A DNA stretch of 64,000 nucleotides from a virus (Duplodnaviria; Heunggongvirae; Uroviricota; Caudoviricetes). The notes under the pieces were generated by a model that saw nothing but the letters and a program-made list of their open reading frames with translations, was not told the DNA's origin and ran no database searches. The translations under genes and the position numbers were made by a program. Where the stretch lies: the IMG/VR virus record IMGVR_UViG_3300006217_000028; one strand, given 5' to 3'. Shown here piece after piece: positions 1 through 64,000 of this stretch; positions within the stretch are counted from its first letter, which is position 1, and each line of letters starts with the position of its first letter.

Positions 1-74
1 AATTTACCTCACACCTCAAACTGAGCTCCACAACCTCTGCCAATCTAAAAAGCACTTTCAAGGGCTTGTTCGCG

Positions 75-3000
75 ATGCTGGACATCGTTGGACAGGCCTT
101 TTCTGCTGTCTTTCATGCGGCAAAGCCTCTGCTCGGAATTTTCGGAAACCTTAGTGGAGGTGTGCTTGGCGTAACTGGCTCTTGGGGCGAATGGCTTGTT
201 AATCTCGATGAATCCATCCGAAAAAATGACACTTTTGGGAAAGCCATTCAGAAGGTTATCGACCTCGTTAAGGGTGCTAAAACGGCAGTCGATGAGTTTG
301 TTCAAAATGCAAAGGACAAATTCAATCTACCGACCCTTGACGAAATGAAAGTCTCAGTAAAGGACTTTGTCAAATCGCTGAAAGAGAACTTCAAGCTGCC
401 TGGATTTGAATCTTTCCATTCTGCTCTGGAAAAGGCGCATAAAAATCTGTCCAGCCTCAGCAATATTGCCAGATCGGTTAAAAACGCCGTTGCAAACGTC
501 TTCAAATCCATAGGAAAAGCGGCGGCTGATTTCGACATCGCGCATGCATTCCAAAGTATCCTTGGCGGTATTACCACCTTTATCGGTGGGATAGCCAAGA
601 TAGTCAGCGGGCTTATCAAGGACGTATTTACCAATATCGGTCAGGCCGATCTTGGCGGGTTGTTCCAGCTTGCCGGGGCATTTGCTACAGGCGGAATTGG
701 CATAGGCATCAAGAAGTTCTTTGACAGTATGTCTGACGCCTTTGGCGGCGTGGATGATTTGTTCGACAGCGCAGACGGTATGCTGAAGAAAGTTACTGGT
801 ATTTTAGACGGCGTCAAAGACTGTTTCAAAGCATACCAAACCGAGTTGAAGGCCTCTGCTTTGCTGAAGATAGCAGGCGCAATCGGCATTCTAGCCTTAT
901 CCTTGACCGCTATCGCGGGTATCGACGCTGAAAAGTTGAACGGGGCATTGGGTGCTATTACCATCCTCTTTACGGATTTGATGGCCTCCATGGCGATTTT
1001 CTCAAAGATAAGCGGTGAGATGAAGGGCGCGACAAAGACCACAACGCTGATGTTGGGGCTTGCTGTATCCATCCGAATTCTGGTTTCGGCGCTGAAGAGT
1101 GTTGCGGAATTGGAATGGGAGGACATAGGTAAAGGTCTTCTGGGCGTCACCGTCTTGATGGGTGAAATGGTCGCGGCACTGAAGCTGCTTGGCAGTGACG
1201 GCAAGAAAGTCGGTAAAGGGGCAACCAACGTCCTGGTTTTCGCGGCAGCAATAAAAGTGCTTGCATCGGCCTGTAAGGATCTTGGTCAACTGAGCTGGGA
1301 CGAGCTGGGAAAAGGTTTGCTTGGCATAGGCGTTCTGCTTGGGGAGATTGATATATTCCTCAACACGGCCAAATTTAGTGGAAAGACGATTACGACAGCA
1401 ACCGGCATCGTGGTCCTATCAGCCGCTATTAAGATTCTGGCGTCTGCCTGCAAGGACTTTGGGCAGATGAGCTGGGAAGGGATCGCCAAAGGTCTGGGCG
1501 GTATCGGCGTACTTCTTGCCGAAATCACGGCATTTACCAAGCTGAATGGAAGCGCGAAAGGGATGGTATCCACCGGTGTGTCGCTGATAGCTATTGGTGC
1601 GGCGATGAAGATATTTGCCTCGGCGGTATCGGACTTTGGCCAGATGTCATGGGAGCAGATAGGGAAAGGCCTGGCCGCTATGGGCGGAGCCTTAGCCGAG
1701 GTAGCCATAGCCGTCAATGTTATGCCTAAGAATATGCTGAGTGTAGGTGCCGGCCTCGTAGTTGTCGGCGCAGCTCTGGAAATCATCTCACATGTGCTTG
1801 GCAAAATGGGCGGTATGTCTTGGGAAGAGATTGCTAAAGGGCTTGTTGTCATAGGCGGCGCGCTTGCGGAACTCTCGATTGCGTTGAACCTCATGAAGGG
1901 CACCCTGACTGGTTCTGCGGCTTTGCTGGTGGCCTCTGCGGCGATCGCGGTACTGACCCCGTCTCTGGCGATTCTTGGAGCAATGAGTTGGGAGGCTATC
2001 GCGAAAGGGCTTGTCACCATTGCCGGGGCGTTCACCATCATGGGTGTGGCCGGAGCGGTATTAGGGCCTCTTACCCCGACCATCCTTGCTCTAAGCGGCG
2101 CATTCGCGTTGTTTGGAGTTGGCGTTGCGGCTATAGGCGTTGGTCTTGTAGCGGCGGGTGCTGGTTTGTCGGCGATTGCTGTCGGTCTTACAGCTTTGGC
2201 GGCGGCCACCGCGGCAGATGTAGGCGCAATCGTCGCGTCTCTATCACTTATTGTCACAGGTATTGCTGACCTGATTCCGGTTGTAATCGGTAAAATTGGT
2301 GAGGGCATTGTCGAGTTCGGTAAAGCCATAGCGCTTGGAGCACCTTCACTCGGTGAGGCCGCGAAAGCGATAATCCTTACGCTGGTCGACGTTCTGGTGG
2401 AATGCGTACCGCAGATTGCGGATGGTGCTTTACAGCTAATAGACGGCGTCTTAGCGGCTCTGGTTCAGTATACACCTTCTATCGTGAATTCGTTGTTCCA
2501 GTTCCTGATTCTTTTGCTGGACGGCGTGGCCGACAATCTCCCGGCACTTATTCAGTCCGCGATGAACGTAATCATGGCTTTCTTCCAAGGCGTGGTTGAC
2601 GCTTTGAGTGGGCTTGATGTGGATACGCTGATTAAGGGTGTTGCGGGCGTTGGGATTATGTCGGCCATGATGTTCGCCCTCAGCGCGGTGGCATCCCTTG
2701 TCCCAGGTGCTTTGATTGGCGTAGCGGGTATGGCGGCTGTTATCGCGGAAATGGCGTTACTACTGGCTGCCATTGGCGGGCTTGCCCAGATTCCTGGCCT
2801 GAACTGGCTGATAACTGAGGGGGGCAACCTTCTTCAAAATGTAGGTACCGCTATCGGGCAGTTTATCGGCGGTATTGCCGGTGGATTTATGACAGGTGTG
2901 TCCAGCCAATTCCCACAGATCGCCACAGACTTGTCCAATTTCATGACCAATCTCCAACCCTTTATTGATGGGGCTAGAGGTATCGACTCATCTATGATGG

Positions 3001-6000
3001 CGGGTGTTGGTGCCCTGGCCGGAGTAATACTTGCGCTGACGGCCGCTGATATCCTGAACGGAATTGCCTCCTGGATAACTGGAGGCTCATCGCTCTCGGA
3101 TTTCGCAGAACAGCTTGTCCCCTTTGGTGAGGCCATCGCGGCTTTCTCGGATGTGGTCGATGGGAAAATCAATGAGGGCGCTGTGTCCGCGGCAGCAAAC
3201 GCCGGAGCCATACTGGCTGAGCTGGCAGGCAATCTGCCCAACAGCGGCGGGGTCTTGGGTTGGATCATGGGCAATAACGACCTGGACGACTTTGCATCAA
3301 GGTTGGAGCCTTTCGCGGACGCTATTGTAACATTCTCGTCAAAAGTAGATGGTAAAGTCAGTGAGAGTGCGGTTCAGGCGGCAGCGAATGCTGGTGCAAC
3401 ATTAGCTGCTCTTGCGTCCGATTTGCCTAACACTGGCGGCGTACTCGGCTGGCTTGTGGGCGAAAACAACATCGATGATTTTGCGTCTCGACTGGTTCCG
3501 TTTGGAGAGGCTATTGCCGAGTTTTCATCCACGGTAAACGGAAAGGTCAGCGAAAGTGCCGTACAGGCTGCCGCTAATGCCGGCGCTACTTTGACCGCTC
3601 TTGCGAAGGATATTCCAAACAGCGGAGGGGTCTTGGGTTGGATTATGGGCGAAAACGACATTGATGCGTTTGGCTCACAACTGATTTCTTTCGGGGAGAA
3701 CTTTGCCGCCTACTCCGACAAAATGAGCAGCGTTGATTCAAATATCGTTACCGCGACTACAAATGCCGCGAAAGCTCTTGTATCATTGAGCAACAGCCTC
3801 CCTGAAAAGGGCGGATGGTTCTCTGGAGATATGAGCCTTTCTGACTTTGGCAGCGATATTTCCTTATTTGGCTCTTTCTTTGCCGGATTCTACAGTTCCA
3901 TAAGCGGGATTGACCCTTCGACTTTATCGGCGGTTATCGCCGAATTTGAGAAGATGGTATCTTTAGCAAATGGCGCGAGCAGCGTTGACTTTACCGGGAT
4001 GTCTACCTTTGGCCAGTCTTTGACCAATCTTGGGCAGGCTGGTGTCAATGGCTTTATCAAAGCGTTTACTGACGCTATGCCGCGTGTGAATGTACAAGGC
4101 GCTGCTTTGATTACCAATGCAAAAAACGGAGTTCAAACAGGGGTGTCTGGTTTCTACTCCCTTGGTATTAACGCCGGCCAAGGCTTTATCAATGGTCTCT
4201 ATGCCATGAACGGTCCTGCTTGGTCCGCGGGCTGGAGTATTGGCAACGCTGCACTCATGGCCGCAAAAGCCGCTCTGGACAGCCACTCTCCTTCCCGAGA
4301 GTTCATCTATTTGGGGCAGCATACCGGCGAGGGCTATGTGATTGGCGTTAATAATAGTATTGGTTCTGTCAAGAATGCTACATCGGCGATGATGAACCAA
4401 TCGATTGCTACCGCCAAAAAAGGAATCAACACCTTCGAGGACTGGCTGGATGAGCGGAAATACTACAACGAAATCTCCATCAAAGAAGAGCTTGCCGGTT
4501 GGGAACAGCTCCAGAAACAGTACAAGGAAGGTTCCGAGGAACGCAAGAAAATCGACCGGGAAGTGTTCCGTTGTCAAAATGAGCTTGTTAAAGCGACTTA
4601 TCAGTTCTCTGTTGACTGGATTGAAAAAGAGAAGTATTATAAGCGGCTCAGTCTGGAGGACGAGCTTGCCGCATGGAAACGGGTTCAGTCCCGGTATATG
4701 GCGGGCTCCGAGGAACGCAAACAAGCTGACCGGGAAGTGTTCCGGGTCGAGAATGAGCTGGAAGACGAGCGCTACCAGAAGAGACTTGACCACATCGACA
4801 ACGAGGTATTCTATGGCCGCATGAGTGTTCAGGAAGAATTGGCCGCTCTGGAAGAACTTCAGAAACAGTATGAAGTGAACTCCGAGAAATACCTTGAAAT
4901 CGATAAAATGATCTACTCCAAACGGAAAGAGGTCGTTAAGGAGTTTTACGATAATCTCAACGAGTACATCAATAACGAGAAGACGTATAACCGGATGGGT
5001 GATATAGGCGAGCTTGGCACAATCCTTGCGTATATTGACCAGTTCGAAGAAGGCACCGACGAATGGAAAAAGGGCATGACGGCGGCGTACAATCTGGTTA
5101 TTTCCATAGGCGAAGCGCAGCTCCAGTATGAAAAGGACGTGGCCGCTGCCGAAGCGGATCACGCTGAGAAACGCCTGCAACTGGAACGAGAGTATGCTGA
5201 CTATGTAAAAGAGGTCAATCAACAGCTTGAGGCAGATATAGAAAGCCTTAACAAGAAGTATGAGGATGCCGTCCAGTCCCGAGCCGACAGCCTGTACCGG
5301 TCTTATGGGCTGTTCGATGAGGTAAAACAGAAGGATGACGTAAGCGGCGATACGCTTATCAACAACCTGAAGGGCCAGGTCGCCGAGTTTGACGAATGGC
5401 AAGCTATGCTGAAGTCTCTTGCTGCCAAAGGTGTCAGCGGCGAATTGATTGAGGAACTTCAGGAGATGGGGCCGTCCTCGATTGCCAACGTCCGTGCCCT
5501 GAACGGTATGACCTCTACCCAGCTCACCCAGTATGTGAATCTTTGGTCCACAAAGCACCGTCAGGCCAAAGACCAGGCAACCAGTGAACTGGAAGGAATG
5601 CGGGTCGAAACCCAGAAACAGATTGCACAGCTCAAGGTTGATGCGGCAAATGACCTGGAGGAGTACAAGAAAGTCTGGCAGACAAAAATGTCCGAGTTGG
5701 ACGCCTCCTTACAGAAGACGCTTAAAGATCTGGAAACGGATTTCCATAAGTCTATTGGCCTGATTTCAAAATACACCCAGGAAGAGCTTAACACAATGGC
5801 TGGGAACGTCAGTCAGCTTTTGGGCGAAAAAGGGTTCAATATTGGAACAAATCTACTTCAGGGAATCATCAAGGGGTTTGAAGAGGAAAAACCCAACTTG
5901 ATTAACGCTTCAAAAGCTGTTGCGGCTAACATTGTAGATCCTATCGAAGGAGAACTGGATATCCATTCTCCTTCCCGGGTTACATATCAATTAGCGGTGT

Positions 6001-6479
6001 TTGCGGTACGCGGGTTCGTTAATGCTCTTAATGATATGTGCCCGAGCGTATATGACGCGAGTAATAACCTTGCCGAGGCATCCAGTGAAGGTATTGGAAA
6101 AGCTATCCAGTATATGATGCGGCTGCTTGATGGCGACATCGAAACACAGCCAACGATTCGTCCAGTGCTGGATTTGTCTGATGTGTCAAGTGCGGCAGCC
6201 AAGCTGGATAACCTGCTTTATGCAGAACGAACCGCACGGCTCGCAAGCGATCTTGAATTGAGTATGAACCGAAAATCTCCGGCGACGGGCAGAATTGTTA
6301 TAGACAACGGGGATGTGGTAGAGGCCATCCAAGATCTCAGGCGGGATATGGCTGCCATGTCAGACGCAGTCACGCATATGCAGGTAGTCTTGGACACAGG
6401 TGTTCTCGCTGGCGAAATGACCGGGCCTTTGGACAGGAATCTTGGCCGCAGGCAAATCTATAGAGGAAGGGGGAACTGA
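75..6479 (+). CDS. Tail tape measure protein (about 2135 aa). The reading frame is open back to nt 1, so the true start may lie upstream of the window; TTG at 66 and ATG at 75 are candidate starts.
   Basis: Very long ORF. Tandem hydrophobic repeats (about 6 copies of LSWDELGKGLLGIGVLLGEI-like units at nt 1150-2100). About 4 copies of DDFASRLVPFGEAIAEFSS...VDGKVSESAVQAAANAGATL (nt 3060-3700). Coiled-coil repeats YYxxxSxxEELAxWExLQKQY (nt 4450-4900). Two HSPSREF / IHSPSR motifs typical of TMP C-terminal regions. Lies immediately upstream of Dit/Tal. Confidence 0.85.
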   Translation: MLDIVGQAFSAVFHAAKPLLGIFGNLSGGVLGVTGSWGEWLVNLDESIRKNDTFGKAIQKVIDLVKGAKTAVDEFVQNAKDKFNLPTLDEMKVSVKDFVKSLKENFKLPGFESFHSALEKAHKNLSSLSNIARSVKNAVANVFKSIGKAAADFDIAHAFQSILGGITTFIGGIAKIVSGLIKDVFTNIGQADLGGLFQLAGAFATGGIGIGIKKFFDSMSDAFGGVDDLFDSADGMLKKVTGILDGVKDCFKAYQTELKASALLKIAGAIGILALSLTAIAGIDAEKLNGALGAITILFTDLMASMAIFSKISGEMKGATKTTTLMLGLAVSIRILVSALKSVAELEWEDIGKGLLGVTVLMGEMVAALKLLGSDGKKVGKGATNVLVFAAAIKVLASACKDLGQLSWDELGKGLLGIGVLLGEIDIFLNTAKFSGKTITTATGIVVLSAAIKILASACKDFGQMSWEGIAKGLGGIGVLLAEITAFTKLNGSAKGMVSTGVSLIAIGAAMKIFASAVSDFGQMSWEQIGKGLAAMGGALAEVAIAVNVMPKNMLSVGAGLVVVGAALEIISHVLGKMGGMSWEEIAKGLVVIGGALAELSIALNLMKGTLTGSAALLVASAAIAVLTPSLAILGAMSWEAIAKGLVTIAGAFTIMGVAGAVLGPLTPTILALSGAFALFGVGVAAIGVGLVAAGAGLSAIAVGLTALAAATAADVGAIVASLSLIVTGIADLIPVVIGKIGEGIVEFGKAIALGAPSLGEAAKAIILTLVDVLVECVPQIADGALQLIDGVLAALVQYTPSIVNSLFQFLILLLDGVADNLPALIQSAMNVIMAFFQGVVDALSGLDVDTLIKGVAGVGIMSAMMFALSAVASLVPGALIGVAGMAAVIAEMALLLAAIGGLAQIPGLNWLITEGGNLLQNVGTAIGQFIGGIAGGFMTGVSSQFPQIATDLSNFMTNLQPFIDGARGIDSSMMAGVGALAGVILALTAADILNGIASWITGGSSLSDFAEQLVPFGEAIAAFSDVVDGKINEGAVSAAANAGAILAELAGNLPNSGGVLGWIMGNNDLDDFASRLEPFADAIVTFSSKVDGKVSESAVQAAANAGATLAALASDLPNTGGVLGWLVGENNIDDFASRLVPFGEAIAEFSSTVNGKVSESAVQAAANAGATLTALAKDIPNSGGVLGWIMGENDIDAFGSQLISFGENFAAYSDKMSSVDSNIVTATTNAAKALVSLSNSLPEKGGWFSGDMSLSDFGSDISLFGSFFAGFYSSISGIDPSTLSAVIAEFEKMVSLANGASSVDFTGMSTFGQSLTNLGQAGVNGFIKAFTDAMPRVNVQGAALITNAKNGVQTGVSGFYSLGINAGQGFINGLYAMNGPAWSAGWSIGNAALMAAKAALDSHSPSREFIYLGQHTGEGYVIGVNNSIGSVKNATSAMMNQSIATAKKGINTFEDWLDERKYYNEISIKEELAGWEQLQKQYKEGSEERKKIDREVFRCQNELVKATYQFSVDWIEKEKYYKRLSLEDELAAWKRVQSRYMAGSEERKQADREVFRVENELEDERYQKRLDHIDNEVFYGRMSVQEELAALEELQKQYEVNSEKYLEIDKMIYSKRKEVVKEFYDNLNEYINNEKTYNRMGDIGELGTILAYIDQFEEGTDEWKKGMTAAYNLVISIGEAQLQYEKDVAAAEADHAEKRLQLEREYADYVKEVNQQLEADIESLNKKYEDAVQSRADSLYRSYGLFDEVKQKDDVSGDTLINNLKGQVAEFDEWQAMLKSLAAKGVSGELIEELQEMGPSSIANVRALNGMTSTQLTQYVNLWSTKHRQAKDQATSELEGMRVETQKQIAQLKVDAANDLEEYKKVWQTKMSELDASLQKTLKDLETDFHKSIGLISKYTQEELNTMAGNVSQLLGEKGFNIGTNLLQGIIKGFEEEKPNLINASKAVAANIVDPIEGELDIHSPSRVTYQLAVFAVRGFVNALNDMCPSVYDASNNLAEASSEGIGKAIQYMMRLLDGDIETQPTIRPVLDLSDVSSAAAKLDNLLYAERTARLASDLELSMNRKSPATGRIVIDNGDVVEAIQDLRRDMAAMSDAVTHMQVVLDTGVLAGEMTGPLDRNLGRRQIYRGRGN

Positions 6480-6480
6480 G

Positions 6481-7257
6481 ATGTCAAAAGAATCCAAGCA
6501 ATACCATTCTGTCATTTTCGGGGAAAAGAACTCCTGGGATGATTGGCACCTGATCCCCACCTCCCGGCCGGTGTTCAATCCGCCCAAACCGAAGCTCAAA
6601 ACCGTGGATGTTCCAGGTGGGGACGGCCTTCTGGATGTTTCCGAGCTCCTCACCGGATATCCGGTTTATGAGAACCGCACAGGTTCCATTGAGTTTATGG
6701 TCCATAACGGATATGAGGAATGGCAGGTGGCCTATTCGAACATCATGGACTATCTTCACGGGCAAAGGCTCCGGGCCGTTCTGGAAGACGACCCTGATTA
6801 TTTCTACGAGGGCCGCTATTCAGTCAACATCTGGAAATCAGATAAGTCCCACTCTTTGATTACCATTGACTACAGCGTAAACCCCTACAAGCAGTCCGTT
6901 CTCTCTACCACGGATGAATGGCTGTGGGACCCGTTTAATTTCCACACAGGCATGGCTCTGACAAGGACCTTCAAAAACATTCCGGTTACTGAAATCTATG
7001 AGCCCCACCACTTCATAGACGACATTATGGGCCGGGCTCCGGTATGCCCTACTTTCGATATCCAAACCGAAACAGGAGGCGGAATCTATATCCGTTTCGT
7101 GAATGAGCATTTGGATATTGACATTGAAAAACATGCTCCGGATGGGAAAAGACGCTATCCGGAGTTTGTCTTTCGTGGAAAAGCGCCGGTCATCTACTTC
7201 AAGACTGTAACCGGCCGGGGCACTGTGTCGGTAGATTACCGTTCAGGGAGGTTGTGA
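6481..7257 (+). CDS. Distal tail protein (Dit)-like phage tail family protein
   Basis: 259-aa ORF directly after the TMP in the position conserved for Dit in siphoviruses. ATG 6481 is preceded by GGAAGGGGGAA. The ORF-track start at 6442 overlaps the TMP and lacks an RBS. Confidence 0.55.
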   Translation: MSKESKQYHSVIFGEKNSWDDWHLIPTSRPVFNPPKPKLKTVDVPGGDGLLDVSELLTGYPVYENRTGSIEFMVHNGYEEWQVAYSNIMDYLHGQRLRAVLEDDPDYFYEGRYSVNIWKSDKSHSLITIDYSVNPYKQSVLSTTDEWLWDPFNFHTGMALTRTFKNIPVTEIYEPHHFIDDIMGRAPVCPTFDIQTETGGGIYIRFVNEHLDIDIEKHAPDGKRRYPEFVFRGKAPVIYFKTVTGRGTVSVDYRSGRL

Positions 7258-7259
7258 GT

Positions 7260-9935
7260 ATGTACAGTATTTATGCGGACGGGGTCTGCTTTTACAACGA
7301 TGCTTTCGCCCTGGAAGAACTGGCGGTGCTGGAGCCTAAGCTCACCATGGAGGACAACGCGGCCGGCTCTTTTAGTTTCAAGCTGCCGCAGAGCAATACC
7401 GCCTATGATTCGTTTGTCCGGCTTGCCACTGATATTTCTGTGTGTAAGAATGGAAAGGAGATATGGGCCGGTCGGGTGCTCACGGAAGATATGGATTTCT
7501 GGAACAACCGCAGTATTTATTGCGAGGGAGAGCTGGCGTTCTTCAATGACAGTTCCCAGCTGCAAAAGAAATACCACGGTACCATTCGCGGCTTTCTGGA
7601 AGCAATTATCGATGTCCATAACCAGCAGGTCAAGGCCAACCGGCAGTTTCAAGTGGGAGCGGTCACGGTTCAATTGGACGATCCCGCCGACTTTCTCACA
7701 GACTACCAGAAAACCATGGAGGTGGTCAACAGCTTGGTGGAAGCCTATGGCGGACACCTGCGTATCCGTAAGGTTGACGGAATCCGTTATCTGGACTATC
7801 TCTCAGACGACTCGCTGGAGGGAATCGACCAGTTGATTCAGTTTGGAGAAAATCTGCTGGATTTCACCAAGTCCTGGGATTCCACTGAGTATGCAACCGC
7901 CCTACTGCCTCTGGGTTCCAGAAATACCGGAGGAGCCTCCGATTCAGGCGGCAGTTCGGAAGAAGAACTCAGCGCCTACTACCTGACTGTGGAAAGCGTG
8001 AACGACGGTAAGCTCTATGTGGAAAATACCGCGGCCGTGGCCAAATACGGATGGATTGAGCGTGTGATTCGCTATGACGATGAGACGGACCCAGCGGCTC
8101 TGCTCAGCAAGGCAAAAAGCTATCTGAGCCAATTTCAAAATGGAGAAGTCACAGTGGTACTGCCCTATGGTGCGTTCCTTGGAACAACAGAAGAGGAGCC
8201 GGAGACGGATGAAACCATAACAGGCCTGGAATCCTATGTTACGGTGGAGAGCGTCAATCAGGGCAGTATCTTTGTGTCATCCTCCGAGCTGGTGGACAAG
8301 TACGGCTGGATTATCCAGATTGTCAACTTCGACGACGCCAGCGAGCCGGCCGAGCTGTTAGAGCGGGCGAAGAAGTACCTGCTGGACCTGCAATTCGACG
8401 CCATGCAGCTGGAGCTGAGTGCACTGGACCTGCATTATCTGAACCCGGAAATCAAAGACATCCGGCTGCTGGACAAAATCCGGGTGCTGTCCCGTCCCCA
8501 CCAGTTGGATGCCTGGTTTACGCTCACCCGGCTGGAAATTCCTCTGGATTCCCCGGAGAGTTCTAAGTTCATCCTGGGGGACACCGTCAAGACCTCATTG
8601 ACACAGGTCAACAACCAGATCAATACGGATTTGACAAAGAAGATCAATACCCTCCCCAAAGCCCATGATATTCTGGATGAGGCCAAGGAGAACGCGGTAC
8701 AGATCATTCAATCCGCTACCACAGGCCATATCACCATTACCCAAAACCAGCAAGGGGCGGACACCCTCTACATTTCTGAGGGAATGGACTATACCAAGTC
8801 CCAGCGCCTTTGGATATGGAACATGGGCGGCCTGGCTTATTCCAAGGATGGAGGCAAAACCGTTGAGGTCGCTATGACCATGGACGGCTCGATTACGGCC
8901 AATTTCATCACCGTAGGTACCATGGCCGCAGACCGTATCCGCACAGGACTTCTTCAATCCGAGAATGACAACTTCACTCTCAATCTGAACGACGGTACGC
9001 TGACCATGAAAAAAGGCTCCATTGATATAGGCGGCAAATTCACCGTTACCGATGAAGGACACCTGACTGCTAACGAGGCCACTATCATCGGTACAATCCG
9101 GGCATCCGCCGGTAGTATAGGCGGGCTGACCATCGACCCGGACGGTAAGCTCTACTCCAACAGCGGTAACTTGTATATCGGAGTCAACGGCTCGAATACC
9201 AACACGGAACGGGAGTATGCGTTCTGGACAGGAAACCCAACGCCTGGGAACGCGCCGTTCTGGGTAAAGAAAAACGGTGAGCTGTACGCCAGTAAAGGTA
9301 CATTCAGCGGCCGGCTGGAAGCGGCTACCGGCAATTTCCTCGGCGTGGTGCAGGCCAGCGACTTTCTGGACCGCAACGGCAACAGCATGTTCACAAGCCA
9401 GAACAAGTTTAAGGCCGACTATCTTGACCTATACGGGTTAACGGTCAGAAACAAATCCACGGGCCTGATTACATTCCAGGTGGACAAGAACGGCAAGGTT
9501 GCCATCAATGGCGACATCACTATGGGAGCGGCCAGTACCATTGACTGGGCCCTGGTGACCAACGTGAACATCAATTCCAACCCCGCCTATTCGCTGGCTC
9601 AGCAGGCCAAAAATGCCATTCCCAGTTACATTAAGTCAACACATATCAATGCGGTTACGATAGAGTCTCCTACGCTTCGCGGGGAAGAAATCAATGTAAT
9701 CGCGGGGAAGGAACGCGGCAGTTTCAATCTGTACGCTACGTATGGTTCCCGCCTTTATCACATGTTTACGATTGATTACTGGGAAGGAATGTCGCCGGAA
9801 GTTCATCTGTACAGTCCCGCTGACGCGGATATGTATTTCGGTAAAGATGGATATTGCTTTATCTATTTTATCGGGGATGTTTCGTTTGAAGGAACGGTCG
9901 ATTTTTCAAGGGCTACCGTAAAAGGTTTGAAATAA
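7260..9935 (+). CDS. Tail-associated lysin / tail tip protein (Tal-like minor structural protein)
   Basis: 891 aa, third gene of the TMP-Dit-Tal trio. Internal duplicated about 50-aa module (YLTVESVNDGKLYVENTAAVAKYGWIERVIRYDDETDPAALLSKAKSYL / YVTVESVNQGSIFVSSSELVDKYGWIIQIVNFDDASEPAELLERAKKYL). RBS GGGAGG before ATG 7260; GTG 7254 is an alternative start. Confidence 0.55.
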   Translation: MYSIYADGVCFYNDAFALEELAVLEPKLTMEDNAAGSFSFKLPQSNTAYDSFVRLATDISVCKNGKEIWAGRVLTEDMDFWNNRSIYCEGELAFFNDSSQLQKKYHGTIRGFLEAIIDVHNQQVKANRQFQVGAVTVQLDDPADFLTDYQKTMEVVNSLVEAYGGHLRIRKVDGIRYLDYLSDDSLEGIDQLIQFGENLLDFTKSWDSTEYATALLPLGSRNTGGASDSGGSSEEELSAYYLTVESVNDGKLYVENTAAVAKYGWIERVIRYDDETDPAALLSKAKSYLSQFQNGEVTVVLPYGAFLGTTEEEPETDETITGLESYVTVESVNQGSIFVSSSELVDKYGWIIQIVNFDDASEPAELLERAKKYLLDLQFDAMQLELSALDLHYLNPEIKDIRLLDKIRVLSRPHQLDAWFTLTRLEIPLDSPESSKFILGDTVKTSLTQVNNQINTDLTKKINTLPKAHDILDEAKENAVQIIQSATTGHITITQNQQGADTLYISEGMDYTKSQRLWIWNMGGLAYSKDGGKTVEVAMTMDGSITANFITVGTMAADRIRTGLLQSENDNFTLNLNDGTLTMKKGSIDIGGKFTVTDEGHLTANEATIIGTIRASAGSIGGLTIDPDGKLYSNSGNLYIGVNGSNTNTEREYAFWTGNPTPGNAPFWVKKNGELYASKGTFSGRLEAATGNFLGVVQASDFLDRNGNSMFTSQNKFKADYLDLYGLTVRNKSTGLITFQVDKNGKVAINGDITMGAASTIDWALVTNVNINSNPAYSLAQQAKNAIPSYIKSTHINAVTIESPTLRGEEINVIAGKERGSFNLYATYGSRLYHMFTIDYWEGMSPEVHLYSPADADMYFGKDGYCFIYFIGDVSFEGTVDFSRATVKGLK

Positions 9936-9956
9936 GTAAGAAAGGAGGCGCCTGGT

Positions 9957-10346
9957 ATGAAGAGAACTCTTAAAAACTCGGTTATGGTTGACATGCTCAT
10001 GCAGCTGAAACCGCTGCTTTCCCGACGTGACAAGATTGGCTATGCCGCTGCCCGGAATCATCGCAGGCTGGCCGAGTGCTTGACCGAGTATGAACGGTTC
10101 CGCAACAGTCTGATTGAGAAGTACGGTGAGTATGAGAAAGATGAGCACGGGAACGAACTCCCGTCAATCTCCCTGAGCTCTACTTCGCCCAATTTCAAAA
10201 TGTTTCTGAGCGAGCTCGCCCCTTACAATGAAATGGAGCATGAGGTGGAACTTATGGAGCTGCCCTACAGTGAGGTAATCGGCAGTTTGTCAGGAGAAGA
10301 AATCCTCGCGATTGACTGGATGCTGGTAGATGGGGAGGAAGAGTAA
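9957..10346 (+). CDS. Hypothetical phage protein (129 aa)
   Basis: Strong RBS AAGGAGG. Stop overlaps the next start (TAATG). Sits in the tail module. Confidence 0.5.
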   Translation: MKRTLKNSVMVDMLMQLKPLLSRRDKIGYAAARNHRRLAECLTEYERFRNSLIEKYGEYEKDEHGNELPSISLSSTSPNFKMFLSELAPYNEMEHEVELMELPYSEVIGSLSGEEILAIDWMLVDGEEE

Positions 10347-11449
10347 TGGCAGATATTTCTTCACAGCTCCAAAAAATACTGGAAGCCATATATGGCGAAG
10401 AGGTCCGAGGTTCTATCCATGACGCTCTGGCGGCCATGAATGTGGAATCCAACGCCGCCATGGAGTTTGCGGCTACGGCAAAGGATTCCGCTATGAACAG
10501 CGCTGCTGCCGCAAAGGCATCAGAGGAGAAAGCAGCCCTGTCCGAATCAGCAGCCAAAGAATCCGAAACTAACGCCGCTGCATCAGAGCAAGCAGCGTTT
10601 GAAAGCGCGTCAGAATCTATTGACGCGGCAAATGCCGCTAAAAATTCTGAAATAAATTCCGCCGCATCCGAGGCCGCAGCTAAGGCATCCGAAACCAATG
10701 CCGCCAACTCCGAATCAGCAGCAAAAGAATCGGAGACTAACGCTGCCGTATCGGCAGCCACTGCTACAGAGAAAGCGGCGGCATCCTCCGCCTCAGCAGA
10801 GGCCGCAAAAGCGTCCGAGGAAAAAGCCGCCGTATCAGAGAATGCCGCTAAGACTTCGGAGACCAACGCCGCATCCTCTGCCTCCACCGCGTCTGAAAAA
10901 GCGGCCGAGGCGTCTTCTTCCGCGTCTGCCGCAAAGGTTTCCGAAGCGAACGCCTCTGATTCTGAAGTGGCCGCGAAAAAGTCAGAGGTTAACGCGTCCG
11001 CATCCGCCAATGCCGCTGCGGCAAGCGAAACAAACGCAAAGGCCTCTGAAACAAGCGCCGCTCAATCTGCCGCTCACGCCATACAGGAGAGAGAAGACTA
11101 CTCCCAATGGGTGGAACAGCAGGAGGCCGCTTTTACTCAGTGGTTCGATGGTATTAAGGAACAATTTGGCGACGACGTTGCGGGCAATCTTACCAACCAG
11201 ATTAACAAAGAAGAAATCGACAGAATCCTGAGTGCGGGTTTTGCGGACGGCGTCAAGGAGTTCAGTGAGGACGGCACAACTATCACCATGACCGCTCCGG
11301 ATGGCCGGACTCTTACCAAGACCTTCACCAACAGCTTTCAGACCATGACGGCTGTTCTCAGGAAAGCCGATAAGACCGTTGCTGCCACACTGACAAAAGA
11401 GTTTGCGGCAGACGGAAGTACAATCAGCACGACTATAACCTACTCATGA
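10346..11449 (+). CDS. Structural protein with Ala/Ser/Glu-rich low-complexity repeats (putative fibre shaft or stalk)
   Basis: 367 aa. The central 200 aa are 10-11-residue repeats (AAKxSETNAAxSExAAKESETNAA). Globular N- and C-terminal ends. Located between Tal and the DGR-targeted fibre gene. Confidence 0.5.
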   Translation: MADISSQLQKILEAIYGEEVRGSIHDALAAMNVESNAAMEFAATAKDSAMNSAAAAKASEEKAALSESAAKESETNAAASEQAAFESASESIDAANAAKNSEINSAASEAAAKASETNAANSESAAKESETNAAVSAATATEKAAASSASAEAAKASEEKAAVSENAAKTSETNAASSASTASEKAAEASSSASAAKVSEANASDSEVAAKKSEVNASASANAAAASETNAKASETSAAQSAAHAIQEREDYSQWVEQQEAAFTQWFDGIKEQFGDDVAGNLTNQINKEEIDRILSAGFADGVKEFSEDGTTITMTAPDGRTLTKTFTNSFQTMTAVLRKADKTVAATLTKEFAADGSTISTTITYS

Positions 11450-11465
11450 AAGGAGAGAATTCAAA

Positions 11466-13976
11466 ATGGCAGAAGAAGATATGCTCTACGGCAAAGCACG
11501 GCATCTTTTCGGCGGCATCGAGCCGTCCAACATGAAAGCTTTTTCCGTAACCGCACCGGGCAGCGGTAGGCCGGTTATCACAGCGGTTCTGCCGGACAAT
11601 ACCGTTATCGATGGTCAGACCCTGTGTACTGTGGCGGGGGCCGTGATTCGCAAAAAGTCCACCGGCTACCCCAAGGACGAGTTCGATGGGGAGAAGGTAG
11701 CGGAAATCGCGGAATCTACTACCTTCACAGACGTCACTGCCAATGCGGACGGCACCTATTATTACGCGGCTTATCCGTTTACCACGCAGGGTGTATATAA
11801 CCGCAACCCGGCTAACCGGGCCGTGTTCAACGAACCAGAGCCTATGGCTGCTTTCACTTCCCGACTGGTATACAGTTCCGCGTCCCAGACCTCCCATGTG
11901 GAGCTGACCGCCACTCTGCCTCGGGGTGCGGCCGGAGCGGTGATTCGTAAATCCACCGTGGGCTATCCACAGGACGAGGAAGACGGCGAGGCGTTCCAGA
12001 ACATCACCGCCAGCACGGTTATCACAGACACAGACGTGGAAGAGGACGTCACCTATTACTATAGCGCCTTTGTCTACACCAGTACCGGAGCTTACAACCG
12101 AGACCCGGCCAACCGGACAAGCTGCACCGTATACGCGGGAGAAGCCCCGGACGACATGGCCGCTTTCAGTGTTGTATGCGACGCGGTCAATCAGGCGAAA
12201 ATCACGGCAACTCTTCCTGGCAACAAGACCGAAGGTGATGTTGAGATTTGCACTGTGGCCGGCGCCATTATTCGCCGCAAGACAGGCAGCTACCCAGTCA
12301 ACGAGACGGACGGCGAGGAAGTTACCGATTTGAAACAGAGCGGTACTTACACCGATATGGGCCTGACCGGCGATACAATCTACTATTACGCCGCTTTCCC
12401 CTACTCCGACCGGGGGATGTTCAACCGTAACCAGACTGCGGAAAATCAGGCAAGCTGTAAGGTGTTCGCTCCGGTTGCTCCCGGCAATATGAAAACATTC
12501 TCTGCCAGTTCCGCGGCCGCCGGCAAAATTGTCCTGACCGCCACTCTGCCGGACAATACCGTAGAGAGCGGGGTGACTACCAGTGCCGTGGCGGGCGTTA
12601 TGATCCGCAGGAAGCTGGACGGCTATCCCGCCAATGAAACAGATGGGACCCTGGTGGCAAACCTGACCGAGAGCGGAACCTACACGGATACGGACATTGT
12701 GGGCGGGCAGATGTACTACTATGGGGCGTTCCCCTATTCCGACAAAGGCCTGTACAATCAAAATGCGGTTCCGGACAATCAGGCCAGCGCCGAGGGTAAG
12801 ACCTATGAGTATCTCTATGGCTATGACCTGGACACTGCCAACAGCAATCCGGCTACCCGGGTCACTTACCCCGCAGACGTGGACAACACGGGCTTTGCCG
12901 CGGCAAAGATGGGAACCAGCGCGTTTAACTATGGCGGCTGGCCCAGCACTCCGGGCGAGAAATTCATGCCCAGGCCCTGTATGCTGACTTTTGCGGGAAA
13001 AGTAGACCACTACCTGAACCCCAATGACTATACAAAGAAAACAGATGGCACGGCCTCTAAAGTTGCGGATACATCCTTTGGCGGAAACGCCATGATGGAA
13101 TGGCCCAAAATCTTTGTAAAGCGTTGGCAGGAGGGCAATATCTACCACTTCCGTGTCTCTGATGTGAAGCTGGATGACGATTTCGAGTGCTGGTCCAACT
13201 ATGACCTCCAGAATCATGAGATTGAGCACTTCTACACGCCAATCTTCTTCGGCTCCAATGTTTCCAGTAAACTTCGCTCCATCAGTGGCCAGGCGAACAG
13301 CGTGTCGACTACTGCTGACCAGGAAATCACCTATGCCAAGGCAAACGGCGCGGACTGGTACACCGAGGTTGTGGCGGACCGTATGCTAATCAACGACTTG
13401 CTGACCATGATGGCCAAGTCTACCGATTTGCAGACCGCGTATGGCTCCGGCAGAACAAAGAGTTCCAACAGCAGCGCGATAGCTCCTGGTACCATGAACA
13501 CAAAAGGAATGTTCTGGGGTTCCACGAATGGTACGGACGGCGTCAAGGTTTTTGGCATGGAAAACTGGTGGGGGAACATTTGGCGGCGTATTGCCGGGTG
13601 GATGCTGGTAAATAGCGTTCAGAAAGTCAAGCTGACTCGCGGAACGAAAGACGGAACTACCGCAGCCGATTATAATACTACCGGCGATGGATATAAGTCT
13701 CTGAGTAATGCTGCGCCTACTGGTTCCAGCGGCGGCTACATTTCAAAATGTAAAACCGAGAAGTTTGGGCGGTTCCCATACGAGTTGTCGGGTTCGGCCA
13801 CAACCTTTGAGTGTGATGCTATGTGGTATTCCACTGGAACACGATACGCGTATGTCGGCGGCGGCTGGAACGATTACCTTCGAGCGGGTCCCTTCTGCGT
13901 GAACCTGGACAATGCGCCGTCGTACTCCAACTCGAGCCGTGGCGCGGCCCTCTCTTGTAAACCGCTTGCGGCCTAG
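11466..13976 (+). CDS. DGR target protein: putative receptor-binding tail fibre with 4-5 tandem about 100-aa Ig/FN3-like repeats and a C-terminal VR-bearing C-type-lectin/FGE-like domain
   Basis: 836 aa. Repeats such as TATLPDNTVxxG..CTVAGAxIRxKxxGYPxxExDGxxV...GTYTD....YYYAAFPYxxxGxxNRN occur 4-5 times (nt 11520-12790). The last about 37 codons are the DGR variable repeat, with ...YAYVGGGWNDYLRAGPFCVNLDNAPSYSNSSRGAAL reminiscent of CLec/FGE-fold VR scaffolds. Confidence 0.75.
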   Translation: MAEEDMLYGKARHLFGGIEPSNMKAFSVTAPGSGRPVITAVLPDNTVIDGQTLCTVAGAVIRKKSTGYPKDEFDGEKVAEIAESTTFTDVTANADGTYYYAAYPFTTQGVYNRNPANRAVFNEPEPMAAFTSRLVYSSASQTSHVELTATLPRGAAGAVIRKSTVGYPQDEEDGEAFQNITASTVITDTDVEEDVTYYYSAFVYTSTGAYNRDPANRTSCTVYAGEAPDDMAAFSVVCDAVNQAKITATLPGNKTEGDVEICTVAGAIIRRKTGSYPVNETDGEEVTDLKQSGTYTDMGLTGDTIYYYAAFPYSDRGMFNRNQTAENQASCKVFAPVAPGNMKTFSASSAAAGKIVLTATLPDNTVESGVTTSAVAGVMIRRKLDGYPANETDGTLVANLTESGTYTDTDIVGGQMYYYGAFPYSDKGLYNQNAVPDNQASAEGKTYEYLYGYDLDTANSNPATRVTYPADVDNTGFAAAKMGTSAFNYGGWPSTPGEKFMPRPCMLTFAGKVDHYLNPNDYTKKTDGTASKVADTSFGGNAMMEWPKIFVKRWQEGNIYHFRVSDVKLDDDFECWSNYDLQNHEIEHFYTPIFFGSNVSSKLRSISGQANSVSTTADQEITYAKANGADWYTEVVADRMLINDLLTMMAKSTDLQTAYGSGRTKSSNSSAIAPGTMNTKGMFWGSTNGTDGVKVFGMENWWGNIWRRIAGWMLVNSVQKVKLTRGTKDGTTAADYNTTGDGYKSLSNAAPTGSSGGYISKCKTEKFGRFPYELSGSATTFECDAMWYSTGTRYAYVGGGWNDYLRAGPFCVNLDNAPSYSNSSRGAALSCKPLAA
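13837..13947 (+). repeat. DGR variable repeat (VR), 3-prime end of the fibre gene
   Basis: About 111 bp roughly 88 percent identical to 14428-14538. At the differing positions the template copy has A, while this copy has G, T or C. Confidence 0.8.
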
Positions 13977-13992
13977 GAGAGGTCTGGAGAAC
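13975..13992 (+). promoter_or_regulatory. Perfect 18-bp palindrome GGAGAACCTAGGTTCTCC just after the VR and fibre stop (possible hairpin/cruciform target-recognition element)
   Basis: Its reverse complement equals itself. Lies 27 bp after the VR homology ends. No following T-run, so it is not a classic terminator. Confidence 0.5.
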
Positions 13993-14019
13993 CTAGGTTC
14001 TCCGGGAAAACGATGGCTA

Positions 14020-14343
14020 CTAGAGCATGGACGCTAGGCATTTAAGTTCGGCTACTTCATCCGCAGTTATTTCAGCGTCATCCCACTCTGAGACTTCAAC
14101 GGCGTGCATGGCGAATGCCGCGTATAGTTTCGGATCGTCCTTGATTTTGTTGACGAATAGTGACGCGCGATTTAATGCGGATTTGTTCATGGCCATCATG
14201 TCTTGTTGGGAAATGCTATATTTTACATGCACGTCTTCGATAACCTGTCTGAAGATGTAGCTGGCCAGTGCTTTTGCGTGAGCATCCGGTATGCTGTATG
14301 CTGTTCGTAAGAATAAAGCGCCCAGTTCATCCATAAGTTCCAT
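14020..14343 (-). CDS. Hypothetical 107-aa helical protein encoded antisense between VR and TR (candidate DGR accessory gene; not recognisably Avd)
   Basis: Clean ORF on the minus strand. The overlapping + strand ORF (14027-14260) is Ser-rich and looks spurious. The protein is acidic and helical, unlike basic Avd proteins. Confidence 0.4.
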   Translation of the reverse strand: MELMDELGALFLRTAYSIPDAHAKALASYIFRQVIEDVHVKYSISQQDMMAMNKSALNRASLFVNKIKDDPKLYAAFAMHAVEVSEWDDAEITADEVAELKCLASML

Positions 14344-14427
14344 CTCCTTGCTGCTTTTTCATAGATTATATCATTCTGTGGAAAAAGATGCAAGGTTCTG
14401 ATTTTAGGGGTATGCGCTGCGCCTGCG

Positions 14428-14538
14428 CGCGTATGTCGGCGGCAACTGGAACAATAACCTTCAAGCGGGTCCCTTCTACGTGAACCTGAACAATGCGCCG
14501 TCGAACTCCAACTCGAACATTGGCGCGGCCCAATCTTA
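14428..14538 (+). repeat. DGR template repeat (TR)
   Basis: Non-coding copy of the VR placed 130 bp upstream of the RT gene. Rich in AAC/AAT codons in the VR frame (AAC TGG AAC AAT AAC ... AAC TCC AAC TCG AAC ATT). About 14 mismatches to the VR, 13 of them at TR adenines. Confidence 0.8.
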
Positions 14539-14670
14539 TCCAATACATGGTAATATGTTTCTCGATTTTTAATGCAGCGCATATTCCTCACCCCTTGGTG
14601 AAAATCAACTCGATGCAAGCGCCTGCCGGTAGCTGAAAAAGGACGAAAGCGGGCGAGAGGATAAGAGAGA

Positions 14671-15774
14671 ATGAAATCCTACACTCACTTGTATGAAATA
14701 TGTACATCCGAACAAAACAGAATAAGAAGCGTGCAGTCGGCCAAGAAGAGCAAGCGTATCCGAAACATCATCAAGGCCCGGCATTTGTCTGACGCGGCTC
14801 TGGCGGAAAAATCCCGTGATTGGATTATCAATTACGAGATCAAGGAGCATGACCCCATTTATATTTTAGATGGGATCAGCCATAAGCAGCGGACAATCTA
14901 TGTGCCGACCTTGGAAGAGCTTATTGTCCAGCACTGCGTAGTGAACGCTCTCAAGCCCATGTTCTATAAAGGTATGTATGAGCACAGCTATGCCAGTCTG
15001 CCGGGACGAGGCTCCCACAAAGCCAAAAAGGTCATTGAGAAGTGGATTCGCACTGACGGGAAGAATGTAAAGTATGTCTTAAAAATGGACATCAGGCATT
15101 TCTTTGACAGCGTTCCCCACGATGTTCTCAAGGCAAAGCTCTCCAAACACATTCATGACGAGCTTATGCTGGATTTGCTGTTTAAGATTATTGACACCAC
15201 GGACGAGGGGATTCCTCTGGGGTTTCACACCTCCCAGTGGCTGGCAAACTGGTTCCTGCAAGGATTGGACCATTACATCAAGGAACAGCTCCAAGCAGCC
15301 CATTATGTCCGGTATATGGATGATATGGTGATTTTCGGCAGCAATAAAAAAGCCCTCCACAAGATGCGTCAGGCAATTTCGGAGTATCTTGGAAAAGAGC
15401 TTGGTCTTGCGTTAAAAGGAAATTGGCAGGTGTTCCGGTTCTCCTATGTGAAGAATGGCGAATACCTGGGGAGAGACCTTGACTTTATGGGATTCCGGTT
15501 TTACCGGGACCACACTGTTTTGCGGAGAAGTATCATGTACAAGGCCAGTAGGAAAGCGAAAAAACTTGCGTCAAAGGCCAGACCAACTGTTTACGACGCC
15601 CGGCAGATGCTATCGTATCTTGGCTGGATCAAGTCCACAGACACCTATTCTATGTATTCAAAATGGATTAAACCTTACGTCAACTTCAAGAACTTGAAAC
15701 GAAAGGTATCCAAGTCTGACAAGAATAATCCCTTACAGATATATTACCGGCTGGCGAGGGTTTATCAAACATAA
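14671..15774 (+). CDS. DGR reverse transcriptase
   Basis: 367 aa. RT motifs RTIYVPTLEELIVQHCVVNALKP (motifs 1-2). GIPLGFHTSQWLANWFL matches the DGR-specific (I/L)GxxxSQ form of the QGxxxSP motif. YVRYMDDMVIFG is the YxDD catalytic motif. The size is typical of DGR RTs. Confidence 0.85.
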   Translation: MKSYTHLYEICTSEQNRIRSVQSAKKSKRIRNIIKARHLSDAALAEKSRDWIINYEIKEHDPIYILDGISHKQRTIYVPTLEELIVQHCVVNALKPMFYKGMYEHSYASLPGRGSHKAKKVIEKWIRTDGKNVKYVLKMDIRHFFDSVPHDVLKAKLSKHIHDELMLDLLFKIIDTTDEGIPLGFHTSQWLANWFLQGLDHYIKEQLQAAHYVRYMDDMVIFGSNKKALHKMRQAISEYLGKELGLALKGNWQVFRFSYVKNGEYLGRDLDFMGFRFYRDHTVLRRSIMYKASRKAKKLASKARPTVYDARQMLSYLGWIKSTDTYSMYSKWIKPYVNFKNLKRKVSKSDKNNPLQIYYRLARVYQT

Positions 15775-15789
15775 AAAGGAGGCGGTTTC

Positions 15790-16080
15790 ATGGAACCTAC
15801 TTACCGGTATTCCGAAAGCACCGTCCGGCCAGAGCAGGTCCAGATTTCCGGCGATACCGTATATCTGCGCAAGGACATCAAAGAATCCAAGCGCGAAGAT
15901 ATGAACGGCGGGACAGTCAGCTATTGGACGTACCAGGAGGCGGCTATGTCAACCGAGGAGTTCAACCGGAATTCCAGCGCTCTTCTCCTGAAGAGGCAGT
16001 TGAACAGCGACGGCGACATGCTGGCCATTATGGAGGCCATGGCTGATATGTATGACGTGCTGGCTATGCTGATGGAGTAA
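15790..16080 (+). CDS. Hypothetical phage protein (96 aa)
   Basis: RBS AAAAGGAGG 7 nt upstream. Confidence 0.5.
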   Translation: MEPTYRYSESTVRPEQVQISGDTVYLRKDIKESKREDMNGGTVSYWTYQEAAMSTEEFNRNSSALLLKRQLNSDGDMLAIMEAMADMYDVLAMLME

Positions 16081-16086
16081 AGTGCA

Positions 16087-16215
16087 ATGAAAAAGAACTG
16101 GGATGATTGGGGCAATTTATGCGTTATCATTGGGAACATCATCTTGTATGGTGGAATCCTTTCGTTCGTAGGCTTTATTGCCCTTCTCGCAATATTGATT
16201 CGAAAGGGCTGTTGA
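16087..16215 (+). CDS. Small hydrophobic membrane peptide (42 aa)
   Basis: MKKNWDDWGNLCVIIGNIILYGGILSFVGFIALLAILIRKGC. Weak RBS GGAG. Too short for the ORF track. Confidence 0.3.
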   Translation: MKKNWDDWGNLCVIIGNIILYGGILSFVGFIALLAILIRKGC

Positions 16216-16216
16216 C

Positions 16217-16354
16217 ATGGTAAACATCTACTGTACGCTTATCATCAATAAGCGAAGGAACTTTGATGATATCCGGGAGGACTTCAAAGAAAAAGTAAAA
16301 GCCCGACTGAAAGAACTCGGTTACGATACCAATGGCGACAAGCTGGAGGCGTGA
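16217..16354 (+). CDS. Small protein (45 aa), paralogue of 16402-16533
   Basis: MVNIYCTLIINKRRNFDDIREDFKEKVKARLKELGYDTNGDKLEA. Matches the IINGRRSFDKVPDKFKDAVRADLEALG motif of the next ORF. Confidence 0.4.
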   Translation: MVNIYCTLIINKRRNFDDIREDFKEKVKARLKELGYDTNGDKLEA

Positions 16355-16401
16355 CCGTGCTTTTTTATATTTTAACTAAACTTCTGATTGGAGGTAACAA
16401 C

Positions 16402-16533
16402 ATGGTTGCATTGTATGTAGCGCTCATTATCAACGGCAGGCGGTCTTTCGATAAGGTGCCCGACAAGTTCAAGGATGCGGTCAGGGCTGACCTGGAGGCC
16501 CTGGGCCTTACCGAGAACGGCGCCCCGGTGTAA
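16402..16533 (+). CDS. Small protein (43 aa), paralogue of 16217-16354
   Basis: RBS GGAGGT before the internal ATG of track ORF 16351-16533. Confidence 0.45.
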   Translation: MVALYVALIINGRRSFDKVPDKFKDAVRADLEALGLTENGAPV

Positions 16534-16544
16534 GGTGACCGCCT

Positions 16545-16955
16545 ATGGTTGACACCGGAAGTTGGGTACTGGTCAGCAGGCGGCTGCCGCCATATTCCAG
16601 GCCGGATTCTAAGGCAATCGAGTCCTGGTGCGGCCTTTCTGCTGATCTTGATATGCTGCCCAAAACAGGATGCACAGGCAGCACGGCTTATTGCATCGAC
16701 ACAGGAGACCGTTACATGTTTGAGGAGACTACCGATACCTGGTATCCCATGCCCTCCTCGGGTGGCAGCGGTTCAGCTCCAGAGGGGGTGGAGTCCTACA
16801 CAGGACCCTACAGCGTGACCCCGAAAGCGTCCGTGACGCAGATCCTGCCCACTTCCAGCAAATACATGAAGAACAATGTTACCGTGGCTAAAATCCCATA
16901 TTCTGAGACGAGCAACGCATCTGACGGTACCACGGTAAGCATTGCGGCAAGCTGA
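16545..16955 (+). CDS. Hypothetical protein (136 aa) sharing its C-terminal module with 18431-19024
   Basis: C-terminus ...QILPTSSKYMKNNVTVAKIPYSETSNASDGTTVSI resembles ...QIVLPDEEYNCLSQVTVAAIPYVEAENAAGGTTVTI. Confidence 0.5.
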   Translation: MVDTGSWVLVSRRLPPYSRPDSKAIESWCGLSADLDMLPKTGCTGSTAYCIDTGDRYMFEETTDTWYPMPSSGGSGSAPEGVESYTGPYSVTPKASVTQILPTSSKYMKNNVTVAKIPYSETSNASDGTTVSIAAS

Positions 16956-16970
16956 TGGAGGTGATGGATA

Positions 16971-17306
16971 ATGGAAGGTGAATTCATTTCACGAGCTGAG
17001 CACGAGGAGTTCCGGCGCAGTATGGACGCCGAGCACCAGCGTCTGGAAGACGAAAATAACCGTCAGAACCGCCGCTTAGAAATCCTGGAAAGCGCCACTA
17101 AACAAATCGGGGACATTTCTACATCGGTAGAAAAGCTAGCTCTGAACATGGAGAATATGCTTAAGGAGCAGATTTCCCAGGGTAAACGCTTGACCGTGCT
17201 GGAGAGCCAGGATGGGCAGAAGTGGCGTCAGTTTGTGGGATATATCTTTGCAGCCGCTGTGGGTGTTATTGTCGGCTTTTTGTTTAAGCAGGCCGGGATT
17301 TTTTAA
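16971..17306 (+). CDS. XhlA-family haemolysin-like lysis-associated membrane protein
   Basis: 111 aa. N-terminal coiled coil (RRLEILESATKQIGDISTSVEKLALNMENMLKEQ) plus a C-terminal transmembrane helix (FVGYIFAAAVGVIVGFLF). Sits next to the holin. Confidence 0.6.
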   Translation: MEGEFISRAEHEEFRRSMDAEHQRLEDENNRQNRRLEILESATKQIGDISTSVEKLALNMENMLKEQISQGKRLTVLESQDGQKWRQFVGYIFAAAVGVIVGFLFKQAGIF

Positions 17307-17338
17307 CATCAAATATCATGAAGTGGGAGGAATAATCT

Positions 17339-17590
17339 ATGGATTTTGGAAAGGCAATCGAGGCTGTAAAGGCGGGTAGGAAAGCATCCCGCGCTGGATG
17401 GAACGGCAAAGGCCAGTATATCGAGCTGGCTGCCTGCGTCAGCTATAAAAATGCAGCCGGAGAAATCATCAACGTAAACCATGACGCGCTCGGCAACAAT
17501 GCGATTGCGTTTGTCGGTACTTCCGGCGTGCAGCTCGGTTGGCTGGCCTCTCAGGCAGATATGCTTGCCGAGGATTGGCAGATTCTGTAA
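17339..17590 (+). CDS. DUF2829-like phage protein
   Basis: MDFGKAIEAVKAGRKASRAGWNGKGQYI... is the characteristic DUF2829 N-terminus. Confidence 0.5.
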   Translation: MDFGKAIEAVKAGRKASRAGWNGKGQYIELAACVSYKNAAGEIINVNHDALGNNAIAFVGTSGVQLGWLASQADMLAEDWQIL

Positions 17591-17607
17591 GAGAAGAGGA
17601 AACAGAC

Positions 17608-17871
17608 ATGGTTGATAAAAACACTGGCGCCGAAGTTATCTTTTTGTGCGATGGTAAGGCTTGCCCAGAGGATAAAAAGGTAAACTGTTTTACCCAGCAA
17701 CCTGAAGAACGAACCCTCAACAGCTTCACTCATGAACCGGATAAGCCCTGTCGCCATACCGCAGACATAAGGCACGCCGTGAATTTTGAGGATTTCCACT
17801 CTGATGGAACGGCGTTTTGCGAGATAATTAAGGAGGAACTTCGCGACACGGTCTACTTCTGCAAGGGCTAG
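17608..17871 (+). CDS. Cys-rich small protein (87 aa), C-terminal AVNFxxF motif shared with 19561-19765
   Basis: RBS GAGGAAACAGAC before ATG 17608. Confidence 0.4.
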   Translation: MVDKNTGAEVIFLCDGKACPEDKKVNCFTQQPEERTLNSFTHEPDKPCRHTADIRHAVNFEDFHSDGTAFCEIIKEELRDTVYFCKG

Positions 17872-17956
17872 GAGAACGCTCGCGGGTGTAAGTTCGAACA
17901 CACGATCGCCGGGGCATATGGCCTAAACATTATGTACGACGAGTAGGAGGGTTCTT

Positions 17957-18160
17957 GTGAGAGCCATTATTATCGAAGGAAGTGTTAAGGAAATTTCTGA
18001 GTTTGTAAAAGGGCTCGAAAAAGAAAAAACCATTTATGATCTCGAAATGGAGATTTACGAGAAAACGCATTCAGGGCATAAAAGAACCATTTTTAGCTCA
18101 GAGGAAGCACCGAAAGAAGACAAGGACATTTCTGAGCATTTTGCAGCAAATAAGGAGTGA
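17957..18160 (+). CDS. Hypothetical small protein (67 aa)
   Basis: GTG start with RBS AGGAGGG. Lys/Glu-rich. Confidence 0.35.
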   Translation: MRAIIIEGSVKEISEFVKGLEKEKTIYDLEMEIYEKTHSGHKRTIFSSEEAPKEDKDISEHFAANKE

Positions 18161-18166
18161 TTCAAA

Positions 18167-18427
18167 ATGAACATCAACTGGAAAGTGCGCATCGCGAACA
18201 AGCAGTTCTGGTTCTCGCTGGTACCGGCGATTCTGCTGGTTATCCAGGCTGGCGCGGCCATCTTTGGTTATACTGTGAATTTCGGCGAGCTTGGGAACAG
18301 CCTGCTGGCCTTTGTGGACGCAGTGTTCGTTATCCTGGTGCTGCTGGGCATCGTCAATGACCCCACCACCGCCGGGTACGGTGACAGTCATCGGGCAAGG
18401 CATTACGAGACTCCTTGGGAGGATTAG
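18167..18427 (+). CDS. Holin (phi-LC3 / LL-H type)
   Basis: MNINWKVRIANKQFWFSLVPAILLVIQAGAAIFG...LGIVNDPTTAGYGDS. N-terminal NWK motif, transmembrane helices, and the conserved VNDPTT segment of this holin family. Confidence 0.75.
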   Translation: MNINWKVRIANKQFWFSLVPAILLVIQAGAAIFGYTVNFGELGNSLLAFVDAVFVILVLLGIVNDPTTAGYGDSHRARHYETPWED

Positions 18428-18430
18428 CCT

Positions 18431-19024
18431 ATGCCTGAAACCGTAACCAAGAACATCAACAAAGTCATCTACAACGGCGAGGTACTTATTGACCTGACCG
18501 CCGATACCGTGACTGCGGACAACCTGCTGAAGGATGTCACGGCCCATGACAAGTCCGGCTCGGCGATTGTCGGCGCCTGTCCCTTTGACGTGGATTCTTC
18601 CGATGCTACTGCCGCAGTCGGCGAACTGCTGGAAGGTAAGACCGCCTACGCCAGAGGGGCAAAGATTACCGGCGCCATGAAGGACAATGCCGCTGTCGCT
18701 GGGGTGATTGCCACCAAGGAGCAAGAATACACCGTTCCACAGGGCTACCACGACGGTTCGGGTAAGGTGTCCATCGACGCCAACGAACAGGCCAAGCTGG
18801 TTCCCGGAAACATTCGCGAGGGTGTAACTGTCCTGGGTGTTGAGGGTACTATGTCCGGCAGCGAGGACTCCAAGCCCCAGGCCAAGAGCGTAATACCCTC
18901 AGCAGAGGAGCAGATAGTTCTCCCCGACGAGGAGTACAACTGCCTGTCCCAGGTGACAGTGGCGGCGATTCCCTATGTGGAAGCGGAAAACGCGGCCGGA
19001 GGCACCACCGTAACCATTGGCTGA
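18431..19024 (+). CDS. Hypothetical protein (197 aa); N-module shared with 19038-19481, C-module shared with 16545-16955
   Basis: Paralogy visible by eye (NKVIYNGEVLIDLTADTVTADNLLKDVTAHDKSG vs NKVIANGEVLIDLTGDTVTAGSLKKGVTAHDKAG). No lysin catalytic motifs recognised. Confidence 0.5.
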   Translation: MPETVTKNINKVIYNGEVLIDLTADTVTADNLLKDVTAHDKSGSAIVGACPFDVDSSDATAAVGELLEGKTAYARGAKITGAMKDNAAVAGVIATKEQEYTVPQGYHDGSGKVSIDANEQAKLVPGNIREGVTVLGVEGTMSGSEDSKPQAKSVIPSAEEQIVLPDEEYNCLSQVTVAAIPYVEAENAAGGTTVTIG

Positions 19025-19037
19025 AGGAGTGAGCCAG

Positions 19038-19481
19038 ATGGCTGTAAATAAAGTTATAGCGAACGGCGAAGTCCTTATCGACCTGACTGGCGACACGGTA
19101 ACCGCCGGTTCGCTGAAAAAGGGCGTGACAGCCCATGACAAGGCCGGTGAGATTATCACTGGAACGCTTGACCAAAGTGAAGAAATTGACGACATTGACC
19201 TGGTACTGACCTATGGATTCTCTGAGGGAACAAGAACGTTTGCAGATGACGGCACTGTCGTAGCGCAGGACTCTGCCGGCAGGATGCTGACTCGGACGTT
19301 CTCCGAAGATGGAGAGACTTGTACGTCCGTACTCACTGACAAGGCTGGTGAAGAGCTTGGCAGAATGGTGAGAATCTATGGGGAGGACTTCTCCCAAGTC
19401 ACCATCACAGACCGGCACGGTAATGTCAAGGTCAAAAAGATTTCGTACAACGGTTCGCAGGTGGATGTGAACGTTGAGTAG
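19038..19481 (+). CDS. Hypothetical protein (147 aa), N-module paralogue of 18431-19024
   Basis: ATG 19038 is preceded by GAAGGAGTGAG; the track start at 19017 is TTG. Confidence 0.5.
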   Translation: MAVNKVIANGEVLIDLTGDTVTAGSLKKGVTAHDKAGEIITGTLDQSEEIDDIDLVLTYGFSEGTRTFADDGTVVAQDSAGRMLTRTFSEDGETCTSVLTDKAGEELGRMVRIYGEDFSQVTITDRHGNVKVKKISYNGSQVDVNVE

Positions 19482-19560
19482 ATAGAAGAAGATCCCGGCT
19501 GTCTATGAGATGCGTCTCAACGATGGCCGGGATTTCTTTTATATTTAAGGAGGAAATGAG

Positions 19561-19765
19561 CATGTCTAAAATATCATACTTATGTAAAGGTGAACGAGAA
19601 TGTTCTACAAATCCTCATTGTTTCAAAAATGGTGGAGAATGTAGATATAGTGACCGAGTACAAGACGCCGTAAATTTTGTAGAATTCCCTTATCCTGGAA
19701 GTGATTTTTTTGTAGAGCAGAGTGAGTTTATTTGCCCGGAATCAGTCCTACCAGATGACCGATAA
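19561..19765 (+). CDS. Cys-rich small protein (68 aa)
   Basis: RBS AAGGAGG. CxxxxxxC...C...C pattern and DAVNFVEF motif. Confidence 0.4.
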
Positions 19766-19844
19766 TCTCGGCAACATCTTTGGCGCCGTTTACAAATCGA
19801 TTTTGACTAGGGTGGAAGTGTAACATTAGAGCATCCTTCTGCTT

Positions 19845-20264
19845 TTAACGTAATTTCCTTACTACTCGCTTACCCCCAACGGCAGCTAAACTTCCAAAGG
19901 CAATACCGGCTAGAATGTACAGCAACTTATGAGACGTCGCCTTATGTAACTCGTATTGGCGGATATCAGACTGATCCACAGCGTTAGTATGCTCTTTGAT
20001 TCTATCTAGGTATTGCATTGCCTGTTCAAATGTCAAATCTTTTCTCTGTAGTTGCTCATGTATTATATCGATAGCTTTGCAATGTACGGTCATAACGTTT
20101 TCATGTGTTTTACTCGTTTCACTGTTAATATCACCATGAATACTTGAAACAACTTCAGCTATCTTACCGTTAAATTTTCTAAGCTCCTCAGGGATAGACA
20201 GCTCTTTGTCGCTAGTAATATCATTTGTGTTGACAAGGTTTTTCTTATCCACGATAACCTCCAT
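19845..20264 (-). CDS. Hypothetical membrane-anchored protein (139 aa) in an AT-rich moron island
   Basis: Only a few genes here are on the minus strand. C-terminal transmembrane helix LLYILAGIAFGSLAAVGG. Local GC is far below the phage average (about 19790-20560). Confidence 0.5.
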   Translation of the reverse strand: MEVIVDKKNLVNTNDITSDKELSIPEELRKFNGKIAEVVSSIHGDINSETSKTHENVMTVHCKAIDIIHEQLQRKDLTFEQAMQYLDRIKEHTNAVDQSDIRQYELHKATSHKLLYILAGIAFGSLAAVGGKRVVRKLR

Positions 20265-20342
20265 AGGTAATAGATTTCAAATGTAGCGCGAATTATGCAA
20301 GCCCTTTTATGACCGATAATATATGAAAGGATGGGAAATGGC

Positions 20343-20501
20343 ATGAAGAATTTCACTATGATGTTTGTTGGAGGATTGGCCGTAATTTTCGTTGTTGAAA
20401 GCATCACAATTGTCCGACAGCGAAAATTTATATCCATTCTTACAAGAGTGATTCTGAATGACATCAAGAACGATCAGGAAAACGGCAACGAGAGTGGGTA
20501 A
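20343..20501 (+). CDS. Small membrane peptide (52 aa)
   Basis: MKNFTMMFVGGLAVIFVVESITIV... In the AT-rich island. Confidence 0.3.
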   Translation: MKNFTMMFVGGLAVIFVVESITIVRQRKFISILTRVILNDIKNDQENGNESG

Positions 20502-20584
20502 AACCACTTTCTTTTATTTTTTGTAACCCATTATAAACTATAGGTCAAGGAAAGTCAACCCTGCTAACCGAAAGGAGAATCAAA

Positions 20585-20794
20585 GTGGGAAAACAACATT
20601 ACAGCCTAAAGCCCATCCAGGCTCAAGATGCTCTCAACGAGCTCTGCGAATATCTGCTAGGTAAAGATTATTATATAGTCGACCCACTAGGACCTAGCCA
20701 AGCCAACGCCATCATAGTCGATGACATCAAAGAGAAGTATCCTCCTGCTAATGGCGGATTCATTTCGTGGTTTCGCTGGAAGTTTGGGAGGTGA
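20585..20794 (+). CDS. Hypothetical protein (69 aa)
   Basis: GTG start with RBS AAGGAG. Confidence 0.4.
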   Translation: MGKQHYSLKPIQAQDALNELCEYLLGKDYYIVDPLGPSQANAIIVDDIKEKYPPANGGFISWFRWKFGR

Positions 20795-20799
20795 ACCGT

Positions 20800-20991
20800 A
20801 TGAATCATGAAAACACAACAGTGATAAGAGTAGACGAGCTTGCTAAAATACTCTCTATAGGCCGCAACACTGCCTACGAACTTGTCCGCTCCAGCAAAAT
20901 CCGCAGCGTGAAAATAGGTCGGACCTACAGAATTCCGCTCACGGCAGTAGAAGACTACTTGAATGCCTCTGACGAAACTGGTATAATGTAG
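20800..20991 (+). CDS. xis: Excisionase / helix-turn-helix DNA-binding protein
   Basis: 63 aa. VDELAKILSIGRNTAYELVRSSKIRSVKIGRTYRIPLTAVEDYL matches the excisionase-family HTH pattern. Immediately upstream of the integrase. Confidence 0.6.
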   Translation: MNHENTTVIRVDELAKILSIGRNTAYELVRSSKIRSVKIGRTYRIPLTAVEDYLNASDETGIM

Positions 20992-21030
20992 TCAGTATCT
21001 GCTGTACGGCATTTCTGAAAGGAGGCAATT

Positions 21031-22218
21031 ATGCCGAGCAGCAAAAAGACCGCCAATGGCGGCGGCAGTATCCGTAAGAAGACCGTGATGAAAAAGGGAA
21101 AAGAGTACATATATTGGGAAGCCCGTGTGACTGTCGGAGCTGATCCAATGACCGGAAAGCAGAGGCAGCGCTCCATTACAGGTAAGACCCAGCAAGAGGT
21201 TGCTCAAAAACTGAGGCAGCTTACCGCTGAAATAGACAACGGGACTTATCGCGAACCCTCTAAGATGACCGTAGGGGAGTGGTTGGATACTTGGCAGGAA
21301 CAGTATCTCAACGACCTAAAGCCTCTTACCAAAGAGATGTACGCGACCGCTGTCCGTATCCATCTGAAACCCGCCTTGGGGATGAAGAAATTAGACGCCT
21401 TGCTGCCGGCTGATATTCAACGGTTTTACAACTCCCTGATGCAAGGTGAAAAGCCTCTGTCGGCTAAGACCATAAAGAACATCCATGGGATTTTCCATAG
21501 GGCTTTGCAACAGGCCCTTGACTTAGGTTATCTTCGCAACAACCCCGCAAACCCATGCAGGCTTCCGAGAGTCGAGAAACCGATTATTCACACGCTTGAC
21601 GATGTGAGCACCAAGAAGTTTCTAAAAGCGATACAAGGCCATCGTTTTGAAAACCTCTTCCTCGTGACGCTGTTTACCGGGTTGCGTGAGGGAGAGGCTC
21701 TTGGGTTAAAATGGGATTGTGTGGACTTTACTGGCAGCTCTCTCTTGGTCGGGAGACAGCTCCAGCGTAAACGAGACGGCTCAAGTCAATACTACCTGAT
21801 TTCTCCGAAGAACGGCAAGTTTCGCAAAGTCGTCCTGGCTCCTTTCGTGTTGGATATTCTTCACAGGCAAAGAGCCGAACAGGAGATATGGAAACGCATC
21901 GCTGGTAAAAGCTGGATGGATACCGGGCTGGTATTCACGGATGAACTGGGTGACAATCTCACGCCTGAAACAGTCTATAAGAACTTCAAGAAGATTGCCA
22001 TTGAGATTGGATGCGAATCTCTGCATTTCCACAGTCTCAGACATTCCTACGCAGTAGCTGCCCTCCACAGCGGGGATGACATCAAGACTGTGCAGGAGAA
22101 TCTTGGGCACTACACGGCAGCCTTTACTTTGGATGTGTATGGACATGTTACCGACAAGATGAGGCAGGACAGCGCCGACCGTATGCAGAAATATATTGAT
22201 ATTCTACATGACGAGTAA
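21031..22218 (+). CDS. int: Tyrosine-type site-specific integrase
   Basis: 395 aa. The C-terminal catalytic region HSLRHSYAVAALHSGDDIKTVQENLGHYTAAFTLDVYGHV (R..H..R....Y) is the classic phage integrase signature. N-terminal SAM-like and core-binding domains. Confidence 0.9.
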   Translation: MPSSKKTANGGGSIRKKTVMKKGKEYIYWEARVTVGADPMTGKQRQRSITGKTQQEVAQKLRQLTAEIDNGTYREPSKMTVGEWLDTWQEQYLNDLKPLTKEMYATAVRIHLKPALGMKKLDALLPADIQRFYNSLMQGEKPLSAKTIKNIHGIFHRALQQALDLGYLRNNPANPCRLPRVEKPIIHTLDDVSTKKFLKAIQGHRFENLFLVTLFTGLREGEALGLKWDCVDFTGSSLLVGRQLQRKRDGSSQYYLISPKNGKFRKVVLAPFVLDILHRQRAEQEIWKRIAGKSWMDTGLVFTDELGDNLTPETVYKNFKKIAIEIGCESLHFHSLRHSYAVAALHSGDDIKTVQENLGHYTAAFTLDVYGHVTDKMRQDSADRMQKYIDILHDE

Positions 22219-22219
22219 A

Positions 22220-22580
22220 AGCTGGTAAGGGAAAATTAACGGAAAACTTCGTGCCGGGGAAAAGAAAAAATCCCAAAAAACGGCGGTGTTAAGCCATTTC
22301 TCAGGATTTATCTGTGGCAGGGGCAGAAGGATTCGAATTTACAGCAGTGCTGTTTCCTGGTGTTGTCTAGTGTTTATACATACTAGATGTTGCGCTTTTT
22401 CGGCGCCCCAATTACCGTCAAATACCTTCTAGTACCACCTAGTACCTCCCTCTTAAGGGAAAAAATAAGGGAAACTTTTTGAAACCTTCAGTACAGCAGA
22501 TACTCCATTTTTATGGTTTACCTAAAACAATAAGAAACATTTTCCTAGTTGATTCATTATCCGTAATCATATAGAATGTG
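22220..22580. other. Putative attP / integration-site region (non-coding, AT-rich)
   Basis: 360-bp non-coding gap directly after int. Contains direct repeats CTAGTACCACCTAGTACC, which could be arm-type sites, and a tRNA 3-prime-like string (TTCGAATCC...CCA on the minus strand around 22311-22345) that does not fold as a full tRNA. Confidence 0.35.
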
Positions 22581-22629
22581 ATTGAGAACATCGTCCGAAT
22601 TCTATCCTAGATTAAAGGAGAGCTCGGGT

Positions 22630-22944
22630 ATGGTTATCAATAATGAATCAAGTTGTCCAGAGTGCGGAGGTAAATTGAAATATTACGATAGAGTTGAGAG
22701 AATTGTACGGACGAAAGGCCGCAGTACCAAGTGGGTAACAGTACGCCGCCTGAAATGTTGCAGATGTGGTATGCTGCACAGAGAGCTTCCAGAGTATGTA
22801 TATCCGTATAAACAGTATGAGATGGAAGTCATCACGGGTGTTTTGGATGGGATAATTACATCAGACACCCTTGGATATGAGGATTATCCTTGTGGTATGA
22901 CCATGGCAAACTGGATTTCGCATAAATCCCAGTTCCTCTTATGA
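22630..22944 (+). CDS. Zinc-ribbon protein (CxxC...CCxC), DUF6431-like
   Basis: CPECGGKLKYYDRVERIVRTKGRSTKWVTVRRLKCCRCGMLHRELPEYVYPYKQY. RBS AAAGGAGAG. Confidence 0.45.
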   Translation: MVINNESSCPECGGKLKYYDRVERIVRTKGRSTKWVTVRRLKCCRCGMLHRELPEYVYPYKQYEMEVITGVLDGIITSDTLGYEDYPCGMTMANWISHKSQFLL

Positions 22945-22966
22945 ATACATACTTAGGAGGTTCACT

Positions 22967-23176
22967 ATGGCAAACAAGAGTACCGACATGGATAAAGAGA
23001 TGGTAAAGCTACTTGAGCACTTTGCGCAAGAGTACCACAAGATAGTTGTAAAAGAAACTGTAACGCTGGTTATGCTATGCGCCGGGGCATCGGTTCTGGC
23101 ATCTTTTACCGTTGAGAGTATAAAGCAGTGTGTTCGGGAACACAACTTCAGAAAGATGTATAGAAAAAAGAAGTGA
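22967..23176 (+). CDS. Hypothetical protein (69 aa)
   Basis: RBS TAGGAGG. Followed by a hairpin and T-run. Confidence 0.45.
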   Translation: MANKSTDMDKEMVKLLEHFAQEYHKIVVKETVTLVMLCAGASVLASFTVESIKQCVREHNFRKMYRKKK

Positions 23177-23206
23177 GGGGCCAGCACGGCCTCTTTCTTT
23201 TTTGCT
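23175..23206 (+). terminator. Rho-independent terminator
   Basis: GAGGGGCCAGCACGGCCTC followed by TTTCTTTTTT. Confidence 0.5.
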
Positions 23207-23207
23207 C

Positions 23208-23238
23208 CGCGAAATTCGCAAAGGCTATTGTGAAGGGA
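23208..23238 (+). promoter_or_regulatory. Conserved promoter-like motif, copy 1 (CGCGAAATTCGCAAAGGCTAT-TGTGAAGG)
   Basis: One of 10 copies sharing CGC, 18 nt, then T(A/G)TG(G/A)A, with exactly 21 nt from the C of CGC to the T. Confidence 0.5.
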
Positions 23239-23352
23239 GTGTCTTTTATTGGCGTTCTCTATTACTTTTTCACCGACTTCTTTTTTACTTTAGAATTATT
23301 CTAACCTAGAATAGAAATCGGAGGGAAACTTAAGCCGAAAGGAGCAAGTATT

Positions 23353-23775
23353 ATGAGTAAGAATTTGAGGCATCCGGAACTATCGGAGAAAAATCCATAC
23401 TGGATTGAGAGGCACCGTTACTACGAGCTTAAGCATTTCTGCTTGCAGTACCCTCTCTGGAAGAAAGCCTATGAGGCTATTGATGGAGCGCAAAAGCGTC
23501 ACGAAGATTTGGGTACAGTTATCCAAGTAAGCGGTCACAGAGACCCCACCGCAAAAGCGGCCGAGGCAATGATCTATTTTTCGACTAGGATGGACATGGT
23601 TAAGAAAGCCGCTGCTGATTCGGACGAACTACTCGCAAAGTATCTTGTCATAGGAATTACGGAGGGATGGTCCTACGATGCGCTGAAAGCTAGGTTAGAA
23701 ATTCCATGCGGTAAGGATACATATTATGACCGGTATAGGAAGTTCTTCTGGTTGCTGGACAAGATTAGAGGATAA
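23353..23775 (+). CDS. ArpU/RinA-family phage transcriptional regulator (sigma region-4-like)
   Basis: 140 aa. The C-terminal ...EIPCGKDTYYDRYRKFFWLLDKI resembles the conserved tail of RinA/ArpU activators. Size fits. Confidence 0.45.
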   Translation: MSKNLRHPELSEKNPYWIERHRYYELKHFCLQYPLWKKAYEAIDGAQKRHEDLGTVIQVSGHRDPTAKAAEAMIYFSTRMDMVKKAAADSDELLAKYLVIGITEGWSYDALKARLEIPCGKDTYYDRYRKFFWLLDKIRG

Positions 23776-23818
23776 GCGCAAAAATCGCAGTCCCTGTTAT
23801 GAAAGGAGGCGATATTTT

Positions 23819-24001
23819 ATGGCTGACAAAGGAACCGGAGTTCGTCAAGCAATGCGATCGTGTATTATCGACGAGGTTGCTAAACTGCGTAGGGAAGGTA
23901 AGTCTTACAAAGAAATCGCAGTGGACCTAGGGATACCGATAGGCTACGAAGTCCGCGAGCTGCTTTGTGATACCGCTGAAAAGAATCGCCAAAAGATGTG
24001 A
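23819..24001 (+). CDS. Small HTH DNA-binding protein (60 aa)
   Basis: KSYKEIAVDLGIPIGYEVRELL is a sigma-70 region 4 / LuxR-type HTH. RBS AAAGGAGG. Confidence 0.45.
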   Translation: MADKGTGVRQAMRSCIIDEVAKLRREGKSYKEIAVDLGIPIGYEVRELLCDTAEKNRQKM

Positions 24002-24130
24002 AGACGAAGGGGCTGTGGGGACACAGCCTTTTCTTCTTGATATTTTCCAGTACGCAAACGCCCGGGAAGCGTGCTATTTTAATATCGGAAAAATTCCCGG
24101 CTGGGAAATTTCGGAAAACATTTCAAACTC

Positions 24131-24160
24131 CGCGAGAATATCATCGCCTTTTATGGAACG
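24131..24160 (+). promoter_or_regulatory. Conserved promoter-like motif, copy 2 (CGCGAGAATATCATCGCCTTT-TATGGAACG)
   Basis: See the motif family. Upstream of 24189. Confidence 0.5.
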
Positions 24161-24188
24161 ATATTTTCATTGAAAGGGGCCCATAAAC

Positions 24189-24581
24189 ATGGACGAGAAA
24201 ATTAAAGAACTGTTGGACGAGGAGATACGGTCACAAATTATCGACCTTGCCTCATTCAAGAGCGGCAGTAAAGAAAAGGCGGATGCGATCGATGATCTGG
24301 CCACACTATACAAGCTGCGTATCGAGGAGGTTAAAGCCGAGATGGACCTGGACGATAAAGTCGACGCTCGCGACAGCGAAGACCGTTATCGTCAGGAACA
24401 GCTGAAGGAAAGGACCAAAGACCGGTACATCAACTTGGGCATAGCTGCGGCTGGTATTGTATTACCGCTGATATTTAACTGCGTCTGGATGAGCAAAGGG
24501 TTTGAGTTTGAGAAGACTGGAACATTTACCTCTACCACATTCCGAAATCTGTTCAGCCGTTTTAGGACGACCACGAAGTAA
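24189..24581 (+). CDS. Hypothetical protein with C-terminal membrane segment (130 aa)
   Basis: RBS AAAGGGG. Charged N-terminus and hydrophobic C-terminal third. Confidence 0.5.
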   Translation: MDEKIKELLDEEIRSQIIDLASFKSGSKEKADAIDDLATLYKLRIEEVKAEMDLDDKVDARDSEDRYRQEQLKERTKDRYINLGIAAAGIVLPLIFNCVWMSKGFEFEKTGTFTSTTFRNLFSRFRTTTK

Positions 24582-24630
24582 GTTCCAATCGGGGAGTGCG
24601 CGCAATACGCGTGTCCTCTTCGATTTTACT

Positions 24631-24661
24631 CGCTAAAAATACATATCCTTTTATGGAAAAG
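24631..24661 (+). promoter_or_regulatory. Conserved promoter-like motif, copy 3 (CGCTAAAAATACATATCCTTT-TATGGAAAAG)
   Basis: See the motif family. Upstream of 24752. Confidence 0.5.
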
Positions 24662-24751
24662 AGAACAAAGAGCTCTTTACTCTTGACTAATTCAAGGATG
24701 GACTGTACACTGATTACAGAACTTCCGAGTTAAACATAGGAGGAATATGTT

Positions 24752-24985
24752 ATGAATTTCTTTAATGAGGCAAAAATCAAGGCGTTCGAAACCGGACGAT
24801 ATATCTGCGAGAAATGCGGGTCCGTGATGAAATTCGAGAATGAATGGGAAGAAACCCTAATCTGCGAGAAATGTGGCCATGAGGTAGAGTTAGAGAAATA
24901 TGGCTTCACAGATGAAGAATATGAGGATCTGTATCCAACCTTAGAAGAAGTGTTGGAGCTGGAAGAAGGTTCGAACGACGATTAA
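24752..24985 (+). CDS. Zinc-ribbon small protein (77 aa)
   Basis: CEKCGSVMKF...CEKCGHEVE. RBS TAGGAGG. Confidence 0.5.
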   Translation: MNFFNEAKIKAFETGRYICEKCGSVMKFENEWEETLICEKCGHEVELEKYGFTDEEYEDLYPTLEEVLELEEGSNDD

Positions 24986-25007
24986 GAAACATAACAAAAA
25001 TTCACAG

Positions 25008-25043
25008 AGAGGAGAGTCCTGACGAGGGCTCTTTTCTTTTTTT
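25008..25043 (+). terminator. Rho-independent terminator
   Basis: GAGAGGAGAGTCCTGACGAGGGCTC followed by TTTTCTTTTTTT. Confidence 0.5.
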
Positions 25044-25044
25044 G

Positions 25045-25075
25045 CGCATTTTTTGCATTGTCTTTTATAGAAAAC
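25045..25075 (+). promoter_or_regulatory. Conserved promoter-like motif, copy 4 (CGCATTTTTTGCATTGTCTTT-TATAGAAAAC)
   Basis: See the motif family. Upstream of 25095. Confidence 0.5.
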
Positions 25076-25094
25076 TATAAATGGAGGTTGTCAT

Positions 25095-25310
25095 ATGGGA
25101 TACATAAAGCAAGGATTTCAATTGGTGATAGGGGTGTGTCTAGGAAAGGCGGTATATGACCTAATAAACAATGCCGGGGGTAGAGTAATTCAACACTTGG
25201 TGCCTGAAAAATATTGGAATATCCACCATCCTGATTATCCGCTTAGACCTAAGGTTGAAAAATCTGGGGAAATCCATAGTCAAAATCCGATAGGTTTCAA
25301 AGTAGATTGA
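25095..25310 (+). CDS. Hypothetical protein (71 aa)
   Basis: RBS ATGGAGG. Confidence 0.45.
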   Translation: MGYIKQGFQLVIGVCLGKAVYDLINNAGGRVIQHLVPEKYWNIHHPDYPLRPKVEKSGEIHSQNPIGFKVD

Positions 25311-25350
25311 GTCGCACAGGCTCTTTCTATTTTTTGTTGGGAGGACAACG

Positions 25351-25710
25351 ATGCGGTACCACTACAAGAAGCCTGTAATATGCCTGACTATGTACGGCAA
25401 AGTCTATATCTGTAATCATCCGGTGTACAACCGCTGCACTTTATTTCAGATAGGCGATAAAGGATTAGCCGTGATTCAGCAAAGGTTTTCTCACGATACG
25501 AAATCTACATATTGGAGCGAGATAGACCCATGGCTGGCAAACGATTTATATTTACATCCGAAATTCAAGCAATATTTTGACAGCCGTGCAGGAACTTGTA
25601 CGGACGAGCTTTATCCAACAGTAACAGTTAGGCAAATCATGTGGGCGTTAAAGATGAAACCGCTGAAAAGAGAAAGATGGGAAACCGTCTTCGATAGACG
25701 AAACATTTAA
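25351..25710 (+). CDS. Hypothetical protein (119 aa)
   Basis: RBS GGGAGGACAACG. Confidence 0.5.
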   Translation: MRYHYKKPVICLTMYGKVYICNHPVYNRCTLFQIGDKGLAVIQQRFSHDTKSTYWSEIDPWLANDLYLHPKFKQYFDSRAGTCTDELYPTVTVRQIMWALKMKPLKRERWETVFDRRNI

Positions 25711-25725
25711 TTTGTGGAGGACAGT

Positions 25726-25923
25726 ATGAAACAGCTTACTGGATATTTGAACATTGACAAAGTGTCCTTAACTTATCCGGATTTCTTGATGATAACCAAA
25801 AACGCTTGCAAAAACATCCGCGAGCGTTACTACGAAAAGTTAGATAAGGACACCGTATATACGTCGTTTACAATAGGACTTCGTGATGGTGAGATTTTGA
25901 TACGAAAACTTCCATACCATTAA
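25726..25923 (+). CDS. Hypothetical protein (65 aa; alternative GTG start at 25714)
   Basis: RBS GGAGG 5 nt before ATG 25726. Confidence 0.4.
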   Translation: MKQLTGYLNIDKVSLTYPDFLMITKNACKNIRERYYEKLDKDTVYTSFTIGLRDGEILIRKLPYH

Positions 25924-25929
25924 GTTTCA

Positions 25930-25957
25930 CGCAATTTTTGCAATTCATATTATGAAA
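25930..25957 (+). promoter_or_regulatory. Conserved promoter-like motif, copy 5 (CGCAATTTTTGCAATTCATAT-TATGAAAG)
   Basis: See the motif family. Upstream of 25981. Confidence 0.5.
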
Positions 25958-25980
25958 GTAAATCTGAAAGGAGCATTCGT

Positions 25981-26175
25981 ATGAAAGAATTCAAAGAATG
26001 GAACACCTGGTCAATCGGAGTCAAGATTGTAATGCTAGTATGGGCCGTACTTACGATAATAAGCGCTATTTATAGCGCCGTAAGTACAGTCCTGCTGGTC
26101 GAGCCGAAATGGTTCCGGGACGCCAGAAAGTACATGAGTTATCAAGTGAGAAAACACCGAAAGCAGATTTATTGA
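25981..26175 (+). CDS. Small membrane protein (64 aa)
   Basis: Hydrophobic core VKIVMLVWAVLTIISAIYSAVSTVLLV. RBS AAAGGAG. Confidence 0.5.
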   Translation: MKEFKEWNTWSIGVKIVMLVWAVLTIISAIYSAVSTVLLVEPKWFRDARKYMSYQVRKHRKQIY

Positions 26176-26182
26176 TTAAGGC

Positions 26183-26210
26183 GGAGGCCCGGGCAGGGCC
26201 TTTTCGTCTT
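26183..26210 (+). terminator. Rho-independent terminator
   Basis: GGAGGCCCGGGCAGGGCC followed by TTTTCGTCTT. Confidence 0.45.
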
Positions 26211-26211
26211 G

Positions 26212-26242
26212 CGCCAATTTTCCATGTTCCTTTATGAAAACC
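26212..26242 (+). promoter_or_regulatory. Conserved promoter-like motif, copy 6 (CGCCAATTTTCCATGTTCCTT-TATGAAAACC)
   Basis: See the motif family. Upstream of 26268. Confidence 0.5.
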
Positions 26243-26267
26243 ACATTCTGAAAGGAGCAGAAGGAGC

Positions 26268-26483
26268 ATGGACGAAATGAAAATTGTCTCTGGATTCACA
26301 ACTACACTGGTGTCGAAAGTGCTGAGGTTCGCTTTAAGGAAGAAGTTGGGTTATGATATTCATATCCAGCTTAACATCTTAGAAGCCACCATCAAAGACG
26401 GTAAGACGCATGTGCATATTGACGCGGATGCGGAGATGGATAAGGACGAGCTTGCAAAAGTTCTGAAGTCTGTTGGAATTTAA
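26268..26483 (+). CDS. Hypothetical protein (71 aa)
   Basis: RBS GAAAGGAGCAGAAGGAG. Confidence 0.5.
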   Translation: MDEMKIVSGFTTTLVSKVLRFALRKKLGYDIHIQLNILEATIKDGKTHVHIDADAEMDKDELAKVLKSVGI

Positions 26484-26485
26484 GA

Positions 26486-26515
26486 GATGGCCCGCAAGGG
26501 CTTTTCTCTTTTCGA
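26486..26515 (+). terminator. Rho-independent terminator
   Basis: GATGGCCCGCAAGGGC followed by TTTTCTCTTTTC. Confidence 0.45.
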
Positions 26516-26558
26516 TTTCCGTTGTGAACCTTTTACTTTTTAGAAAGGAGTATATGCT

Positions 26559-27407
26559 ATGAAATTGTTCAAGTCATTAAGCAGAGTCTGTTTCAAGGCG
26601 TGTATGAGCTTAAAACGAGGCTCACCTACTATTCTGACATGTGTTGGCGCTGTTGGATTTGTAGCAACTGTAGTGATGGCTGTGCGTGCTACGCCGAAAG
26701 CAGTTAAGTTGATAGAGAACGACAGCCTAAAACAACACGACGGCGACCCATATGCGTATACAAAGAAAGAGGCGGTTCGCTCTGCCTGGAAATGTTACCT
26801 TCCCTCCGCAGCCGTAGGCGCAGCGACTTTAGCCTGTATGTTTGGTGCAAACGCTTTGAACAAACGGCAGCAAGCGTCTATTGCTAGTTTATACGCCCTT
26901 GTGGACCGTTCTTATAAGGAGTATCGCAGTAAGGTCAAGGAACTTCTTGGGGAAGACGGAGACAAGCAGATCCGAGAAGAAATAGCCAAAGACAAGTGCG
27001 CCGAAACACGTCCGCCTGAAGAGGGTTACTTGCTATTCTGCGATGAGTATCGAGGGGAGTGTTTTGAGCGCACCATGACGCAGGTCATCCAGGCAGAGTA
27101 TCATTTTAACCGCAATTTTGTACTGCGGGGCGAGGCCAGCTTGAATGAGTTCTACAGTTTCTTGAACTTGGAGCCGATTGATGGCGGTGACGAAATCGGC
27201 TGGGACATTGGTTTTGGAGAGGAATTCGCAGGATATTCCTGGATAGATTTTGAGCACGAAACATTTACAATGGAAGACGGCATGGAATGCTGCTTGATAA
27301 ACTATCCATTTCCGCCAGTTCATCTGTTAGCTACTCTCGAAGACGTTGAGGAGTACAATAAAATGCTGGAGGCGTATTATCCGCAAAAATCGCAGGCTCT
27401 GTTATGA
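26559..27407 (+). CDS. Membrane-anchored protein, paralogue family member 1 (282 aa)
   Basis: N-terminal signal-anchor SPTILTCVGAVGFVATVVMAVRATPKAVKLI plus conserved segments shared with 27630-28397 and 29459-30400 (SAxxGAxxLAC...N..NKRQQA; GWDIGFG). Confidence 0.6.
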   Translation: MKLFKSLSRVCFKACMSLKRGSPTILTCVGAVGFVATVVMAVRATPKAVKLIENDSLKQHDGDPYAYTKKEAVRSAWKCYLPSAAVGAATLACMFGANALNKRQQASIASLYALVDRSYKEYRSKVKELLGEDGDKQIREEIAKDKCAETRPPEEGYLLFCDEYRGECFERTMTQVIQAEYHFNRNFVLRGEASLNEFYSFLNLEPIDGGDEIGWDIGFGEEFAGYSWIDFEHETFTMEDGMECCLINYPFPPVHLLATLEDVEEYNKMLEAYYPQKSQALL

Positions 27408-27422
27408 AAGGAGGCGTAGTGA

Positions 27423-27584
27423 ATGAACAAATCTAACCTTTTGAAAGGCTTGAGTATTCTTGCCGCAGGAGCCGGTTTAGTATTGAACATACTGAACAGT
27501 TTTATCGATGACAAGAAGATGGAGCAAAAGATTGAGGAAAAAGTGAATGAAGCGCTGTCCAAAAGAGAGCAGGAGTCCTGACAG
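27423..27584 (+). CDS. Small membrane protein (53 aa)
   Basis: MNKSNLLKGLSILAAGAGLVLNILNSF.... RBS AAAGGAGG. Its stop is embedded in a terminator hairpin. Confidence 0.35.
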
Positions 27585-27600
27585 GGACTCTTTCTCTTTA
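27566..27600 (+). terminator. Rho-independent terminator
   Basis: GGAGTCCTGACAGGGACTC followed by TTTCTCTTTATATTTTT. Confidence 0.5.
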
Positions 27601-27629
27601 TATTTTTACAATCGAAAGGAGAGTCAGAA

Positions 27630-28397
27630 ATGGCTAAGATCAATTTTTCAGCCATTGCCAAAACTTTTGGCCGAGGTTTGAAGGAACGAAGTCCTGAAAT
27701 CCTGGTTGGTATAGGTATCGTCGGAATGATAGGTGCAGCTATTATGGCGGTAAAGGCTACACCAAAAGCCTTGGAGCAGATTAAAGAAACTGAAAGGGAA
27801 ACGAAGGAGTCGCTCACTCCTAAAGATACTTTCAAGGTAACGTGGAGGAATTATGTTCCGTCCGTAGTAACGGGGACACTCTCGGCGGCCTGCATTATTG
27901 GCGCAAATTCTATACACCTGCGTAGGAAAGCAGCCTTGTCGGCGGCATGCGCTTTGTCAGAAACAGCATTGGCAAACTTCAAATCTCATGCCATCGAGCG
28001 TATCGGCGAAAAGAAAGTTAAGGAGATTGCGGACGATGTTGCAAAAGAGCAAATTGATAAGAACCCGGTTTCTGACAAAGAGATCATCTTCACGTCTAAG
28101 GGCAATACCCTTTGCTACGACCCATGGTGTGGCAGATATTTCAGAGGAGACATAGACTACATCCGGAAAGCAGAATATTATCTCAATCAAGAGATGCAGT
28201 CCATGGGTTATACATCGCTGAATAATTTCTACTATCTGATAGGCCTCGACGAAACCAGGGTTGGAGAAACGTTGGGGTGGAACATTGCAAATGGCCGGGT
28301 GGAACTCGACTTGAGTTCTCAGCTTGCAAAAAACGATGAGCCATGCGTTGTTTTGGGTTTTTATAAAGATCCCCATTACGATTTTGAGGGCCGGTAA
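27630..28397 (+). CDS. Membrane-anchored protein, paralogue family member 2 (255 aa)
   Basis: SPEILVGIGIVGMIGAAIMAVKATPKALEQI plus the conserved core shared with members 1 and 3. Confidence 0.6.
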   Translation: MAKINFSAIAKTFGRGLKERSPEILVGIGIVGMIGAAIMAVKATPKALEQIKETERETKESLTPKDTFKVTWRNYVPSVVTGTLSAACIIGANSIHLRRKAALSAACALSETALANFKSHAIERIGEKKVKEIADDVAKEQIDKNPVSDKEIIFTSKGNTLCYDPWCGRYFRGDIDYIRKAEYYLNQEMQSMGYTSLNNFYYLIGLDETRVGETLGWNIANGRVELDLSSQLAKNDEPCVVLGFYKDPHYDFEGR

Positions 28398-28399
28398 CC

Positions 28400-28428
28400 C
28401 GCGAAAAACACAACCTCTATTATGGAAC
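28400..28428 (+). promoter_or_regulatory. Conserved promoter-like motif, copy 7 (CGCGAAAAACACAACCTCTAT-TATGGAAC)
   Basis: See the motif family. Upstream of 28464. Confidence 0.5.
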
Positions 28429-28463
28429 AGAATTCCAAATAAACTTAAAGGAGCGTACAAATT

Positions 28464-28760
28464 ATGGAAAACGCAGAAGTTGTAACGAATGAGATTATCG
28501 ACATCGCTGATCATGTCATGGAGGCTGAACCGGCCCCGGTAACGGAGGTGATTGCCAAGCGCAATGGAGGCGCATTTATGACCGGAGCGATTGCGAGCAG
28601 TGTGGCCATTGCCGCGATCTATCTGGGCTACAAATATGTCGCCAGGCCGCTTTGGGCGAGACACAAGGCTAAGAGCCGGAAACCCGAAATGATCCATACG
28701 GACGGCAAAGAGGTCGAGACAGACAGCAGCAACGAAACGCCTGAGGAAGACGAGACCTGA
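28464..28760 (+). CDS. Small membrane protein (98 aa)
   Basis: Transmembrane helix GAFMTGAIASSVAIAAIYLGY. Acidic C-terminus. RBS AAAGGAG. Confidence 0.5.
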   Translation: MENAEVVTNEIIDIADHVMEAEPAPVTEVIAKRNGGAFMTGAIASSVAIAAIYLGYKYVARPLWARHKAKSRKPEMIHTDGKEVETDSSNETPEEDET

Positions 28761-28772
28761 GTGAAGAATTCT

Positions 28773-28820
28773 GAGAGGAGAGGGCGCCTGTAACAGGGCG
28801 TCTTCTCTTTTATATTTTTT
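28773..28820 (+). terminator. Rho-independent terminator
   Basis: GAGAGGGCGCCTGTAACAGGGCGTCTTCTC followed by TTTTATATTTTTTT. Confidence 0.5.
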
Positions 28821-28837
28821 TGAAAGGGGATTCCCCA

Positions 28838-29443
28838 ATGGAAGACTATAAGTCCAATTCCCATAAAGCACGGGAAAAGGAGAGTAAAAGGGCGGAGGCC
28901 CCGCCTAAAAAAGTGGAAAAAGTTGTTTCCGGAATCGCAAAGGTACAAAAGAAAAGCGGCGTTCAGAAGTTCGCCGGAGCGCTGGTATCGGATGATATGG
29001 AGAAAGTAAAAAGCTATATCCTTGAGGATGTTATCATACCGGCTCTTAAGGATACTATCCTGGACATTGTAAAAGCGGTTCTCGGAGTAAACGGACGCTC
29101 TGATAAAAACCGTTCTACCACAAAGGTACAGTATGGCAGTTTCTTTGACAAAGGCAACGGCCGTCGTGATAAAAGAGACTATCGTTCCAGAGATGACTGC
29201 GGTTACGATAATATCGTATTTTCATCAAGGGGTGACGCTGAGGCGGTATTAAGCACTATGGACGATATTTTGGACCAGTACGGTATTGTCAGTGTCAGCG
29301 ATTTGTACGAGGCGGCGGATATTGACACAAATAACTACACGCTCAATAAAATTGGTTGGACAAGTATCCGCAGCGCAGATATTATTCGGGTTCGAGATGG
29401 GTGGATGATTAAATTTCCAAAACCAGCCCCCATTGATGACTGA
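28838..29443 (+). CDS. Hypothetical basic protein (201 aa)
   Basis: ATG 28838 after RBS AAAGGGGA. Lys/Arg-rich N-terminal half. Confidence 0.5.
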   Translation: MEDYKSNSHKAREKESKRAEAPPKKVEKVVSGIAKVQKKSGVQKFAGALVSDDMEKVKSYILEDVIIPALKDTILDIVKAVLGVNGRSDKNRSTTKVQYGSFFDKGNGRRDKRDYRSRDDCGYDNIVFSSRGDAEAVLSTMDDILDQYGIVSVSDLYEAADIDTNNYTLNKIGWTSIRSADIIRVRDGWMIKFPKPAPIDD

Positions 29444-29458
29444 TTAAGGAGGAAATTC

Positions 29459-30400
29459 ATGAAAAACCTTGCTGTATCCGGCGCTTTGCAAAAGAAAATT
29501 AGCATGGCCGGACTGAAATTGAAAAAATACTCGCCAGAGATCCTGTTGATTGGTGGGGTTGTAGGGGTGGTGGCCACGATCGTGTTGGCCTGTCGTGCTA
29601 CTACGAAAGTTGGTGATGCCCTGTCAGAGGTTGCAGAGACCTCCGAAAAAATCAACGGCGCTCTTGCTGCTGGAGTAATTCGCCAGGCTTCTGACCCGGA
29701 AAAAGAAGAAAAGTATACGGAGGATGATGCCAAGCAAGACATGACTATTGCATATGTTCATACAGCGGTCAGGTTTGCGAAACTGTATGGTCCGGCGGCT
29801 CTTCTTGGCGCAGTGTCTATCTCCAGTATAGTCCTCTCCCACAATATCATGAATAAGCGCAATCAAGCTGTTTCTGCAACATTGGCAGCTGTTACAGCCA
29901 GCTACAGTGGTTATCGTAAGAGAGTAGCCGAGCGTTTCGGTGACGAGGTTGAGCGTGAACTCAAATATGGCATCAAAGCTCGGAAGTTTGAGGAAACGGT
30001 TACAGATGAGAAAGGCAAGGAAAAGAAAGTAAAAAGCACTGTTAATGTCGCCGACCCCAATGTAGAGGACCCCTACCTGCTCTGGTTTGATGATGTTACA
30101 AGACACTATGAGCCGAATCACGATTACAAGATGATGTTCCTGAAACAGGCCCAGAATCACGCGAACGACAAGCTCCGGGCGCAGGGATACTTGTTCCTCA
30201 GCGACGTGTATGACATGTTGGATATTGAGCGAACAAAAATGAGTCAGTGCGTAGGCTGGGTCTACCGGCCAGAGGATGACAGCCGGGACAACTATGTTGA
30301 CTTTGGTATCCAGGAGCTGAACAAGGTTTCCGGAGACACATACGAGCCCTCTATTTCGTTGTGCTTCAACGTGGATGGCAATATTCTCGATATGATTTGA
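29459..30400 (+). CDS. Membrane-anchored protein, paralogue family member 3 (313 aa)
   Basis: SPEILLIGGVVGVVATIVLACRATTKVGDAL plus the conserved core (NKRNQAVSATLAAV; GWVYRPEDD). Confidence 0.6.
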   Translation: MKNLAVSGALQKKISMAGLKLKKYSPEILLIGGVVGVVATIVLACRATTKVGDALSEVAETSEKINGALAAGVIRQASDPEKEEKYTEDDAKQDMTIAYVHTAVRFAKLYGPAALLGAVSISSIVLSHNIMNKRNQAVSATLAAVTASYSGYRKRVAERFGDEVERELKYGIKARKFEETVTDEKGKEKKVKSTVNVADPNVEDPYLLWFDDVTRHYEPNHDYKMMFLKQAQNHANDKLRAQGYLFLSDVYDMLDIERTKMSQCVGWVYRPEDDSRDNYVDFGIQELNKVSGDTYEPSISLCFNVDGNILDMI

Positions 30401-30413
30401 GGAGGAAAAAGTC

Positions 30414-30503
30414 ATGAAAGGTATTATATTTTTAGCAATGTCTGCTATGGCCGGTATCTGCTTTATGAGTGGCCTGACGATTCTTACAGGAGGTAAAACG
30501 TAA
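30414..30503 (+). CDS. Tiny hydrophobic peptide (29 aa)
   Basis: MKGIIFLAMSAMAGICFMSGLTILTGGKT. RBS GAGGAGG. Stop overlaps the next start (TAATG). Confidence 0.3.
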   Translation: MKGIIFLAMSAMAGICFMSGLTILTGGKT

Positions 30504-30679
30504 TGACAGACAGCTTTGGTAACTTTATCTCTATGCTGGACTATGTCCTGAACACAAAACGTAAGCGGCACATTACCGGCGGCGTTCTGTTGAGCGTATC
30601 CTTGCTCTTTGGAGGACTGGCGCTTACAGCCATCACGCTAAGAGCTGATACAGATGAGGAGGAAGAGGACGATGAATAA
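30503..30679 (+). CDS. Small membrane peptide (58 aa) with an acidic tail, translationally coupled
   Basis: ...GGVLLSVSLLFGGLALTAITL...DEEEEDDE. Overlaps the start of 30672. Confidence 0.3.
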   Translation: MTDSFGNFISMLDYVLNTKRKRHITGGVLLSVSLLFGGLALTAITLRADTDEEEEDDE

Positions 30680-31253
30680 AAATCTGTGTTTCATTCTCGG
30701 TTGGATCGGTGGGGCGGCCTGTGGGGTTTTGGCCACAAGAAAGTTTTTCCGTGACAAATATGAACAGCAGGCCCAAGAAGAGATTGATTCGGTAAAGGAG
30801 AGTTTCGCCAAACTGACCGAGAAGTATAAAAAGAGCAAAGAAAAGCTCAATGCGGTTTACGGTCAGAATGCTATCCCTACGGCTAAACCAGACTTGGCCG
30901 AGTATACAGCGAAATTGAACGAATTCCACTATGTATCCTCTGCACAGGAGCCGACTTACGGCAGTGATATTGAGGTGATATCTCCAGAGGAGTACGCTGA
31001 AGACGACAGCTACGATACCATCAGTCTCACCTACTATGCGGACGGAGTCCTGGCAGATGACGATGACCGGCACATGGACGAGGAATCTATCCGAAATGCT
31101 GTGGGAGAGGACCCCTTCAAGCATTTTGGGGAGTATGAGGAGGACACGGTATATATCCGAAACGACACGCAGAAAACGTACTATGAAATTTGCCGCGACG
31201 AACGGACATATGATGAGGTCTTGGAAGAGCGGCCATATCTTGAGGAGGACTAA
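30672..31253 (+). CDS. Hypothetical acidic protein with N-terminal membrane anchor (193 aa)
   Basis: MNKNLCFILGWIGGAACGVLA then a highly acidic body. The track ORF begins at 30654. Confidence 0.5.
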   Translation: MNKNLCFILGWIGGAACGVLATRKFFRDKYEQQAQEEIDSVKESFAKLTEKYKKSKEKLNAVYGQNAIPTAKPDLAEYTAKLNEFHYVSSAQEPTYGSDIEVISPEEYAEDDSYDTISLTYYADGVLADDDDRHMDEESIRNAVGEDPFKHFGEYEEDTVYIRNDTQKTYYEICRDERTYDEVLEERPYLEED

Positions 31254-31789
31254 TGAAGGAGAAGGACGTGCAGATGCTGTATTACGATTGGCTCTGTGCT
31301 CATATCGGCGAAAAAACTGGTGGATACAGCAAGCTGCTGGAATATCTCTATGCCCGGGATTTTACATACATAATCCCACTGGACGGGAACCGCGCGGCAG
31401 ACGGCATCGACCTGAGATACAATTTCGGACGGGAAAAGGGTATTGCGGACTACATCATCGCAAGCTATCTGGATCACCGCCCTTGCAGCATTCTGGAAAT
31501 GATGGTTGCGCTTGCCACTCGGTGTGAAGTACACATTATGGATAACCCCGAGTACGGAAACCGGACGAGTCAATGGTTTTGGGAAATGGTGCAAAATCTC
31601 GGATTGTCGAAGATGACAGATGGGAGATTTCGCCATGGGGACGCTGAGCGCATTATTAACCGGTTCCTCGACCGTGAGTACGGGCCTGACGGGAGTGGAG
31701 GACTATTCACTGTCGGGAGCGGTCATGGAGACATGAGGTCTGTTGAAATATGGTATCAGATGGAATGGTACTTGGACAGATTCGATTGA
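31253..31789 (+). CDS. Hypothetical protein (178 aa)
   Basis: Start overlaps the upstream stop (TAATGA). Confidence 0.5.
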   Translation: MKEKDVQMLYYDWLCAHIGEKTGGYSKLLEYLYARDFTYIIPLDGNRAADGIDLRYNFGREKGIADYIIASYLDHRPCSILEMMVALATRCEVHIMDNPEYGNRTSQWFWEMVQNLGLSKMTDGRFRHGDAERIINRFLDREYGPDGSGGLFTVGSGHGDMRSVEIWYQMEWYLDRFD

Positions 31790-31823
31790 TATTTTGTAAG
31801 AGAGGAGGAGAGCACTGGATGGT

Positions 31824-34800
31824 ATGTTTGATTTTCTGATGATTTCAACTCGAAGTACAAAGCGCGGCGTGATAGAGATCTATCCTAAGTTCATCATTAA
31901 GAACAGCTCAGACTTAATGATACGAGGCGGAGACTTTTACGCTGTATGGCTTGAAGATCGGGGATTATGGTCTACTGACGAGCAGGACGTAGTCCGATAC
32001 ATTGATCGAGAGCTTGATATTTACGCAAAAGAAAACAGCCAGCGCTTTGACTCCAACATACAGGTTCTGCATATGTGGGACAATGAATCCGGGATGATAG
32101 ACTCCTGGCACAAATACTGCCAAAAACAAATGTGGGATAACTACCACATGCTTGACGGCAAGCTGGTATTTACCAACAGCCCGACAGACAAGAAGGATTA
32201 TTCCAGCAAGAGGCTCACATATCCCTTGGAACCCTGTGAGACACCTGCCTATGACCGTCTGACATCGGTTCTGTATACCGACGAGGAGCGTCATAAGTTT
32301 GAATGGGCGATTGGCGCAATTGTTACTGGCGCATCAAAAAAGCTACAAAAGTTTATGGTGTTCTATGGTGCTGCCGGAACAGGTAAGTCGACCATCGTGA
32401 ACATTATCGACCAGCTATTCGAGGGGTATTCCGTTGCGTTTTCAGCGAAGGAACTGGGTTCAGCGAGCAGTGCGTTTGCTATGGAACAGTTTCGGGCGAA
32501 CCCGTTGGTAGCGATAGACAATGACGCAAAACTGTCTCGGATTGACGATAATACTCGCATCAACAAGTTGGTGTCCCATGAAGTTATGACTGTAAATGAG
32601 AAGTTCCAAAAGACCTATACGAATAGTTTTCAATGTTTCCTTTTCCTGGCCACGAACGAACCTGTGAAAATTACGGACGCAAAATCCGGCCTAATCCGGC
32701 GACTGATCGACGTAGTCCCAACCGGAGATAAAATACCGGTAAAAGAGTATAACTCGCTTGTGGAACAGGTAAAGTTCGAGCTGGGGGGTATTGCCTGCCA
32801 TTGCCGGGATGTGTATCTCGCTGACCCGCACAGGTATGACGATTATATCCCAACTCGGATGTTGGGAGCGACTAATGACTTTTACAACTTTGTGCTGGAC
32901 TCCTATCCCATTTTCAAACAGGACGATGGGGTTTCAGCCAGTGCGGCCTGGGCCATGTATAAAACTTATTGTGAGGAGGCAAGGGTGCTCAATCCATTAT
33001 CCAGCAGGCCGTTTAAGGAGGAACTAAAGAACTACTTCCGTGAGTTCAAAGACCGGCCCACCCTATCGGACGGTACAAGACCTAGGCAGTATTATAGCGG
33101 ATTTCGTTTTGAGAAGTTTATGTACGATCAAAACCAGGAAAGTGCAAATTCGGAAACAGGGCCGGCCTGGCTTAACTTAGCAGAGCAACCGTCTATATTT
33201 GATACTGTGTGTGCAGACTGTCCCGCTCAGTATGCGTCATCAAAGGATACGCCAACTAGAAAATGGGATAATGTTGTCACTAAGCTGTCGGATTTGGATA
33301 CTTCAAAGGTTCATTATGCGAAGGTGCAGGAGGCTCATATAGTCGCCGACTTTGATATGGTGGACGAAAATGGTAACAAGTCTTTAGAACTCAACATGAA
33401 AGAGGCCGTCAAATGGCCACCAACATACGCCGAACTAAGCAAAAGCGGTGCCGGTATCCATCTCCATTACATGTATACAGGTGATGTGTCAAAACTAAGC
33501 CGGGTATATGACGACCATATTGAAATTAAAGTATTTACAGGCAAGTCTTCACTCCGCCGCAAATTGACAAAGTGTAATAATCTCTCAATATCGGAGATCA
33601 GCTCTGGCTTGCCATTGAAGGAGGACAGCAAAATTGTAAATTTTGAATCTATAAAAAACGAGAAAGGGCTTCGCACACTGATAAAGCGTAATCTCGCTAA
33701 AGAGATACACCCAGGAACGAAACCAAGTGTGGATTTCATATATAAGATTTTGGAGGATGCATACAATGATGGCCTGAACTATGATGTGACCAATATGCGC
33801 GGTTCAGTCCTTGCTTTTGCGGCTGGCAGCACACATCAGGCCGATTACTGCATCAAACTTGTCAACAAGATGAAGTTCAAGTCGGACGAGCCGTCCGAGC
33901 CTATCGCTAATACTTTAGAAGAAAAGCCGCTGGTGTTCTATGATGTGGAGGTCTTCCCTAACCTATTCCTTGTGAACTGGAAGGTTCAGGGCGAGGGAAA
34001 GCCAGTTGCCAGAATGATTAACCCTAAGCCGAAAGAACTTGAGGAACTTCTTAGCTTTAGGTTAGTTGGATTTAACTGCCGCCGGTACGATAACCACATC
34101 CTGTATGCAAGATATATCGGATATGATAATGAGCAGTTGTACAAGCTTTCGCAGAAAATTATATCCGGAAATTCAAACTGTTTCTTTGGGGAAGCGTATA
34201 ACCTCTCCTACACGGATGTATATGACTTTTCCAGTAAAAAGCAGTCGCTCAAAAAGTTTGAGATCGAGCTTGGCATTCACCATCAAGAGCTGGGATTGCC
34301 TTGGGATCAACCAGTGCCGGAGGAGCTGTGGATTAAAGTTGCAGAGTATTGCGACAACGATGTTTTGGCTACCGAGGCGGTGTTCAATGCTCGTAAAGCT
34401 GATTTCACAGCTAGGCAAATTCTGGCCGACGTGGCTGGTATGACTGTCAATGACACGACCAACTCGCTGACTACCAGGATTATCTTCGGTAAGAACAAGA
34501 AACCACAGAACGTCTTCAACTACCGTAACATGGGGGTAATTCCTACAGACGAGGCGGTATGTACCCATACTATCACTCCGGATGGCGTCTTCTTTACCAA
34601 TTTCGGAGATGAGGATTACACCGTATTTGACGAGTGCGGATGTCCTATCTTTCCGGGGTATAAGTATGAAAACGGCAAGTCTACATATCGCGGTGAAGAA
34701 GTTGGCGAGGGTGGATATGTCTACTCTGAGCCTGGTATGTACAGCAACATTGCCCTGCTTGATATAGCCTCTATGCATCCGTCGAGCATCGTTGCCGAGA

Positions 34801-35876
34801 AACTGTTTGGAGAAGAGTACACGCAGCGATTCAAAGATATTTTGGACGCTCGTATCGCCATTAAGCACAAGGACTTTGATAAAGCCCGGAAGATGCTGAA
34901 TGGCGCTTTGGCGAAATATCTGAACGACGAAAATGCTGCTGCCGACTTGGCTCAGGCTTTGAAAATAGCCATTAACTCGGTGTATGGCCTGACTGCCGCA
35001 AACTTTGAGAACGCATTCCGCGATGCTCGGAACAAGGACAATATAGTTGCCAAGAGAGGCGCACTGTTCATGATCAACCTCAAGCATGAAGTACAGAAAC
35101 GCGGCTTCACCGTTGCTCATATCAAAACAGATTCCATCAAGATTCCGGACGCAACTCCCGAAATCATTCAGTTTGTTATGGATTACGGTCAGCAGTACGG
35201 CTACAACTTTGAGCATGAGGCTACTTATGACCGTATGTGCCTGGTAAACGACGCCGTGTATATTGCTAAATACGCAACGGTTGAGCGGTGTGTTGATTTG
35301 TACGGGCAAGACTATGTACTCAACGCCAAGGATACAGTGAAAGACTGTAAGAAACATCCTGGCGAATGGACTGCTACCGGAACCCAGTTCCAAGTTCCCT
35401 ACGTGTTCAAGAAACTTTTCAGCAGGGAAGACATCAAGTTCGAGGATATGTGCGAGACGAAATCGGTCAGCACCGCCATCTATATCGACCGTGATCCCGA
35501 GGAAGCCTTACGCTACATCAATAATCCAAACATGACTGTCGATACCGAGAGTGATATTTGGCTGGACAACAAGCATTTGCTGCACTTTGTCGGTAAAGTA
35601 GGCTTATTTACACCGGTAAAGCCTGGAGCAGGAGGCGGTACTTTGGTTCGTAAAAGCAAGGCGAAAGACGGTACAGATAAGTACGATGCCGTTACCGGGA
35701 CGAAGGGGCATAACTGGATGGAATCCGAGATGGTGCGTATCTTGAACAAAGAAGACTATATTGACCGCTCTTACTATGATAATTTGGTTACTGAAGCGGC
35801 CGAGTCCATCTCAAAGCACGGTGATTTCGAGTGGTTCACATCGGACGATGTTTTGGAGGCTGCCAAGACCGCGTAA
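31824..35876 (+). CDS. Multidomain replicase: SF3 (D5/P4-type) helicase + primase-like domain + family B DNA polymerase with 3-prime to 5-prime exonuclease
   Basis: 1350 aa. Walker A VFYGAAGTGKST. The P4/D5 helicase C-terminal signature ...SHEVMTVNEKFQKTYTNSFQCFLFLATNEP. Primase-like DxD (IVADFDMVDENG) and sGxGxH (SGAGIHLHYMY). PolB Exo I YDVEV and Exo II (delta-type) YCDNDVLAT. Motif A LLDIASMHPSSI (DxxSLYPS), motif B KIAINSVYG (KxxxNSxYG), motif C HIKTDSI (YGDTDS-like). Confidence 0.8.
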   Translation: MFDFLMISTRSTKRGVIEIYPKFIIKNSSDLMIRGGDFYAVWLEDRGLWSTDEQDVVRYIDRELDIYAKENSQRFDSNIQVLHMWDNESGMIDSWHKYCQKQMWDNYHMLDGKLVFTNSPTDKKDYSSKRLTYPLEPCETPAYDRLTSVLYTDEERHKFEWAIGAIVTGASKKLQKFMVFYGAAGTGKSTIVNIIDQLFEGYSVAFSAKELGSASSAFAMEQFRANPLVAIDNDAKLSRIDDNTRINKLVSHEVMTVNEKFQKTYTNSFQCFLFLATNEPVKITDAKSGLIRRLIDVVPTGDKIPVKEYNSLVEQVKFELGGIACHCRDVYLADPHRYDDYIPTRMLGATNDFYNFVLDSYPIFKQDDGVSASAAWAMYKTYCEEARVLNPLSSRPFKEELKNYFREFKDRPTLSDGTRPRQYYSGFRFEKFMYDQNQESANSETGPAWLNLAEQPSIFDTVCADCPAQYASSKDTPTRKWDNVVTKLSDLDTSKVHYAKVQEAHIVADFDMVDENGNKSLELNMKEAVKWPPTYAELSKSGAGIHLHYMYTGDVSKLSRVYDDHIEIKVFTGKSSLRRKLTKCNNLSISEISSGLPLKEDSKIVNFESIKNEKGLRTLIKRNLAKEIHPGTKPSVDFIYKILEDAYNDGLNYDVTNMRGSVLAFAAGSTHQADYCIKLVNKMKFKSDEPSEPIANTLEEKPLVFYDVEVFPNLFLVNWKVQGEGKPVARMINPKPKELEELLSFRLVGFNCRRYDNHILYARYIGYDNEQLYKLSQKIISGNSNCFFGEAYNLSYTDVYDFSSKKQSLKKFEIELGIHHQELGLPWDQPVPEELWIKVAEYCDNDVLATEAVFNARKADFTARQILADVAGMTVNDTTNSLTTRIIFGKNKKPQNVFNYRNMGVIPTDEAVCTHTITPDGVFFTNFGDEDYTVFDECGCPIFPGYKYENGKSTYRGEEVGEGGYVYSEPGMYSNIALLDIASMHPSSIVAEKLFGEEYTQRFKDILDARIAIKHKDFDKARKMLNGALAKYLNDENAAADLAQALKIAINSVYGLTAANFENAFRDARNKDNIVAKRGALFMINLKHEVQKRGFTVAHIKTDSIKIPDATPEIIQFVMDYGQQYGYNFEHEATYDRMCLVNDAVYIAKYATVERCVDLYGQDYVLNAKDTVKDCKKHPGEWTATGTQFQVPYVFKKLFSREDIKFEDMCETKSVSTAIYIDRDPEEALRYINNPNMTVDTESDIWLDNKHLLHFVGKVGLFTPVKPGAGGGTLVRKSKAKDGTDKYDAVTGTKGHNWMESEMVRILNKEDYIDRSYYDNLVTEAAESISKHGDFEWFTSDDVLEAAKTA

Positions 35877-35894
35877 AACGCACGTTATATAACG

Positions 35895-35937
35895 AAAGGG
35901 AGAGGACCTTAGAGGTTCTTTCCCTTTATTTTTTTCA
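35895..35937 (+). terminator. Rho-independent terminator
   Basis: AAAGGGAGAGGACCTTAGAGGTTCTTTCCCTTT followed by ATTTTTTT. Confidence 0.5.
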
Positions 35938-35951
35938 AGGGAGGCCAGATT

Positions 35952-36446
35952 ATGGCTCGCAAAGATATACCCAATATCATTATTGAAGAAGCTAATATCC
36001 TGTTCCGTAACTTCGCCGGTAAGGCGGACAAGTACAACCGTGAAGGCAACCGCAATTTCTGTGTGATTATCGACGATACGGAACAGGCGCAGAGACTCTT
36101 GGAAGACGGATGGAATGTTCGCATTCTTCCAGCCAGGGATGAAGACGAGGAGCCTCGCCATTACATCCAAGTAGCCGTGAGTTTCAAGAACATTCCGCCC
36201 CAGGTGCATCTGCTGACAGAACGGCAGCGTCGTAGAAAAGAGGCCGGAACACGACTGGACGAAGAGTCTATCGTATGCCTTGATACGGCAGATATTGTGA
36301 ACGTAGATCTTGTCATTCGTCCATACGAGTGGGAAGTCAACGACAAGAGAGGCGTCAAAGCCTATCTGAAGACCATGTATGTAACCATCGAAGAAGACGA
36401 GTTTGCTGAGAAGTACGCAGCTTTGGAGGGGCCTGCTGACGACTAA
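35952..36446 (+). CDS. Hypothetical protein (164 aa), possibly SSB-like (DUF2815-like)
   Basis: RBS AAGGGAGG. Placed after the polymerase. The call rests on weak pattern similarity only. Confidence 0.4.
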
Positions 36447-36550
36447 GCAAATGGATATTTTCGGAGTGCCGTCTTTACATGACGTGTTAAATGTCCAGTA
36501 AACCGAGATAAGAGGAAACAGCTCCATGTAAACTGAAAGGAGAATCTAGC

Positions 36551-37429
36551 ATGGCGAAGTATAAGAAACCGGATTGGAAACCGAATGATGCGCCAAATAG
36601 CTGGAATGCTCGCAAAGAAAAGAAACATCCCGAACCATTAAAAAAGTCCAGTCATTACCCATGGAGCTCTAGCGAAAACGTTTCGACATCGCTCAATCAT
36701 CAAGGGGAGTTTTCGAAAAAGATAAAAACTCTTGCGTATAGCAGACCCCTTTTTGAAGTGTGGAATGATTTTGTTATGCTTGCGTCCTGCGCCATATCCA
36801 ATGCGTTTGACAGAATGAATTTCGAACAGCGTGAGAATCTCTATATGCGTATTATCAGTAAGTATAGGGACAACGACCGTTATGTGTTTACAGAGTTACT
36901 TACGCTAACAGTTGACGCGCTGGAAAAGAATCCAGACCAGGACTTCCTCGGGAGTATCTTTATAGAGTTAGGGCTGGCCAATAAGCACAACGGACAATAT
37001 TTCACACCGTACGATGTTGCAAAAGCTATGGCAGAGATAACTCTTGGTGACGTTGAGGACACCTTGGCCAAGAGTGGAGCTGTTACAATACATGACTCAT
37101 GCTGCGGCAGCGGCGCTCTTTTAATTGCATCCATAAACGTAGCGCGTAAGAAGTTAAGTTGTAGTGGGATAAATTTCCAAAACGTTGTCTTTGTTTCGGC
37201 TCAAGATATTGACCCAACTGTGGCGGCCATGTGTTACATCCAGCTTTCACTTCATGGTGTAGCGGGGCACGTTAAGGTTGGAAACGCCCTTGTGGAGCCT
37301 GTAGCGACTACAGATTACTTCGAGAATTACTGGTTTACACCTATGTACTTTTCTGATGTATGGCGTACCCGGAGAACAATTGCGGCATTCATGGACTTGA
37401 TAGGGGGTATTGACAATGAAAAAATTTGA
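36551..37429 (+). CDS. HsdM-like N6-adenine methyltransferase homologue, truncated, lacking the NPPF catalytic motif
   Basis: 292 aa. DFLGSIFIELGLANKHNGQYFTPYDVAKAMAEI (HsdM N-terminal substrate-binding region). Motif I IHDSCCGSGALLIA (DPACGSG). ...DIDPTVAAMCYIQLSLHGV matches E.N..T..LA.MNL.LHGI. NPPF is replaced by ...YWFTPMYF..., and the protein ends about 150 aa short of a full HsdM. Confidence 0.55.
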   Translation: MAKYKKPDWKPNDAPNSWNARKEKKHPEPLKKSSHYPWSSSENVSTSLNHQGEFSKKIKTLAYSRPLFEVWNDFVMLASCAISNAFDRMNFEQRENLYMRIISKYRDNDRYVFTELLTLTVDALEKNPDQDFLGSIFIELGLANKHNGQYFTPYDVAKAMAEITLGDVEDTLAKSGAVTIHDSCCGSGALLIASINVARKKLSCSGINFQNVVFVSAQDIDPTVAAMCYIQLSLHGVAGHVKVGNALVEPVATTDYFENYWFTPMYFSDVWRTRRTIAAFMDLIGGIDNEKI

Positions 37430-37697
37430 CCTCGGTATGCTTGTAGCAACGCTCGGGGTAAACAGCCGCATGGCATTCGACACGAGTTTTCGCGTATTTG
37501 TAACAACTTCGTTACAACGATACGAAGCCTGCGATTGGGGCACTCTTAGCAACGAAGATAAAGCTCAAAGCGAATATGCGGTCGAGCATGATGAACGCAT
37601 CATGGGGCAGTACGAGTGTTCCGGTCAACCAAAAATATGGATCATCACCGAACCGAATCGGAGCACCACTACGGTTCTATTTCCTGAAGAATACTAA
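37416..37697 (+). CDS. Hypothetical protein (93 aa)
   Basis: RBS AGGGGGT. Overlaps the upstream stop by 14 nt. C-terminal KIWIITEPNRSTTTVLFPEEY. Confidence 0.45.
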   Translation: MKKFDLGMLVATLGVNSRMAFDTSFRVFVTTSLQRYEACDWGTLSNEDKAQSEYAVEHDERIMGQYECSGQPKIWIITEPNRSTTTVLFPEEY

Positions 37698-37707
37698 GGA
37701 GGCTATC

Positions 37708-38016
37708 ATGAGAGTGATTTTGACACTGGAAGACTGCCGGTGCAAATTGGTAGATTTCTATGAAACCGTAGCAAAAAGGGCAGGAATTAAGTTCGATGAC
37801 AATTCCATGTTCGACTGCCGGAAAATCCTGATTACAAAAAGGGTCCAATTTGAAATCAGGTCTTATTATCACGAACAGGGTATGACCGAGGAGGAAATCG
37901 GTATCACTCTTGCTCAGTATGGACCAAAAGCGTCATTGCAGGAAACCTTGGAGACGCCGTACATAGCCGAGATTCAGGACGGCTTTATCACCGAGTATCC
38001 AAGGTCTAGTGTGTAG
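37708..38016 (+). CDS. Hypothetical protein (102 aa)
   Basis: RBS AAGGAGG before the internal ATG. Stop abuts the next start (TAGATG). Confidence 0.45.
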   Translation: MRVILTLEDCRCKLVDFYETVAKRAGIKFDDNSMFDCRKILITKRVQFEIRSYYHEQGMTEEEIGITLAQYGPKASLQETLETPYIAEIQDGFITEYPRSSV

Positions 38017-39582
38017 ATGAGTATTGAACTTCGTAATCACCAGCTTGACGCAGTGCAGCGAATGCGTAACGGCTGTATCCTTTGCGGCGGGGTCGGTTCT
38101 GGCAAGTCCAGGGCGGCCCTGTCCTATTATTATCTTGAACAAGGCGGCGATCCCATCAGTTTGACGGGCGGCGAATATATGCCAATGGATGATACCAGAA
38201 TTCAAGACCTATATATCATCACTACCGCCAGAAAGCGCGATACGCTGGAATGGAACGGTGAACTCATACCGTTTCTGATGACCGCTGGCACTGAGAGCAA
38301 ACTATACAATCATAAAGTAATAATAGATTCCTGGAACAATATAGGAAAGTATTCGGATGTTACAGATGCTTTCTTTATATTTGATGAACAGAGGGTGGTT
38401 GGCTCTGGCGCATGGGTCAAAGCGTTCCTAAAAATCACCATGCGGAACAACTGGATTCTTTTATCAGCAACCCCAGGGGACACATGGTCTGACTATATTC
38501 CGGTGTTCATTGCTAACGGATTCTATAAAAATCGAACGGAGTTTATCCGCGAGCATATCATTTATAAGCGGTTCAGCAAGTTCCCGCAAGTAGACCGGTA
38601 TGTTAACACCAAAAGGCTTATTCGACTACGCGACCGCATCTTGGTAGACATGGATTTCGACAGACAAACTGTTTCCCATCACGAGGATGTACATGTCGGG
38701 TATGATGTTCTTGCCTATAAAGCGATAAAACGTGACCGTTGGAATCCGTTCGAGGATAAACCCATCAAAGACGCAAATGAGTTCTTTCGACTTCAAAGAA
38801 AGCTGGTAAACTCTGACGAGTCTCGCAGCGTCGCGGTTTTGGAGCTGATGGAAAAACATCCCAAAGCCATCATCTTCTATAACTTCGACTACGAGCTTGA
38901 TATTCTGAAAGAACTGGGTTACGCTGAAGGGACAGAAGTGGCAGAGTGGAACGGCCATAAGCATCAACCCATACCAGAAGGCGACGCTTGGGTCTACCTG
39001 GTTCAGTATAACGCCGGCTGTGAAGGATGGAACTGCGTTAAGACAGATACCATCATTTTCTACTCACTGAACTACAGCTATAAGGTGATGGAGCAAGCTT
39101 CTGGACGGATAGACAGGATGGACACGCCGTATAAGGATTTGTATTACTATCATCTGAAGTCAAACAGTTGGATTGACATCGAGATCAGTAAGTCGTTGGC
39201 TAATAAAAAAGACTTTAATGAGGGGGCGCATCGAGCAAAGGTGAAAAAGCAATTTGAAGAGGATGCGATAGCGGCTAAAATAGCACAGCGGCGAAGGCAG
39301 GTTCTTGTCCATAGCGTTATCTACTATCGGATGAATGATAACATTGTGGATGATCAAACCTGGTCGAAATGGGCGCTTGAGCTGGAAGAACTGCAAAAGG
39401 CATACCCCGAGATTGCCGCCAGCCTTCCTTATGCTGAAGAATTCAAAGACTTCGATCACTCCAGCGGCTACAATTTGCCTCTGGACGACCCGTGGGCTGT
39501 AAAAAAAGCGAAACAACTATTACAATGGGAAGGGAAAGGTTCTACGTATGGGACGCAAACTGAATTCGGAAACGCCGCTTGA
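38017..39582 (+). CDS. SF2 helicase (DEAD/SNF2-like phage-associated helicase)
   Basis: 521 aa. HQLDAV...CGGVGSGKS (motif I). FIFDEQ (motif II). LLSATPG (motif III). Confidence 0.65.
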   Translation: MSIELRNHQLDAVQRMRNGCILCGGVGSGKSRAALSYYYLEQGGDPISLTGGEYMPMDDTRIQDLYIITTARKRDTLEWNGELIPFLMTAGTESKLYNHKVIIDSWNNIGKYSDVTDAFFIFDEQRVVGSGAWVKAFLKITMRNNWILLSATPGDTWSDYIPVFIANGFYKNRTEFIREHIIYKRFSKFPQVDRYVNTKRLIRLRDRILVDMDFDRQTVSHHEDVHVGYDVLAYKAIKRDRWNPFEDKPIKDANEFFRLQRKLVNSDESRSVAVLELMEKHPKAIIFYNFDYELDILKELGYAEGTEVAEWNGHKHQPIPEGDAWVYLVQYNAGCEGWNCVKTDTIIFYSLNYSYKVMEQASGRIDRMDTPYKDLYYYHLKSNSWIDIEISKSLANKKDFNEGAHRAKVKKQFEEDAIAAKIAQRRRQVLVHSVIYYRMNDNIVDDQTWSKWALELEELQKAYPEIAASLPYAEEFKDFDHSSGYNLPLDDPWAVKKAKQLLQWEGKGSTYGTQTEFGNAA

Positions 39583-39790
39583 AATCACCATCAAGACTCG
39601 AAACAACCAAGAGCGCAACCAGATTGGCGAGAAGATTCATAATGTGCTAAAGGGTAATCCCGACTATGTTAATAACGCTATCGTTTTGAATATCGACCGT
39701 GATAAGCGGGTACGATTGTGGGTCTATGACGAATCAGAAACGCAGCTAAACATGGTTGCGACTAAGGAGGTGGCTCATGAAGACGGGTGA
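39548..39790 (+). CDS. Hypothetical protein (80 aa)
   Basis: Overlaps the helicase 3-prime end. Weak RBS. Confidence 0.35.
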   Translation: MGRKLNSETPLEITIKTRNNQERNQIGEKIHNVLKGNPDYVNNAIVLNIDRDKRVRLWVYDESETQLNMVATKEVAHEDG

Positions 39791-40004
39791 CGTGGTTATT
39801 GTAAAAGTCGATCCCTTCGTCGACAGGCATTACCTATACACCGGAAAAAGGAAGGCTGCCTTTATGACCGGCATAGTGGAGTTTGTATCTGAGCGGTGGA
39901 TAACGGTCATGCTGTTAAGCGACAAAAACCGTTCTCCGCTATACCGAGAGTCTTTCTGGAAGGAAAACGTTTACAAAAAACGCAGAAGGGGATATCAAAA
40001 ATGA
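39777..40004 (+). CDS. Hypothetical protein (75 aa)
   Basis: RBS AAGGAGGTGG before ATG 39777. Confidence 0.4.
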   Translation: MKTGDVVIVKVDPFVDRHYLYTGKRKAAFMTGIVEFVSERWITVMLLSDKNRSPLYRESFWKENVYKKRRRGYQK

Positions 40005-40366
40005 TTGACGCATCTCAAATCAATTGGAACATCATTGCGGTGGACTTTGACGGCACGTTGTGTGAGAACAAATATCCGAAGATAGGCGAACCGAATGAGC
40101 AGATCATCGCTTACATTCGCGGGATGAAAAAACTAGGCGCCCGGTTAATTCTTTGGACATGCCGTGCTGGGAAACTCCTCCAGGATGCGGTGGAGTGGTG
40201 TAGTGAACGGGGTATCGTCTTTGACGCCGTGAATGAGAATCTTCCGGACATCATCGAATATTTCGGCGGCGATACAAGGAAGGTCTACGCCCATGAGTAC
40301 ATAGATGATAAGAACTGCAAATTATTCGACTTGCCTTACAAGGCCGAGAGAGGAGAAATCAAATGA
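40001..40366 (+). CDS. HAD-superfamily hydrolase (putative nucleotidase/phosphatase)
   Basis: 121 aa. IIAVDFDGTLC is HAD motif I (DxDGT). Size and motifs resemble small 5-prime(3-prime)-deoxyribonucleotidases. Confidence 0.5.
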   Translation: MIDASQINWNIIAVDFDGTLCENKYPKIGEPNEQIIAYIRGMKKLGARLILWTCRAGKLLQDAVEWCSERGIVFDAVNENLPDIIEYFGGDTRKVYAHEYIDDKNCKLFDLPYKAERGEIK

Positions 40367-40923
40367 GTAAATCCTATTTTGACATCGCGATCGGAGTAGT
40401 TGGTCTTGCCGCCAGCCTGCTGGGCATCGGCTACGCTATTGGCCAGCGCAAAAAGCTGAAGGATGTGAGCGAGAAAATCGACCGCTCCGTGAGTGAGCTG
40501 TCCTCCAACATTAACATTGATATTTCGGAGGAAGTGGTCAACCGTGCCGTCACAAAAGCTATTGAGCGGGAAACTTCTCTTGCAGCCAGCCGTGCCACGG
40601 TTAATGTAGCGAACGCTATAGAATCCGATATCAGCGGTCAGGTGCGGAAGGCTGTCAACGACACTTATCAGGACATCAGGAAGTCCGTGGAAGAAGAGAC
40701 CGCGAAGAAAGTAGCGAAGATTGATATTTCTTCCTTGAAGAAGGAGGTCGTCAAAAAGGCCAAAGAGGCGGTTGCCGAGAAGTTTGACGACAGCTTGGAT
40801 GAGGTCCTGTCAGAGTTTAAGGACAATCTGGGGAATGTGGCAAAAATCTATCAATCGATAGCCAGCGTGTTCCCCAACTCTTCATCGGGAGGAAAAGCGT
40901 TCACGTTCAGCTTGGGCGCTTAG
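40363..40923 (+). CDS. Membrane-anchored coiled-coil protein (186 aa)
   Basis: N-terminal transmembrane helix IAIGVVGLAASLLGIGYAI then a long charged helical region. Confidence 0.5.
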   Translation: MSKSYFDIAIGVVGLAASLLGIGYAIGQRKKLKDVSEKIDRSVSELSSNINIDISEEVVNRAVTKAIERETSLAASRATVNVANAIESDISGQVRKAVNDTYQDIRKSVEEETAKKVAKIDISSLKKEVVKKAKEAVAEKFDDSLDEVLSEFKDNLGNVAKIYQSIASVFPNSSSGGKAFTFSLGA

Positions 40924-40988
40924 GCCTTGGCGAGTTCAGTTGATATTTTTCCTAATCAATGCTATACTCATAATAGATACACTCAGCA

Positions 40989-41019
40989 CGCGCAAAATAC
41001 AGTTTCTATTATGGAAGGA
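40989..41019 (+). promoter_or_regulatory. Conserved promoter-like motif, copy 8 (CGCGCAAAATACAGTTTCTAT-TATGGAAGGA)
   Basis: See the motif family. Upstream of 41033. Confidence 0.5.
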
Positions 41020-41032
41020 GGTTGACTAAGCT

Positions 41033-41233
41033 ATGGCTGAACGCGACAATTCTTACCTTCTGGATGGAGGTGATTCTGTGGGCATGACGAACGAACAGTA
41101 CAAGGGAATGCTGCTGGATGAGTTGGAAGATTGGCAGGAAGTCCTTGAGATGGCCGTTGCGTCCGAGAACGCCGAGATTCAGAAGAAGGCTGAGAAACAA
41201 ATCGCAAAGATCAATCAAAAGCTGAAGTTCTAA
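41033..41233 (+). CDS. Hypothetical protein (66 aa)
   Basis: RBS AAGGAGGT. Confidence 0.5.
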   Translation: MAERDNSYLLDGGDSVGMTNEQYKGMLLDELEDWQEVLEMAVASENAEIQKKAEKQIAKINQKLKF

Positions 41234-41245
41234 TCTCACTACCAA

Positions 41246-41290
41246 AGGAGAGGGTCTACGGAAACGTAGGCTCTTTCTTTTTATATTTTG
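41246..41290 (+). terminator. Rho-independent terminator
   Basis: GGAGAGGGTCTACGGAAACGTAGGCTC followed by TTTCTTTTTATATTTTG. Confidence 0.5.
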
Positions 41291-41304
41291 AAAGGAGATA
41301 AATC

Positions 41305-41634
41305 ATGAAAGTAAAAACCTTAATCACATATCTTTCTCAGTTTAATCCGGAGGCCACGGTCGCTCTAAATGATTATTACGGTTATGAGGCATTGTTTGTT
41401 CTTGCCCGGTCCGATGATGACAGCAAAGTGTGGATTGAGGGAGAAGCCGACTGTGATATTCAATCTGAGATCCTAGCTCGATACGAAGCTGTTGAGGCTG
41501 GCGAATTAACTGAACTTGATTTTTACTCTGATCTTATTGAAATAGGTATAGACTATGATTTGATAAAGCGTGAGATAGGAGAAAAGGAAGCCATTTGTAT
41601 GCAAAAGTTCTGTGAAGAACACGGACTGATATAG
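41305..41634 (+). CDS. Hypothetical protein (109 aa)
   Basis: RBS AAAGGAGA. Confidence 0.5.
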   Translation: MKVKTLITYLSQFNPEATVALNDYYGYEALFVLARSDDDSKVWIEGEADCDIQSEILARYEAVEAGELTELDFYSDLIEIGIDYDLIKREIGEKEAICMQKFCEEHGLI

Positions 41635-41661
41635 AGCAAACTGCTTTGAAAGGGTGATATC

Positions 41662-41928
41662 ATGAGCACCAATGTATGCCAGGAAACTCGCTTTTGCAAG
41701 GTGGGTGAGGAGCATGGCTATTTTCACACTTGGGAGCATTACTCAAAACCTCTTCCAGCTAGTCCACTAATTGGTGGCGAGCCTGCTGGAGTGTTTAGCC
41801 AGGTATTTGGAATTGTAGAGTTTCATGATGGCGTCCGCCGGATAGATCCAGTACGAATCACATTCCTCGACGAGGTTCCGAAAGAACTAATGGATATAAA
41901 GAAATATATCGAGGAGGAAATAAAGTAA
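41662..41928 (+). CDS. Hypothetical protein (88 aa)
   Basis: RBS AAAGGGTGA. Confidence 0.45.
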   Translation: MSTNVCQETRFCKVGEEHGYFHTWEHYSKPLPASPLIGGEPAGVFSQVFGIVEFHDGVRRIDPVRITFLDEVPKELMDIKKYIEEEIK

Positions 41929-41974
41929 AGCTAGAGACAGTCCTAGTTCTTATATACTTGAAAGGAGAAAAAAC

Positions 41975-44026
41975 ATGAGCATGGAATTTATCAACTTCAG
42001 AACGGCTATTATGGAGCACTTTGCCAAGCTGAGCGAGACTGCTGATCACCTTTACGAGGTAGAAGTAGACAAGGACGAACTGTGGAACCTGTATCTGGAC
42101 AGCTTCCCGGCTGGAACAAATGAAATCTATCGGGAGCGCCGCGAGTACGATTGCAGTTGCTGCCGGCAGTTCATCCGTGCTATCGGCAATGCTGTAGTCA
42201 TTAAAGACGCTATTGTCCATACCATTTGGGAACTTACCGATCTCGGTTCCACATTCCAGCCAGTTGCAGATGCTCTGGACGCTTTTATCAAGACCCACGC
42301 TGTCACGGATGTTTATATTTCCAAGTTTGCTAAGATTGGAACCAATAAGAACCACGAACAGCTTTCAGACGGCACTGTTAAAACATGGAATCATCTCTAT
42401 TTGGAACTCTCCTCCAAATTCGTCGATACGAGCAAACGTTCTGTCGGCGACCTTAAAGGACCGTACCGGGATACTAAAAACGTCTTCAAACGTTCTCTGG
42501 AGGAGATTACAGATGATGCCGTTGACACTGTGTTGGAACTGATTGGCCAGAAGTCCTTATACAAGGGTGAAGAGTGGCAGCACGCTTTGAAGGAGTTTAA
42601 GAAGTACAAGACCCTGTATACTGCCACGCCAGATGATCTCCGTGACAACTTTGCCTGGGAACAGTCTATGAAAGCCGGTATGACAGTGGGGCGAATCCGT
42701 AATCACAGCATGGGCACCCTTCTGACTAACATCAGCGAGGGAATGGCGCTGGATGAAGCTGTCCGTAAATACGAGGCTATCGTGGCCCCAACAAATTACA
42801 AGCGCCCGAAAGCTATTTATACGAAAAGGATGTTGGAGGATGCAAAGAAAACAATCTCTGACTTAGGATATTTGTCGTCCCTCGGAAGGCGGTTTGCCAC
42901 TTTGGATGACATCACGGTAAACAATATCCTGTTTGCCAATAGAAATGCAACGCGGCGTATCAATGCTGCAAATGATATTTTCGGTGAGATGGAGCAGGAA
43001 ATCTCAGTGGATCCGAGAAAGTTCTCTCGGGTACAGGAGATCTCGATTGAGGACTTCATTAAGAATGTCCTGCCGACTGCAACTTCTGTGGAGGCTTTGT
43101 TGGAAAACCGACACGCGTCAAATATGGTCTCGTTGATTGCTCCAGCCGAAAAGCAGAGCCCTTCAATGTTTAAGTGGAACAACGGCTTCAGCTGGGCCTA
43201 CGCTGGTAATATCACCGACAGTAATATCCGGGAAAATGTGAAGATGGCCGGTGGCAAGGTAGATGGTGTCCTTCGTTTCTCTATCCAGTGGAACGATGAA
43301 GATTACTGCCCGAACGACTATGATGCTCACTGCAAACTTCCCACTGGAAATGAAATTTATTATGGTTGTAAGCGAGATGCATATAGTGGTTGCGCACTGG
43401 ATGTCGATATCATCGACCCGAGACGGGGTATACCGGCAGTTGAGAATATCGTATGGCCGTCAAAAGAGCGCATTAGAAAAGGCACATATCTGATGTACGT
43501 TCACTGCTACACCAACAGGCGCGGAACAACTGGTTTTAAGGCGGAGATAGAGTTTGACGGAACAATCCACTCCTTTGAGTACAATAAGGCCCTTCGGCAG
43601 GATGAGATTGTCAAAGTTGCAGAGATTACCTATGATCCTGCAACCGGATTCTCTATCAGGCCACTGATCCCCGACACCGTGTCTGCCAGGGATATTTGGG
43701 GAGTCAAGAGTAACCAGTTTGTACCTGTCTCTGTAATCATGTTCTCCCCGAACTATTGGGATGAGCAGGATGGGATCGGGCACAGGCACTATTTCTTCAT
43801 GCTCAAGGATTGCGTCAACCCGGAAAGGCCAAATGGGTTCTATAACGAATTCCTGAAGCCGGAACTTGAGCAGCATCGTCGAGTCTTTGAAGCTCTCGGA
43901 AGCAAGGCGGCGGTACAGGACGTGGAGAATCAGCTTTCTGGACTGGGCTTCTCTGCTACCAAGCGGAACAGCCTGTTGGTTAAGGTCAAAGGCGCCACCG
44001 AGCGCATTTTGAAAATTATATTTTAA
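41975..44026 (+). CDS. Large hypothetical protein (683 aa)
   Basis: RBS AAAGGAGAAAAAAC. No motifs I can assign with confidence. Confidence 0.55.
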   Translation: MSMEFINFRTAIMEHFAKLSETADHLYEVEVDKDELWNLYLDSFPAGTNEIYRERREYDCSCCRQFIRAIGNAVVIKDAIVHTIWELTDLGSTFQPVADALDAFIKTHAVTDVYISKFAKIGTNKNHEQLSDGTVKTWNHLYLELSSKFVDTSKRSVGDLKGPYRDTKNVFKRSLEEITDDAVDTVLELIGQKSLYKGEEWQHALKEFKKYKTLYTATPDDLRDNFAWEQSMKAGMTVGRIRNHSMGTLLTNISEGMALDEAVRKYEAIVAPTNYKRPKAIYTKRMLEDAKKTISDLGYLSSLGRRFATLDDITVNNILFANRNATRRINAANDIFGEMEQEISVDPRKFSRVQEISIEDFIKNVLPTATSVEALLENRHASNMVSLIAPAEKQSPSMFKWNNGFSWAYAGNITDSNIRENVKMAGGKVDGVLRFSIQWNDEDYCPNDYDAHCKLPTGNEIYYGCKRDAYSGCALDVDIIDPRRGIPAVENIVWPSKERIRKGTYLMYVHCYTNRRGTTGFKAEIEFDGTIHSFEYNKALRQDEIVKVAEITYDPATGFSIRPLIPDTVSARDIWGVKSNQFVPVSVIMFSPNYWDEQDGIGHRHYFFMLKDCVNPERPNGFYNEFLKPELEQHRRVFEALGSKAAVQDVENQLSGLGFSATKRNSLLVKVKGATERILKIIF

Positions 44027-44039
44027 GGAGGACATAACA

Positions 44040-44426
44040 ATGGAGGCTAACAAAATGTTTGAGGTCGCGGTTCGTAACAAATTCCGCTTCCCCTTCAGAG
44101 GAGCTATTTCTGTGGAGGACCTGTGGGATCTGTCGGTTCAGCAGTTGGACGGCATCTTCAAAACACTCAAGTCCCAGGAAAAGAAGGCCACAGAAGAGAG
44201 CCTGTTGGACACCCAGACACCGGAAGACGAAATGCTGAAGACCAAAATCGAGATTATCCGGTACATCGTCTCGGTAAAGCTGGATGAGATTAAGGCGGCT
44301 CAGTACGCCAAGGATACTCGCGACAAACGCGAGAAGATAATGGCTGTTCTCGCCGACAAGCAGGATGAGGATCTTCGTAGCAAGACGTCGGAAGAGCTCC
44401 AGGCCATGTTGGAGCAGCTTAAATAA
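44040..44426 (+). CDS. Hypothetical protein (128 aa)
   Basis: RBS AAGGAGG. Lys/Glu-rich helical. Confidence 0.5.
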   Translation: MEANKMFEVAVRNKFRFPFRGAISVEDLWDLSVQQLDGIFKTLKSQEKKATEESLLDTQTPEDEMLKTKIEIIRYIVSVKLDEIKAAQYAKDTRDKREKIMAVLADKQDEDLRSKTSEELQAMLEQLK

Positions 44427-44440
44427 GAGAGTACGAATAA

Positions 44441-44480
44441 TGGGGAGGGCCTCAGAATGCTGGGGCTCTCTTTCATTATA
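44441..44480 (+). terminator. Rho-independent terminator
   Basis: GGGGAGGGCCTCAGAATGCTGGGGCTCTC followed by TTTCATTATATTTC. Confidence 0.4.
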
Positions 44481-44665
44481 TTTCAAGGAGAAAATGAGAT
44501 GAACGAGCTCGTAAAAGTATTACTTGTCACCTGTCTGGTTTGTTCTGAATGGCAGATGGCAAAAGGATATCATCGTAAGCAAAGTTTGATAGATATTGTT
44601 TATTGAGGGATTTTAAGACTTATCCTTATTATCTCTCTTAAATGACCAATCGAAAGGAGAAAAAG

Positions 44666-45421
44666 ATGCCTAATTGGGTTAAGAATATCGTTTGCATGAA
44701 GGGAATCGCTCAGGAACCGCTTTTCACGGAGGAGGGTGGCGTTAAGAAATTCGATTTTAATACGTTGATTCGTATGCCGCCATCACTCAATATTGAGAGT
44801 GGTTCCATGACTGATGAAAATATTATCTATTATCTTACCGAGCGGTGCACCATACCATTGGATAAGCTCTCAGAAGATAAAAAGGAACTTTTGAATAAGC
44901 TTGTCAGAAACATACTCGGCGGTGAGAAATGGCATGAGACAGTGTTTCTTAGAGTAATGTCTCATGCGTTCGATGAATCCGAGGAAAAAAAGACAAAACG
45001 ATATACGGATGGCGGAGTATATGTCGCCAACTATCAGCGCTATGGTGCACCAACATGGTATAACTGGTGCTGTGAAAATTGGGGGACAAAATGGAACGCT
45101 TGTAGAACAAACACTGTGGACGATAACACCATCAGCTTCAACACAGCTTGGGGAACTCCCTTACCTGTCATTGCACGATTAGCGGAGACGTATCCAAATC
45201 GAAAGATTGAGCATTGGTGGGCAGATGAAGATGTTGGTCGCAACGATGGATATGCTAAATACATCGGCGGCATTCGGGAAGTTTGTATTCATTATGATGA
45301 ATACTCAAAGGGTGCCTGTGCTACTTATATTCGCTGCTGGGGTGAGAGTAGGTGCTTATATAAAGATGAAGACGGAGAATGGCACAAACACGACTGTGAT
45401 GATTGCCATGGTTGCGACTGA
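44666..45421 (+). CDS. Cys-rich protein, DUF1281-like (251 aa)
   Basis: WCCENWGTKWNAC motif. C-terminal HKHDCDDCHGCD. RBS AAAGGAGAAAAAG. Confidence 0.45.
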   Translation: MPNWVKNIVCMKGIAQEPLFTEEGGVKKFDFNTLIRMPPSLNIESGSMTDENIIYYLTERCTIPLDKLSEDKKELLNKLVRNILGGEKWHETVFLRVMSHAFDESEEKKTKRYTDGGVYVANYQRYGAPTWYNWCCENWGTKWNACRTNTVDDNTISFNTAWGTPLPVIARLAETYPNRKIEHWWADEDVGRNDGYAKYIGGIREVCIHYDEYSKGACATYIRCWGESRCLYKDEDGEWHKHDCDDCHGCD

Positions 45422-45467
45422 TCTACTGTAAGTCCATGTAAAAACAAATTAAAATGAAGGAGGATCT

Positions 45468-46154
45468 ATGGATATTTTAGTTGGAAAACGCAATCAGGGT
45501 AAAACGACGCATTTGATTGAAATGTCAGCGGCTGGGAAAGGAATTATTGTGACACCGAGTGAGCGGAGCGTCAAGTACATTATCAATCGGGCCAAGGAAA
45601 TGAAGCTAGATATTCCCGAACCAATTAGTTGGGGTCGGTTAGTTTTGCCCGGTTATCATCGTGGTTACAGAGGCCCCTTCCTTCTCGATGAACTTGGCGG
45701 AATCCTAAGGGGGCTTGAAATCGAAACCGCAATTCTCGATGATGAATGTAATGTCGAGAATCTGTCTGGTGAACCGTTGCACTACGGTGATAGGCTGACT
45801 GAAAAGATCCGGGAGAGTGCAAAGGATTTCAACAAGCTTTCGGACTTTGACAAGTTTGTCCTAAATAACGGGTATCGGTATGAAACTCGGGAGGCGTTGC
45901 AAGCTGGATATGACCGTCACTGGAAAGCAACCCATGATATTTTGGTGACAATTGAGGAGTTTCTCGCAGAAGCTGAAAAGAAACCGAGTGATCCGGCCAC
46001 TGGTGTATATGAAGTCCTTGTCAGCCTTGTTGAGGATAAGAAACTCCGTCCCAGAGAAGTTCTCAGTTATGCGCACTTCCGTTGGTGTCTCGACGCTCCG
46101 GAGGCGATTGTCGCTTGGCAAACGTTTTCAGATTATGTTCATGAGCATGGGTGA
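45468..46154 (+). CDS. P-loop NTPase-like hypothetical protein (228 aa)
   Basis: GKRNQGKTT Walker-A-like motif. RBS GAAGGAGG. Confidence 0.5.
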   Translation: MDILVGKRNQGKTTHLIEMSAAGKGIIVTPSERSVKYIINRAKEMKLDIPEPISWGRLVLPGYHRGYRGPFLLDELGGILRGLEIETAILDDECNVENLSGEPLHYGDRLTEKIRESAKDFNKLSDFDKFVLNNGYRYETREALQAGYDRHWKATHDILVTIEEFLAEAEKKPSDPATGVYEVLVSLVEDKKLRPREVLSYAHFRWCLDAPEAIVAWQTFSDYVHEHG

Positions 46155-46734
46155 GCCGCTCCTCAACTGGAATGAGGTTGAACTGGCTATCAGAAAACTC
46201 CACGAAAATTTTCCAACTGCCGAATTGCTGCTTTCCACGATTGCTCCGTCCGGTCGAGAAGTTTGGGATAGTGTGATACAGCTCTCTACGGACATCAATA
46301 AGGTCGGCCTGCAATTCTCTATTCATAAGTCAACCGACCAGGATCGCAATCTACTTATCCCCTACGAAAATAAGCTGACATTGCGAGAAATCCGAGACAT
46401 TGGGATTGTTTGGTGGCGGGAAACTGGTCGGCATCCTTATCTCAACTATTGCATCGATGGATCCAACAATATGTACGCCGACGTAGAACGGCTTACTACA
46501 TTATTCTCACCAATTATATTTAACTTTACATTCAGCGTGGTCTGCTCCGCGAATGAAAGTATGAAGGAGGCTGGCTTCCGAGAGTTAGATACTGTGAGGG
46601 CTTTTGAAAGTAAGTTTGCAGAAAAAGGCTACAATACACGGGTGTTCAATCCAGATGGTCAGGACGACATTGGTGGCGGCTGCGGCCAGCTCTGGTATGT
46701 TCAGAAATGGATGAGGGAGAACGGACGAAAATGA
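46135..46734 (+). CDS. RlmN/Cfr-family C-terminal domain protein lacking the radical-SAM CxxxCxxC motif (199 aa)
   Basis: MFMSMGEPLLNWNEV matches RlmN MMGMGEPLLNLNNV. LQFSIHKSTDQDRNLLIP matches LAISLHAPNDEIRDEIVP. C-terminal VFNPDGQDDIGGGCGQL matches RKTRGDDIDAACGQL (the methyl-carrying Cys region). No Cys cluster in any upstream frame. First ATG codons overlap the stop of 45468-46154. Confidence 0.5.
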   Translation: MFMSMGEPLLNWNEVELAIRKLHENFPTAELLLSTIAPSGREVWDSVIQLSTDINKVGLQFSIHKSTDQDRNLLIPYENKLTLREIRDIGIVWWRETGRHPYLNYCIDGSNNMYADVERLTTLFSPIIFNFTFSVVCSANESMKEAGFRELDTVRAFESKFAEKGYNTRVFNPDGQDDIGGGCGQLWYVQKWMRENGRK

Positions 46735-46994
46735 CTGATGAACAACTCCTGAATTTTTGCCAAGATCATAATGTAGAAATTAGTTTTAGCTTCGAGTCCA
46801 CATCAAATAGTTATTTATTAAGAATGTGTAGATGGGGTAAAGATAACAAATCTGTAATTCAAAGCAACCATACTATTCATTATGAAGAATGTTCACGCTC
46901 AACATTTTGGCCGTTTATCATCAGAATGACTTTAACTGATATGCTCCATGAAATTGAGCACCAAGAGAGGAGAATAAGTAATGATCAAAATTGA
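46731..46994 (+). CDS. Hypothetical protein (87 aa)
   Basis: Overlaps the upstream stop. Cys/His-containing. Confidence 0.4.
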   Translation: MTDEQLLNFCQDHNVEISFSFESTSNSYLLRMCRWGKDNKSVIQSNHTIHYEECSRSTFWPFIIRMTLTDMLHEIEHQERRISNDQN

Positions 46995-47694
46995 AAACAC
47001 TCAGGTCGTTGGCCTGGAAGCGGCAATCCGTGGGATGCGGAATCCGATGAACAGTTGGGAGAAGTCGGATAGCATATTTGCTAATTCTGGAGATGACGAC
47101 GTACATTATTTGAATGGCGAACCCTGCATTTGCCATCCCAGTAACGAATACAGAGCATATATTGGCCCCAACGACCACGATCTCATGATGCGTTTGGCCA
47201 AGCAAGGGCCTGTTCACGGCAAGTTCCGCCGGATGATTGTGGTGTATGTTGACATCACCGCCCCGCTCTACTGGTGGAAACAGTTCGATACCTATCAGGT
47301 TGGTACTGTAAAAAACTCCTGCTCTACCATGCACAAGATTCACGCTAAGGAGTTTACATTGGAGGATTTTTCCAGCGAGTATCTAATTTGTTGGGGGGAC
47401 GTTGAGAAGGAAGTTCTTGTTGCTATGAAAGGCGTCCTTGACGCTTTGAACTTCGCCCGCAATAAGTATCTTGAAACGAAGGACGAAAGATACTGGTACC
47501 AGATGATCCAACTCCTACCTAACAGCTACAACCAAAAACGGACGGTCATGCTGAACTACGAGGTCCTGGCTAATATCTATCAGTATCGCTGGAATCACAA
47601 GCTGGACGAATGGCGAGAGTTCTGCGTGTGGATAGACTCCCTACCCTACAGCGATATTATCGCTTGCAGTTCATATGGTGAAGACCGTGAATAA
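46981..47694 (+). CDS. ThyX-like (flavin-dependent thymidylate synthase fold) protein with substituted RHR motif
   Basis: 237 aa. HGKFRRMIVVYVDITAPLYWWKQF matches ThyX [25 protein letters not shown]. At the ThyX RHRxxSxxxxSxRY position the sequence reads DTYQVGTVKNSCSTMH. N-terminal MIKIENTQVVGLEAAIRGMRN and C-terminal RTVMLNYEVLANIYQYR also align to ThyX. Confidence 0.5.
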   Translation: MIKIENTQVVGLEAAIRGMRNPMNSWEKSDSIFANSGDDDVHYLNGEPCICHPSNEYRAYIGPNDHDLMMRLAKQGPVHGKFRRMIVVYVDITAPLYWWKQFDTYQVGTVKNSCSTMHKIHAKEFTLEDFSSEYLICWGDVEKEVLVAMKGVLDALNFARNKYLETKDERYWYQMIQLLPNSYNQKRTVMLNYEVLANIYQYRWNHKLDEWREFCVWIDSLPYSDIIACSSYGEDRE

Positions 47695-47896
47695 GCAGCT
47701 GAGAAAGCGGTATAACCTCTGGCTATTCAAGAAGTATGGTTTTAACCGGGGACCATTCTTCGAGCGAATTCCTACGATTTACAAGTTGATTCCGCTGTGG
47801 TCGCCATCTTTGTATCATCACTGCGAAGGAACACAAATTTGTGAGCGGGTTATTCAAGGTCTTGAAGAAGGAATTAAAAAATATGAGCGAGGTTAA
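47675..47896 (+). CDS. Hypothetical protein (73 aa)
   Basis: Overlaps the 3-prime end of the previous gene. Weak signals. Confidence 0.3.
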   Translation: MVKTVNKQLRKRYNLWLFKKYGFNRGPFFERIPTIYKLIPLWSPSLYHHCEGTQICERVIQGLEEGIKKYERG

Positions 47897-48068
47897 CTAT
47901 CCGACTGATATTTTGGTAGTTGATGGTATGGGAGTATCAGTTGAAGAGACTATGGAAATTATTAAGGCACATAAGGAGGGTTATGGGCCTAATTCTTTCC
48001 ATGACGTCCCTTTTGACATATACATCATTAAAAAATTGGAGGTACCTATCTATGAAATTCTTTGTTGA
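47883..48068 (+). CDS. Hypothetical protein (61 aa)
   Basis: Internal ATG of track ORF 47841-48068. Confidence 0.3.
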   Translation: MSEVNYPTDILVVDGMGVSVEETMEIIKAHKEGYGPNSFHDVPFDIYIIKKLEVPIYEILC

Positions 48069-48984
48069 GAAAATTGAAAAGACCTACACTCGCTACGGCG
48101 CGGAATACACAGAAGTTGAACGCCGCCTCCGGCTTGATCGAATCATCATCTGCGGTGTAGCAGCCATCGTTGCTCTCGGACTGATATTTACCAGCTTCAC
48201 TGTTGTTGGGGCGGGCCATACTGGCGTGGTGTCCACGTTTGGTCAGGTAAGCGAGGACGTTTTGCAAGAGGGGTTCCACTTCAAGGCGCCCTGGCAGAAA
48301 GTCACCAAGATGGACAACCGGATCGTCAAGCTGGAGGTATCCACTGAGGCTTTCAGCTCAGACCTGCAAACGGTCAACGTGAACTTGGCCGTCAACTATC
48401 GCGTTGACACGGCGAAGTCTTTTTCCATTGTCAAGAACGTGGGCACCAACTATGAGGATGTACTTATTACGCCAGCAGTCAACGAGGTTATGAAGTCGAT
48501 TATGGCCAGCTATACTGCTGAGCAGAGCATTACCAACCGAAACATCATTTCTACAGCCTTGCTCGATGAATTGAACGATAAACTTTCAGACAGCGGAATT
48601 TATGTTTCAGATATTAACATCATTGACTTCGACTTTAGCGACGTATATGTGGCAGCTATCGAATCCAAGCAGGTTGCAGAACAAGAGAAACTTCGGGCAA
48701 AAATCGAACAGGAGCAGCTTACTATGGAAAAAGAGTCGGAGTCTGCCCGTCGGATAATCGACGCCGAAGCCGCTGCGGAGGTTGCCAAAATTGAGGCGGA
48801 AGCGGCGGCGTATGCTGGTGAGAAAGAGGCTGCCGCAAATGAAAAGATTGCGGAATCTCTGACACGGCCGCTCATCGAGTATTACAAAATCCAGCAGTGG
48901 GATGGTAAGCTCCCTTCGGTTACAGGAGCGGATACCATTATAACGATGGGTAACGAGAAATCGGACGAGAGCAAGGAGGAGTAA
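48052..48984 (+). CDS. SPFH / band-7 (prohibitin-like) domain membrane protein
   Basis: 310 aa. N-terminal transmembrane helix. GHTGVVSTFGQV...GFHFKAPWQKV...VNYRVD are SPFH core motifs. C-terminal Ala/Glu coiled coil. RBS GGAGGT. Confidence 0.7.
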   Translation: MKFFVEKIEKTYTRYGAEYTEVERRLRLDRIIICGVAAIVALGLIFTSFTVVGAGHTGVVSTFGQVSEDVLQEGFHFKAPWQKVTKMDNRIVKLEVSTEAFSSDLQTVNVNLAVNYRVDTAKSFSIVKNVGTNYEDVLITPAVNEVMKSIMASYTAEQSITNRNIISTALLDELNDKLSDSGIYVSDINIIDFDFSDVYVAAIESKQVAEQEKLRAKIEQEQLTMEKESESARRIIDAEAAAEVAKIEAEAAAYAGEKEAAANEKIAESLTRPLIEYYKIQQWDGKLPSVTGADTIITMGNEKSDESKEE

Positions 48985-48987
48985 TCA

Positions 48988-49194
48988 GTGGAAATTATAA
49001 CTCCGGGAAATCTCGAACGATTACACAACCCGAAGATATTTACGTGTAAAAGATGTGGATGTGTTTTCAAAGCTACCGATAAGGAGTATGTCTATAGCGA
49101 TTATATAGCCGCTACCCATGATGGCATATACGCTTCATGTACGTGTCCGTGCTGTGAAGACACTGTATATCTTTACTCATCAGACTTGGAATAA
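48988..49194 (+). CDS. Cys-rich zinc-ribbon protein (68 aa)
   Basis: CKRCGC...CTCPCC. GTG start right after the upstream stop. Confidence 0.45.
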   Translation: MEIITPGNLERLHNPKIFTCKRCGCVFKATDKEYVYSDYIAATHDGIYASCTCPCCEDTVYLYSSDLE

Positions 49195-49218
49195 TCCATT
49201 ATACAGTCGACTTTACTT

Positions 49219-49249
49219 CGTGAAAATTACAGACGCTATTGTGAAAGAG
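49219..49249 (+). promoter_or_regulatory. Conserved promoter-like motif, copy 10 (CGTGAAAATTACAGACGCTAT-TGTGAAAGAG)
   Basis: See the motif family. Followed by hairpin AGAGCTGAGAGAAATCTTGGCTCTTT. Upstream of 49303. Confidence 0.45.
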
Positions 49250-49302
49250 CTGAGAGAAATCTTGGCTCTTTTATATTTTTATTAGGAAGGGGCAAGGTTA
49301 GT

Positions 49303-49551
49303 ATGAACGAAACTGGCAAAGAAATCTTGTGTACCGGGTGCGCCCACAGAGAAGTATGCGAGCGAAAAAACGAATACCAGCACGCCGCGGTACTTGCAAA
49401 CGACATCATCGAAGAATTGATGGATAGAGTACGTTTACAGTTGCGCACTATTCCTTGGGTTCATGTACGGTCACCTGAAGTAAATTGCGATTATTTCATG
49501 AGGCGGCGCAAAATGGCGACGGTATGGGACAACGGAGGTACCAATGAGTAA
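49303..49551 (+). CDS. Hypothetical protein (82 aa)
   Basis: RBS AGGAAGGGG. Confidence 0.45.
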   Translation: MNETGKEILCTGCAHREVCERKNEYQHAAVLANDIIEELMDRVRLQLRTIPWVHVRSPEVNCDYFMRRRKMATVWDNGGTNE

Positions 49552-50506
49552 AGAATACGATGAATACCTACAAGAGCATCGATCAAACCTCTGCTTTGGT
49601 CTGGAATGGCTTAAGCAGAATCTTCCTGAGGTGCTTGAAGGAGCGTACAATATTGACTGGCTCGTTCAGAACGCCCATGACCATTCTAAGTACGGGTCGG
49701 AAGAATACAACGCCTACGATACATATTTCTACACAAACATCAAATCGTATCGCGTCCAGCAGGATTTTCAGCTAGCCTGGCTCCATCACATCCATCATAA
49801 CCCTCACCATTGGCAGCACTGGGTGCTTATCAACGACGATCCAGCAGAAGGAACTGTCTGCCTTGAGATGCCGCGATGCTATATCATTGAAATGATTTGC
49901 GACTGGTGGTCTTTCAGTTGGGCTAAGAATGATTTGACGGAGATATTTCGTTGGTATGACGAGCATCGGGAACACATACTGCTGCATAAGAACACTCGAG
50001 AGATGGTCGAGGATATTCTTGGCAAAATGGCGGAAAAACTTGACTATACGGGCGAGTTGTGTCATCATGGTGTAAAAGGGCAGAAGTGGGGTGTACGCAA
50101 TGGGCCGCCGTATCCTTTAGGCGAAGGTGATAAGTCGGCGGAGGAGAGAAAAGCTGATGGTAATAGAACTAACATCGTCAAACAGGCGATTCAGTCGGGA
50201 AAAGTTTCGACTAAAATTAACCGTGAAAAGCAAAAAAGACATACACAAGATGACCACACGCCAGGAAAAAGCTATATTCATGGAGATTTAATAGAGGCGC
50301 AACACCTTGTGGATACACTCAGTGGTACAGGGAAAGCACTTGAAGGGCGAGACGGAGCTTGGAACCATCGCGAAAGAGTTTCACATAGCGACATAATCGG
50401 TACGCATGTAGACGAAAAGGGTGTCGAAACTCCATCTAAAAATGCGATAATCGTTTATTCCAAGACTGGAAGTCACATTTATCCAGCAAAGAAGAAAGGA
50501 GACTAA
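49544..50506 (+). CDS. Hypothetical protein (320 aa) with His-rich segment HHIHHNPHHWQHW
   Basis: RBS GGAGGT. The C-terminal 20 aa recur in degenerate form at 50841-50900. Confidence 0.5.
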   Translation: MSKEYDEYLQEHRSNLCFGLEWLKQNLPEVLEGAYNIDWLVQNAHDHSKYGSEEYNAYDTYFYTNIKSYRVQQDFQLAWLHHIHHNPHHWQHWVLINDDPAEGTVCLEMPRCYIIEMICDWWSFSWAKNDLTEIFRWYDEHREHILLHKNTREMVEDILGKMAEKLDYTGELCHHGVKGQKWGVRNGPPYPLGEGDKSAEERKADGNRTNIVKQAIQSGKVSTKINREKQKRHTQDDHTPGKSYIHGDLIEAQHLVDTLSGTGKALEGRDGAWNHRERVSHSDIIGTHVDEKGVETPSKNAIIVYSKTGSHIYPAKKKGD

Positions 50507-50508
50507 AT

Positions 50509-50721
50509 ATGGAACTTACACAGGCGTTGGAAGGAAAACGTGTTCGAATCGTGGACATCGACGACAAGGTGTTCGAGGGAACTGTAACTGACTATTTCTT
50601 TCCTGAAGACAACGAGCCAGAAGGTGTCTCTGGGATAGCATTAGAAGACTGCCCACAGCGTCCGGGAGTGTGGCTTGGCTTTAATGAGCCCGAAATCAAG
50701 TCTATCGAGGTTATAGCATAG
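50509..50721 (+). CDS. Hypothetical small protein (70 aa)
   Basis: RBS AAAGGAGA. Has a truncated paralogue at 50896-51000. Confidence 0.5.
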   Translation: MELTQALEGKRVRIVDIDDKVFEGTVTDYFFPEDNEPEGVSGIALEDCPQRPGVWLGFNEPEIKSIEVIA

Positions 50722-50840
50722 GGGATTTGAATTATACTCAGCAGCCGGTAGACGAGTTGAGCGGAACGGGACAAGCAAAAAAAAGATAGATACGGTAACA
50801 ACTGGGTCAATAAAGAGGCCGTTATGAAACCGATTCTGCT

Positions 50841-51000
50841 ATGATTGTCTACTCAAAGACGGGTACCCACATTTACCCGAGAAAGGACGATAAAAATGAT
50901 TGAACTCAGAACACTCGAGGGCGAAAGAGTCTGTTTAGTTAGCACTAGCGGAGAGATATATGAGGGTAAGGTTGGGGATTACATTTTTCCCGAGAGGTGA
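50841..51000 (+). pseudogene. Degenerate tandem duplicate of 50447-50721 (gene tail plus small gene), truncated by stops
   Basis: MIVYSKTGTHIYPRKDDKND vs AIIVYSKTGSHIYPAKKKGD. MIELRTLEGERVCLVSTSGEIYEGKVGDYIFPER* vs MELTQALEGKRVRIVDIDDKVFEGTVTDYFFPEDNEPEG.... Confidence 0.45.
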
Positions 51001-51010
51001 TTTCCTGATA

Positions 51011-51163
51011 TGGATGAGAGCTATCAAGAGGTTCGCTATGATCTATACTGTAAGAACTGTAAACACTTTCGCTTACATGAGTATGAAGAGCCTTGCAACG
51101 AATGCCTAGAGTGTCCAGCGAGGCTTGACTCAAACATTCCAGAACGATTTGAAAAGAAGTAAA
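51011..51163 (+). CDS. Cys-rich small protein (50 aa)
   Basis: MDESYQEVRYDLYCKNCKHFRLHEYEEPCNECLECPARL.... Confidence 0.3.
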
Positions 51164-51181
51164 CAGGTGACGAAGGAAAAA

Positions 51182-51218
51182 GAGCTTAGAGAAATCTAGG
51201 CTCTTTCTTCATTTTTTA
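51182..51218 (+). terminator. Rho-independent terminator
   Basis: AGAGCTTAGAGAAATCTAGGCTCT followed by TTCTTCATTTTTT. Confidence 0.45.
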
Positions 51219-51224
51219 TAGGAG

Positions 51225-51410
51225 ATGAAAAAACACATGATAAAGCAAATCACATATCAAGACGGCCTTTCCTCTTTTTGGGTGGAGCGAGCTGAAGATG
51301 GATATTTGGCTTATCTGTCATTCAAGCACTATTTACGTGGAATAACGTCGCCAATGCTCATGGCTCACTTGGGTCAAAACGGGCTAAGGGCGGCGTATTT
51401 TTCTGTGTAA
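51225..51410 (+). CDS. Hypothetical protein (61 aa; alternative start 51237)
   Basis: RBS GGAG. Confidence 0.35.
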   Translation: MKKHMIKQITYQDGLSSFWVERAEDGYLAYLSFKHYLRGITSPMLMAHLGQNGLRAAYFSV

Positions 51411-51482
51411 TCATTACGGGTGCTTTTGGAACGAAGCCTATTGGTCATATCTTAAAACTATAAAAACAAGGAGTAACTAACG

Positions 51483-51740
51483 ATGAAAACTTTGAAAAAC
51501 AAAATTGCAGTGGCACTTTCCGCGCTCTTTCTGATGGGGGTCCTGGCTGGGTGCAACAAGACGTTTATAGACACAACATATGCGTTCGACTATGCCTATG
51601 TGGAACTTCCCAATGGCACGGTAGTCGAAGGTAAAGTTCAGTCATGGAAAGACTTTGATGACGGAGATCAGATTCAAGTGACCATAGACGGAAAAACATA
51701 TCTTACAAACAGCACACGGGTCGTACTTGTAACGAGGTGA
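51483..51740 (+). CDS. Lipoprotein (85 aa)
   Basis: Signal peptide with lipobox MKTLKNKIAVALSALFLMGVLAGC. RBS AAGGAG. Confidence 0.55.
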   Translation: MKTLKNKIAVALSALFLMGVLAGCNKTFIDTTYAFDYAYVELPNGTVVEGKVQSWKDFDDGDQIQVTIDGKTYLTNSTRVVLVTR

Positions 51741-51747
51741 TATAAGG

Positions 51748-52080
51748 ATGAAGGTTAACGTTTTAGGAACTGATTACACGATTGTTTTGGTTAGCGACGC
51801 CGAAGACAAACGGCTATCCAACATTGATGGGTTTTGTGACGAGTCCACGAGCGAAATTCGTGTAGATAATTACGAATCTCATCGGGGCGACCCGCACAAC
51901 AAAGCAAACTTGGATAAGCAAATCAAAAAGAACATCCGGCATGAATTGATTCACGCGTTTCTGTTTGAGAGCGGTCTTGCCGAGAACAGCCCCTGGGCAC
52001 AAAACGAAGAATTGGTCGACTGGATTGCGATACAGGGGCCAAAGCTGTGGAAAGCATGGCAGGAGGCGGATGCTGTATGA
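51748..52080 (+). CDS. HExxH zinc-metallopeptidase-like protein (110 aa)
   Basis: RHELIHAFL motif. RBS GAGGTGATATAAGG. Confidence 0.4.
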   Translation: MKVNVLGTDYTIVLVSDAEDKRLSNIDGFCDESTSEIRVDNYESHRGDPHNKANLDKQIKKNIRHELIHAFLFESGLAENSPWAQNEELVDWIAIQGPKLWKAWQEADAV

Positions 52081-52601
52081 TTATGTCCGGTCTAGAAATT
52101 CACCAACACATCGGCAAAGAGATTGTTATCAATCCATTCGATGAATCCAGGCTCAATCCGAACAGCTACAACCTACGGTTGGCTGACGAGCTGCTGGTAT
52201 ACAACAATAAAGTCCTGTTTATGGATGAGGATAACCCCGTAACACACATTGCGATTCCTAGAACCGGCTTACTTCTGGAGCCGGGAAAACTATATCTTGG
52301 GCGGACCTTGGAGTACACAAAAACCGAAGGGTTTGTACCAATGCTTGAGGGACGCTCTTCTGTTGGTAGACTCGGGTTGTTCATCCATGTGACAGCAGGT
52401 TTCGGGGATGTCGGTTTTGCTGGCTACTGGACGCTGGAAATGCACTGTGTTCAGCCAGTGATGGTATTTCCGGGGGTGGAAATATGCCAGATTTACTACC
52501 ATACACTGCAAGGAGATTATAAGCCTTATCAGTCCGGCAAATATCAAAACAATAATGGTGTGCAGCCAAGTATGCTATGGAAAGACTTTCTTGCTAAATA
52601 A
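52077..52601 (+). CDS. dcd: dCTP deaminase
   Basis: 174 aa. GRSSVGRLGLFIHVTAGFGDVGFAGYWTLEMHC aligns with E. coli Dcd [33 protein letters not shown]. Start overlaps the upstream stop (ATGA). Confidence 0.7.
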   Translation: MIMSGLEIHQHIGKEIVINPFDESRLNPNSYNLRLADELLVYNNKVLFMDEDNPVTHIAIPRTGLLLEPGKLYLGRTLEYTKTEGFVPMLEGRSSVGRLGLFIHVTAGFGDVGFAGYWTLEMHCVQPVMVFPGVEICQIYYHTLQGDYKPYQSGKYQNNNGVQPSMLWKDFLAK

Positions 52602-52612
52602 AGCGCGATTTA

Positions 52613-52822
52613 GTGATGGTTCCTTTGGGGTTTCTATGCACGATTGCCAACGTATTGTATGCGCTCACATCATGGAGTGTGTTTGCGAGATTGGCGGTTA
52701 CGTTGGCGAAGCTTGATCTAAAGGTCTATTTGCTAATACGATATATTGCAGCAACATGGCTAACTGAAAAAGAACTTTCCGAGATAGAGTCTGAACTAGA
52801 TATATTTCATAAAGACAGTTAA
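52613..52822 (+). CDS. Small membrane protein (69 aa)
   Basis: Hydrophobic N-terminal half. Confidence 0.4.
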   Translation: MMVPLGFLCTIANVLYALTSWSVFARLAVTLAKLDLKVYLLIRYIAATWLTEKELSEIESELDIFHKDS

Positions 52823-52825
52823 TCT

Positions 52826-52866
52826 CATTAGAGAAGAGTTGCGGCAGCAGCTTTTCTCTTTTTTGT
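52826..52866 (+). terminator. Rho-independent terminator
   Basis: AGAGAAGAGTTGCGGCAGCAGCTTTTCTCT followed by TTTTTGTTG. Confidence 0.45.
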
Positions 52867-52880
52867 TGAAAGGAGACAGC

Positions 52881-52991
52881 GATGATTGGGTACTACACGG
52901 ACTACGGCTACATGGGATATGTTGGCGGTGAGTGGATGCTTTTTGCTACCGAGGATGAATACTACGAATATCTTAAGGAGGATGCGGCGTG
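52881..52991 (+). CDS. Small Tyr-rich peptide (36 aa)
   Basis: RBS AAAGGAGACAGCG. Stop overlaps the next GTG start. Confidence 0.3.
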
Positions 52992-53621
52992 AATACCAAA
53001 GTACAGGCTCACAAGGAAATCTGTGAGTATTTGAACAACTTGTACGAACGCAAGAACCATGACTATGGTGACAGCTTTCATCAGACCTTTGTTGAGGAAG
53101 GGATGGCAATGGTCCGAATCCGGCTGGGGGACAAGCTTTCTCGGTTTAAGACTTTGACTCTTAATGGCAGCCAACAGGTGCAGGATGAGTCGGTACGCGA
53201 CACTTTGCTCGACCTGGCTAACTATGCCATCATGACTGTGATGGAGATGGAGATGGATTTAGTCGACATGAATGAATCGAAAACCGATGAAGAATCTGAC
53301 ATCACAATTCGTGATCCCTTGAGCATGGTTCAAGCGAATGACGAACATTCAGTAGTTTCGACTCCTTATTGTTTTGGTTATCACATGGCCGCAAAAGAGT
53401 TTCTCGAAGAGGTCAATGACCATATTGCGAAATATGGTTTAATCAGTGTAGCTGATGTAAGGCGTATGCGAAATGAACCTGCAAAAGCGGAAGATACATA
53501 TCTCGGCTGGATATCAAAAATCTCTGTTAAAAATATAACTCAAGGGTTTTCCAAAAAGAGAGGTGGTAGCTATTATTGGGTTAAGTTTCCGACCCCAGTA
53601 AAATTAGATGGCGTAAAATAA
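52989..53621 (+). CDS. DUF1599-like phage protein (210 aa)
   Basis: N-terminal KNHDYGDSFHQTF...GMAMVRIRLGDKLSRF resembles the DUF1599 domain found in phages. Confidence 0.4.
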   Translation: MNTKVQAHKEICEYLNNLYERKNHDYGDSFHQTFVEEGMAMVRIRLGDKLSRFKTLTLNGSQQVQDESVRDTLLDLANYAIMTVMEMEMDLVDMNESKTDEESDITIRDPLSMVQANDEHSVVSTPYCFGYHMAAKEFLEEVNDHIAKYGLISVADVRRMRNEPAKAEDTYLGWISKISVKNITQGFSKKRGGSYYWVKFPTPVKLDGVK

Positions 53622-53655
53622 CGCCAAAATCAAACCGAATCGGAGGGATATAGTC

Positions 53656-54165
53656 ATGGATATTCCGAGATATATCCATTATGGAGCGACAGAATTCATA
53701 CCCACGAAAGGATTCCCAATCAAAAATCTAGAGCATTTCATGAAACCAAAAGGTGGATTATGGGCCTCACGGAAAAACGCTTCATTTGGTTGGAAAGACT
53801 GGTGTGAACAGGAAGATTTCCGGCATTGTGACATGGAAAATTCGTTTGAGTTTACATTTACTAACCAGGCAAAAATAGTTACGATTAGCACAGTTCAACA
53901 GCTGCACAATCTTCCCCAAATGGAGGATGGTGGACTTTCATGGTGTTATAGCATTGACTTTGAGAAATGCTTACACTTGGGGATTGATGCGATAGAGCTT
54001 TGCTGGTATGGGAACGAATACCGCGATGTAGCATTTGGCGATTTGTATACCGAATTATATGGATGGGATTGTGATTCTATAGTTGTACTAAATCCAGATG
54101 CAATCAAGCAGATAGATAATCAAAAAGAAAGAGAGGCATCTTCATGTATATTATCAAGGATCTAA
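53656..54165 (+). CDS. Hypothetical protein (169 aa)
   Basis: RBS ATCGGAGGG. Confidence 0.5.
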   Translation: MDIPRYIHYGATEFIPTKGFPIKNLEHFMKPKGGLWASRKNASFGWKDWCEQEDFRHCDMENSFEFTFTNQAKIVTISTVQQLHNLPQMEDGGLSWCYSIDFEKCLHLGIDAIELCWYGNEYRDVAFGDLYTELYGWDCDSIVVLNPDAIKQIDNQKEREASSCILSRI

Positions 54166-54347
54166 CAAAATCTGTTCGACCTACATATCATATACGCGAT
54201 GCTAAGGATGCTAAAGACATCGTAATCGGTATTACCGGGAACGACTTGTATGGCTGTGAGGCATTGAACATAGCAGTCAACATGCATTTTGGTGATCGGT
54301 TTTTAAGATCTAATCTCTATTCAATTCGGTGTGTCGAGGAACATTGA
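54144..54347 (+). CDS. Hypothetical protein (67 aa)
   Basis: RBS GAGAGG. Overlaps the upstream gene's end. Confidence 0.4.
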   Translation: MYIIKDLTKSVRPTYHIRDAKDAKDIVIGITGNDLYGCEALNIAVNMHFGDRFLRSNLYSIRCVEEH

Positions 54348-54350
54348 TGA

Positions 54351-54581
54351 ATGTTAAGCTATAATTTAGTATTCAATAAACTCATAGCACTCGTACTGAT
54401 TGGTGCGGGGGCTTTTGCTGTTTGGATGGAGGGCGATGGTACATTCCTGATGTTTGCGCTGTTAATCGGCGTGCCTATATTCTTCGCAAAAGAAAACTGG
54501 ACAACGATTGAAGTGAGAGAAATTGATGAAGAACTATCCACCACTTCCATTACCACCGAAACCACCAATAGAGTTGTGTAA
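54351..54581 (+). CDS. Small membrane protein (76 aa)
   Basis: Two hydrophobic helices (LIALVLIGAGAFAVWM; FLMFALLIGVPIFFA). Confidence 0.4.
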   Translation: MLSYNLVFNKLIALVLIGAGAFAVWMEGDGTFLMFALLIGVPIFFAKENWTTIEVREIDEELSTTSITTETTNRVV

Positions 54582-54801
54582 TTCTTGGAGTAATTGGGTT
54601 CTTGGTATCATGTCACCATCTAAGCACTTTTACGGGTCTATTCAGCCGGCAGAATCGATCCTTTGCTAGTCGCTTGTTTTTTGAGCAGGAATGGAGATAC
54701 CATCAGAACATGCTGCTCTGTAAAATTGAGGCCAGACTGATGAACAGCTATGAATGGAAGTGCTACTACCGAAACGAGAGAAGGAAAAAGAGGTTAGCGT
54801 G

Positions 54802-55026
54802 ATGGATCAATATGAATACAGAAAAAAGCAATTAGAACGCCAGAGGCAACTCCTGAATGATATGGTAAAGGGAGTCGATTGTGACCCTGATATCTGGAAT
54901 CTGAAATACATGCTTACTGAAATAGCGCCTGGTTCTCGTGCATGGAGATCCGGATATATTCGTTCGCTTAGGAGAGCAATTAGAGCGCTTGAGCGGGAAA
55001 ATAAAGAAAAGGAGCGAACTGGATGA
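54802..55026 (+). CDS. Hypothetical protein (74 aa)
   Basis: Internal ATG of track ORF 54754-55026. Coiled-coil-like. Confidence 0.4.
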   Translation: MDQYEYRKKQLERQRQLLNDMVKGVDCDPDIWNLKYMLTEIAPGSRAWRSGYIRSLRRAIRALERENKEKERTG

Positions 55027-55334
55027 AAGCAGCATATCGACCCCGGTTAAGTGCCGGAGAACGTAAAGCTATGGATATGGAAATCAAGCGCCAGTGTGCC
55101 GAGTACGATAAGAGGAATGCTGCTGAGATTGATGCTATGGTGCTGTGGATACTCCATCAGGAGTTTGGCTTTGGACCAGAAAGACTGCGTAGATTCCACG
55201 AGCGTTTCTTTGCTGGCATGGATGCTTTGGTAAAGAGGTACGAGATGGAGGACGAGGCTTGGATCTGCACGCAGAAGCTTAGAGAGTATGGGGTGGATGT
55301 GGAGAGTTGGGCGGATAATATGAACCACTCATAA
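55023..55334 (+). CDS. Hypothetical protein (103 aa)
   Basis: RBS AGGAGCGAACTGG. Overlaps the upstream stop. Confidence 0.5.
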   Translation: MKAAYRPRLSAGERKAMDMEIKRQCAEYDKRNAAEIDAMVLWILHQEFGFGPERLRRFHERFFAGMDALVKRYEMEDEAWICTQKLREYGVDVESWADNMNHS

Positions 55335-56081
55335 CTCTGGCTCGATAAAAGTATAATCAGGCAAGGTTTTATCGCTTTCAAACTCAACACCGTAGTATTT
55401 ATAGGCAACCCGGGATACAGGCGAGTTTGAAAAAACATCCACATATGCGCCACTGTATACATATGCTGAGTTGCCTTCCCAAAACGTGGGACCTTTATAT
55501 GTTGTAACCGACTTGTAGTGCGTATTCCTCCTCTTAGTATACCAATTCTCCTTTAGGTACTCCTGCCTCTCGTTACTGTCAAGATTTGGAAAATCCTCAT
55601 CCTCCCCCTTCACCAACACTACCACCCGGTTCATCTTTGCCTCGTCAAGGCCCAGCTGTTCCGCTAGGCAGAACAGACGGTAGGCCTTTTCAAAGTGGAG
55701 CTCATCCTTATCGCTCAGACCATATCCGTTGGCGTATATTACCCCCAGATTGTTACAGGCCTGAGCCTGATAGTCGCTCTCGATTACGCTGGCAATCTTG
55801 TACCAGTATATAGCATCGGTATATTCTCCGGTCTCATAATAGTGCTGGGCGAGAAACATCTGAGACTTAACGTCACCAGCGTTTGCCTTAACCACATAGT
55901 CGGTGTTCCATGGAAAAAATTGGGGGTACACATCAGACACAAAGGCCAGCATTCCCACAAAAATGCTGAGAGAGCTGACAATCCCTGCAACCAAATTCAC
56001 CCTCTCAAGCCACGGTTTCTTCGTCTTCTGTACAGATCCCCCACACTTTATGTATAAAATTGGCCGAATTCTCCTCTTCAT
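55329..56081 (-). CDS. Sel1/TPR-like repeat membrane protein (250 aa), minus-strand moron
   Basis: Transmembrane helix VAGIVSSLSIFVGMLAFV. Repeats ...AQHYYETGEYTDAIYWYKIAS... / ...AQACNNLGVIYANGYG... typical of Sel1 repeats. AT-rich region 55330-56300. Opposite strand to the neighbouring genes. Confidence 0.55.
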   Translation of the reverse strand: MKRRIRPILYIKCGGSVQKTKKPWLERVNLVAGIVSSLSIFVGMLAFVSDVYPQFFPWNTDYVVKANAGDVKSQMFLAQHYYETGEYTDAIYWYKIASVIESDYQAQACNNLGVIYANGYGLSDKDELHFEKAYRLFCLAEQLGLDEAKMNRVVVLVKGEDEDFPNLDSNERQEYLKENWYTKRRNTHYKSVTTYKGPTFWEGNSAYVYSGAYVDVFSNSPVSRVAYKYYGVEFESDKTLPDYTFIEPEL

Positions 56082-56290
56082 AATAGTTTACCTCTACTCT
56101 ATGATAATACTTACTATAAAGATTATAGCAAACCCAGATGGTTTGTCAATATCTTTTTCGTTACGAAAAAATTCTGTGCGGTCAAGTTGTAAAGAACTAT
56201 GGAAAGACACTTATTTGACAAAAATGTGACGGACAAAGAGTCTATTATTATGCAGGTAACTGCGGACAACCAAATTTGAGGAGGTAACAG

Positions 56291-56554
56291 ATGGAACGAC
56301 TAACTAAACCTGATAGCGACTATTGTCATGACAGATGCGGCAGTGTAAATGGTTGCACAAGGCTTACGGGCGACAAAAAGCGCTGCCGTGACTACGACTT
56401 GTACGAAAGGTTGAAGATTTATGAGAATGTTTGGCCCGCCATAGTCCTATTAGAGATAGAAAGCTCATTGCTACAAGGCAACGGAGCTGAGACGCTAATC
56501 AACGATCTACTGAATCGGCATCTATATCAGGAGGTATCAAAAAGTAATGAATAA
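56291..56554 (+). CDS. Hypothetical protein (87 aa)
   Basis: RBS GAGGAGGT. Confidence 0.45.
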   Translation: MERLTKPDSDYCHDRCGSVNGCTRLTGDKKRCRDYDLYERLKIYENVWPAIVLLEIESSLLQGNGAETLINDLLNRHLYQEVSKSNE

Positions 56555-56711
56555 CACTAAAAGGGACAAGACGGTAATCGGAACTGGTACCGGTTTTGAA
56601 CGAATTCGGCGCATAACCGGTTATCTGGTCGGCACTATTGACCGCTGGAACAACTCCAAAAGAGCTGAGGAACGCGACCGTGTCAAGCATGAGATGGGAG
56701 GCAAACAATGA
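56547..56711 (+). CDS. Small basic protein (54 aa)
   Basis: RBS AGGAGGT 10 nt upstream. Stop overlaps the next ATG. Confidence 0.35.
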   Translation: MNNTKRDKTVIGTGTGFERIRRITGYLVGTIDRWNNSKRAEERDRVKHEMGGKQ

Positions 56712-56995
56712 ACAAGACTGATAATCTGATGATTACTGCGGGGGTCGTCTCGGCCATGGCCGGCAGCGAATATTCTACACCGATGCTTAAGATGAGGTCG
56801 AATCGGCGGTCGATGGGGCAGCAAGTGCGCTGTCACATATGTGGTAAGGCGCGTGTGACACTATGTAAAGATGACTCCAACCCCGGCAAGTACATATGTA
56901 AGGCGTGCAAAGACTCGCTCATGCAAGCTATACCAAAGGCTGTTCTGAAGGAAGCATGTAACAAGATCAAAGAAGAATTGTACAATGAGTTATAA
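56708..56995 (+). CDS. Zinc-finger protein (95 aa)
   Basis: CHICGKARVTLCKDDSNPGKYICKACKD. Confidence 0.5.
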   Translation: MNKTDNLMITAGVVSAMAGSEYSTPMLKMRSNRRSMGQQVRCHICGKARVTLCKDDSNPGKYICKACKDSLMQAIPKAVLKEACNKIKEELYNEL

Positions 56996-57027
56996 CATAT
57001 AGACTGCTTATTCGTTAAGAAAGGACA

Positions 57028-57237
57028 TTGCATTTTATGACGGAAAGAGATCAGCGAAAGAATGCGGAGGGCTATGCAGATCCTACAGCGTACGAGGCCA
57101 TTCGAAATGTCGATAAAGATGACGAACGCTTTCATCGACTGCTGCACACAATCTTTTATATTTGTGAGTTGGCTGGCTTTCAGATCGAAGGTCGGGTCGT
57201 GCTCGTAGACAAGAGAAACGGAAGGGTATGGAGGTAG
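57028..57237 (+). CDS. Hypothetical protein (69 aa)
   Basis: RBS AAAGGACATTG. Confidence 0.45.
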   Translation: MHFMTERDQRKNAEGYADPTAYEAIRNVDKDDERFHRLLHTIFYICELAGFQIEGRVVLVDKRNGRVWR

Positions 57238-57244
57238 TAAATAT

Positions 57245-57472
57245 ATGGCTTTATCAAAACTGGCGCCTAAGTGCCGAGCCTGCCCTAAGGTGCTCACATG
57301 CGACCATAAAGAGATGGAAATGCATGGATTCCTGCCGATTCCCGAAGGTGGGTTTAATAATCCGGATGTTGATATTGTTGCGGGAGTTGACATCGACGGA
57401 TTATACCCGACTTTACCGGACGAACTCAAGCAGACCCTGACGAGAATCATGGAGGAGCGTAGTTGCAGCTGA
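57245..57472 (+). CDS. Hypothetical protein (75 aa)
   Basis: RBS GGAGGT. Confidence 0.45.
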   Translation: MALSKLAPKCRACPKVLTCDHKEMEMHGFLPIPEGGFNNPDVDIVAGVDIDGLYPTLPDELKQTLTRIMEERSCS

Positions 57473-57489
57473 TAAAAAGGAGGATGAAG

Positions 57490-57876
57490 ATGGTCTACTC
57501 GGACGAACAGGTAGCGAGACTAGAAAGCATTGTGGATGCTCTATGCGGTAAAGGACTTTTCAAATTTGCAGAACAAATCAGCCTTATAATGGAGGCAGTT
57601 GGCGAGTTTATGCAGTCCGTGAAAACAGTTACTGACTTTATAGCGGAAATGACAGCTCAATATATTCCACCAGAACCAGTCGACTTATTGTCGTTGGAGG
57701 AGGCATTTCAAAAGTTTGAAAAAGAGGCTAGCACCGTTTTAGACCGTAGCTTGTCTCCCCGTGAATACGGAGAACGGTTGAGCTGGGGTTCTCGCGACCA
57801 TCGGTACAAGTCTAGAAACTATCCTTACATACCGCTGTTCAAAAGGAATCTTCCATATCAAAAAAGAGCCGGGTAA
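57490..57876 (+). CDS. Hypothetical protein (128 aa)
   Basis: RBS AAAGGAGGATGAAG before ATG 57490. Confidence 0.45.
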   Translation: MVYSDEQVARLESIVDALCGKGLFKFAEQISLIMEAVGEFMQSVKTVTDFIAEMTAQYIPPEPVDLLSLEEAFQKFEKEASTVLDRSLSPREYGERLSWGSRDHRYKSRNYPYIPLFKRNLPYQKRAG

Positions 57877-57899
57877 AAGTATTATGGAGGGCAAAAATC

Positions 57900-58320
57900 G
57901 CTTGCCCTCTTCCGTCTTCAGAAAAAAATTCGGCTATTCTAGGTTAAAAACCCGGTGGATTTGGTTCTATTTTAGAATTAAATAATTGTACCACTAGGTA
58001 GTGAAAAACTGGCCAAAACCTGTCCAGAGGCCCAATTTTCTGTCCAAATACTTGAAATTCCAAAGTGGTGTAAAGGTGTTTGCTTTACAAAAACTGCTGA
58101 TTTTGGCCCAATTTTTGGACAGATGTACCACCTTTGTACCACTTTTTTTAACAAACTGGTACAACAAAAACCCAGTAATAATGCGGCTTTGCGGGCTCTT
58201 TGTACCAGTTTCCCACTTTTTTCTCTTAATTTAATGCGAAGAAAAAATTAATAATTATAAGTAAATATGGTCAAAAAAACTGGCCAACTGGCCAAAGGGC
58301 CATTAAGGAGGTGATTTTGC
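57900..58320. repeat. Repeat-dense non-coding region (candidate operator / iteron / origin): TGTACCAC-type and TGGCCAA / GGCCCAATTTT-type repeats
   Basis: TTGTACCACTAGG (57986). ATGTACCACCTTTGTACCAC (58124-58145). CTGGTACAAC (58158, inverted). TTTGTACCAG (58198). ACTGGCCAAAACCTGTCCAGAGGCCCAATTTTCTGTCCAAA (58007-58047) vs TTTTGGCCCAATTTTTGGACAGATG (58094-58118). AACTGGCCAACTGGCCAAAGGGCCA (58276-58300). A related CTAGTACCACCTAGTACC lies in the attP region at 22425. Confidence 0.5.
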
Positions 58321-58321
58321 A

Positions 58322-58496
58322 GTGAAAACCACGTGGCAAGATATTTTCAACGCGTTCAAACAAAAATACCCACGATTATCTTTGACAGCCGTTTCGTATC
58401 GCCCCTGTGATTTCATGACAATCGAGGTATTTTTAAGTGATGGTCAGCGTGTTCTCTATAGCGGATTTGGAGGGCAGGCAAAAGTGATATCGTGAA
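58322..58496 (+). CDS. Small protein (57 aa), GTG start
   Basis: RBS AAGGAGGTGA 7 nt before GTG. Confidence 0.3.
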
Positions 58497-58514
58497 AGTG
58501 TATTTAGGTATTCC

Positions 58515-58660
58515 ATTTTGTGAAAGGATGTGGTATACTGTACGTGCGAGACAATTCAATAAATCTTCTAGGCTTTATGGGACTAATACTCTGGCAAAGA
58601 GTGTTTTTCCTCTTATCTCGTATACCCTAAAGCCTAGGGAATGGGAATTGTCTCGCAAAC
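58515..58660 (+). promoter_or_regulatory. Promoter (TTGTGA, 17 nt, TGgTATACT) followed by a long imperfect inverted repeat forming a structured 5-prime leader for gene 58740
   Basis: Arms GCGAGACAATTCAATAAATCTTCTAGGCTTTATGGG (58546-58581) and CCCTAAAGCCTAGGGAATGGGAATTGTCTCGC (58625-58656) share a perfect 12-bp outer stem GCGAGACAATTC/GAATTGTCTCGC and a 10-bp inner stem CTAGGCTTTA/TAAAGCCTAG around a loop of about 43 nt. Confidence 0.5.
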
Positions 58661-58739
58661 AATGAGGGATACACGTTTGCGGGTGCGTCTCTTCATCGGG
58701 GCGCACTTTTATATTCTCGCTCAAATCGGAGGAATACTC

Positions 58740-59804
58740 ATGCCAGAGCAATACGAGTTTTCAGAGATGATAAACACGAATAATTTCTCAATAATGGAAT
58801 ACGAGGCGCCAATTGACCTTGCGACAAACTCCCAATTTAATAAACTGGCACTTAATCCACAGCAGAAAATTCAAGTTGGCGCTTTACTTCAACATACTCC
58901 TGCTGTAGCTGCCGCTAAAGCTATGAGTGACGTATACGTCCTTACCGTTCCGAAGGGACTGCCATATACCTTAATGGAACTTAAGCGTGGCGGTTATGCG
59001 GGAATATTTGTTGGCCAGGATAGTAAGATTGTTGGAATACCCGCTCTCCAAAAAATGACAGCTCCTGTTGCGGCTGTCGGCGCTTTTACCGCTATGGCGG
59101 CTGTGTCGGGGCAATATTTCCTATCGCAAATCAATGACGAGATGAAAATGATGCGTCAGAGCGTTGATGAAATTCTGAACTTTTTGAATGACGATAAACA
59201 ATCCGAGCTGTTGGCAGAGGTGAGTTTTGTTAAATATGCATTCCAAAACTACAGCTCAATTATGCAGTGTGACACGCAGCGGATTGCCACTATTATAGGG
59301 CTACAAGCTGCAAAAAAAGTCGCCACAAAAAATGTCGAATTCTATACAAGAGGGCTTGATAGTGCTCTGTCTAATAAGACAGATGTATTCGAATCCATTG
59401 ATGCTGCCGAAAAGGCTAAAGATAGTCTTGATCTATCTATCCAGCTATCCACTATGAGTTCTTTGCTCGAAGTATACTATTCACAGAATTTTGACCCTAC
59501 CTATTTGAAATGGGTCGAGTCTTCAGAAATAAAGTATATAACCGACCACTCCAAAAAAGTCAATGATATTTTTAACCGGCTGACTGGTAGGCTTGATGGT
59601 GTGGGAAAGGGAATCTTTTCCAAAGCGGTTAAAGATGACCGAAGGTCTGCTTATCAGGAAAAGCTCTCAGCATTGTTCGAGTCTCTTAGCGCGGATGATG
59701 AGCCGCAACTTTGTAAATCTTTAAGATCGGCACTAGGGGTTATTACCTCTGAAACAAAGCTTTACCTGACCAAAAACGGGGATGCGTACTTAAAAGCTAT
59801 ATAG
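58740..59804 (+). CDS. Hypothetical protein (354 aa)
   Basis: RBS GGAGGAATACTC. The track ORF starts at 58641 inside the inverted repeat. Confidence 0.55.
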   Translation: MPEQYEFSEMINTNNFSIMEYEAPIDLATNSQFNKLALNPQQKIQVGALLQHTPAVAAAKAMSDVYVLTVPKGLPYTLMELKRGGYAGIFVGQDSKIVGIPALQKMTAPVAAVGAFTAMAAVSGQYFLSQINDEMKMMRQSVDEILNFLNDDKQSELLAEVSFVKYAFQNYSSIMQCDTQRIATIIGLQAAKKVATKNVEFYTRGLDSALSNKTDVFESIDAAEKAKDSLDLSIQLSTMSSLLEVYYSQNFDPTYLKWVESSEIKYITDHSKKVNDIFNRLTGRLDGVGKGIFSKAVKDDRRSAYQEKLSALFESLSADDEPQLCKSLRSALGVITSETKLYLTKNGDAYLKAI

Positions 59805-59814
59805 AGTCTATGAC

Positions 59815-59862
59815 AAGATGAAGCAGGGATGTTTTACAGCACCCCTGCTTTTCTTTTTGCTC
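59815..59862 (+). terminator. Rho-independent terminator
   Basis: AGCAGGGATGTTTTACAGCACCCCTGCT followed by TTTCTTTTTGCTCTTTTTT. Confidence 0.5.
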
Positions 59863-59873
59863 TTTTTTAGCTA

Positions 59874-59902
59874 CGCGAAAAACGCACACCCTTTTATGAA
59901 GA
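59874..59902 (+). promoter_or_regulatory. Conserved promoter-like motif, copy 9 (CGCGAAAAACGCACACCCTTT-TATGAAGAG)
   Basis: See the motif family. Followed by hairpin AGAGAGAAGAAAATAAGGCCCGAAATACCTTTTGGGCTTTCTCT. Upstream of 59975. Confidence 0.5.
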
Positions 59903-59974
59903 GAGAAGAAAATAAGGCCCGAAATACCTTTTGGGCTTTCTCTTTTGAACTTTTTGTGGGAGGTGGGATTTTAC

Positions 59975-60265
59975 ATGCTTGAGAGCCAATTTCAACATGA
60001 TCTCATCGAAGATCTGGAAACAATGCTTCCAGACTGTATTATTCTGAAAAATGATCCTAATTATATCCAAGGTATTCCCGACCTTCTGGTGCTCTATCGG
60101 AATAAGTGGGCTGCTTTGGAGTGTAAGAAAAGCGCAACCGCTAAACAGCAACCGAACCAGGAGTATTATGTTGGGTGTATGAATGCGATGTCTTTTTCTA
60201 GGTTCATATATCCTGAAAATAAGGAGGAAGTTTTACATGAACTTCTACAGGCATTCCGATCTTGA
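59975..60265 (+). CDS. PD-(D/E)XK nuclease-like protein (VRR-NUC-like, 96 aa)
   Basis: GIPDLLVLYRNKWAALECKK shows a PD...E.K catalytic signature. RBS GGGAGGTGGG. Confidence 0.5.
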   Translation: MLESQFQHDLIEDLETMLPDCIILKNDPNYIQGIPDLLVLYRNKWAALECKKSATAKQQPNQEYYVGCMNAMSFSRFIYPENKEEVLHELLQAFRS

Positions 60266-60794
60266 AGGGCAGCACGCCTTTCTTGGAGCAAGCAAATTTC
60301 ATTGGATACGTTATGATGAAACAAAACTTGCGGATAGCTATACCAAGTTTCTTGCTATACAAAAGGGTACAGAACTCCACTCCTTCGCAGCTCAGTGTAT
60401 CCGTTTGGGGCAAAAGCTCCCTAAATCCAAGAAAACACTGAATATGTATGTTAACGACGCTATTGGCTTTAAGATGACGCCCGAGCAGCCTTTGTTCTAC
60501 TCAGAAAACTGTTTTGGCACGGCGGACGCGATCTCATTTCGAAAGAACCACCTCCAGATACACGATCTGAAGACAGGCGTAATACCCGCCCATATGGAGC
60601 AGCTGCTAATTTATGCTGCTCTTTTTTGTTTGGAGTATCAGATGAAAGCCTCTGGTATTACGATTGAACTTCGTATCTACCAGGCAAATGATATTTTAGT
60701 TTGCGTACCTACGTCAGAAGACGTAGCCCAGGTTATCGACAAGATTGTAACCTTCGACAAGGTGATTAACAAAATTAAACTTCAGGAGGGTTAA
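60237..60794 (+). CDS. PD-(D/E)XK-family nuclease-like protein (185 aa)
   Basis: CFGTADAISF...LQIHDLKTG (D...D.K). RBS AAGGAGGAAG. Overlaps the previous gene by 29 nt. Confidence 0.4.
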   Translation: MNFYRHSDLEGQHAFLGASKFHWIRYDETKLADSYTKFLAIQKGTELHSFAAQCIRLGQKLPKSKKTLNMYVNDAIGFKMTPEQPLFYSENCFGTADAISFRKNHLQIHDLKTGVIPAHMEQLLIYAALFCLEYQMKASGITIELRIYQANDILVCVPTSEDVAQVIDKIVTFDKVINKIKLQEG

Positions 60795-60798
60795 TCTT

Positions 60799-63618
60799 AT
60801 GGGGGCAATTTTGAACGAGATAGAAGATGTGCTGATGCACTATGGTATGCCGAGGCGTTCTGGACGGTATCCCTGGGGGTCAGGGGAAAATCCCTATCAG
60901 CATAGCGGCGACTTTCTCAGCCGTGTGTATGAGCTTAGAAAGCAAAACTTTACTTACACAGATGAGGATGGTAAGCTGTGGACTGGTGATACCGCTATCG
61001 CGAAGTCTATGGGCCTTACCAGCAGTCAGCTCAGAACTCAGATGAGTCTAGCAAAGGATGAGCGAAGATCACTACAAGTAGCCACGGCCAAGGGGCTGCG
61101 CGAGAAAGGGTACAGCCTTAATGAAATTGCCGAAAAGATGGGTTTCGCAAATGATTCATCTGTGCGCTCCCTACTCAACGAGAATGCTGAGGCTCGTATG
61201 AACAAGGCGAGAAATGTTGCCGATATTCTGCGGAATGAACTGGAAACAAAGAAAATGATCGACGTTGGCGCCGGTGTTGAGCGTGAACTCGGGGTCTCTC
61301 GGGAAAAACTCGAAGAGGCCCTCTATATTTTGCAGATGGAAGGTTATCCCGTCTACGGTGGTGGCGTTGCGCAGGCTACCAACAAAGGCAAGCAAACCAA
61401 CCTGAAAGTTCTATGCCAACCGGGTACGGAACACAAAGAGATGTACGAATACGGTGAGATACAGTCGCTTATCGACTATACTTCCGATGATGGCGGCGAA
61501 ACGTTTCGCAAGGCGTTTCAGTACCCTGAAAGTATGGATTCTGGCCGGCTACAAATTCGTTATGCGGAAGATGGCGGTGTCAACAAAGACGGCGTGATTG
61601 AACTTCGCCGAGGCGTTTCTGACTTGTCGCTAGGCGAATCCAACTATGCTCAGGTTCGAATTCTTGTCGACGGAAACCGGTATATCAAAGGTATGGCGGT
61701 TTATGGAGATGATGCTGACTTCCCTCCAGGGGTCGATGTAATCTTTAACACAAACAAGAAAAGCGGCGTTCCAAAGATGGATGTACTAAAACCCATCAGC
61801 GCTGACCCCGACAATCCCTTTGGGTCCCTTATTAAAGAGCATGGCGGGCAAAGCACCTACATCGACAAAGATGGTAAAGAAAGGCTGTCTCTTATCAATA
61901 AGCGCGCTGAAGAAGGCGATTGGGGGGATTGGAGCGACAATCTTCCCTCCCAGTTCTTATCAAAGCAAAGTATGCCGCTTATCAAGAAACAGCTTAATCT
62001 GGCTGCCGCTGATAGAGAGGCTGAATTCAACGAAATCTGTGCTCTTACCAATCCAACCGTTAAGAAACGGCTGTTACAATCGTTCGCTGATGATTGCGAT
62101 GCAGCGGCTGTGCATCTGAAAGCAGCGGCATTGCCAAGACAAAAGTATCAGGTAATTCTACCATTGACTTCCGTCAAGGACGCAGAAGTATATGCTCCTA
62201 ATTACCATGATGGCGAGACTGTGGCTCTTATTCGGTACCCCCATGGGGGTACTTTCGAGATACCTATCCTTAAGGTAAATAACAAGCTTCCTGAAGGGCA
62301 GAGAGTGCTTGGAAAGACCCCAGCTGACGCTATCGGAATAAATAAAAAGGTTGCTGATCGGTTATCAGGCGCTGACTTTGATGGGGACACGGTTATGGTA
62401 ATTCCCTGTAATTCCTCCCGGTCTAATGTGAAGATTACCTCGACTCCTCCTTTGAGGGGGCTTGAGGGATTTGACCCCAAAGATAAGTACCAGTATGACA
62501 CAAAGACCATGGACTCTGCCGGTAATGTTCACTATTACCGTAATGGGGTCGAATTCAAAGCGATGCGGAATACCCAGACAGAGATGGGTAAGATTTCCAA
62601 CTTGATTACGGATATGACGTTGAAAGGAGCCTGTCAGGATGAAATAGCCCGTGCCGTCCGGCACAGTATGGTTGTCATCGATGCTGAAAAACATGGCTTG
62701 GACTATAAGCGCAGCGCCCAGGAAAATGGTATATCCGCCCTTAAAAAGAGCTACCAGTACCGAGTTGATGAAGACGGTACTGTTCATGACGGAGCGTCAA
62801 CCCTTATTTCCAGGGCCAGCTCTGAGAAGTCGGTACCCAAGCGGCGTGGCAGTCCACAGATAGACCCTGATACTGGCGAGCAGAGCTGGAAACTTGCTAG
62901 AGATAGTGATCGTTTCTACACTGTGGAAAAAGTTAACAAGCGAACCGGCGAAGTAAAAACCGTGCAAAAAGAGCGAACTCAGCAGAGCACACAAATGGCC
63001 GAGACTCGTGACGCTAGGCGTCTGTCCTCCGGTACAAAACAGGAAGAAGCCTACGCTGATTATGCTAATCGGATGAAAGCACTTGGCAATAAAGCGAGAA
63101 AAGAGATGGTTTCGACTGGCCGCATAAAGTATGATGCCTCAGCTAAAGCGGTCTACAAGAAAGAAGTCGATTCTCTTAATGCAAAGCTGAATGTATCCTT
63201 GAAGAATGCTCCACGCGAACGCCAGGCTCAGACAATGGCCAACGCTACCATGAAGGCTAAAAAGCAAGAGTATCCAGACATGACTAAGGCTGAAGAGAAA
63301 AAAGCGAGTCAGCAAGCTCTTACTGCATCGCGCTTAAAAGTTGGTGCACAGCGCAGCCCGATTAAAATTACTGATCGTGAATGGGAAGCGATTCAAGCAG
63401 GCGCAATCACTGAGAATCAACTGTCAAAAATTCTTAACAATGCGGACATTGACGACATCCGGAAAAGAGCAACGCCTCGGGCAACGACACAGCTCAGCCA
63501 GTCTAAAATCAGTTTGATCTCCTCTCTCAAGGCGTCTGGCTACACTACGTCGCAAATCGCTGCTCGTCTCGGCATATCGTCTTCTACTGTAACAAAGTAT
63601 CTCAATGGAAAGGGGTGA
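60799..63618 (+). CDS. Putative YonO-like single-polypeptide two-barrel RNA polymerase with N- and C-terminal sigma-region-4-like HTH modules
   Basis: 939 aa. ...ALIRYPHGGTFEIPILKVNNKLPEGQRVLGKTPADAIGINKKVADRLSGADFDGDTVMVIP aligns with the beta-prime DPBB catalytic loop [48 protein letters not shown] (R.P, EP.L, ADFDGD..MaV.P). HTH-like GYSLNEIAEKMGFANDSSVRSLL at aa about 95-120. GYTTSQIAARLGISSSTVTKYL at the extreme C-terminus. Size is close to SPbeta YonO. Confidence 0.45.
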   Translation: MGAILNEIEDVLMHYGMPRRSGRYPWGSGENPYQHSGDFLSRVYELRKQNFTYTDEDGKLWTGDTAIAKSMGLTSSQLRTQMSLAKDERRSLQVATAKGLREKGYSLNEIAEKMGFANDSSVRSLLNENAEARMNKARNVADILRNELETKKMIDVGAGVERELGVSREKLEEALYILQMEGYPVYGGGVAQATNKGKQTNLKVLCQPGTEHKEMYEYGEIQSLIDYTSDDGGETFRKAFQYPESMDSGRLQIRYAEDGGVNKDGVIELRRGVSDLSLGESNYAQVRILVDGNRYIKGMAVYGDDADFPPGVDVIFNTNKKSGVPKMDVLKPISADPDNPFGSLIKEHGGQSTYIDKDGKERLSLINKRAEEGDWGDWSDNLPSQFLSKQSMPLIKKQLNLAAADREAEFNEICALTNPTVKKRLLQSFADDCDAAAVHLKAAALPRQKYQVILPLTSVKDAEVYAPNYHDGETVALIRYPHGGTFEIPILKVNNKLPEGQRVLGKTPADAIGINKKVADRLSGADFDGDTVMVIPCNSSRSNVKITSTPPLRGLEGFDPKDKYQYDTKTMDSAGNVHYYRNGVEFKAMRNTQTEMGKISNLITDMTLKGACQDEIARAVRHSMVVIDAEKHGLDYKRSAQENGISALKKSYQYRVDEDGTVHDGASTLISRASSEKSVPKRRGSPQIDPDTGEQSWKLARDSDRFYTVEKVNKRTGEVKTVQKERTQQSTQMAETRDARRLSSGTKQEEAYADYANRMKALGNKARKEMVSTGRIKYDASAKAVYKKEVDSLNAKLNVSLKNAPRERQAQTMANATMKAKKQEYPDMTKAEEKKASQQALTASRLKVGAQRSPIKITDREWEAIQAGAITENQLSKILNNADIDDIRKRATPRATTQLSQSKISLISSLKASGYTTSQIAARLGISSSTVTKYLNGKG

Positions 63619-63878
63619 GCTTGGTGATTGAAAGAAGATGCGCTCTGACCACCTTTGACAACCCGTACGATCCGTTCGACGAGTTCACTCAGTGGTGGCT
63701 CTATGACGAGATGCGTGGTTACCATTCTTGCGCGTATCTTGCTCGTATCGCCAGAACCTCCGATCAGTTCACCGATGAGGAGAATGATAGAGAGGTAGAG
63801 AGAGCCATCGACGAAATTATCGATCTTGATTTCATGGCGATATACAAGAAAGTGGTTCAAGAAACAGTTGCGGCTTAG
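63615..63878 (+). CDS. Hypothetical phage protein (87 aa)
   Basis: GTG start overlapping the upstream stop. Conserved-looking DNPYDPFDEFTQWWLYDE motif. Confidence 0.45.
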   Translation: MSLVIERRCALTTFDNPYDPFDEFTQWWLYDEMRGYHSCAYLARIARTSDQFTDEENDREVERAIDEIIDLDFMAIYKKVVQETVAA

Positions 63879-64000
63879 ATTGCAATCTTTTGTTTCGTAA
63901 ATCTTTAGAACGAGTAGATTCTAGTCAAGCCGCAATAAAGGATAGCTGTCATACCTCGCGAACCTATGGTGAGTATATAGGAGGGGGTCTCTCAAAACAC

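Follow-up and report, generated by a model that had tools for sequence, protein, structure and literature searches.

A predicted GP55-type four-in-one replicase encoded by a temperate siphophage of a gut Firmicute

The fusion of a helicase, a primase and a DNA polymerase of family B (PolB) in one polypeptide is not new, and it characterizes a large described family. A computational survey listed gp55 of Lactococcus phage 1706 as a fusion of an SF3 helicase, an AEP primase and a PolB (Kazlauskas et al., NAR 2016; PMC4889955), and GP55 was later shown to act as a helicase, an RNA primase, an exonuclease and a polymerase (Zhang et al., NAR 2025; PMC12205980). Its domains follow one another as SF3 helicase, PriS-like AEP, alpha-helical accessory domain (aHD) and PolB with exonuclease, and its authors put the number of homologues above 1000, most of them from human-associated phages (PMC12205980). 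The SF3-AEP-PolB fusion is not mentioned in the 2018 paper of Kazlauskas on AEP families, and our search for later publications on GP55 yielded the 2025 paper alone. The sole other helicase-primase-polymerase triple fusion in the 2016 survey, Pas55 of Actinoplanes phage phiAsp2, joins an SF3 helicase, a DnaG primase and a PolA (PMC4889955). By its description, Pas55 obeys the same logic of a replisome core held in one polypeptide, but with non-homologous Toprim/DnaG primase and family A polymerase modules.

We analyzed a 64,000-nucleotide stretch of viral DNA (IMG/VR virus record IMGVR_UViG_3300006217_000028; hereafter the window), which belongs to a temperate siphophage that falls in the FP_oengus/1706 group and has a gut Firmicute as its host, whereas the host of phage 1706 is Lactococcus. 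A reading of the sequence alone had proposed that a single uninterrupted ORF fuses an SF3 helicase, a primase and an exonuclease-proficient PolB, and this is borne out by the ORF listing, the motifs and an end-to-end match to the family profile phrog_4210 (Table 1). The ORF starts with ATG, preceded by a ribosome-binding site, GGAGGAG, whose end lies 13 nt upstream. Residues 3-1345 match positions 2-1291 of the 1304 of phrog_4210 (1976 bits, E = 0), and BLASTP aligned residues 19-1334 collinearly with residues 22-1298 of GP55 (846 bits, E = 0). This alignment spans 97% of the protein at 38% identity, a figure that drops to only 29-33% within the helicase region and the C-terminal region. All nine motifs quoted in the sequence-only reading lie where it had placed them, one under a wrong label (see below), and each occurs exactly once in the ORF; the motif residues are invariant or near-invariant in an alignment of 242 family members. 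The motif set and the end-to-end profile match are far beyond chance. Moreover, the GP55 residues validated by mutagenesis (K189, D509, Y655, F667, D712, E714, and D949) are all identical in the window protein, which, judging from its sequence, can be classed as a fairly divergent member, of known kind, of the GP55 'four-in-one replicase' family.

Table 1. Features of the replicase and its genomic setting, numbered along the protein and along the window.
Feature	Residues	Window positions	Strand	Basis or content
Replicase ORF, GP55-type four-in-one	1-1350	31824..35876	+	1350 aa + stop codon; ORF listing, phrog_4210, BLASTP to GP55
Helicase region	1-434	31824..33125	+	Beta-rich N-terminal domain, D5N-like helices, SF3 ATPase core, winged-helix-like C-terminal part
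Small beta-rich N-terminal domain of helicase region	about 1-100			
SF3 ATPase core	180-293	32361..32702	+	Pfam DUF5906, E 4.4e-13, over cut-off
PriS-like AEP primase catalytic domain	about 455-600	33186..33623	+	Motifs I, II, III region
Alpha-helical accessory domain (aHD)	about 610-685	33651..33878	+	AF2 secondary structure
3'-5' exonuclease (DEDDy) domain of PolB	about 700-890	33921..34493	+	ExoI, ExoII, ExoIII residues
Polymerase domain	891-1350	34494..35873	+	Palm, fingers, thumb, divergent C-terminal region
Clade-specific segment	905-942	34536..34649	+	Between exonuclease and palm domains
YonO-like RNA polymerase		60799..63618		

The AF2 models (pLDDT 84.4 and 87.7) matched the folds of D5-like SF3 helicases, of the NrS-1 AEP domain and of family B polymerases. 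The first of these matches, the DUF5906 hit and the catalytic residues uphold the proposal of a D5/P4-like SF3 helicase at the N-terminus. The residues in question are the Walker A lysine K188 (in GAAGTGKST, residues 182-190), the Walker B D234, the sensor-1 N278 (in LATNEP, residues 275-280) and the arginine finger R292/R293, all invariant among the 242 sequences. K188 aligns with K189 of GP55, whose replacement by alanine abolished helicase activity (PMC12205980). Walker A reads GKS in the window protein and GKG in GP55; thus the unusual UTP/dTTP dependence of the GP55 helicase (PMC12205980) cannot be assumed here, and there is a slight chance that, with its canonical GKS P-loop, the helicase uses ATP instead.

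The central domain, 3' of the helicase, had been described as primase-like on account of a DxD and an sGxGxH motif, a description confirmed by its AEP motifs, its predicted fold and its homology to GP55. Motif I corresponds to D509-F-D511 in IVADFDMVDENG (residues 506-517), motif II to S541-G-x-G-x-H546-x-H548 in SGAGIHLHYMY (residues 541-551), and the motif III region includes E567/K569. Profile comparison with the NrS-1 AEP aligned only 18 columns, all around motif II, and assignment to the AEPs therefore rests on the predicted structure, the motifs and GP55; the AEP, aHD and N-terminal segments submitted to Pfam as isolated queries gave no match. The aHD is modeled as four helices (residues 613-624, 632-648, 656-667, and 673-682). 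Its Y653 and F665, conserved in 232 and 237 of the 242 sequences, align with Y655 and F667 of GP55, mutation of which abolished primase activity (PMC12205980). The AEP-aHD module occurs almost exclusively at about residues 450-700 of proteins of 1240-1520 aa.

AEPs fused to D5-like helicases are found in NrS-1 gp28, vaccinia D5, ASFV C962R, pRN1 ORF904 and the SaPI5 primase-helicase. The window protein does not belong to the NrS-1/pRN1 type of prim-pol-helicase. The order is reversed, the helicase preceding the AEP, and an unrelated aHD, which the GP55 authors consider non-homologous to the helix-bundle domain (PMC12205980), replaces the helix-bundle or PriL accessory domain. Furthermore, a separate PolB is dedicated to DNA synthesis: the AEP of GP55 makes RNA primers only (PMC12205980), whereas NrS-1 polymerizes DNA with its own AEP.

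The C-terminal part was predicted to be an exonuclease-proficient PolB, and it holds a complete 3'-5' exonuclease site, conserved motifs A, B and C, and a PolB fold match. ExoI contributes D707/E709 in YDVEV (residues 706-710). YCDNDV (residues 842-847) had been labeled ExoII in error: its YxxxD pattern (Y842, D846) identifies it as ExoIII, and ExoII proper is NCRRYD (residues 751-756), an NxxxYD pattern in which N751 is found in 240 of the 242 sequences and Y755 and D756 in all. The polymerase motifs are A, with D980 of DIASMHP in LLDIASMHPS (residues 978-987); B, with K1047 of KIAINSVYG (residues 1047-1055); and C, with K1101-T-D1103-S in HIKTDSI (residues 1099-1105). Motif C thus reads KTDS rather than the canonical DTDS. 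This lysine in place of the first aspartate appears, from sequence comparison, to be an active-site peculiarity shared by the whole family; GP55, which carries it too, is active (PMC12205980), and the portion of the GP55 paper available to us does not mention the variant in its text.

The Pfam scan that had been suggested as a check gave a mixed result. DUF5906 alone exceeded its threshold, DNA_pol_B scored 15-17.6 bits, below its cut-off of 23 bits, and DNA_pol_B_exo1 had no match, with either the whole protein or isolated segments as queries. Since only DUF5906 is detected, Pfam is not a valid refutation test for the GP55 family: its models are too insensitive for this divergent PolB clade, the fold and motifs of which are nevertheless those of a PolB. 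Likewise, a phmmer search of PDB sequences with this protein alone as query turned up marginal matches only (E about 0.06), and the family profile performed better. Outside the fusion, the nearest relatives of the PolB domain are the stand-alone PolBs of Septimatrevirus (Pseudomonas phage Ab26 ORF26) and of related phages (phrog_1252). The hhalign match to them has a probability of 98.5% and runs over 518 columns, which take in the exonuclease, palm, fingers and thumb as well as the C-terminus. Motif spacing is near-identical in Ab26, 64 aa between motifs A and B and 54 between B and C, against 67 and 56 in the window protein, and the first aspartate of motif C is replaced in both, by asparagine in Ab26. 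In contrast, Ab26 PolB is a separate protein of 683 aa whose gene adjoins that of a sliding clamp.

What we observe here is the ORF, its predicted domain folds, its full-length homology and the conservation of its catalytic residues; from GP55 we infer every enzymatic activity, how the protein oligomerizes, that its primers are RNA and which nucleotides it prefers. On this analogy, the protein is very probably the replicative enzyme of the phage, endowed with the four activities of GP55. The SF3 domain would unwind DNA by NTP hydrolysis at the Walker A K188, and would also drive oligomerization and strand displacement. The AEP (D509/D511, H546) and the four-helix aHD (Y653, F665) would synthesize short RNA primers de novo on a single-stranded template, PolB (D980, K1047, D1103) would extend them with dNTPs, and the DEDDy exonuclease (D707, E709, D756, Y842, D846) would proofread. 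Hand-off from primase to polymerase could take place in trans between subunits.

Three other explanations were weighed. First, PolB could initiate synthesis by itself, either protein-primed as in phi29 or primer-independent as in piPolB, the AEP-like domain being vestigial or serving another role. Self-primed initiation had been suggested in the sequence-only reading, and phi29-type polymerases and piPolBs do share with the window protein the family B fold and an exonuclease on the N-terminal margin of the polymerase unit; a further likeness is strand-displacement synthesis, as reported for GP55. However, strand displacement by GP55 requires its helicase domain and priming requires its AEP domain, not PolB, and neither a PolB-only fragment nor the D509A mutant performed de novo synthesis (PMC12205980), which by homology argues against a piPolB-like activity. 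A phi29-like protein-primed PolB was rejected on two grounds: hhalign against phi29 DNAP reached 4% probability, and the motif spacing (134 aa between A and B and 75 between B and C in phi29) leaves no room for TPR1 (A-B) or TPR2 (B-C). No terminal-protein family was found among the annotated ORFs, the genome ends lying outside the window. By homology, the AEP would make RNA primers that PolB extends, and self-initiation by the polymerase is highly improbable. Second, the protein could be mainly an initiator primase-helicase of the satellite/plasmid type, comparable to those of SaPI5, P4 alpha or D5, with a polymerase inactive or devoted to repair. This is more improbable still: none of the catalytic residues, whether of the polymerase or of the exonuclease, varies among the 242 sequences, and GP55 fully copied 7.2-kb ssM13 within 0.2 min (PMC12205980). 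We found no second DNA polymerase among those ORFs of the window that were annotated, and the protein is thus the only visible replicase of this phage. Finally, a frameshift or assembly join between a helicase-primase gene and a separate PolB gene might be imagined given the disordered linkers predicted between domains (pLDDT <50 at residues 435-447, 602-609, and 681-699) and the stand-alone PolB relatives of other phages, but this explanation is effectively refuted: the ORF contains no N bases or internal stops and is even in GC content, GP55 was expressed and purified as a single active polypeptide (PMC12205980), and the domain junctions are not artefacts because full-length homologues with the same collinear order exist in 252 independently sequenced phage genomes, cultured isolates included, and in thousands of metagenomic proteins, and because the identical 1350-aa protein (P0001) was found independently in ENA assemblies.

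By sequence, the nearest annotated relatives are the 'helicase/polymerase' of Faecalibacterium phage FP_oengus (AUV56521.1; 59% identity) and the 'DNA primase/polymerases' of actinobacteriophages infecting Gordonia, Arthrobacter, Streptomyces and Microbacterium (45-51% identity), with no less than 99% of the length aligned in every case. Among metagenomic relatives, identity rises to 84%. FP_oengus is of the same phage type as the window, both having a YonO-like RNA polymerase (bioRxiv 10.1101/842583). At the DNA level, megablast of 12 kb around the replicase gene found no match among deposited phages. The neighborhood is syntenic with that of phage 1706, with an SSAP-like gene, an SF2 helicase, an HNH endonuclease and an exonuclease. 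A sliding clamp homologue and tRNAs were not detected in the window.

This protein adds little to current knowledge, as the fusion was catalogued in 2016 and biochemically dissected in 2025 and this is one more gut-phage member, 38% identical to GP55. In practice it is of use only for correct annotation and as a candidate orthologue in comparative enzymology, which could address helicase nucleotide specificity, the role of clade-specific insertions or use as an enzyme for primer-free isothermal amplification. Compared with GP55, the window protein has extra segments at residues 905-942, 1154-1175 and 1222-1249, and lacks the counterpart of GP55 residues 1197-1226. There is a slight chance that the branch of gut Firmicute phages and actinophages, whose P-loop is the canonical GKS, differs functionally from GP55. 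Residues 905-942 and 1222-1249 could be candidate elements for intrinsic processivity, strand displacement or partner binding. The second of these, 28 residues of the C-terminal region, is kept in the window clade and not in GP55. The first, some 38 residues long, is missing from GP55 and its near relatives, with a column occupancy of 0.90 for the window clade and 0.05 for that of GP55, and is predicted to form short beta strands (pLDDT 73-81).

The replicase, which joins an SF3 helicase, an archaeo-eukaryotic primase (AEP), a four-helix accessory domain (aHD) and a DNA polymerase of family B (PolB), is a new member of a known, experimentally characterized family founded by GP55, the "four-in-one replicase" of Lactococcus phage 1706. 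Its residues 19-1334 align with residues 22-1298 of GP55 (BLASTP, 38% identity, 846 bits, E = 0), and identity varies along the protein: N-terminus 29%, SF3 33%, AEP 62%, aHD 42%, exonuclease 47%, polymerase 52% and C-terminus 29%. The profile phrog_4210 ("DNA polymerase", length 1304) covers residues 3-1345 (1976 bits). This nearly end-to-end match and the collinear GP55 alignment bear out the union of helicase, primase and PolB in one polypeptide proposed by the sequence-only reading, whose architectural interpretation is supported. Each of the nine motif strings that it quoted occurs exactly once in the protein (aa 182-190, 275-280, 506-517, 541-551, 706-710, 842-847, 978-987, 1047-1055 and 1099-1105). 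The gene has an ATG start and a GGAGGAG ribosome-binding site ending 13 nt upstream, no ambiguous base or internal stop was found over the whole ORF, and GC content in 2-kb windows is even across the gene (0.459-0.464).

The fusion had been recognized computationally by Kazlauskas et al. (NAR 2016; PMC4889955), who listed gp55 of phage 1706 as SF3 + AEP + PolB. GP55 (1317 aa) was purified by Zhang et al. (NAR 2025; PMC12205980). Its helicase and strand-displacement activity depends on UTP/dTTP and is abolished by K189A or deletion of the helicase domain, its polymerase activity by D949A, and its 3'-5' exonuclease activity by D712A/E714A. RNA primers are made by the PriS-like domain, an activity abolished by D509A, and priming also requires the new four-helix aHD, being lost in Y655 or F667 mutants. 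Given NTPs and dNTPs, GP55 efficiently replicates ssM13 de novo; it dimerizes via the helicase domain, and primase-to-polymerase hand-off occurs in trans (PMC12205980). When 242 full-length members of the family are aligned with MAFFT, all these mutagenesis-validated residues are identical in the window protein: K188 (GP55 K189), D511 (D509), Y653 (Y655), F665 (F667), D707/E709 (D712/E714) and D980 (D949). The catalytic residues are invariant, and Y653 and F665 are kept in 232/242 and 237/242 members, respectively. Also invariant or nearly so are D234, N278 and R292/R293 in the helicase; D509, S541, G542, H546, H548 and E567 in the AEP; N751, Y755, D756, Y842 and D846 in the exonuclease; and S983, H985, P986, K1047, N1051, Y1054, G1055, K1101, D1103 and S1104 in the polymerase.

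The window protein very probably works by the GP55-type mechanism. What doubt remains concerns quantitative properties, namely nucleotide specificity, oligomeric state and the clade-specific segments, rather than the identity of the protein. Its Walker A motif reads GKS instead of the GKG of GP55, the two forms being about evenly split across the sampled family. The segment at aa 905-942, between the exonuclease and palm domains, has an occupancy of 0.90 in its clade versus 0.05 in the GP55 clade, and that at aa 1222-1249 of 0.85 versus 0.00. These differences could have functional consequences relative to GP55.

Among profile libraries, PHROGs gives the decisive evidence for the domain make-up: besides phrog_4210, phrog_1252 ("DNA polymerase") matches aa 687-1140 (E 1e-46), and aa 120-440 are covered by several "DNA primase" PHROGs. 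Of the domains expected from the sequence-only reading, Pfam recovered the helicase through DUF5906 (SF3 ATPase core, aa 180-293, E 4.4e-13), the only model above its curated cut-off; DNA_pol_B, Pox_D5 and other Pfam models were sub-threshold, and separate scans of the N-terminal, AEP and aHD segments yielded no Pfam match. Sub-threshold NCBIfam matches were to a P4-family primase C-terminal model (aa 146-387, E 4e-17) and DNA polymerase II models (aa 962-1105, E 1.3e-8). Against PDB sequences, the family profile found the SaPI5 primase-helicase (E 2.7e-12) and Pol II (E 4e-6).

AlphaFold2 models of aa 1-690 and aa 681-1350, built with 51-sequence alignments, are confident, with mean pLDDT values of 84.4 (low only in linkers 435-447 and 602-609) and 87.7, respectively. 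The aHD is modeled as four helices, in agreement with its description in GP55. In fold, the C-terminal half matches polymerases of family B, namely Pyrobaculum PolB (13.3), Pol delta (12.5), RB69 gp43 (12.3), E. coli Pol II (11.9), Pol alpha (11.8) and phi29 (10.8), as well as many DEDD exonucleases. Since sequence-profile comparison with the NrS-1 AEP aligned motif II only (E 7e-4), the basis of the AEP assignment is the fold, the conserved motifs and the experiments on GP55.

A phi29-like PolB is rejected by motif spacing and hhalign: motifs A to B and B to C are 67 and 56 aa apart versus 134 and 75 in phi29, indicating that this PolB lacks the TPR1 and TPR2 insertions, and the alignment of the family profile with phi29 DNAP spans 51 columns at 4% probability. 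Only a loose analogy holds with the self-priming of piPolB or NrS-1 proposed by the sequence-only reading: the GP55 PolB fragment is unable to start chains and the GP55 AEP makes RNA primers only (PMC12205980). The PolB module is most closely related to stand-alone phage PolBs such as ORF26 of Pseudomonas phage Ab26 (98.5% probability, 518 columns; spacing 64 and 54). The Ab26 gene adjoins a sliding-clamp gene, whereas no sliding-clamp homologue is detectable within the window. Motif C is KTDS rather than DTDS, the first Asp being Lys in 242/242 members, including the active GP55; in Ab26 it is NTDG, with Asn at this position. YCDNDV, previously labeled a delta-like ExoII, fits the ExoIII pattern YxxxD (Y842, D846); ExoII is N751-C-R-R-Y755-D756, and nothing specifically delta-like was found.

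The GP55-type family is large, and its members are already annotated in deposited phages. More than 1000 GP55 homologues, mostly in human-associated phages, have been reported (PMC12205980). By tblastn, 417 records among 50,697 deposited phage genomes matched, 252 of them over at least 80% of the window protein. The top match is the "helicase/polymerase" of Faecalibacterium phage FP_oengus (59% identity), followed by "DNA primase/polymerase" proteins of Gordonia, Arthrobacter, Microbacterium, Curtobacterium and Streptomyces phages (45-51%); Lactococcus phages 1706 and P078 share 37-38%. Weaker, partial matches restricted to the PolB part come from stand-alone polymerases in phages of Pseudomonas, Stenotrophomonas, Xanthomonas, Enterococcus, Listeria and enterobacteria. 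In a 5.8-billion-protein collection, each of the 8000 candidates scored reached E <= 1e-10, giving at least 8000 matches; the best 120 of these 8000 share 69-100% identity and include an identical 1350-aa protein in ENA assemblies. When the AEP+aHD module by itself (aa 450-690) was used for a library-wide HMMER search, 458 clusters at 50% identity matched, of which 228 had E <= 1e-30. Almost all of them are proteins 1240-1520 aa long that carry the module at about residues 450-700, the arrangement of this same fusion; shorter matches look like contig fragments.

The window comes from a temperate siphophage within the FP_oengus/1706/actinophage supercluster, the temperate lifestyle being indicated by the tyrosine integrase. 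It opens with a tape-measure protein truncated at the window start, tail genes and a diversity-generating retroelement (DGR), followed by the integrase and early genes, the replicase, SSAP-like and N6-methyltransferase-like genes and an SF2 helicase, then, farther downstream, genes for an HNH endonuclease, an exonuclease and a YonO-like RNA polymerase. Four of these genes (SSAP-like, helicase, endonuclease and exonuclease) have homologues in orf66-69 of phage 1706. The YonO-like protein matches the putative RNA polymerase of FP_oengus and actinophages, described together with the common ancestry of these phages (bioRxiv 10.1101/842583). phrog_4291 is annotated as "RNA-dependent RNA polymerase"; in Pfam, RdRP is sub-threshold (E 2e-4) while HTH_38 and HTH_7 are above threshold. 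GC content drops from about 0.49-0.55 across the structural (tail) module (1-20000) to about 0.41-0.48 across the integrase, early and replication modules (20001-64000). GC skew is positive across the entire window, in keeping with the location of almost all genes on the + strand, and no tRNA gene was found in the window.

Coordinates of features in the window
Feature	Position	Strand	Evidence or remark
Degenerate tandem repeats, within ORF 10346..11449	10505-11004		42/126-nt periodicity, 63-76% identity
DGR	11466-15774
Tail-protein ORF	11466..13976		variable repeat at its 3' end
Variable repeat (VR)	13847-13956
Template repeat (TR)	14428-14537		just upstream of reverse transcriptase
Reverse transcriptase (RT)	14671-15774		Pfam RVT_1 E 3e-20; phrog_1423
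Tyrosine integrase	21031-22218	+	phrog_1, E 4e-64; between tail/DGR module and early genes
Three paralogous early genes	26559-27407, 27630-28397, 29459-30400	+	phrog_2152, E 1e-72 to 1e-77
Replicase ORF	31824..35876	+	single, uninterrupted, 1350 aa (ORF listing)
Motif C of replicase (aa 1099-1105)	35118-35138		H-I-K-T-D-S-I
N6_Mtase-like protein	36551-37429	+	Pfam E 1e-12; phrog_5696; directly downstream of replicase module
SF2 helicase	38017-39582	+	phrog_62; 40% identity to phage 1706 orf67
Conserved 683-aa protein, function unknown	41975-44026	+	phrog_1735, 899 bits; no Pfam match
YonO-like single-subunit RNA polymerase, 939 aa, C-terminal HTH	60799-63618	+	phrog_4291, 1291 bits

The three paralogous early genes just upstream of the replicase belong to one family of unknown function. 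The SF2 helicase carries an unusual C-terminal appendage, an Nlig-Ia domain (DNA ligase-like N-terminal NAD+-binding domain; Pfam E 7e-27). In the DGR, the 110-nt variable and template repeats are 88% identical, and almost all of their mismatches coincide with adenines in the template, the hallmark of mutagenesis by DGRs. In the tail-gene region, the tandem repeats abound in GCN and TCN codons; their ORF presumably encodes an Ala/Ser-rich repeat protein.

Follow-up and report, generated by a model that had tools for sequence, protein, structure and literature searches.

A probable microhomology-mediated deletion scar joins a truncated Walker-A gene to an RlmN/Cfr-like remnant in a phage accessory island

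The segment at 45468–46734 of the window, by which we mean the whole 64-kb stretch of phage DNA analysed here, is very probably a scar left by microhomology-mediated deletion, or by illegitimate recombination, in a variable accessory island of a gut phage. At an 11-nt sequence, GCTTGGCAAAC, an intact Walker-A gene of 290 aa was joined to an RlmN/Cfr-like radical-SAM gene of 288 aa, at a cost to the first of its last 71 codons and to the second of its ribosome-binding site, its start codon and 82 codons that include the [4Fe-4S] loop and the equivalent of Cys118. The join is out of frame, so that the P-loop ORF runs nine codons into DNA derived from the radical-SAM gene and stops at 46154. Read from its sequence, the locus is an ordinary deletion scar and not a new architecture, and what is left of the RlmN/Cfr-like gene is most likely a dead remnant. 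The features of the region are as follows.

44666–45421, + strand: upstream Api92-like gene with a DUF1281_C domain (Pfam PF18406, E = 9.7e-14)
45468–46154, + strand: 3′-truncated Walker-A ('P-loop'-like) accessory gene; 228 aa, of which 219 are native codons and nine an out-of-frame tail
46113–46123, no strand: recombination or deletion junction, the 11-nt microhomology common to both parental genes
46114–46734, + strand: 5′-truncated RlmN/Cfr-like radical-SAM remnant, the C-terminal 206 residues and stop
46125–46154, + strand: foreign tail of the P-loop ORF, wrong-frame DNA of radical-SAM origin with the TGA stop
46135–46734, + strand: longest ATG-initiated ORF in the remnant, 199 aa
46731–46994, + strand: downstream 87-aa gene (SD −8.9 kcal/mol), also called as 87 aa in L017

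The Api92-like gene, called as 251 aa in contigs L017–L021, belongs to the left-hand parental segment. At the other end, the ATG of the 87-aa gene overlaps the TGA of the remnant as ATGA, and a Pfam search with this gene returned no match. The 228-aa ORF starts with MDILVGKRNQGKTT, and the radical-SAM frame extends open from 45952 to 46734, where three ATGs in this frame (46135, 46141 and 46147) lie 7–19 nt before the stop of the P-loop ORF; this overlap of the two frames is as the first-pass annotation had described it. The remnant ORF has been given other starts as well, namely ATG 46147 in the Logan call (195 aa), TTG 46108 in the JGI call (208 aa), and ATG 46141.

The two halves of the locus match two different parents. 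Positions 45033–46123 of the window are 100% identical to L011, the contig of the intact 290-aa P-loop gene (P0121), and from 46113 on the window is 100% identical to L009, L010 and L008, and 99.7% identical to L007. The contigs that carry the 288-aa protein P0001 (L006–L010) share 95–100% identity with the window over 46113 to past 50,000; the homology ends abruptly at 46113, and the identity to L009 is 100% over 1,165 shared nt. P0001 is the best database match of the remnant, to which it is 100% identical, and has in addition a normal radical-SAM N-terminus upstream. The parents overlap in GCTTGGCAAAC (46113–46123), and on either side of it each parent diverges from the window. This sequence is the only 11-mer common to both parental genes and their longest shared k-mer, with about 0.18 shared 11-mers expected by chance across all position pairs. 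The remnant at 46114–46734 corresponds to codons 83–288 of the P0001 allele, or residues 90–295 of the intact homologue P0002, plus the stop; the SD, the start codon and codons 1–82, with the cluster and the Cys118 equivalent, are gone. Truncation relative to homologues, a breakpoint that is traced to its parents, and the loss of start signals and catalytic residues together mark it as a gene remnant, and the decayed gene listed as one possibility in the first-pass annotation is thus what the locus turned out to contain.

The exact 228-aa protein that spans the junction occurs on nine contigs, of which the eight listed stem from eight different samples or runs: one JGI metagenome (3300006204), six Logan runs (ERR10017631, ERR10017632, SRR23619914, SRR22050024, SRR22049968 and SRR24860713) and one ENA assembly (ERZ28572109). 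Seven of these eight loci match the window at 100% identity, and L017 matches it at 99.98% (2 of 9667 bases differ). As the junction is base-identical in different samples, it is real and exists in nature, and its uniformity identifies the junction variant as one recent clone, as judged from these contigs. The arrangement sought in related phages was found, base-identical in nine contigs, as a single clone, and in the relative L027 the two genes are intact and separate. Since the alleles differ by 0–1 nucleotides, dN/dS is impossible on the remnant or on the allele with a seven-residue deletion described below. No copy of the exact junction 41-mer exists in viral_contigs, and a megablast of 44600–47700 against the phage collection gave no match. 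No direct undeleted parent uniting P0121 and P0001 in a single genome turned up, and an intragenomic deletion is for that reason indistinguishable from recombination between co-infecting phages; the sole P0121 contig is 1.4 kb long, and a 36-mer of P0121 from just past the junction is absent from metagenome_contigs.

The P-loop gene opens with a strong SD (AAGGAGG, −12.1 kcal/mol) and carries a Walker A motif of the form GxxxxGK[ST] (GKRNQGKT, residues 6–13 of the 228-aa ORF) that is conserved in homologues. These number 83, and the full-length ones are 288–292 aa; P0121 (290 aa) is 99% identical to the P-loop ORF over residues 1–222. Past the junction P0121 goes on ...AWQTGRDKW (...GCAAACCGGACGGG), whereas the window reads ...AWQTFSDYVHEHG followed by the stop. 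The gene has thereby lost its last 71 residues (GRDKWTVNNC...QVYC), a segment that is highly conserved in the family, and gained the nine residues FSDYVHEHG from radical-SAM DNA read out of frame. The N-terminal 59 aa match phrog_1828; searches of the ORF against Pfam, NCBIfam, PADLOC and PDB profiles and by tblastn against the phage collection gave no match, and the close relatives were obtained through protein searches of metagenomes. Its AlphaFold2 model is too poor for a fold search, with a mean pLDDT of 61.8 and of 38–68 in the N-terminal module. The truncated P-loop protein is probably impaired too. The suggestion that a P-loop domain and an RNA-binding module had been newly combined does not hold, as the parts are out of frame, both are truncated with respect to all homologues, and the join is a microhomology scar.

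On the other side of the junction, the product of 46135–46734 matches NCBIfam TIGR00048 (RlmN) with E = 2.9e-11 over profile positions 161–343 of 355, Cfr models with E of about 1e-8 to 1e-9, and in the PDB the RlmN-type methyltransferase 6fz6 (E = 3.7e-8) and the Cfr structure 9p0p (E = 8e-6). Its segments MSMGEPLL, SIHKSTDQDR and DDIGGGCGQL align to RlmN motifs. By these profile scores the similarity to RlmN/Cfr is far above chance, which bears out the first-pass assignment; of the 'C-terminal two-thirds of RlmN' proposed there, the C-terminal position stands, and the extent is about 52% of cellular RlmN, or 70% of the shorter 295-aa phage family. The scores of 42.9–45.5 bits are below the curated cutoffs (290 for TIGR00048, 468–550 for the Cfr models), and the phrog_24834 match is not full-length, covering profile positions 186–313 of 336 only. 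Pfam Radical_SAM gives no more than a marginal match (E = 0.09), since the remnant has lost the N-terminal half of that domain. BLASTP alignments that extend over 86–95% of a 260-aa query were rejected as extension artefacts, the DNA upstream of 46113 being 100% P-loop-gene sequence.

The C-terminal CGQL cysteine, which we take to be the methyl-carrying Cys355 of E. coli RlmN, is kept, and DDIGGGCGQLW aligns to DI(S/D)AACGQL of 6fz6, 9p0p and 4pl1. The CxxxCxxC motif is absent from the remnant ORF. The earlier observation that none lies upstream is confirmed by a six-frame scan of the 64 kb, where five such strings occur, none of them in frame in any gene checked; the closest, at 43066, falls in another frame of a 683-aa gene, six codons past a stop. 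A tblastn search of the window for the radical-SAM N-terminal half, queried with residues 1–100 from three intact homologues of phages, gave a best E of 0.16. The relatives' segment ICCSTMSGC falls in the 82 deleted codons and so is absent from the remnant; its conserved cysteine, seven residues before the cluster, corresponds to E. coli Cys118, which resolves the covalent intermediate. Cleavage of SAM by radical-SAM enzymes needs the cluster, and with the cluster site lost the fragment cannot bind a cluster or cleave SAM. Mapped on the model of P0002, the remnant starts at the QIMFMS strand and is without helix 1, the cluster loop and the four N-terminal strands, of which the fourth runs into that loop; it keeps MSMGEP, five of the six core strands (all after the first) and the C-terminal GGGCGQL cysteine. 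Stable folding of a fragment that starts mid-barrel, without the first core strand and helix 1, is doubtful on this model.

The family to which the remnant belonged is intact elsewhere. A large protein search returned 4,794 homologues, with alignment confined to the C-terminal 206 residues; 111 of the 120 top homologue clusters are about 285–310 aa long and have CxxxCxxC, MSMGEP and CGQL. The region is accordingly not unconserved junk among relatives, which conserve the full-length gene. Among annotated phages, tblastn gave 21 records, including Vibrio, Aeromonas, Stenotrophomonas and Xanthomonas phages, Salmonella phage Arash and the 462-kb uncultured phage LR756500. The best matches begin about 96 codons inside a 295–320-aa gene, and the annotated intact genes of this size have an N-terminal CxxGCxFCGTG. 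P0002, an intact homologue with 93% identity to the remnant over the remnant's whole length, scores 99.5 bits against TIGR00048 (cutoff 290) over profile positions 73–343 of 355, and the N-terminal accessory (RNA-binding) domain of RlmN is thus missing even in the intact phage relatives. Its AlphaFold2 model (pLDDT 81, pTM 0.83) has RlmN/Cfr structures as all five of its best PDB matches (TM 0.62–0.73, E 1e-12 to 1e-14), the next radical-SAM enzyme following at 1e-4. From profile and model comparisons, the intact family is a compact RlmN/Cfr-like radical-SAM enzyme of ~295 aa; with the N-terminal domain missing and a score of 99.5 bits against a cutoff of 290, it is an equivalog neither of RlmN nor of Cfr. 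Searches of the literature for RlmN or Cfr-like enzymes encoded by phages yielded nothing specific. The intact genes are seen among Tad3 and Tad8, beside DUF488-N3a or NAD-salvage-type genes, and inside phage tRNA clusters.

The parental radical-SAM allele was already damaged before the join. Where relatives read GCPVGCKFCGTGNKFIRNL (CPVGCKFCGTGNKFIRNL from CPVGCKF onward), P0001 reads GCPVGCKF directly followed by IRNL, the result of an in-frame deletion of 21 nt that is flanked by CAAGTT repeats and takes away the third cluster cysteine. Two further alleles show independent inactivations: in P0018 the first cluster cysteine is replaced by Arg, and in P0079 the N-terminus is swapped for a fragment of a YrrC/RecD2 helicase OB domain. 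The gene is missing from the relatives L012, L025, L026 and L029, and its absence from the first three indicates that it is dispensable. We infer from these alleles that the gene is dispensable in some hosts and was non-functional as a radical-SAM enzyme before its truncation.

An undeleted layout is kept in the 86-kb IMG/VR contig L027, where both genes are intact and the order is a DUF8224 gene, a 128-aa gene, the P-loop gene (290 aa), Tad8, WDGH/Tad3, a 117-aa gene, DUF488-N3a, the intact radical-SAM gene and a phrog_6721 gene, with ~3.1 kb between the two points equivalent to the junction. Other relatives have different cargo between the same conserved flanks. By the gene content of these contigs the interval is a hypervariable accessory island in which known anti-Thoeris genes occur, and the phage is probably an Oscillospiraceae-associated gut phage. 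Homologues of Tad3 and DUF488 were not detectable in the window. The event would have removed the intervening DNA as well, which in L027 comprises Tad8, WDGH/Tad3, the 117-aa gene and DUF488-N3a, and the truncation would have been tolerated in a lineage that no longer needed the radical-SAM gene. The 206 codons that remain would then be a young pseudogene fragment that is not yet degraded.

Translation of such a fragment would be weak at most, starting through termination-reinitiation at the ATGs that precede the P-loop stop. The SD duplex energies of the ATGs at 46135, 46141 and 46147 are −1.5, +0.4 and −1.9 kcal/mol, as against −9 to −12 kcal/mol at 5–10 nt spacing for the neighbouring genes and −8.9 kcal/mol for the intact radical-SAM gene in relatives. 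The TTG at 46108 has a fortuitous GGAGG, 2–3 nt upstream only, and a scan for promoters and terminators did not outperform shuffled sequence. It is conceivable that weak termination-reinitiation follows the P-loop stop and gives a 195–199-aa product.

The main point against a dead remnant is that the ORF is fully open and all of its remaining motifs are intact, as they would be in a functional fragment; an open ORF is, however, equally expected for a very recent event, given that there are no substitutions relative to the parents. It is improbable that the cluster-less fragment is made by reinitiation and acts, with no radical chemistry, as an RNA-binding decoy or as a dominant-negative partner of host RlmN. 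The kept CGQL cysteine loop and five of six core strands in an intact ORF, the position of the three ATGs 7–19 nt before the upstream stop, the circulation of the cluster-defective alleles P0001 and P0018 in several samples, and the recovery of the junction variant from at least eight samples would all agree with such a role. Nevertheless, no remnant ATG has an SD, the start is mid-barrel with the first core strand and helix 1 missing, a single clonal lineage with zero divergence gives no selection signal, and a junction at the only shared 11-mer fits accident and not design; moreover, 111 of 120 relatives keep the cluster. That a reinitiated fragment of 195–208 aa has been retained for non-catalytic binding of tRNA, rRNA or host RlmN is likewise highly improbable; if true, the phage would have a non-enzymatic means of disturbing host translation or of protecting RNA against a defence nuclease. 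The 'inactive mimic' interfering with translation that had been envisaged therefore finds no support, the SD and start being lost, the lineage being single and free of substitutions, and the parent being already cluster-defective.

An assembly or sequencing artefact is very unlikely, whether through a chimeric join or through an indel masking a full-length gene. The join does coincide exactly with the border between two sequences that other samples carry separately, but the junction is identical in nine contigs, with the eight listed drawn from eight samples and three sources (JGI, ENA and Logan). De Bruijn assemblers work with k-mer sizes that exceed 11 nt, and an 11-nt repeat is too short for a chimera in such a graph. 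No frame upstream of 46113 encodes a radical-SAM N-terminal sequence, and no indel can restore a full-length protein.

There is hardly any likelihood of a programmed +1 (or −2) ribosomal frameshift within 46113–46154 that would fuse the P-loop protein (219 aa) to the C-terminal 206 aa of the radical-SAM protein. The frames overlap by 42 nt (46113–46154) and the radical-SAM frame is open across the junction; however, the overlap shows no slippery motif on inspection (P-loop frame GTC GCT TGG CAA ACG TTT TCA GAT TAT GTT CAT GAG CAT GGG TGA) and arose from a chance microhomology join, and both partners are fragments of proteins that are separately encoded, ~3 kb apart in L027. The frameshift fusion raised at first reading fails for the further reason that the DNA upstream of 46113 is the P-loop gene of L011 at 100% identity, and not a radical-SAM N-terminus in another frame. 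A split enzyme, in which a cluster-bearing N-terminal piece encoded outside the window complements the fragment in trans, has next to no chance of being correct: the window is only part of a genome whose related contigs reach 84–97 kb, but the 64 kb contain no N-terminal homologue, the parental allele already lacked a cluster cysteine, and the origin of the fragment by deletion is traced base by base. Positive evidence for any of these alternatives goes no further than the open ORF, a feature that a remnant with zero divergence would show in any case.

As a deletion scar the locus matters little in itself, and offers a clean, base-resolved example of accessory-gene loss by microhomology-mediated deletion in a variable island of a phage. 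It also carries a warning for annotation, as the 195–208-aa ORF will be called radical SAM or RlmN though it cannot be one. The more useful by-product is the intact compact RlmN/Cfr-like family, which is widespread in phages and has been repeatedly inactivated.

Compared with RlmN (23S rRNA m2A2503 and tRNA m2A37) and Cfr (m8A2503), the remnant aligns with each over its C-terminal half and shares the MGEP motif and the CGQL cysteine, whereas CxxxCxxC, the Cys118 equivalent, the first core strand, helix 1 and a start codon of its own are lacking. Its closest counterparts are the phage proteins of the PHROG 24834 family, which include Vibrio phage 496E54-1 CAH9014187.1, Salmonella phage Arash gp133c, Stenotrophomonas phage ANB28 XMQ95057.1, a protein of LR756500, and the gut-metagenome proteins P0002–P0120. 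The remnant is 44–54% identical to isolate and uncultured phage proteins of this family and sits upstream of a phrog_6721 237-aa gene, the same position as in close relatives; the family's genes are 295–320 aa with CxxGCxFCGTG and their own SD, whereas the window keeps residues 90–295 only. Illegitimate or microhomology-mediated recombination that leaves gene remnants is the classical model of phage mosaicism (discussed, for example, in PMC2327257). The window resembles the remnants at such mosaic junctions in that homology to two parents breaks abruptly inside coding sequence, at a short microhomology, with both flanking genes truncated and within a hypervariable accessory region. There is no essential difference between them, and since both parents are sampled here at 100% identity, the event is unusually recent and easily traced.

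The RlmN/Cfr-like radical-SAM gene, of which a 5′-truncated remnant persists at 46114-46734, belongs to a compact family in which the N-terminal domain of RlmN is missing. The family occurs widely among phages and has intact members of ∼295–320 aa, for example:

L027 13476-14366, intact gene in a relative with the undeleted layout
L030 909-1796, intact gene
L001 4713-5639, intact gene
L002 4713-5642, intact gene
L003 4707-5666, intact gene
L004 3713-4600, intact gene

Beyond the truncation in the window, the gene is inactivated in at least three further independent instances among its homologues. In the P0001 allele (seven contigs) a 21-nt deletion removes the third cluster Cys, in P0018 (40 member sequences) the first Cys is replaced by Arg, and in P0079 a YrrC/RecD2 OB-fold fragment stands in place of the radical-SAM N-terminus.

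Comparison of the window with its relatives reveals a hypervariable accessory island between the conserved DUF8224 and 128-aa genes on one side and the 237-aa phrog_6721 gene on the other:

Window 44427-46980, accessory island
L027 10864-13476, accessory island
L029 8892-12006, accessory island
L012 6867-8872, accessory island
L006 4263-5987, accessory island

In relatives the island carries Tad8 and WDGH/Tad3, which inhibit type II and type I Thoeris respectively, together with DUF488-N3a, adenylosuccinate synthase and a gene with weak similarity to DnaJ, whereas the cargo of the window itself is an Api92-like gene and the two truncated genes (P-loop and radical-SAM). No Tad3 or DUF488 homologue was found in the window, and its only Tad8-like match, at 20642-20728, is weak and partial.

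The 'P-loop' family, comprising the truncated gene at 45468-46154 and its homologues P0121-P0203, is modular, with a Walker-A module of ∼100 aa and a C-terminal module of ∼190 aa, each of which also occurs with other partners. Examples are P0177-P0199, whose N-terminus is a different one, and P0197, which joins a Tad3-like C-terminus to the P-loop N-terminus. We could place the window gene and these homologues neither in a known family nor, with confidence, in a fold.

Two other genes lie 3′ of the remnant, and both are kept in L006, L008 and L017:

Window 49544-50506, ORF whose product unites DUF5662 with Ntox50 (bacterial toxin 50) at the C-terminus
Window 47920-48984, SPFH/Band_7 protein gene

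L028 (CAJTFK010000001.1), a contig of 301 kb from an Oscillospiraceae MAG of mouse gut, harbours a relative of this phage region, which suggests a prophage or host association. Its radical-SAM gene (10001-10876) is 76% identical to P0005 and 79% to P0002, and the region also holds w237 and w521 homologues.

Public annotations of intact radical-SAM homologues (cited loci L005 3707-4666 and L001 4713-5639) are inconsistent or wrong. The L005 gene of Stenotrophomonas phage BUCTxx99 (OR529408.1) is labelled 'prohibitin family protein', as in JGB6, full-length Vibrio phage genes are labelled 'putative radical SAM protein, partial', and others 'hypothetical protein'.

The genomic contexts of the intact family are suggestive. 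In L030, L032 and L033 the radical-SAM gene is directly preceded by a DUF488-N3a gene, and in L027 a gap of 15 nt separates the end of the DUF488-N3a gene from the radical-SAM gene; Tad3 and Tad8 genes also adjoin intact members. In Vibrio phages the neighbours are NAMPT/NAPRTase-family and phosphoribosyltransferase-type genes, and in Stenotrophomonas phages the gene is located within tRNA gene clusters. We found no literature on the function of the compact phage family, for which a putative role in counter-defence or tRNA modification is a testable idea.

Follow-up and report, generated by a model that had tools for sequence, protein, structure and literature searches.

A large family of ThyX-fold proteins lacking the ThyX signature motif, found in a temperate gut phage and in bacterial core operons

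Nucleotide-metabolism genes of the phage

The stretch of DNA analyzed here (64,000 nucleotides, hereafter the window) belongs to a temperate phage of gut bacteria, which encodes an integrase. The four genes on which the initial annotation had focused, those for a ThyX-fold protein, a dCTP deaminase, a HAD hydrolase and a DUF1599-like protein, are all present as open reading frames (ORFs) on the + strand. They lie in the half of the window devoted to replication and nucleotide metabolism, together with the helicase-primase/polymerase gene, and to that extent the proposed nucleotide-metabolism cluster stands; they do not, however, form a conserved module. The four genes are scattered over 13.6 kb amid unrelated genes, and 4.4 kb separate the ThyX-like gene from the deaminase-DUF1599 pair. 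The replicase (positions 31824-35876, + strand) is a D5-like helicase/primase (DUF5906) fused to a family B DNA polymerase; phrog_4210, "DNA polymerase", matches it over its full length, and the PolB motifs are legible in its sequence.

The confident assignment of the dCTP deaminase (52077-52601, 174 aa) is upheld by concordant matches to Pfam (DCD, E 1.4e-37), TIGR02274 and PDB entries 2qxx, 4a6a and 1ogh. Its score of 106.3 bits exceeds the TIGR02274 cut-off of 92.8 (TIGR02274/PF22769), and its best solved relatives are the enzyme of Mycobacterium tuberculosis (2qxx, E 1.7e-22) and the bifunctional enzyme of Methanocaldococcus jannaschii (1ogh, E 2.9e-15). The active-site stretches SS.GR and TLE are kept, EGRSSVGRLG and TLE aligning with 2qxx. 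Judging from its sequence, the protein appears closest to bifunctional dCTP deaminase/dUTPase enzymes and is a likely source of dUTP or dUMP. The DUF1599/Nmad1 protein (52989-53621) was also correctly named, with a match to PF07659 over residues 22-87 of 210 (E 9.5e-12; 45.5 bits against a gathering threshold of 25) and membership in phrog_1485, its C-terminal half carrying no assigned domain; an hhalign comparison with MazG-type pyrophosphatases gave an E value of 0.025 over 27 columns. The predicted DxDGT hydrolase (40001-40366) indeed carries a VDFDGT motif and appears to be a small HAD phosphatase of the BT0820 type (2obb, E 6e-21), scoring 102.8 bits against NF046079, for which the equivalog cut-off is 165. 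ThyA, ThyX, Dut and Tmk are absent from the 64-kb window, and no kinase was found in it.

Upstream of the ThyX-like gene lies the remnant of an RlmN/Cfr-like radical SAM gene (46144-46734, + strand; TIGR00048, E 1.3e-9, partial match). Only its C-terminal two thirds are left, following a 1,529-bp deletion that we mapped against sister contigs. The intact 295-aa gene is found at loci L015-L017 and also at L018 and L106, and in several phage lineages it occupies the position just before the ThyX-like gene.

The ThyX-like protein and its active site

The ThyX-like ORF (46981-47694, + strand) encodes a protein of 237 aa (PHROG 6721), which had no direct match to Pfam (E up to 10), NCBIfam or PDB sequences. 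A ThyX profile run against it with filters off did not match either, and it does not reach the curated ThyX thresholds (PF02511, TIGR02170). Six of 23 divergent family members matched Pfam Thy1, the best being phiCTP1 gp68 (E 4.5e-5, profile positions 39-185 of 191), and the best family member attained 23.8 bits against a curated ThyX cut-off (PF02511, TIGR02170) of 24.8. A cellular member matched TIGR02170 thyX with an E value of 0.0025, and hhalign aligned the family with ThyX over 150 columns in the expected register (P 0.027). Structure prediction, suggested in the initial annotation as a check, yielded an AlphaFold2 model with a pLDDT of 91.3 from an input of 94 sequences; all 50 Foldseek matches listed were ThyX chains (probability 1.00), and in a viral structure library the top three matches were uncharacterized relatives, with ThyX proteins next. 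According to this model, the protein adopts the ThyX (Thy1) three-dimensional fold. The alignment with ThyX along the length of the protein, asserted in the initial annotation, is thus supported by the model, by Foldseek and by the Thy1 matches of its relatives, although the similarity is invisible to a standard search. The ORF is intact, and its family forms a highly divergent branch within the superfamily of flavin-dependent thymidylate synthases (ThyX/Thy1).

Comparison of residues bears out the claim of an altered active site. Residues H53 to E182 are numbered as in Thermotoga maritima ThyX, the equivalents in the window protein being taken from the profile alignment. H53, N85, S88, N163, R174, H178 and E182 have retained equivalents; in the T. 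maritima enzyme these residues lie around the uracil ring and the site where flavin and folate stack. The P151 equivalent is likewise conserved. Each of the three subfamilies keeps the equivalents of R174, H178, E182 and S88 with few or no exceptions, the H53 equivalent is present in the majority of proteins (77% of the main subfamily), and no variation is seen at ten positions of the 94-sequence alignment, whose subfamilies are 24-44% identical to the window protein. Motifs kept family-wide are IRGMRNPMNSW, DITAPLYWWK.FDTY.VGTV.NSCSTMHKI and R203..H206...E210, and the variable inserts comprise a loop rich in Cys and Asp (residues 31-60) and a second insert at 135-150.

The substitutions are R74K, R78T, H79Y, R80Q, E86S, R90M, Y91H, R147I and R165E. 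Among the dUMP-binding arginines (R74, R78, R90, R147 and R174), only the last has a counterpart, R203, the others being replaced by K100, T104, M117 and I176, respectively. RHR is absent, as had been noticed, but the reported replacement by DTY was off by one in register: the profile alignment places R78-H79-R80 opposite T104-Y105-Q106 and not D103-T104-Y105. The signature RHRxxSxxxxSxR is missing from the aligned segment (T104-Y105-Q106-V-G-T-V-K-N-S-C-S115-T-M117), its second Ser being the sole part kept, and RHR at any position occurs in only 2 of the 515 proteins collected. In ThyX structures, the ADP portion of FAD and the phosphate of dUMP are gripped by RHR and by the arginines replaced here, and RHR, R90 and R147 are required in characterized ThyX enzymes for FAD/dUMP binding and activity. 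Because these residues are replaced, the standard ThyX mechanism is inapplicable as such. Subfamily C still has R74, Q75 and R78 and is therefore intermediate between ThyX and the main branch.

Cellular copies and phage neighborhoods

The family, which lacks the ThyX signature motif, is very large, unnamed and unannotated: it comprises 3,916 clusters at 50% identity and is distributed mainly in Clostridia prophages. Two low-GC Firmicutes lineages have cellular copies in the interval separating the S10 ribosomal operon from rpsT, where the ThyX-like gene is followed by a gene for a dTMP-kinase-like kinase and then by folC. The kinase matches TIGR00041 with an E value of 1.3e-6 (28 bits against a trusted cut-off of 83), and FolC scores 348 bits against a cut-off of 163. 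Between these two lineages, the ThyX-like proteins are 85% identical, compared with 86% for RpsT and 63% for FolC. In a third cellular lineage, the gene adjoins that of Ung (319 bits). These core-operon copies, with a Tmk-like kinase and FolC or with Ung, point to ordinary thymidylate metabolism.

In phages, the neighbors of ThyX-like genes include Gmk/Tmk-like kinases, DUF1599, MazG, NrdD/NrdG and Dut, and no canonical ThyA or ThyX was found within 6 kb at any of 100 loci. A dCTP deaminase lies within that distance at 4 of the 100, all of them sister contigs. HAD phosphatase homologs occur within 3 kb at 13 of 93 nonredundant loci and are among the commonest neighbors. DUF1599 homologs are found near the ThyX-like genes of L105, L025 and phiCTP1 (gp74), and DUF1599 is a recurrent accessory of ThyX as well as of ThyX-like genes. 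The papers on phages PMBT24 and FNU1 do not contain the word "thymidylate"; that on PMBT24 lists a dUTPase and an anaerobic ribonucleotide reductase, and the PMBT24 GenBank record annotates a dNMP kinase.

Possible functions and comparison with known systems

From the fold, remote homology, residue pattern, family size and gene neighborhoods observed here, we infer the substrate, cofactor and product of the enzyme, as well as any cooperation among the four genes. Our working hypothesis, to which we give slightly less than an even chance, is that the ORF encodes a diverged ThyX-superfamily enzyme that catalyzes a thymidylate-synthase-type step and raises the dTTP supply for phage replication. 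Such an enzyme would act on a uracil deoxynucleotide, adding a one-carbon unit at C5, with cofactor and phosphate binding differing from those of canonical ThyX; the deaminase would provide dUTP or dUMP from dCTP, the HAD phosphatase may cut back one of the nucleotide pools, and the step would boost dTTP for replication of the phage.

An unlikely alternative is that the enzyme modifies uracil outside the free 5'-monophosphate, be it in deoxyuridine, in a di- or triphosphate, or within DNA or RNA, which would account for the loss of all the phosphate-clamping arginines. The replacement of R74, R78, R80, R90 and R147 throughout the main branch agrees with this idea, as do the adjoining Ung of one bacterial lineage, the homologs of RlmN/Cfr-like RNA methylases beside the gene in several phages and the kinase after the gene, which could phosphorylate a nucleoside product. 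R74 and R78 are nevertheless kept in subfamily C, the conserved basic residues R17, R20, R84, K106 and K119 could assume phosphate binding, the neighbors are mostly nucleotide-pool enzymes, and the protein is devoid of a nucleic-acid-binding domain. We are yet more doubtful that it is a noncatalytic ThyX derivative, either a regulator that binds nucleotides or folate or an inhibitor poisoning a host enzyme such as ThyX, whose active sites are built across subunits. The canonical motifs for catalysis and cofactor binding have disappeared and no enzyme model matches the window protein, but the positions of the ThyX pocket, including the ten invariant ones, are very strongly conserved over the three subfamilies. 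Moreover, cellular copies reside in core operons with metabolic partners, and therefore a role as a phage inhibitor of the host is unlikely family-wide.

The initial annotation had read the four genes together as a possible pathway by which a pyrimidine in phage DNA is replaced or hypermodified, perhaps against restriction. On such a reading, the ThyX-like enzyme would make a noncanonical C5-substituted dUMP and, with the deaminase, HAD and DUF1599 proteins, reroute the pyrimidine pool. The product could be 5-hydroxymethyl-dUMP, the exocyclic methylene intermediate capturing water instead of being reduced: loss of the reductive half-reaction could follow from the substitutions, some of which lie around the ADP moiety of the flavin, uracil activation of the R174 type being retained. 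Pfam calls DUF1599 "nucleotide modification associated domain 1", the HAD phosphatase recurs near ThyX-like genes, and the adjoining NMP kinases would be equally needed for a modified dNMP. We nonetheless consider this pathway improbable. The deaminase accompanies the gene in the four sister contigs only, DUF1599 also accompanies canonical ThyX and dUTPase in other viruses, and the cellular orthologs, in operons with FolC and a Tmk-like kinase or with Ung, are conserved like a ribosomal protein. The proposed search for Nmad and other DNA-modification families recovered DUF1599/Nmad1 but no hallmark hypermodification enzyme (ThyA hydroxymethylase, 5-hmdU DNA kinase, transferase/PLP/tailoring enzymes) among the ORFs of at least 160 aa in 20-64 kb scanned with Pfam and/or PHROGs, some of which, such as 58641-59804, gave no match. 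Finally, this phage encodes an integrase and prophages commonly carry members of the family; all known cases of pool-level base replacement are in virulent phages, and thymine replacement is not known from bacteria.

Thymidylate synthesis is held to rest on two families, ThyA and ThyX, both of which are drug targets. A more speculative reading, less likely than not, is that the family is a third and hitherto unrecognized class of thymidylate-forming (or uracil-C5 one-carbon-transferring) enzyme, derived from ThyX with a different solution for cofactor and substrate binding. It would serve certain low-GC gut Firmicutes as the housekeeping enzyme, its operon there also encoding FolC and a kinase dedicated to it, and would have been borrowed by thousands of Clostridia phages. 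The family is conserved like a ribosomal protein in core operons that it shares with FolC and a thymidylate-kinase-like enzyme, and its thousands of variants in gut phages are a very abundant viral dark matter, which makes it worthy of attention. If these proteins form dTMP, they would revise what counts as indispensable for flavin-dependent methylation and mark a further blind spot in the metabolic networks reconstructed for gut Firmicutes; if they form another product, they would constitute the first case of a modified pyrimidine made by a ThyX derivative.

The protein resembles ThyX (PF02511 Thy1, TIGR02170; T. maritima TM0449 1o26, Helicobacter pylori 3ah5, M. tuberculosis 2af6) in the order of its secondary-structure elements, and its gene resembles thyX in its genomic company of DUF1599, dUTP-producing enzymes and NMP kinases. 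It differs in being only 12-16% identical and in the family-wide changes of RHRxxS to TY(Q/K)VGT, R90-Y91 to M-H, R147 to I or V, and R165 to E. PolB of polyoxin biosynthesis (4p5a), a UMP/dUMP C5-methylase, is a neofunctionalized ThyX paralog but is still recognizable as ThyX, the T. maritima sequence finding it with an E value of 3.7e-34, whereas the present family is far more diverged.

Were a modified base made, the functional analogs would be the ThyA-family dUMP/dCMP hydroxymethylases of the SPO1, T4, M6 and ViI pathways, thymidylate-synthase relatives that make a modified dNMP, on which a dNMP kinase then acts; their fold (ThyA) is unrelated to that of the ThyX-like protein. They occur in virulent phages with 5-hmdU DNA kinase, transferases or glycosyltransferases, and thymidine hypermodification requires 5-hmdU DNA kinase and transferases. 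Known thymidine hypermodification begins with a ThyA-family hydroxymethylase (PMC8989533). PBS2-type uracil-DNA phages combine a dCTP deaminase with a phosphatase for dTMP, a kinase for dUMP and proteins inhibiting both dUTPase and uracil-DNA glycosylase; the window has a dCTP deaminase and an uncharacterized HAD phosphatase, and the searches, which do not recognize small inhibitor proteins, found no kinase in it. Asgard archaeal viruses are reported to carry a dUTPase-ThyX-DUF1599 block, interpreted as synthesizing thymidylate from dUTP (bioRxiv 10.1101/2021.07.29.453957). In that block ThyX is canonical and the genes are adjacent, in contrast to the 4.4-kb spacing seen here; the trio of dCTP deaminase, ThyX-like and DUF1599 genes similarly associates DUF1599 with a thymidylate-synthase-type gene and a dUTP enzyme.

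Family, fold, and active site of the ThyX-like protein

The 237-aa protein encoded at positions 46981-47694 (+ strand) is a remote homolog of ThyX and belongs to PHROG 6721 ("unknown function"), part of an uncharacterized and very large ThyX-superfamily branch that has diverged deeply. The ORF alone gave no relevant match in Pfam (E values up to 10), in NCBIfam, or in the PDB (phmmer); a 28-sequence family alignment, used as a profile against the PDB, likewise returned no relevant match, and a 9-sequence ThyX profile, run with filters off against all ORFs of the window, missed it. The family yielded at least 8,000 matches at an E value of ≤0.001 in a word-indexed search and 3,916 clusters at 50% identity in an exhaustive search. 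Neither Pfam nor NCBIfam holds a model for it, and our literature searches found no paper on it. No Pfam domain was present on the members listed in the first family search, and PF02511 was reported on 2 of 120 members in a search seeded by phiCTP1. Among divergent members, 6 of 23 matched Pfam Thy1, the best being gp68 of phage phiCTP1 (E value of 4.5e-5; 23.8 bits for a cutoff of 24.8; profile positions 39 to 185 of 191). Among cultured phages, the carriers infect Clostridium, Clostridioides, Enterocloster, Fusobacterium, and Desulfovibrio, and in all of them the gene is "hypothetical" or lacks annotation. One family member, P0182, carries a C-terminal DUF3310 fusion (E value of 3.3e-18).

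A first AlphaFold2 model, based on 28 sequences with at least 60% identity, reached a pLDDT of only 58 and was discarded, and with the same 28-sequence alignment hhalign found no significant similarity to a single ThyX sequence. Two homolog searches seeded by distant phage members provided a 94-sequence alignment covering three subfamilies (A, B, and C), 24 to 86% identical to the query, with which AlphaFold2 gave a pLDDT of 91.3 and a pTM of 0.87. Foldseek retrieved exclusively ThyX chains from the PDB with this model (probability of 1.00), and the first hits in a viral structure library were three relatives labeled "uncharacterised," with phage ThyX proteins next. Together with the Thy1 matches of the divergent members, these results bear out the ThyX fold proposed in the initial annotation.

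Residues were mapped by profile-profile alignment onto Thermotoga maritima ThyX (sequence verified as exact) and a small ThyX profile built from phage genes, and the map was checked across 510 family members. S88, N163, R174, H178, E182, and P151 of the T. maritima enzyme are kept in all three subfamilies (S115, N192, R203, H206, E210, and P180 in the window protein). H53 (H79) is present in most members across the three subfamilies, and N85 (N112) persists in subfamilies A and B, with Ser in its place in C. R74 is replaced by Lys, or by Trp in subfamily B; R80 is Q106 in the window and Lys in most members; and the other replacements are R78 to T104, H79 to Y105, E86 to S113, R90 to M117, Y91 to H118, R147 to I176, and R165 to E194. 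The earlier reading that DTY replaces the RHR motif was thus right in substance, RHR being indeed replaced, but its register was off by one residue. A phiCD211-like subfamily retains R74, Q75, and R78 (RQWDRYH versus RQWFRHR in ThyX) and therefore represents an intermediate form. In ThyX structures, the kept residues lie around the uracil ring and the stacked flavin and folate, and those lost are the clamps of the FAD ADP moiety and of the dUMP phosphate.

Gene neighborhoods in cells and mobile elements

Some family members, with about 40% identity to the window protein, are cellular, not phage, genes (contigs L019, 10001-12558; L022, 500-3035; and L107, 6001-7326). They come from gut metagenomic Firmicutes of low GC content (26-30%). 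In one arrangement, the ThyX-like gene is situated between the S10 ribosomal-protein operon and rpsT and comes first in an apparent operon, followed by a 191-aa P-loop kinase and FolC. The kinase best matched dTMP kinase TIGR00041 (E value of 1.3e-6, far under the trusted score), and FolC scored 348 bits (cutoff of 163). Another cellular lineage has the ThyX-like gene immediately upstream of ung, which encodes a genuine uracil-DNA glycosylase (319 bits). Identity between two cellular lineages is 85% for the ThyX-like protein, 86% for RpsT, 68% for the kinase, and 63% for FolC, which suggests that the cellular copy is a strongly constrained housekeeping gene.

In a Desulfosporosinus prophage, a DUF1599 gene is followed two genes on by the ThyX-like gene, and in phiCTP1 the DUF1599 homolog gp74 lies 2.6 kb downstream of gp68. 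Other elements carry a guanylate-kinase-like gene after the ThyX-like gene, or a 293- to 296-aa RlmN/Cfr-like radical SAM gene before it. A phmmer census of 100 ThyX-like loci, covering 6 kb on either side, found HAD proteins in 14 loci, NrdD in 11, MazG in 9, DUF1599 in 7, Dut in 4, and kinases of four query types in 2 to 6 loci each; dCTP deaminase occurred in 4 loci, solely sister contigs of the window, and ThyA or canonical ThyX in none. In Asgard viruses, a dUTPase-ThyX-DUF1599 block has been read as serving thymidylate synthesis (bioRxiv 10.1101/2021.07.29.453957), so DUF1599 accompanies canonical ThyX as well.

Among the commonest upstream neighbors of ThyX-like genes (16 loci) are homologs of the protein at 38017-39582 (+), a helicase (Helicase_C) with a C-terminal NAD+-dependent DNA ligase Ia-type domain (Nlig-Ia, E value of 7e-27). 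Upstream of its own ThyX-like gene, the window has a 1,529-bp deletion relative to sister contigs that otherwise match at 99.9 to 100% identity. The junction, with an 11-bp overlap, is at 46113-46123 (region 45468-46734; counterpart 7604-9132 in sister contig L015). Lost with it are two small genes, a DUF488 gene, and, from a 295-aa RlmN/Cfr-like radical SAM gene, the initial ∼89 codons with the CxxxCxxC cluster; what remains is a shortened ORF upstream (45468-46154) and a remnant of the radical SAM gene. The deletion could be a natural variant or else an assembly artifact.

The phage region and its other genes

The sequence comes from a temperate phage of a gut Firmicutes host, with an integrase at 21031-22218, and the region discussed makes up its early, replication half; megablast of the region against the phage collection returned no match. 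The replicase (31824-35876, +) is a D5-like helicase/primase and a family B polymerase fused in one protein; the Walker A motif of the former is GTGKS, at residue 185, and motif C of the latter is HIKTDS where DTDS is usual. A search of all window ORFs revealed no ThyA, ThyX, Dut, Tmk, or DHFR.

All four ORFs on which a pyrimidine-modification pathway had been proposed are present on the + strand, and, apart from the ThyX-like gene, each is a typical member of a known family. The dCTP deaminase (52077-52601, +; Pfam DCD E value of 1.4e-37; TIGR02274 106.3 bits for a cutoff of 92.8) has intact active-site stretches. Its closest solved relatives are the Mycobacterium tuberculosis dCTP deaminase 2qxx (E value of 1.7e-22), which we take to be bifunctional, its PDB table entry reading only "deoxycytidine triphosphate deaminase," and the dUMP-forming Methanocaldococcus jannaschii enzyme 1ogh (2.9e-15); the monofunctional Escherichia coli Dcd is further away (5e-11). 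The DUF1599/Nmad1 protein (52989-53621, +) has its domain within the first 90 residues; compared with MazG-type pyrophosphatases, it gave no BLASTP match and an hhalign E value of 0.025 over 27 columns. The small HAD phosphatase (40001-40366, +; VDFDGT motif) is kin to BT0820, an uncharacterized Bacteroides thetaiotaomicron protein (2obb, E value of 6e-21). The four genes span 13.6 kb with only the deaminase and DUF1599 genes close together, and a tight functional operon was therefore rejected; their linkage is not conserved either.

Several other genes merit description. A 110-aa ORF at 51748-52080 (+) has an HExxH motif (RHELIHAF) and a weak BSP-type peptidase match; its stop codon overlaps the deaminase start codon, suggesting translational coupling. 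The 939-aa protein at 60799-63618 (+) matches phrog_4291 ("RNA-dependent RNA polymerase") over its full length and Pfam RdRP weakly, ends in a helix-turn-helix, and probably belongs to the YonO-like single-subunit two-barrel RNA polymerases; an ORF of Enterocloster phage PMBT24 bears the same annotation. The 54-aa ORF at 56547-56711 (+) amounts to little more than the C-terminal glycyl-radical motif of NrdD, the anaerobic ribonucleotide reductase (RRITGYLVG...WN..K..E..R), and the identical ORF of the sister contigs has a Pfam NRDD match. Because the window encodes neither NrdD nor NrdG, this product may act on its own as a "spare part" glycyl-radical protein for the host enzyme. The protein at 49544-50506 (+) combines DUF5662 (residues 1 to 160) with a C-terminal "Bacterial toxin 50" domain (Ntox50); in the related prophage L018, the DUF5662 part stands alone. 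Three DUF6353 paralogs lie within 4 kb (26559-27407, 27630-28397, and 29459-30400, all +).

Function of the ThyX-like protein

Our working hypothesis, tentative and held at a little under even odds, is that the ThyX-like protein moves a one-carbon unit onto a uracil deoxynucleotide in a thymidylate-synthase-type reaction, binding cofactor and phosphate differently from canonical ThyX, since its neighbors (FolC, Tmk- and Gmk-like kinases, Ung, dUTP-producing enzymes, and DUF1599) are the usual company of thymidylate synthases. In the phage, the dCTP deaminase would feed this enzyme. With RHR, R90, and R147 lost, one cannot take for granted that the canonical ThyX mechanism applies. The missing phosphate clamps, like the Ung and radical SAM genes found as neighbors, would also suit another uracil substrate, be it a nucleoside, a triphosphate, or a polynucleotide, which we regard as unlikely. 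We give still less credence to a noncatalytic derivative, the least probable of the readings weighed here, as the pocket residues are invariant.

The replacement or hypermodification of a pyrimidine in phage DNA, as originally envisaged, is disfavored and in our view somewhat less probable than another uracil substrate. The family has cellular orthologs, the phage is temperate, the four genes lack conserved linkage, and hallmark partners are absent among the ORFs of at least 160 aa between 20 and 64 kb (Pfam and/or PHROGs). Papers on the carrier phages PMBT24 and FNU1 contain no DNA-modification or restriction-digest data. Known thymidine hypermodification begins with a hydroxymethylase of the ThyA family (PMC8989533). 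Returning to the one-carbon transfer that we favor, the ThyX-like family may represent a third solution to thymidylate synthesis, one that serves as housekeeping in some gut Firmicutes.
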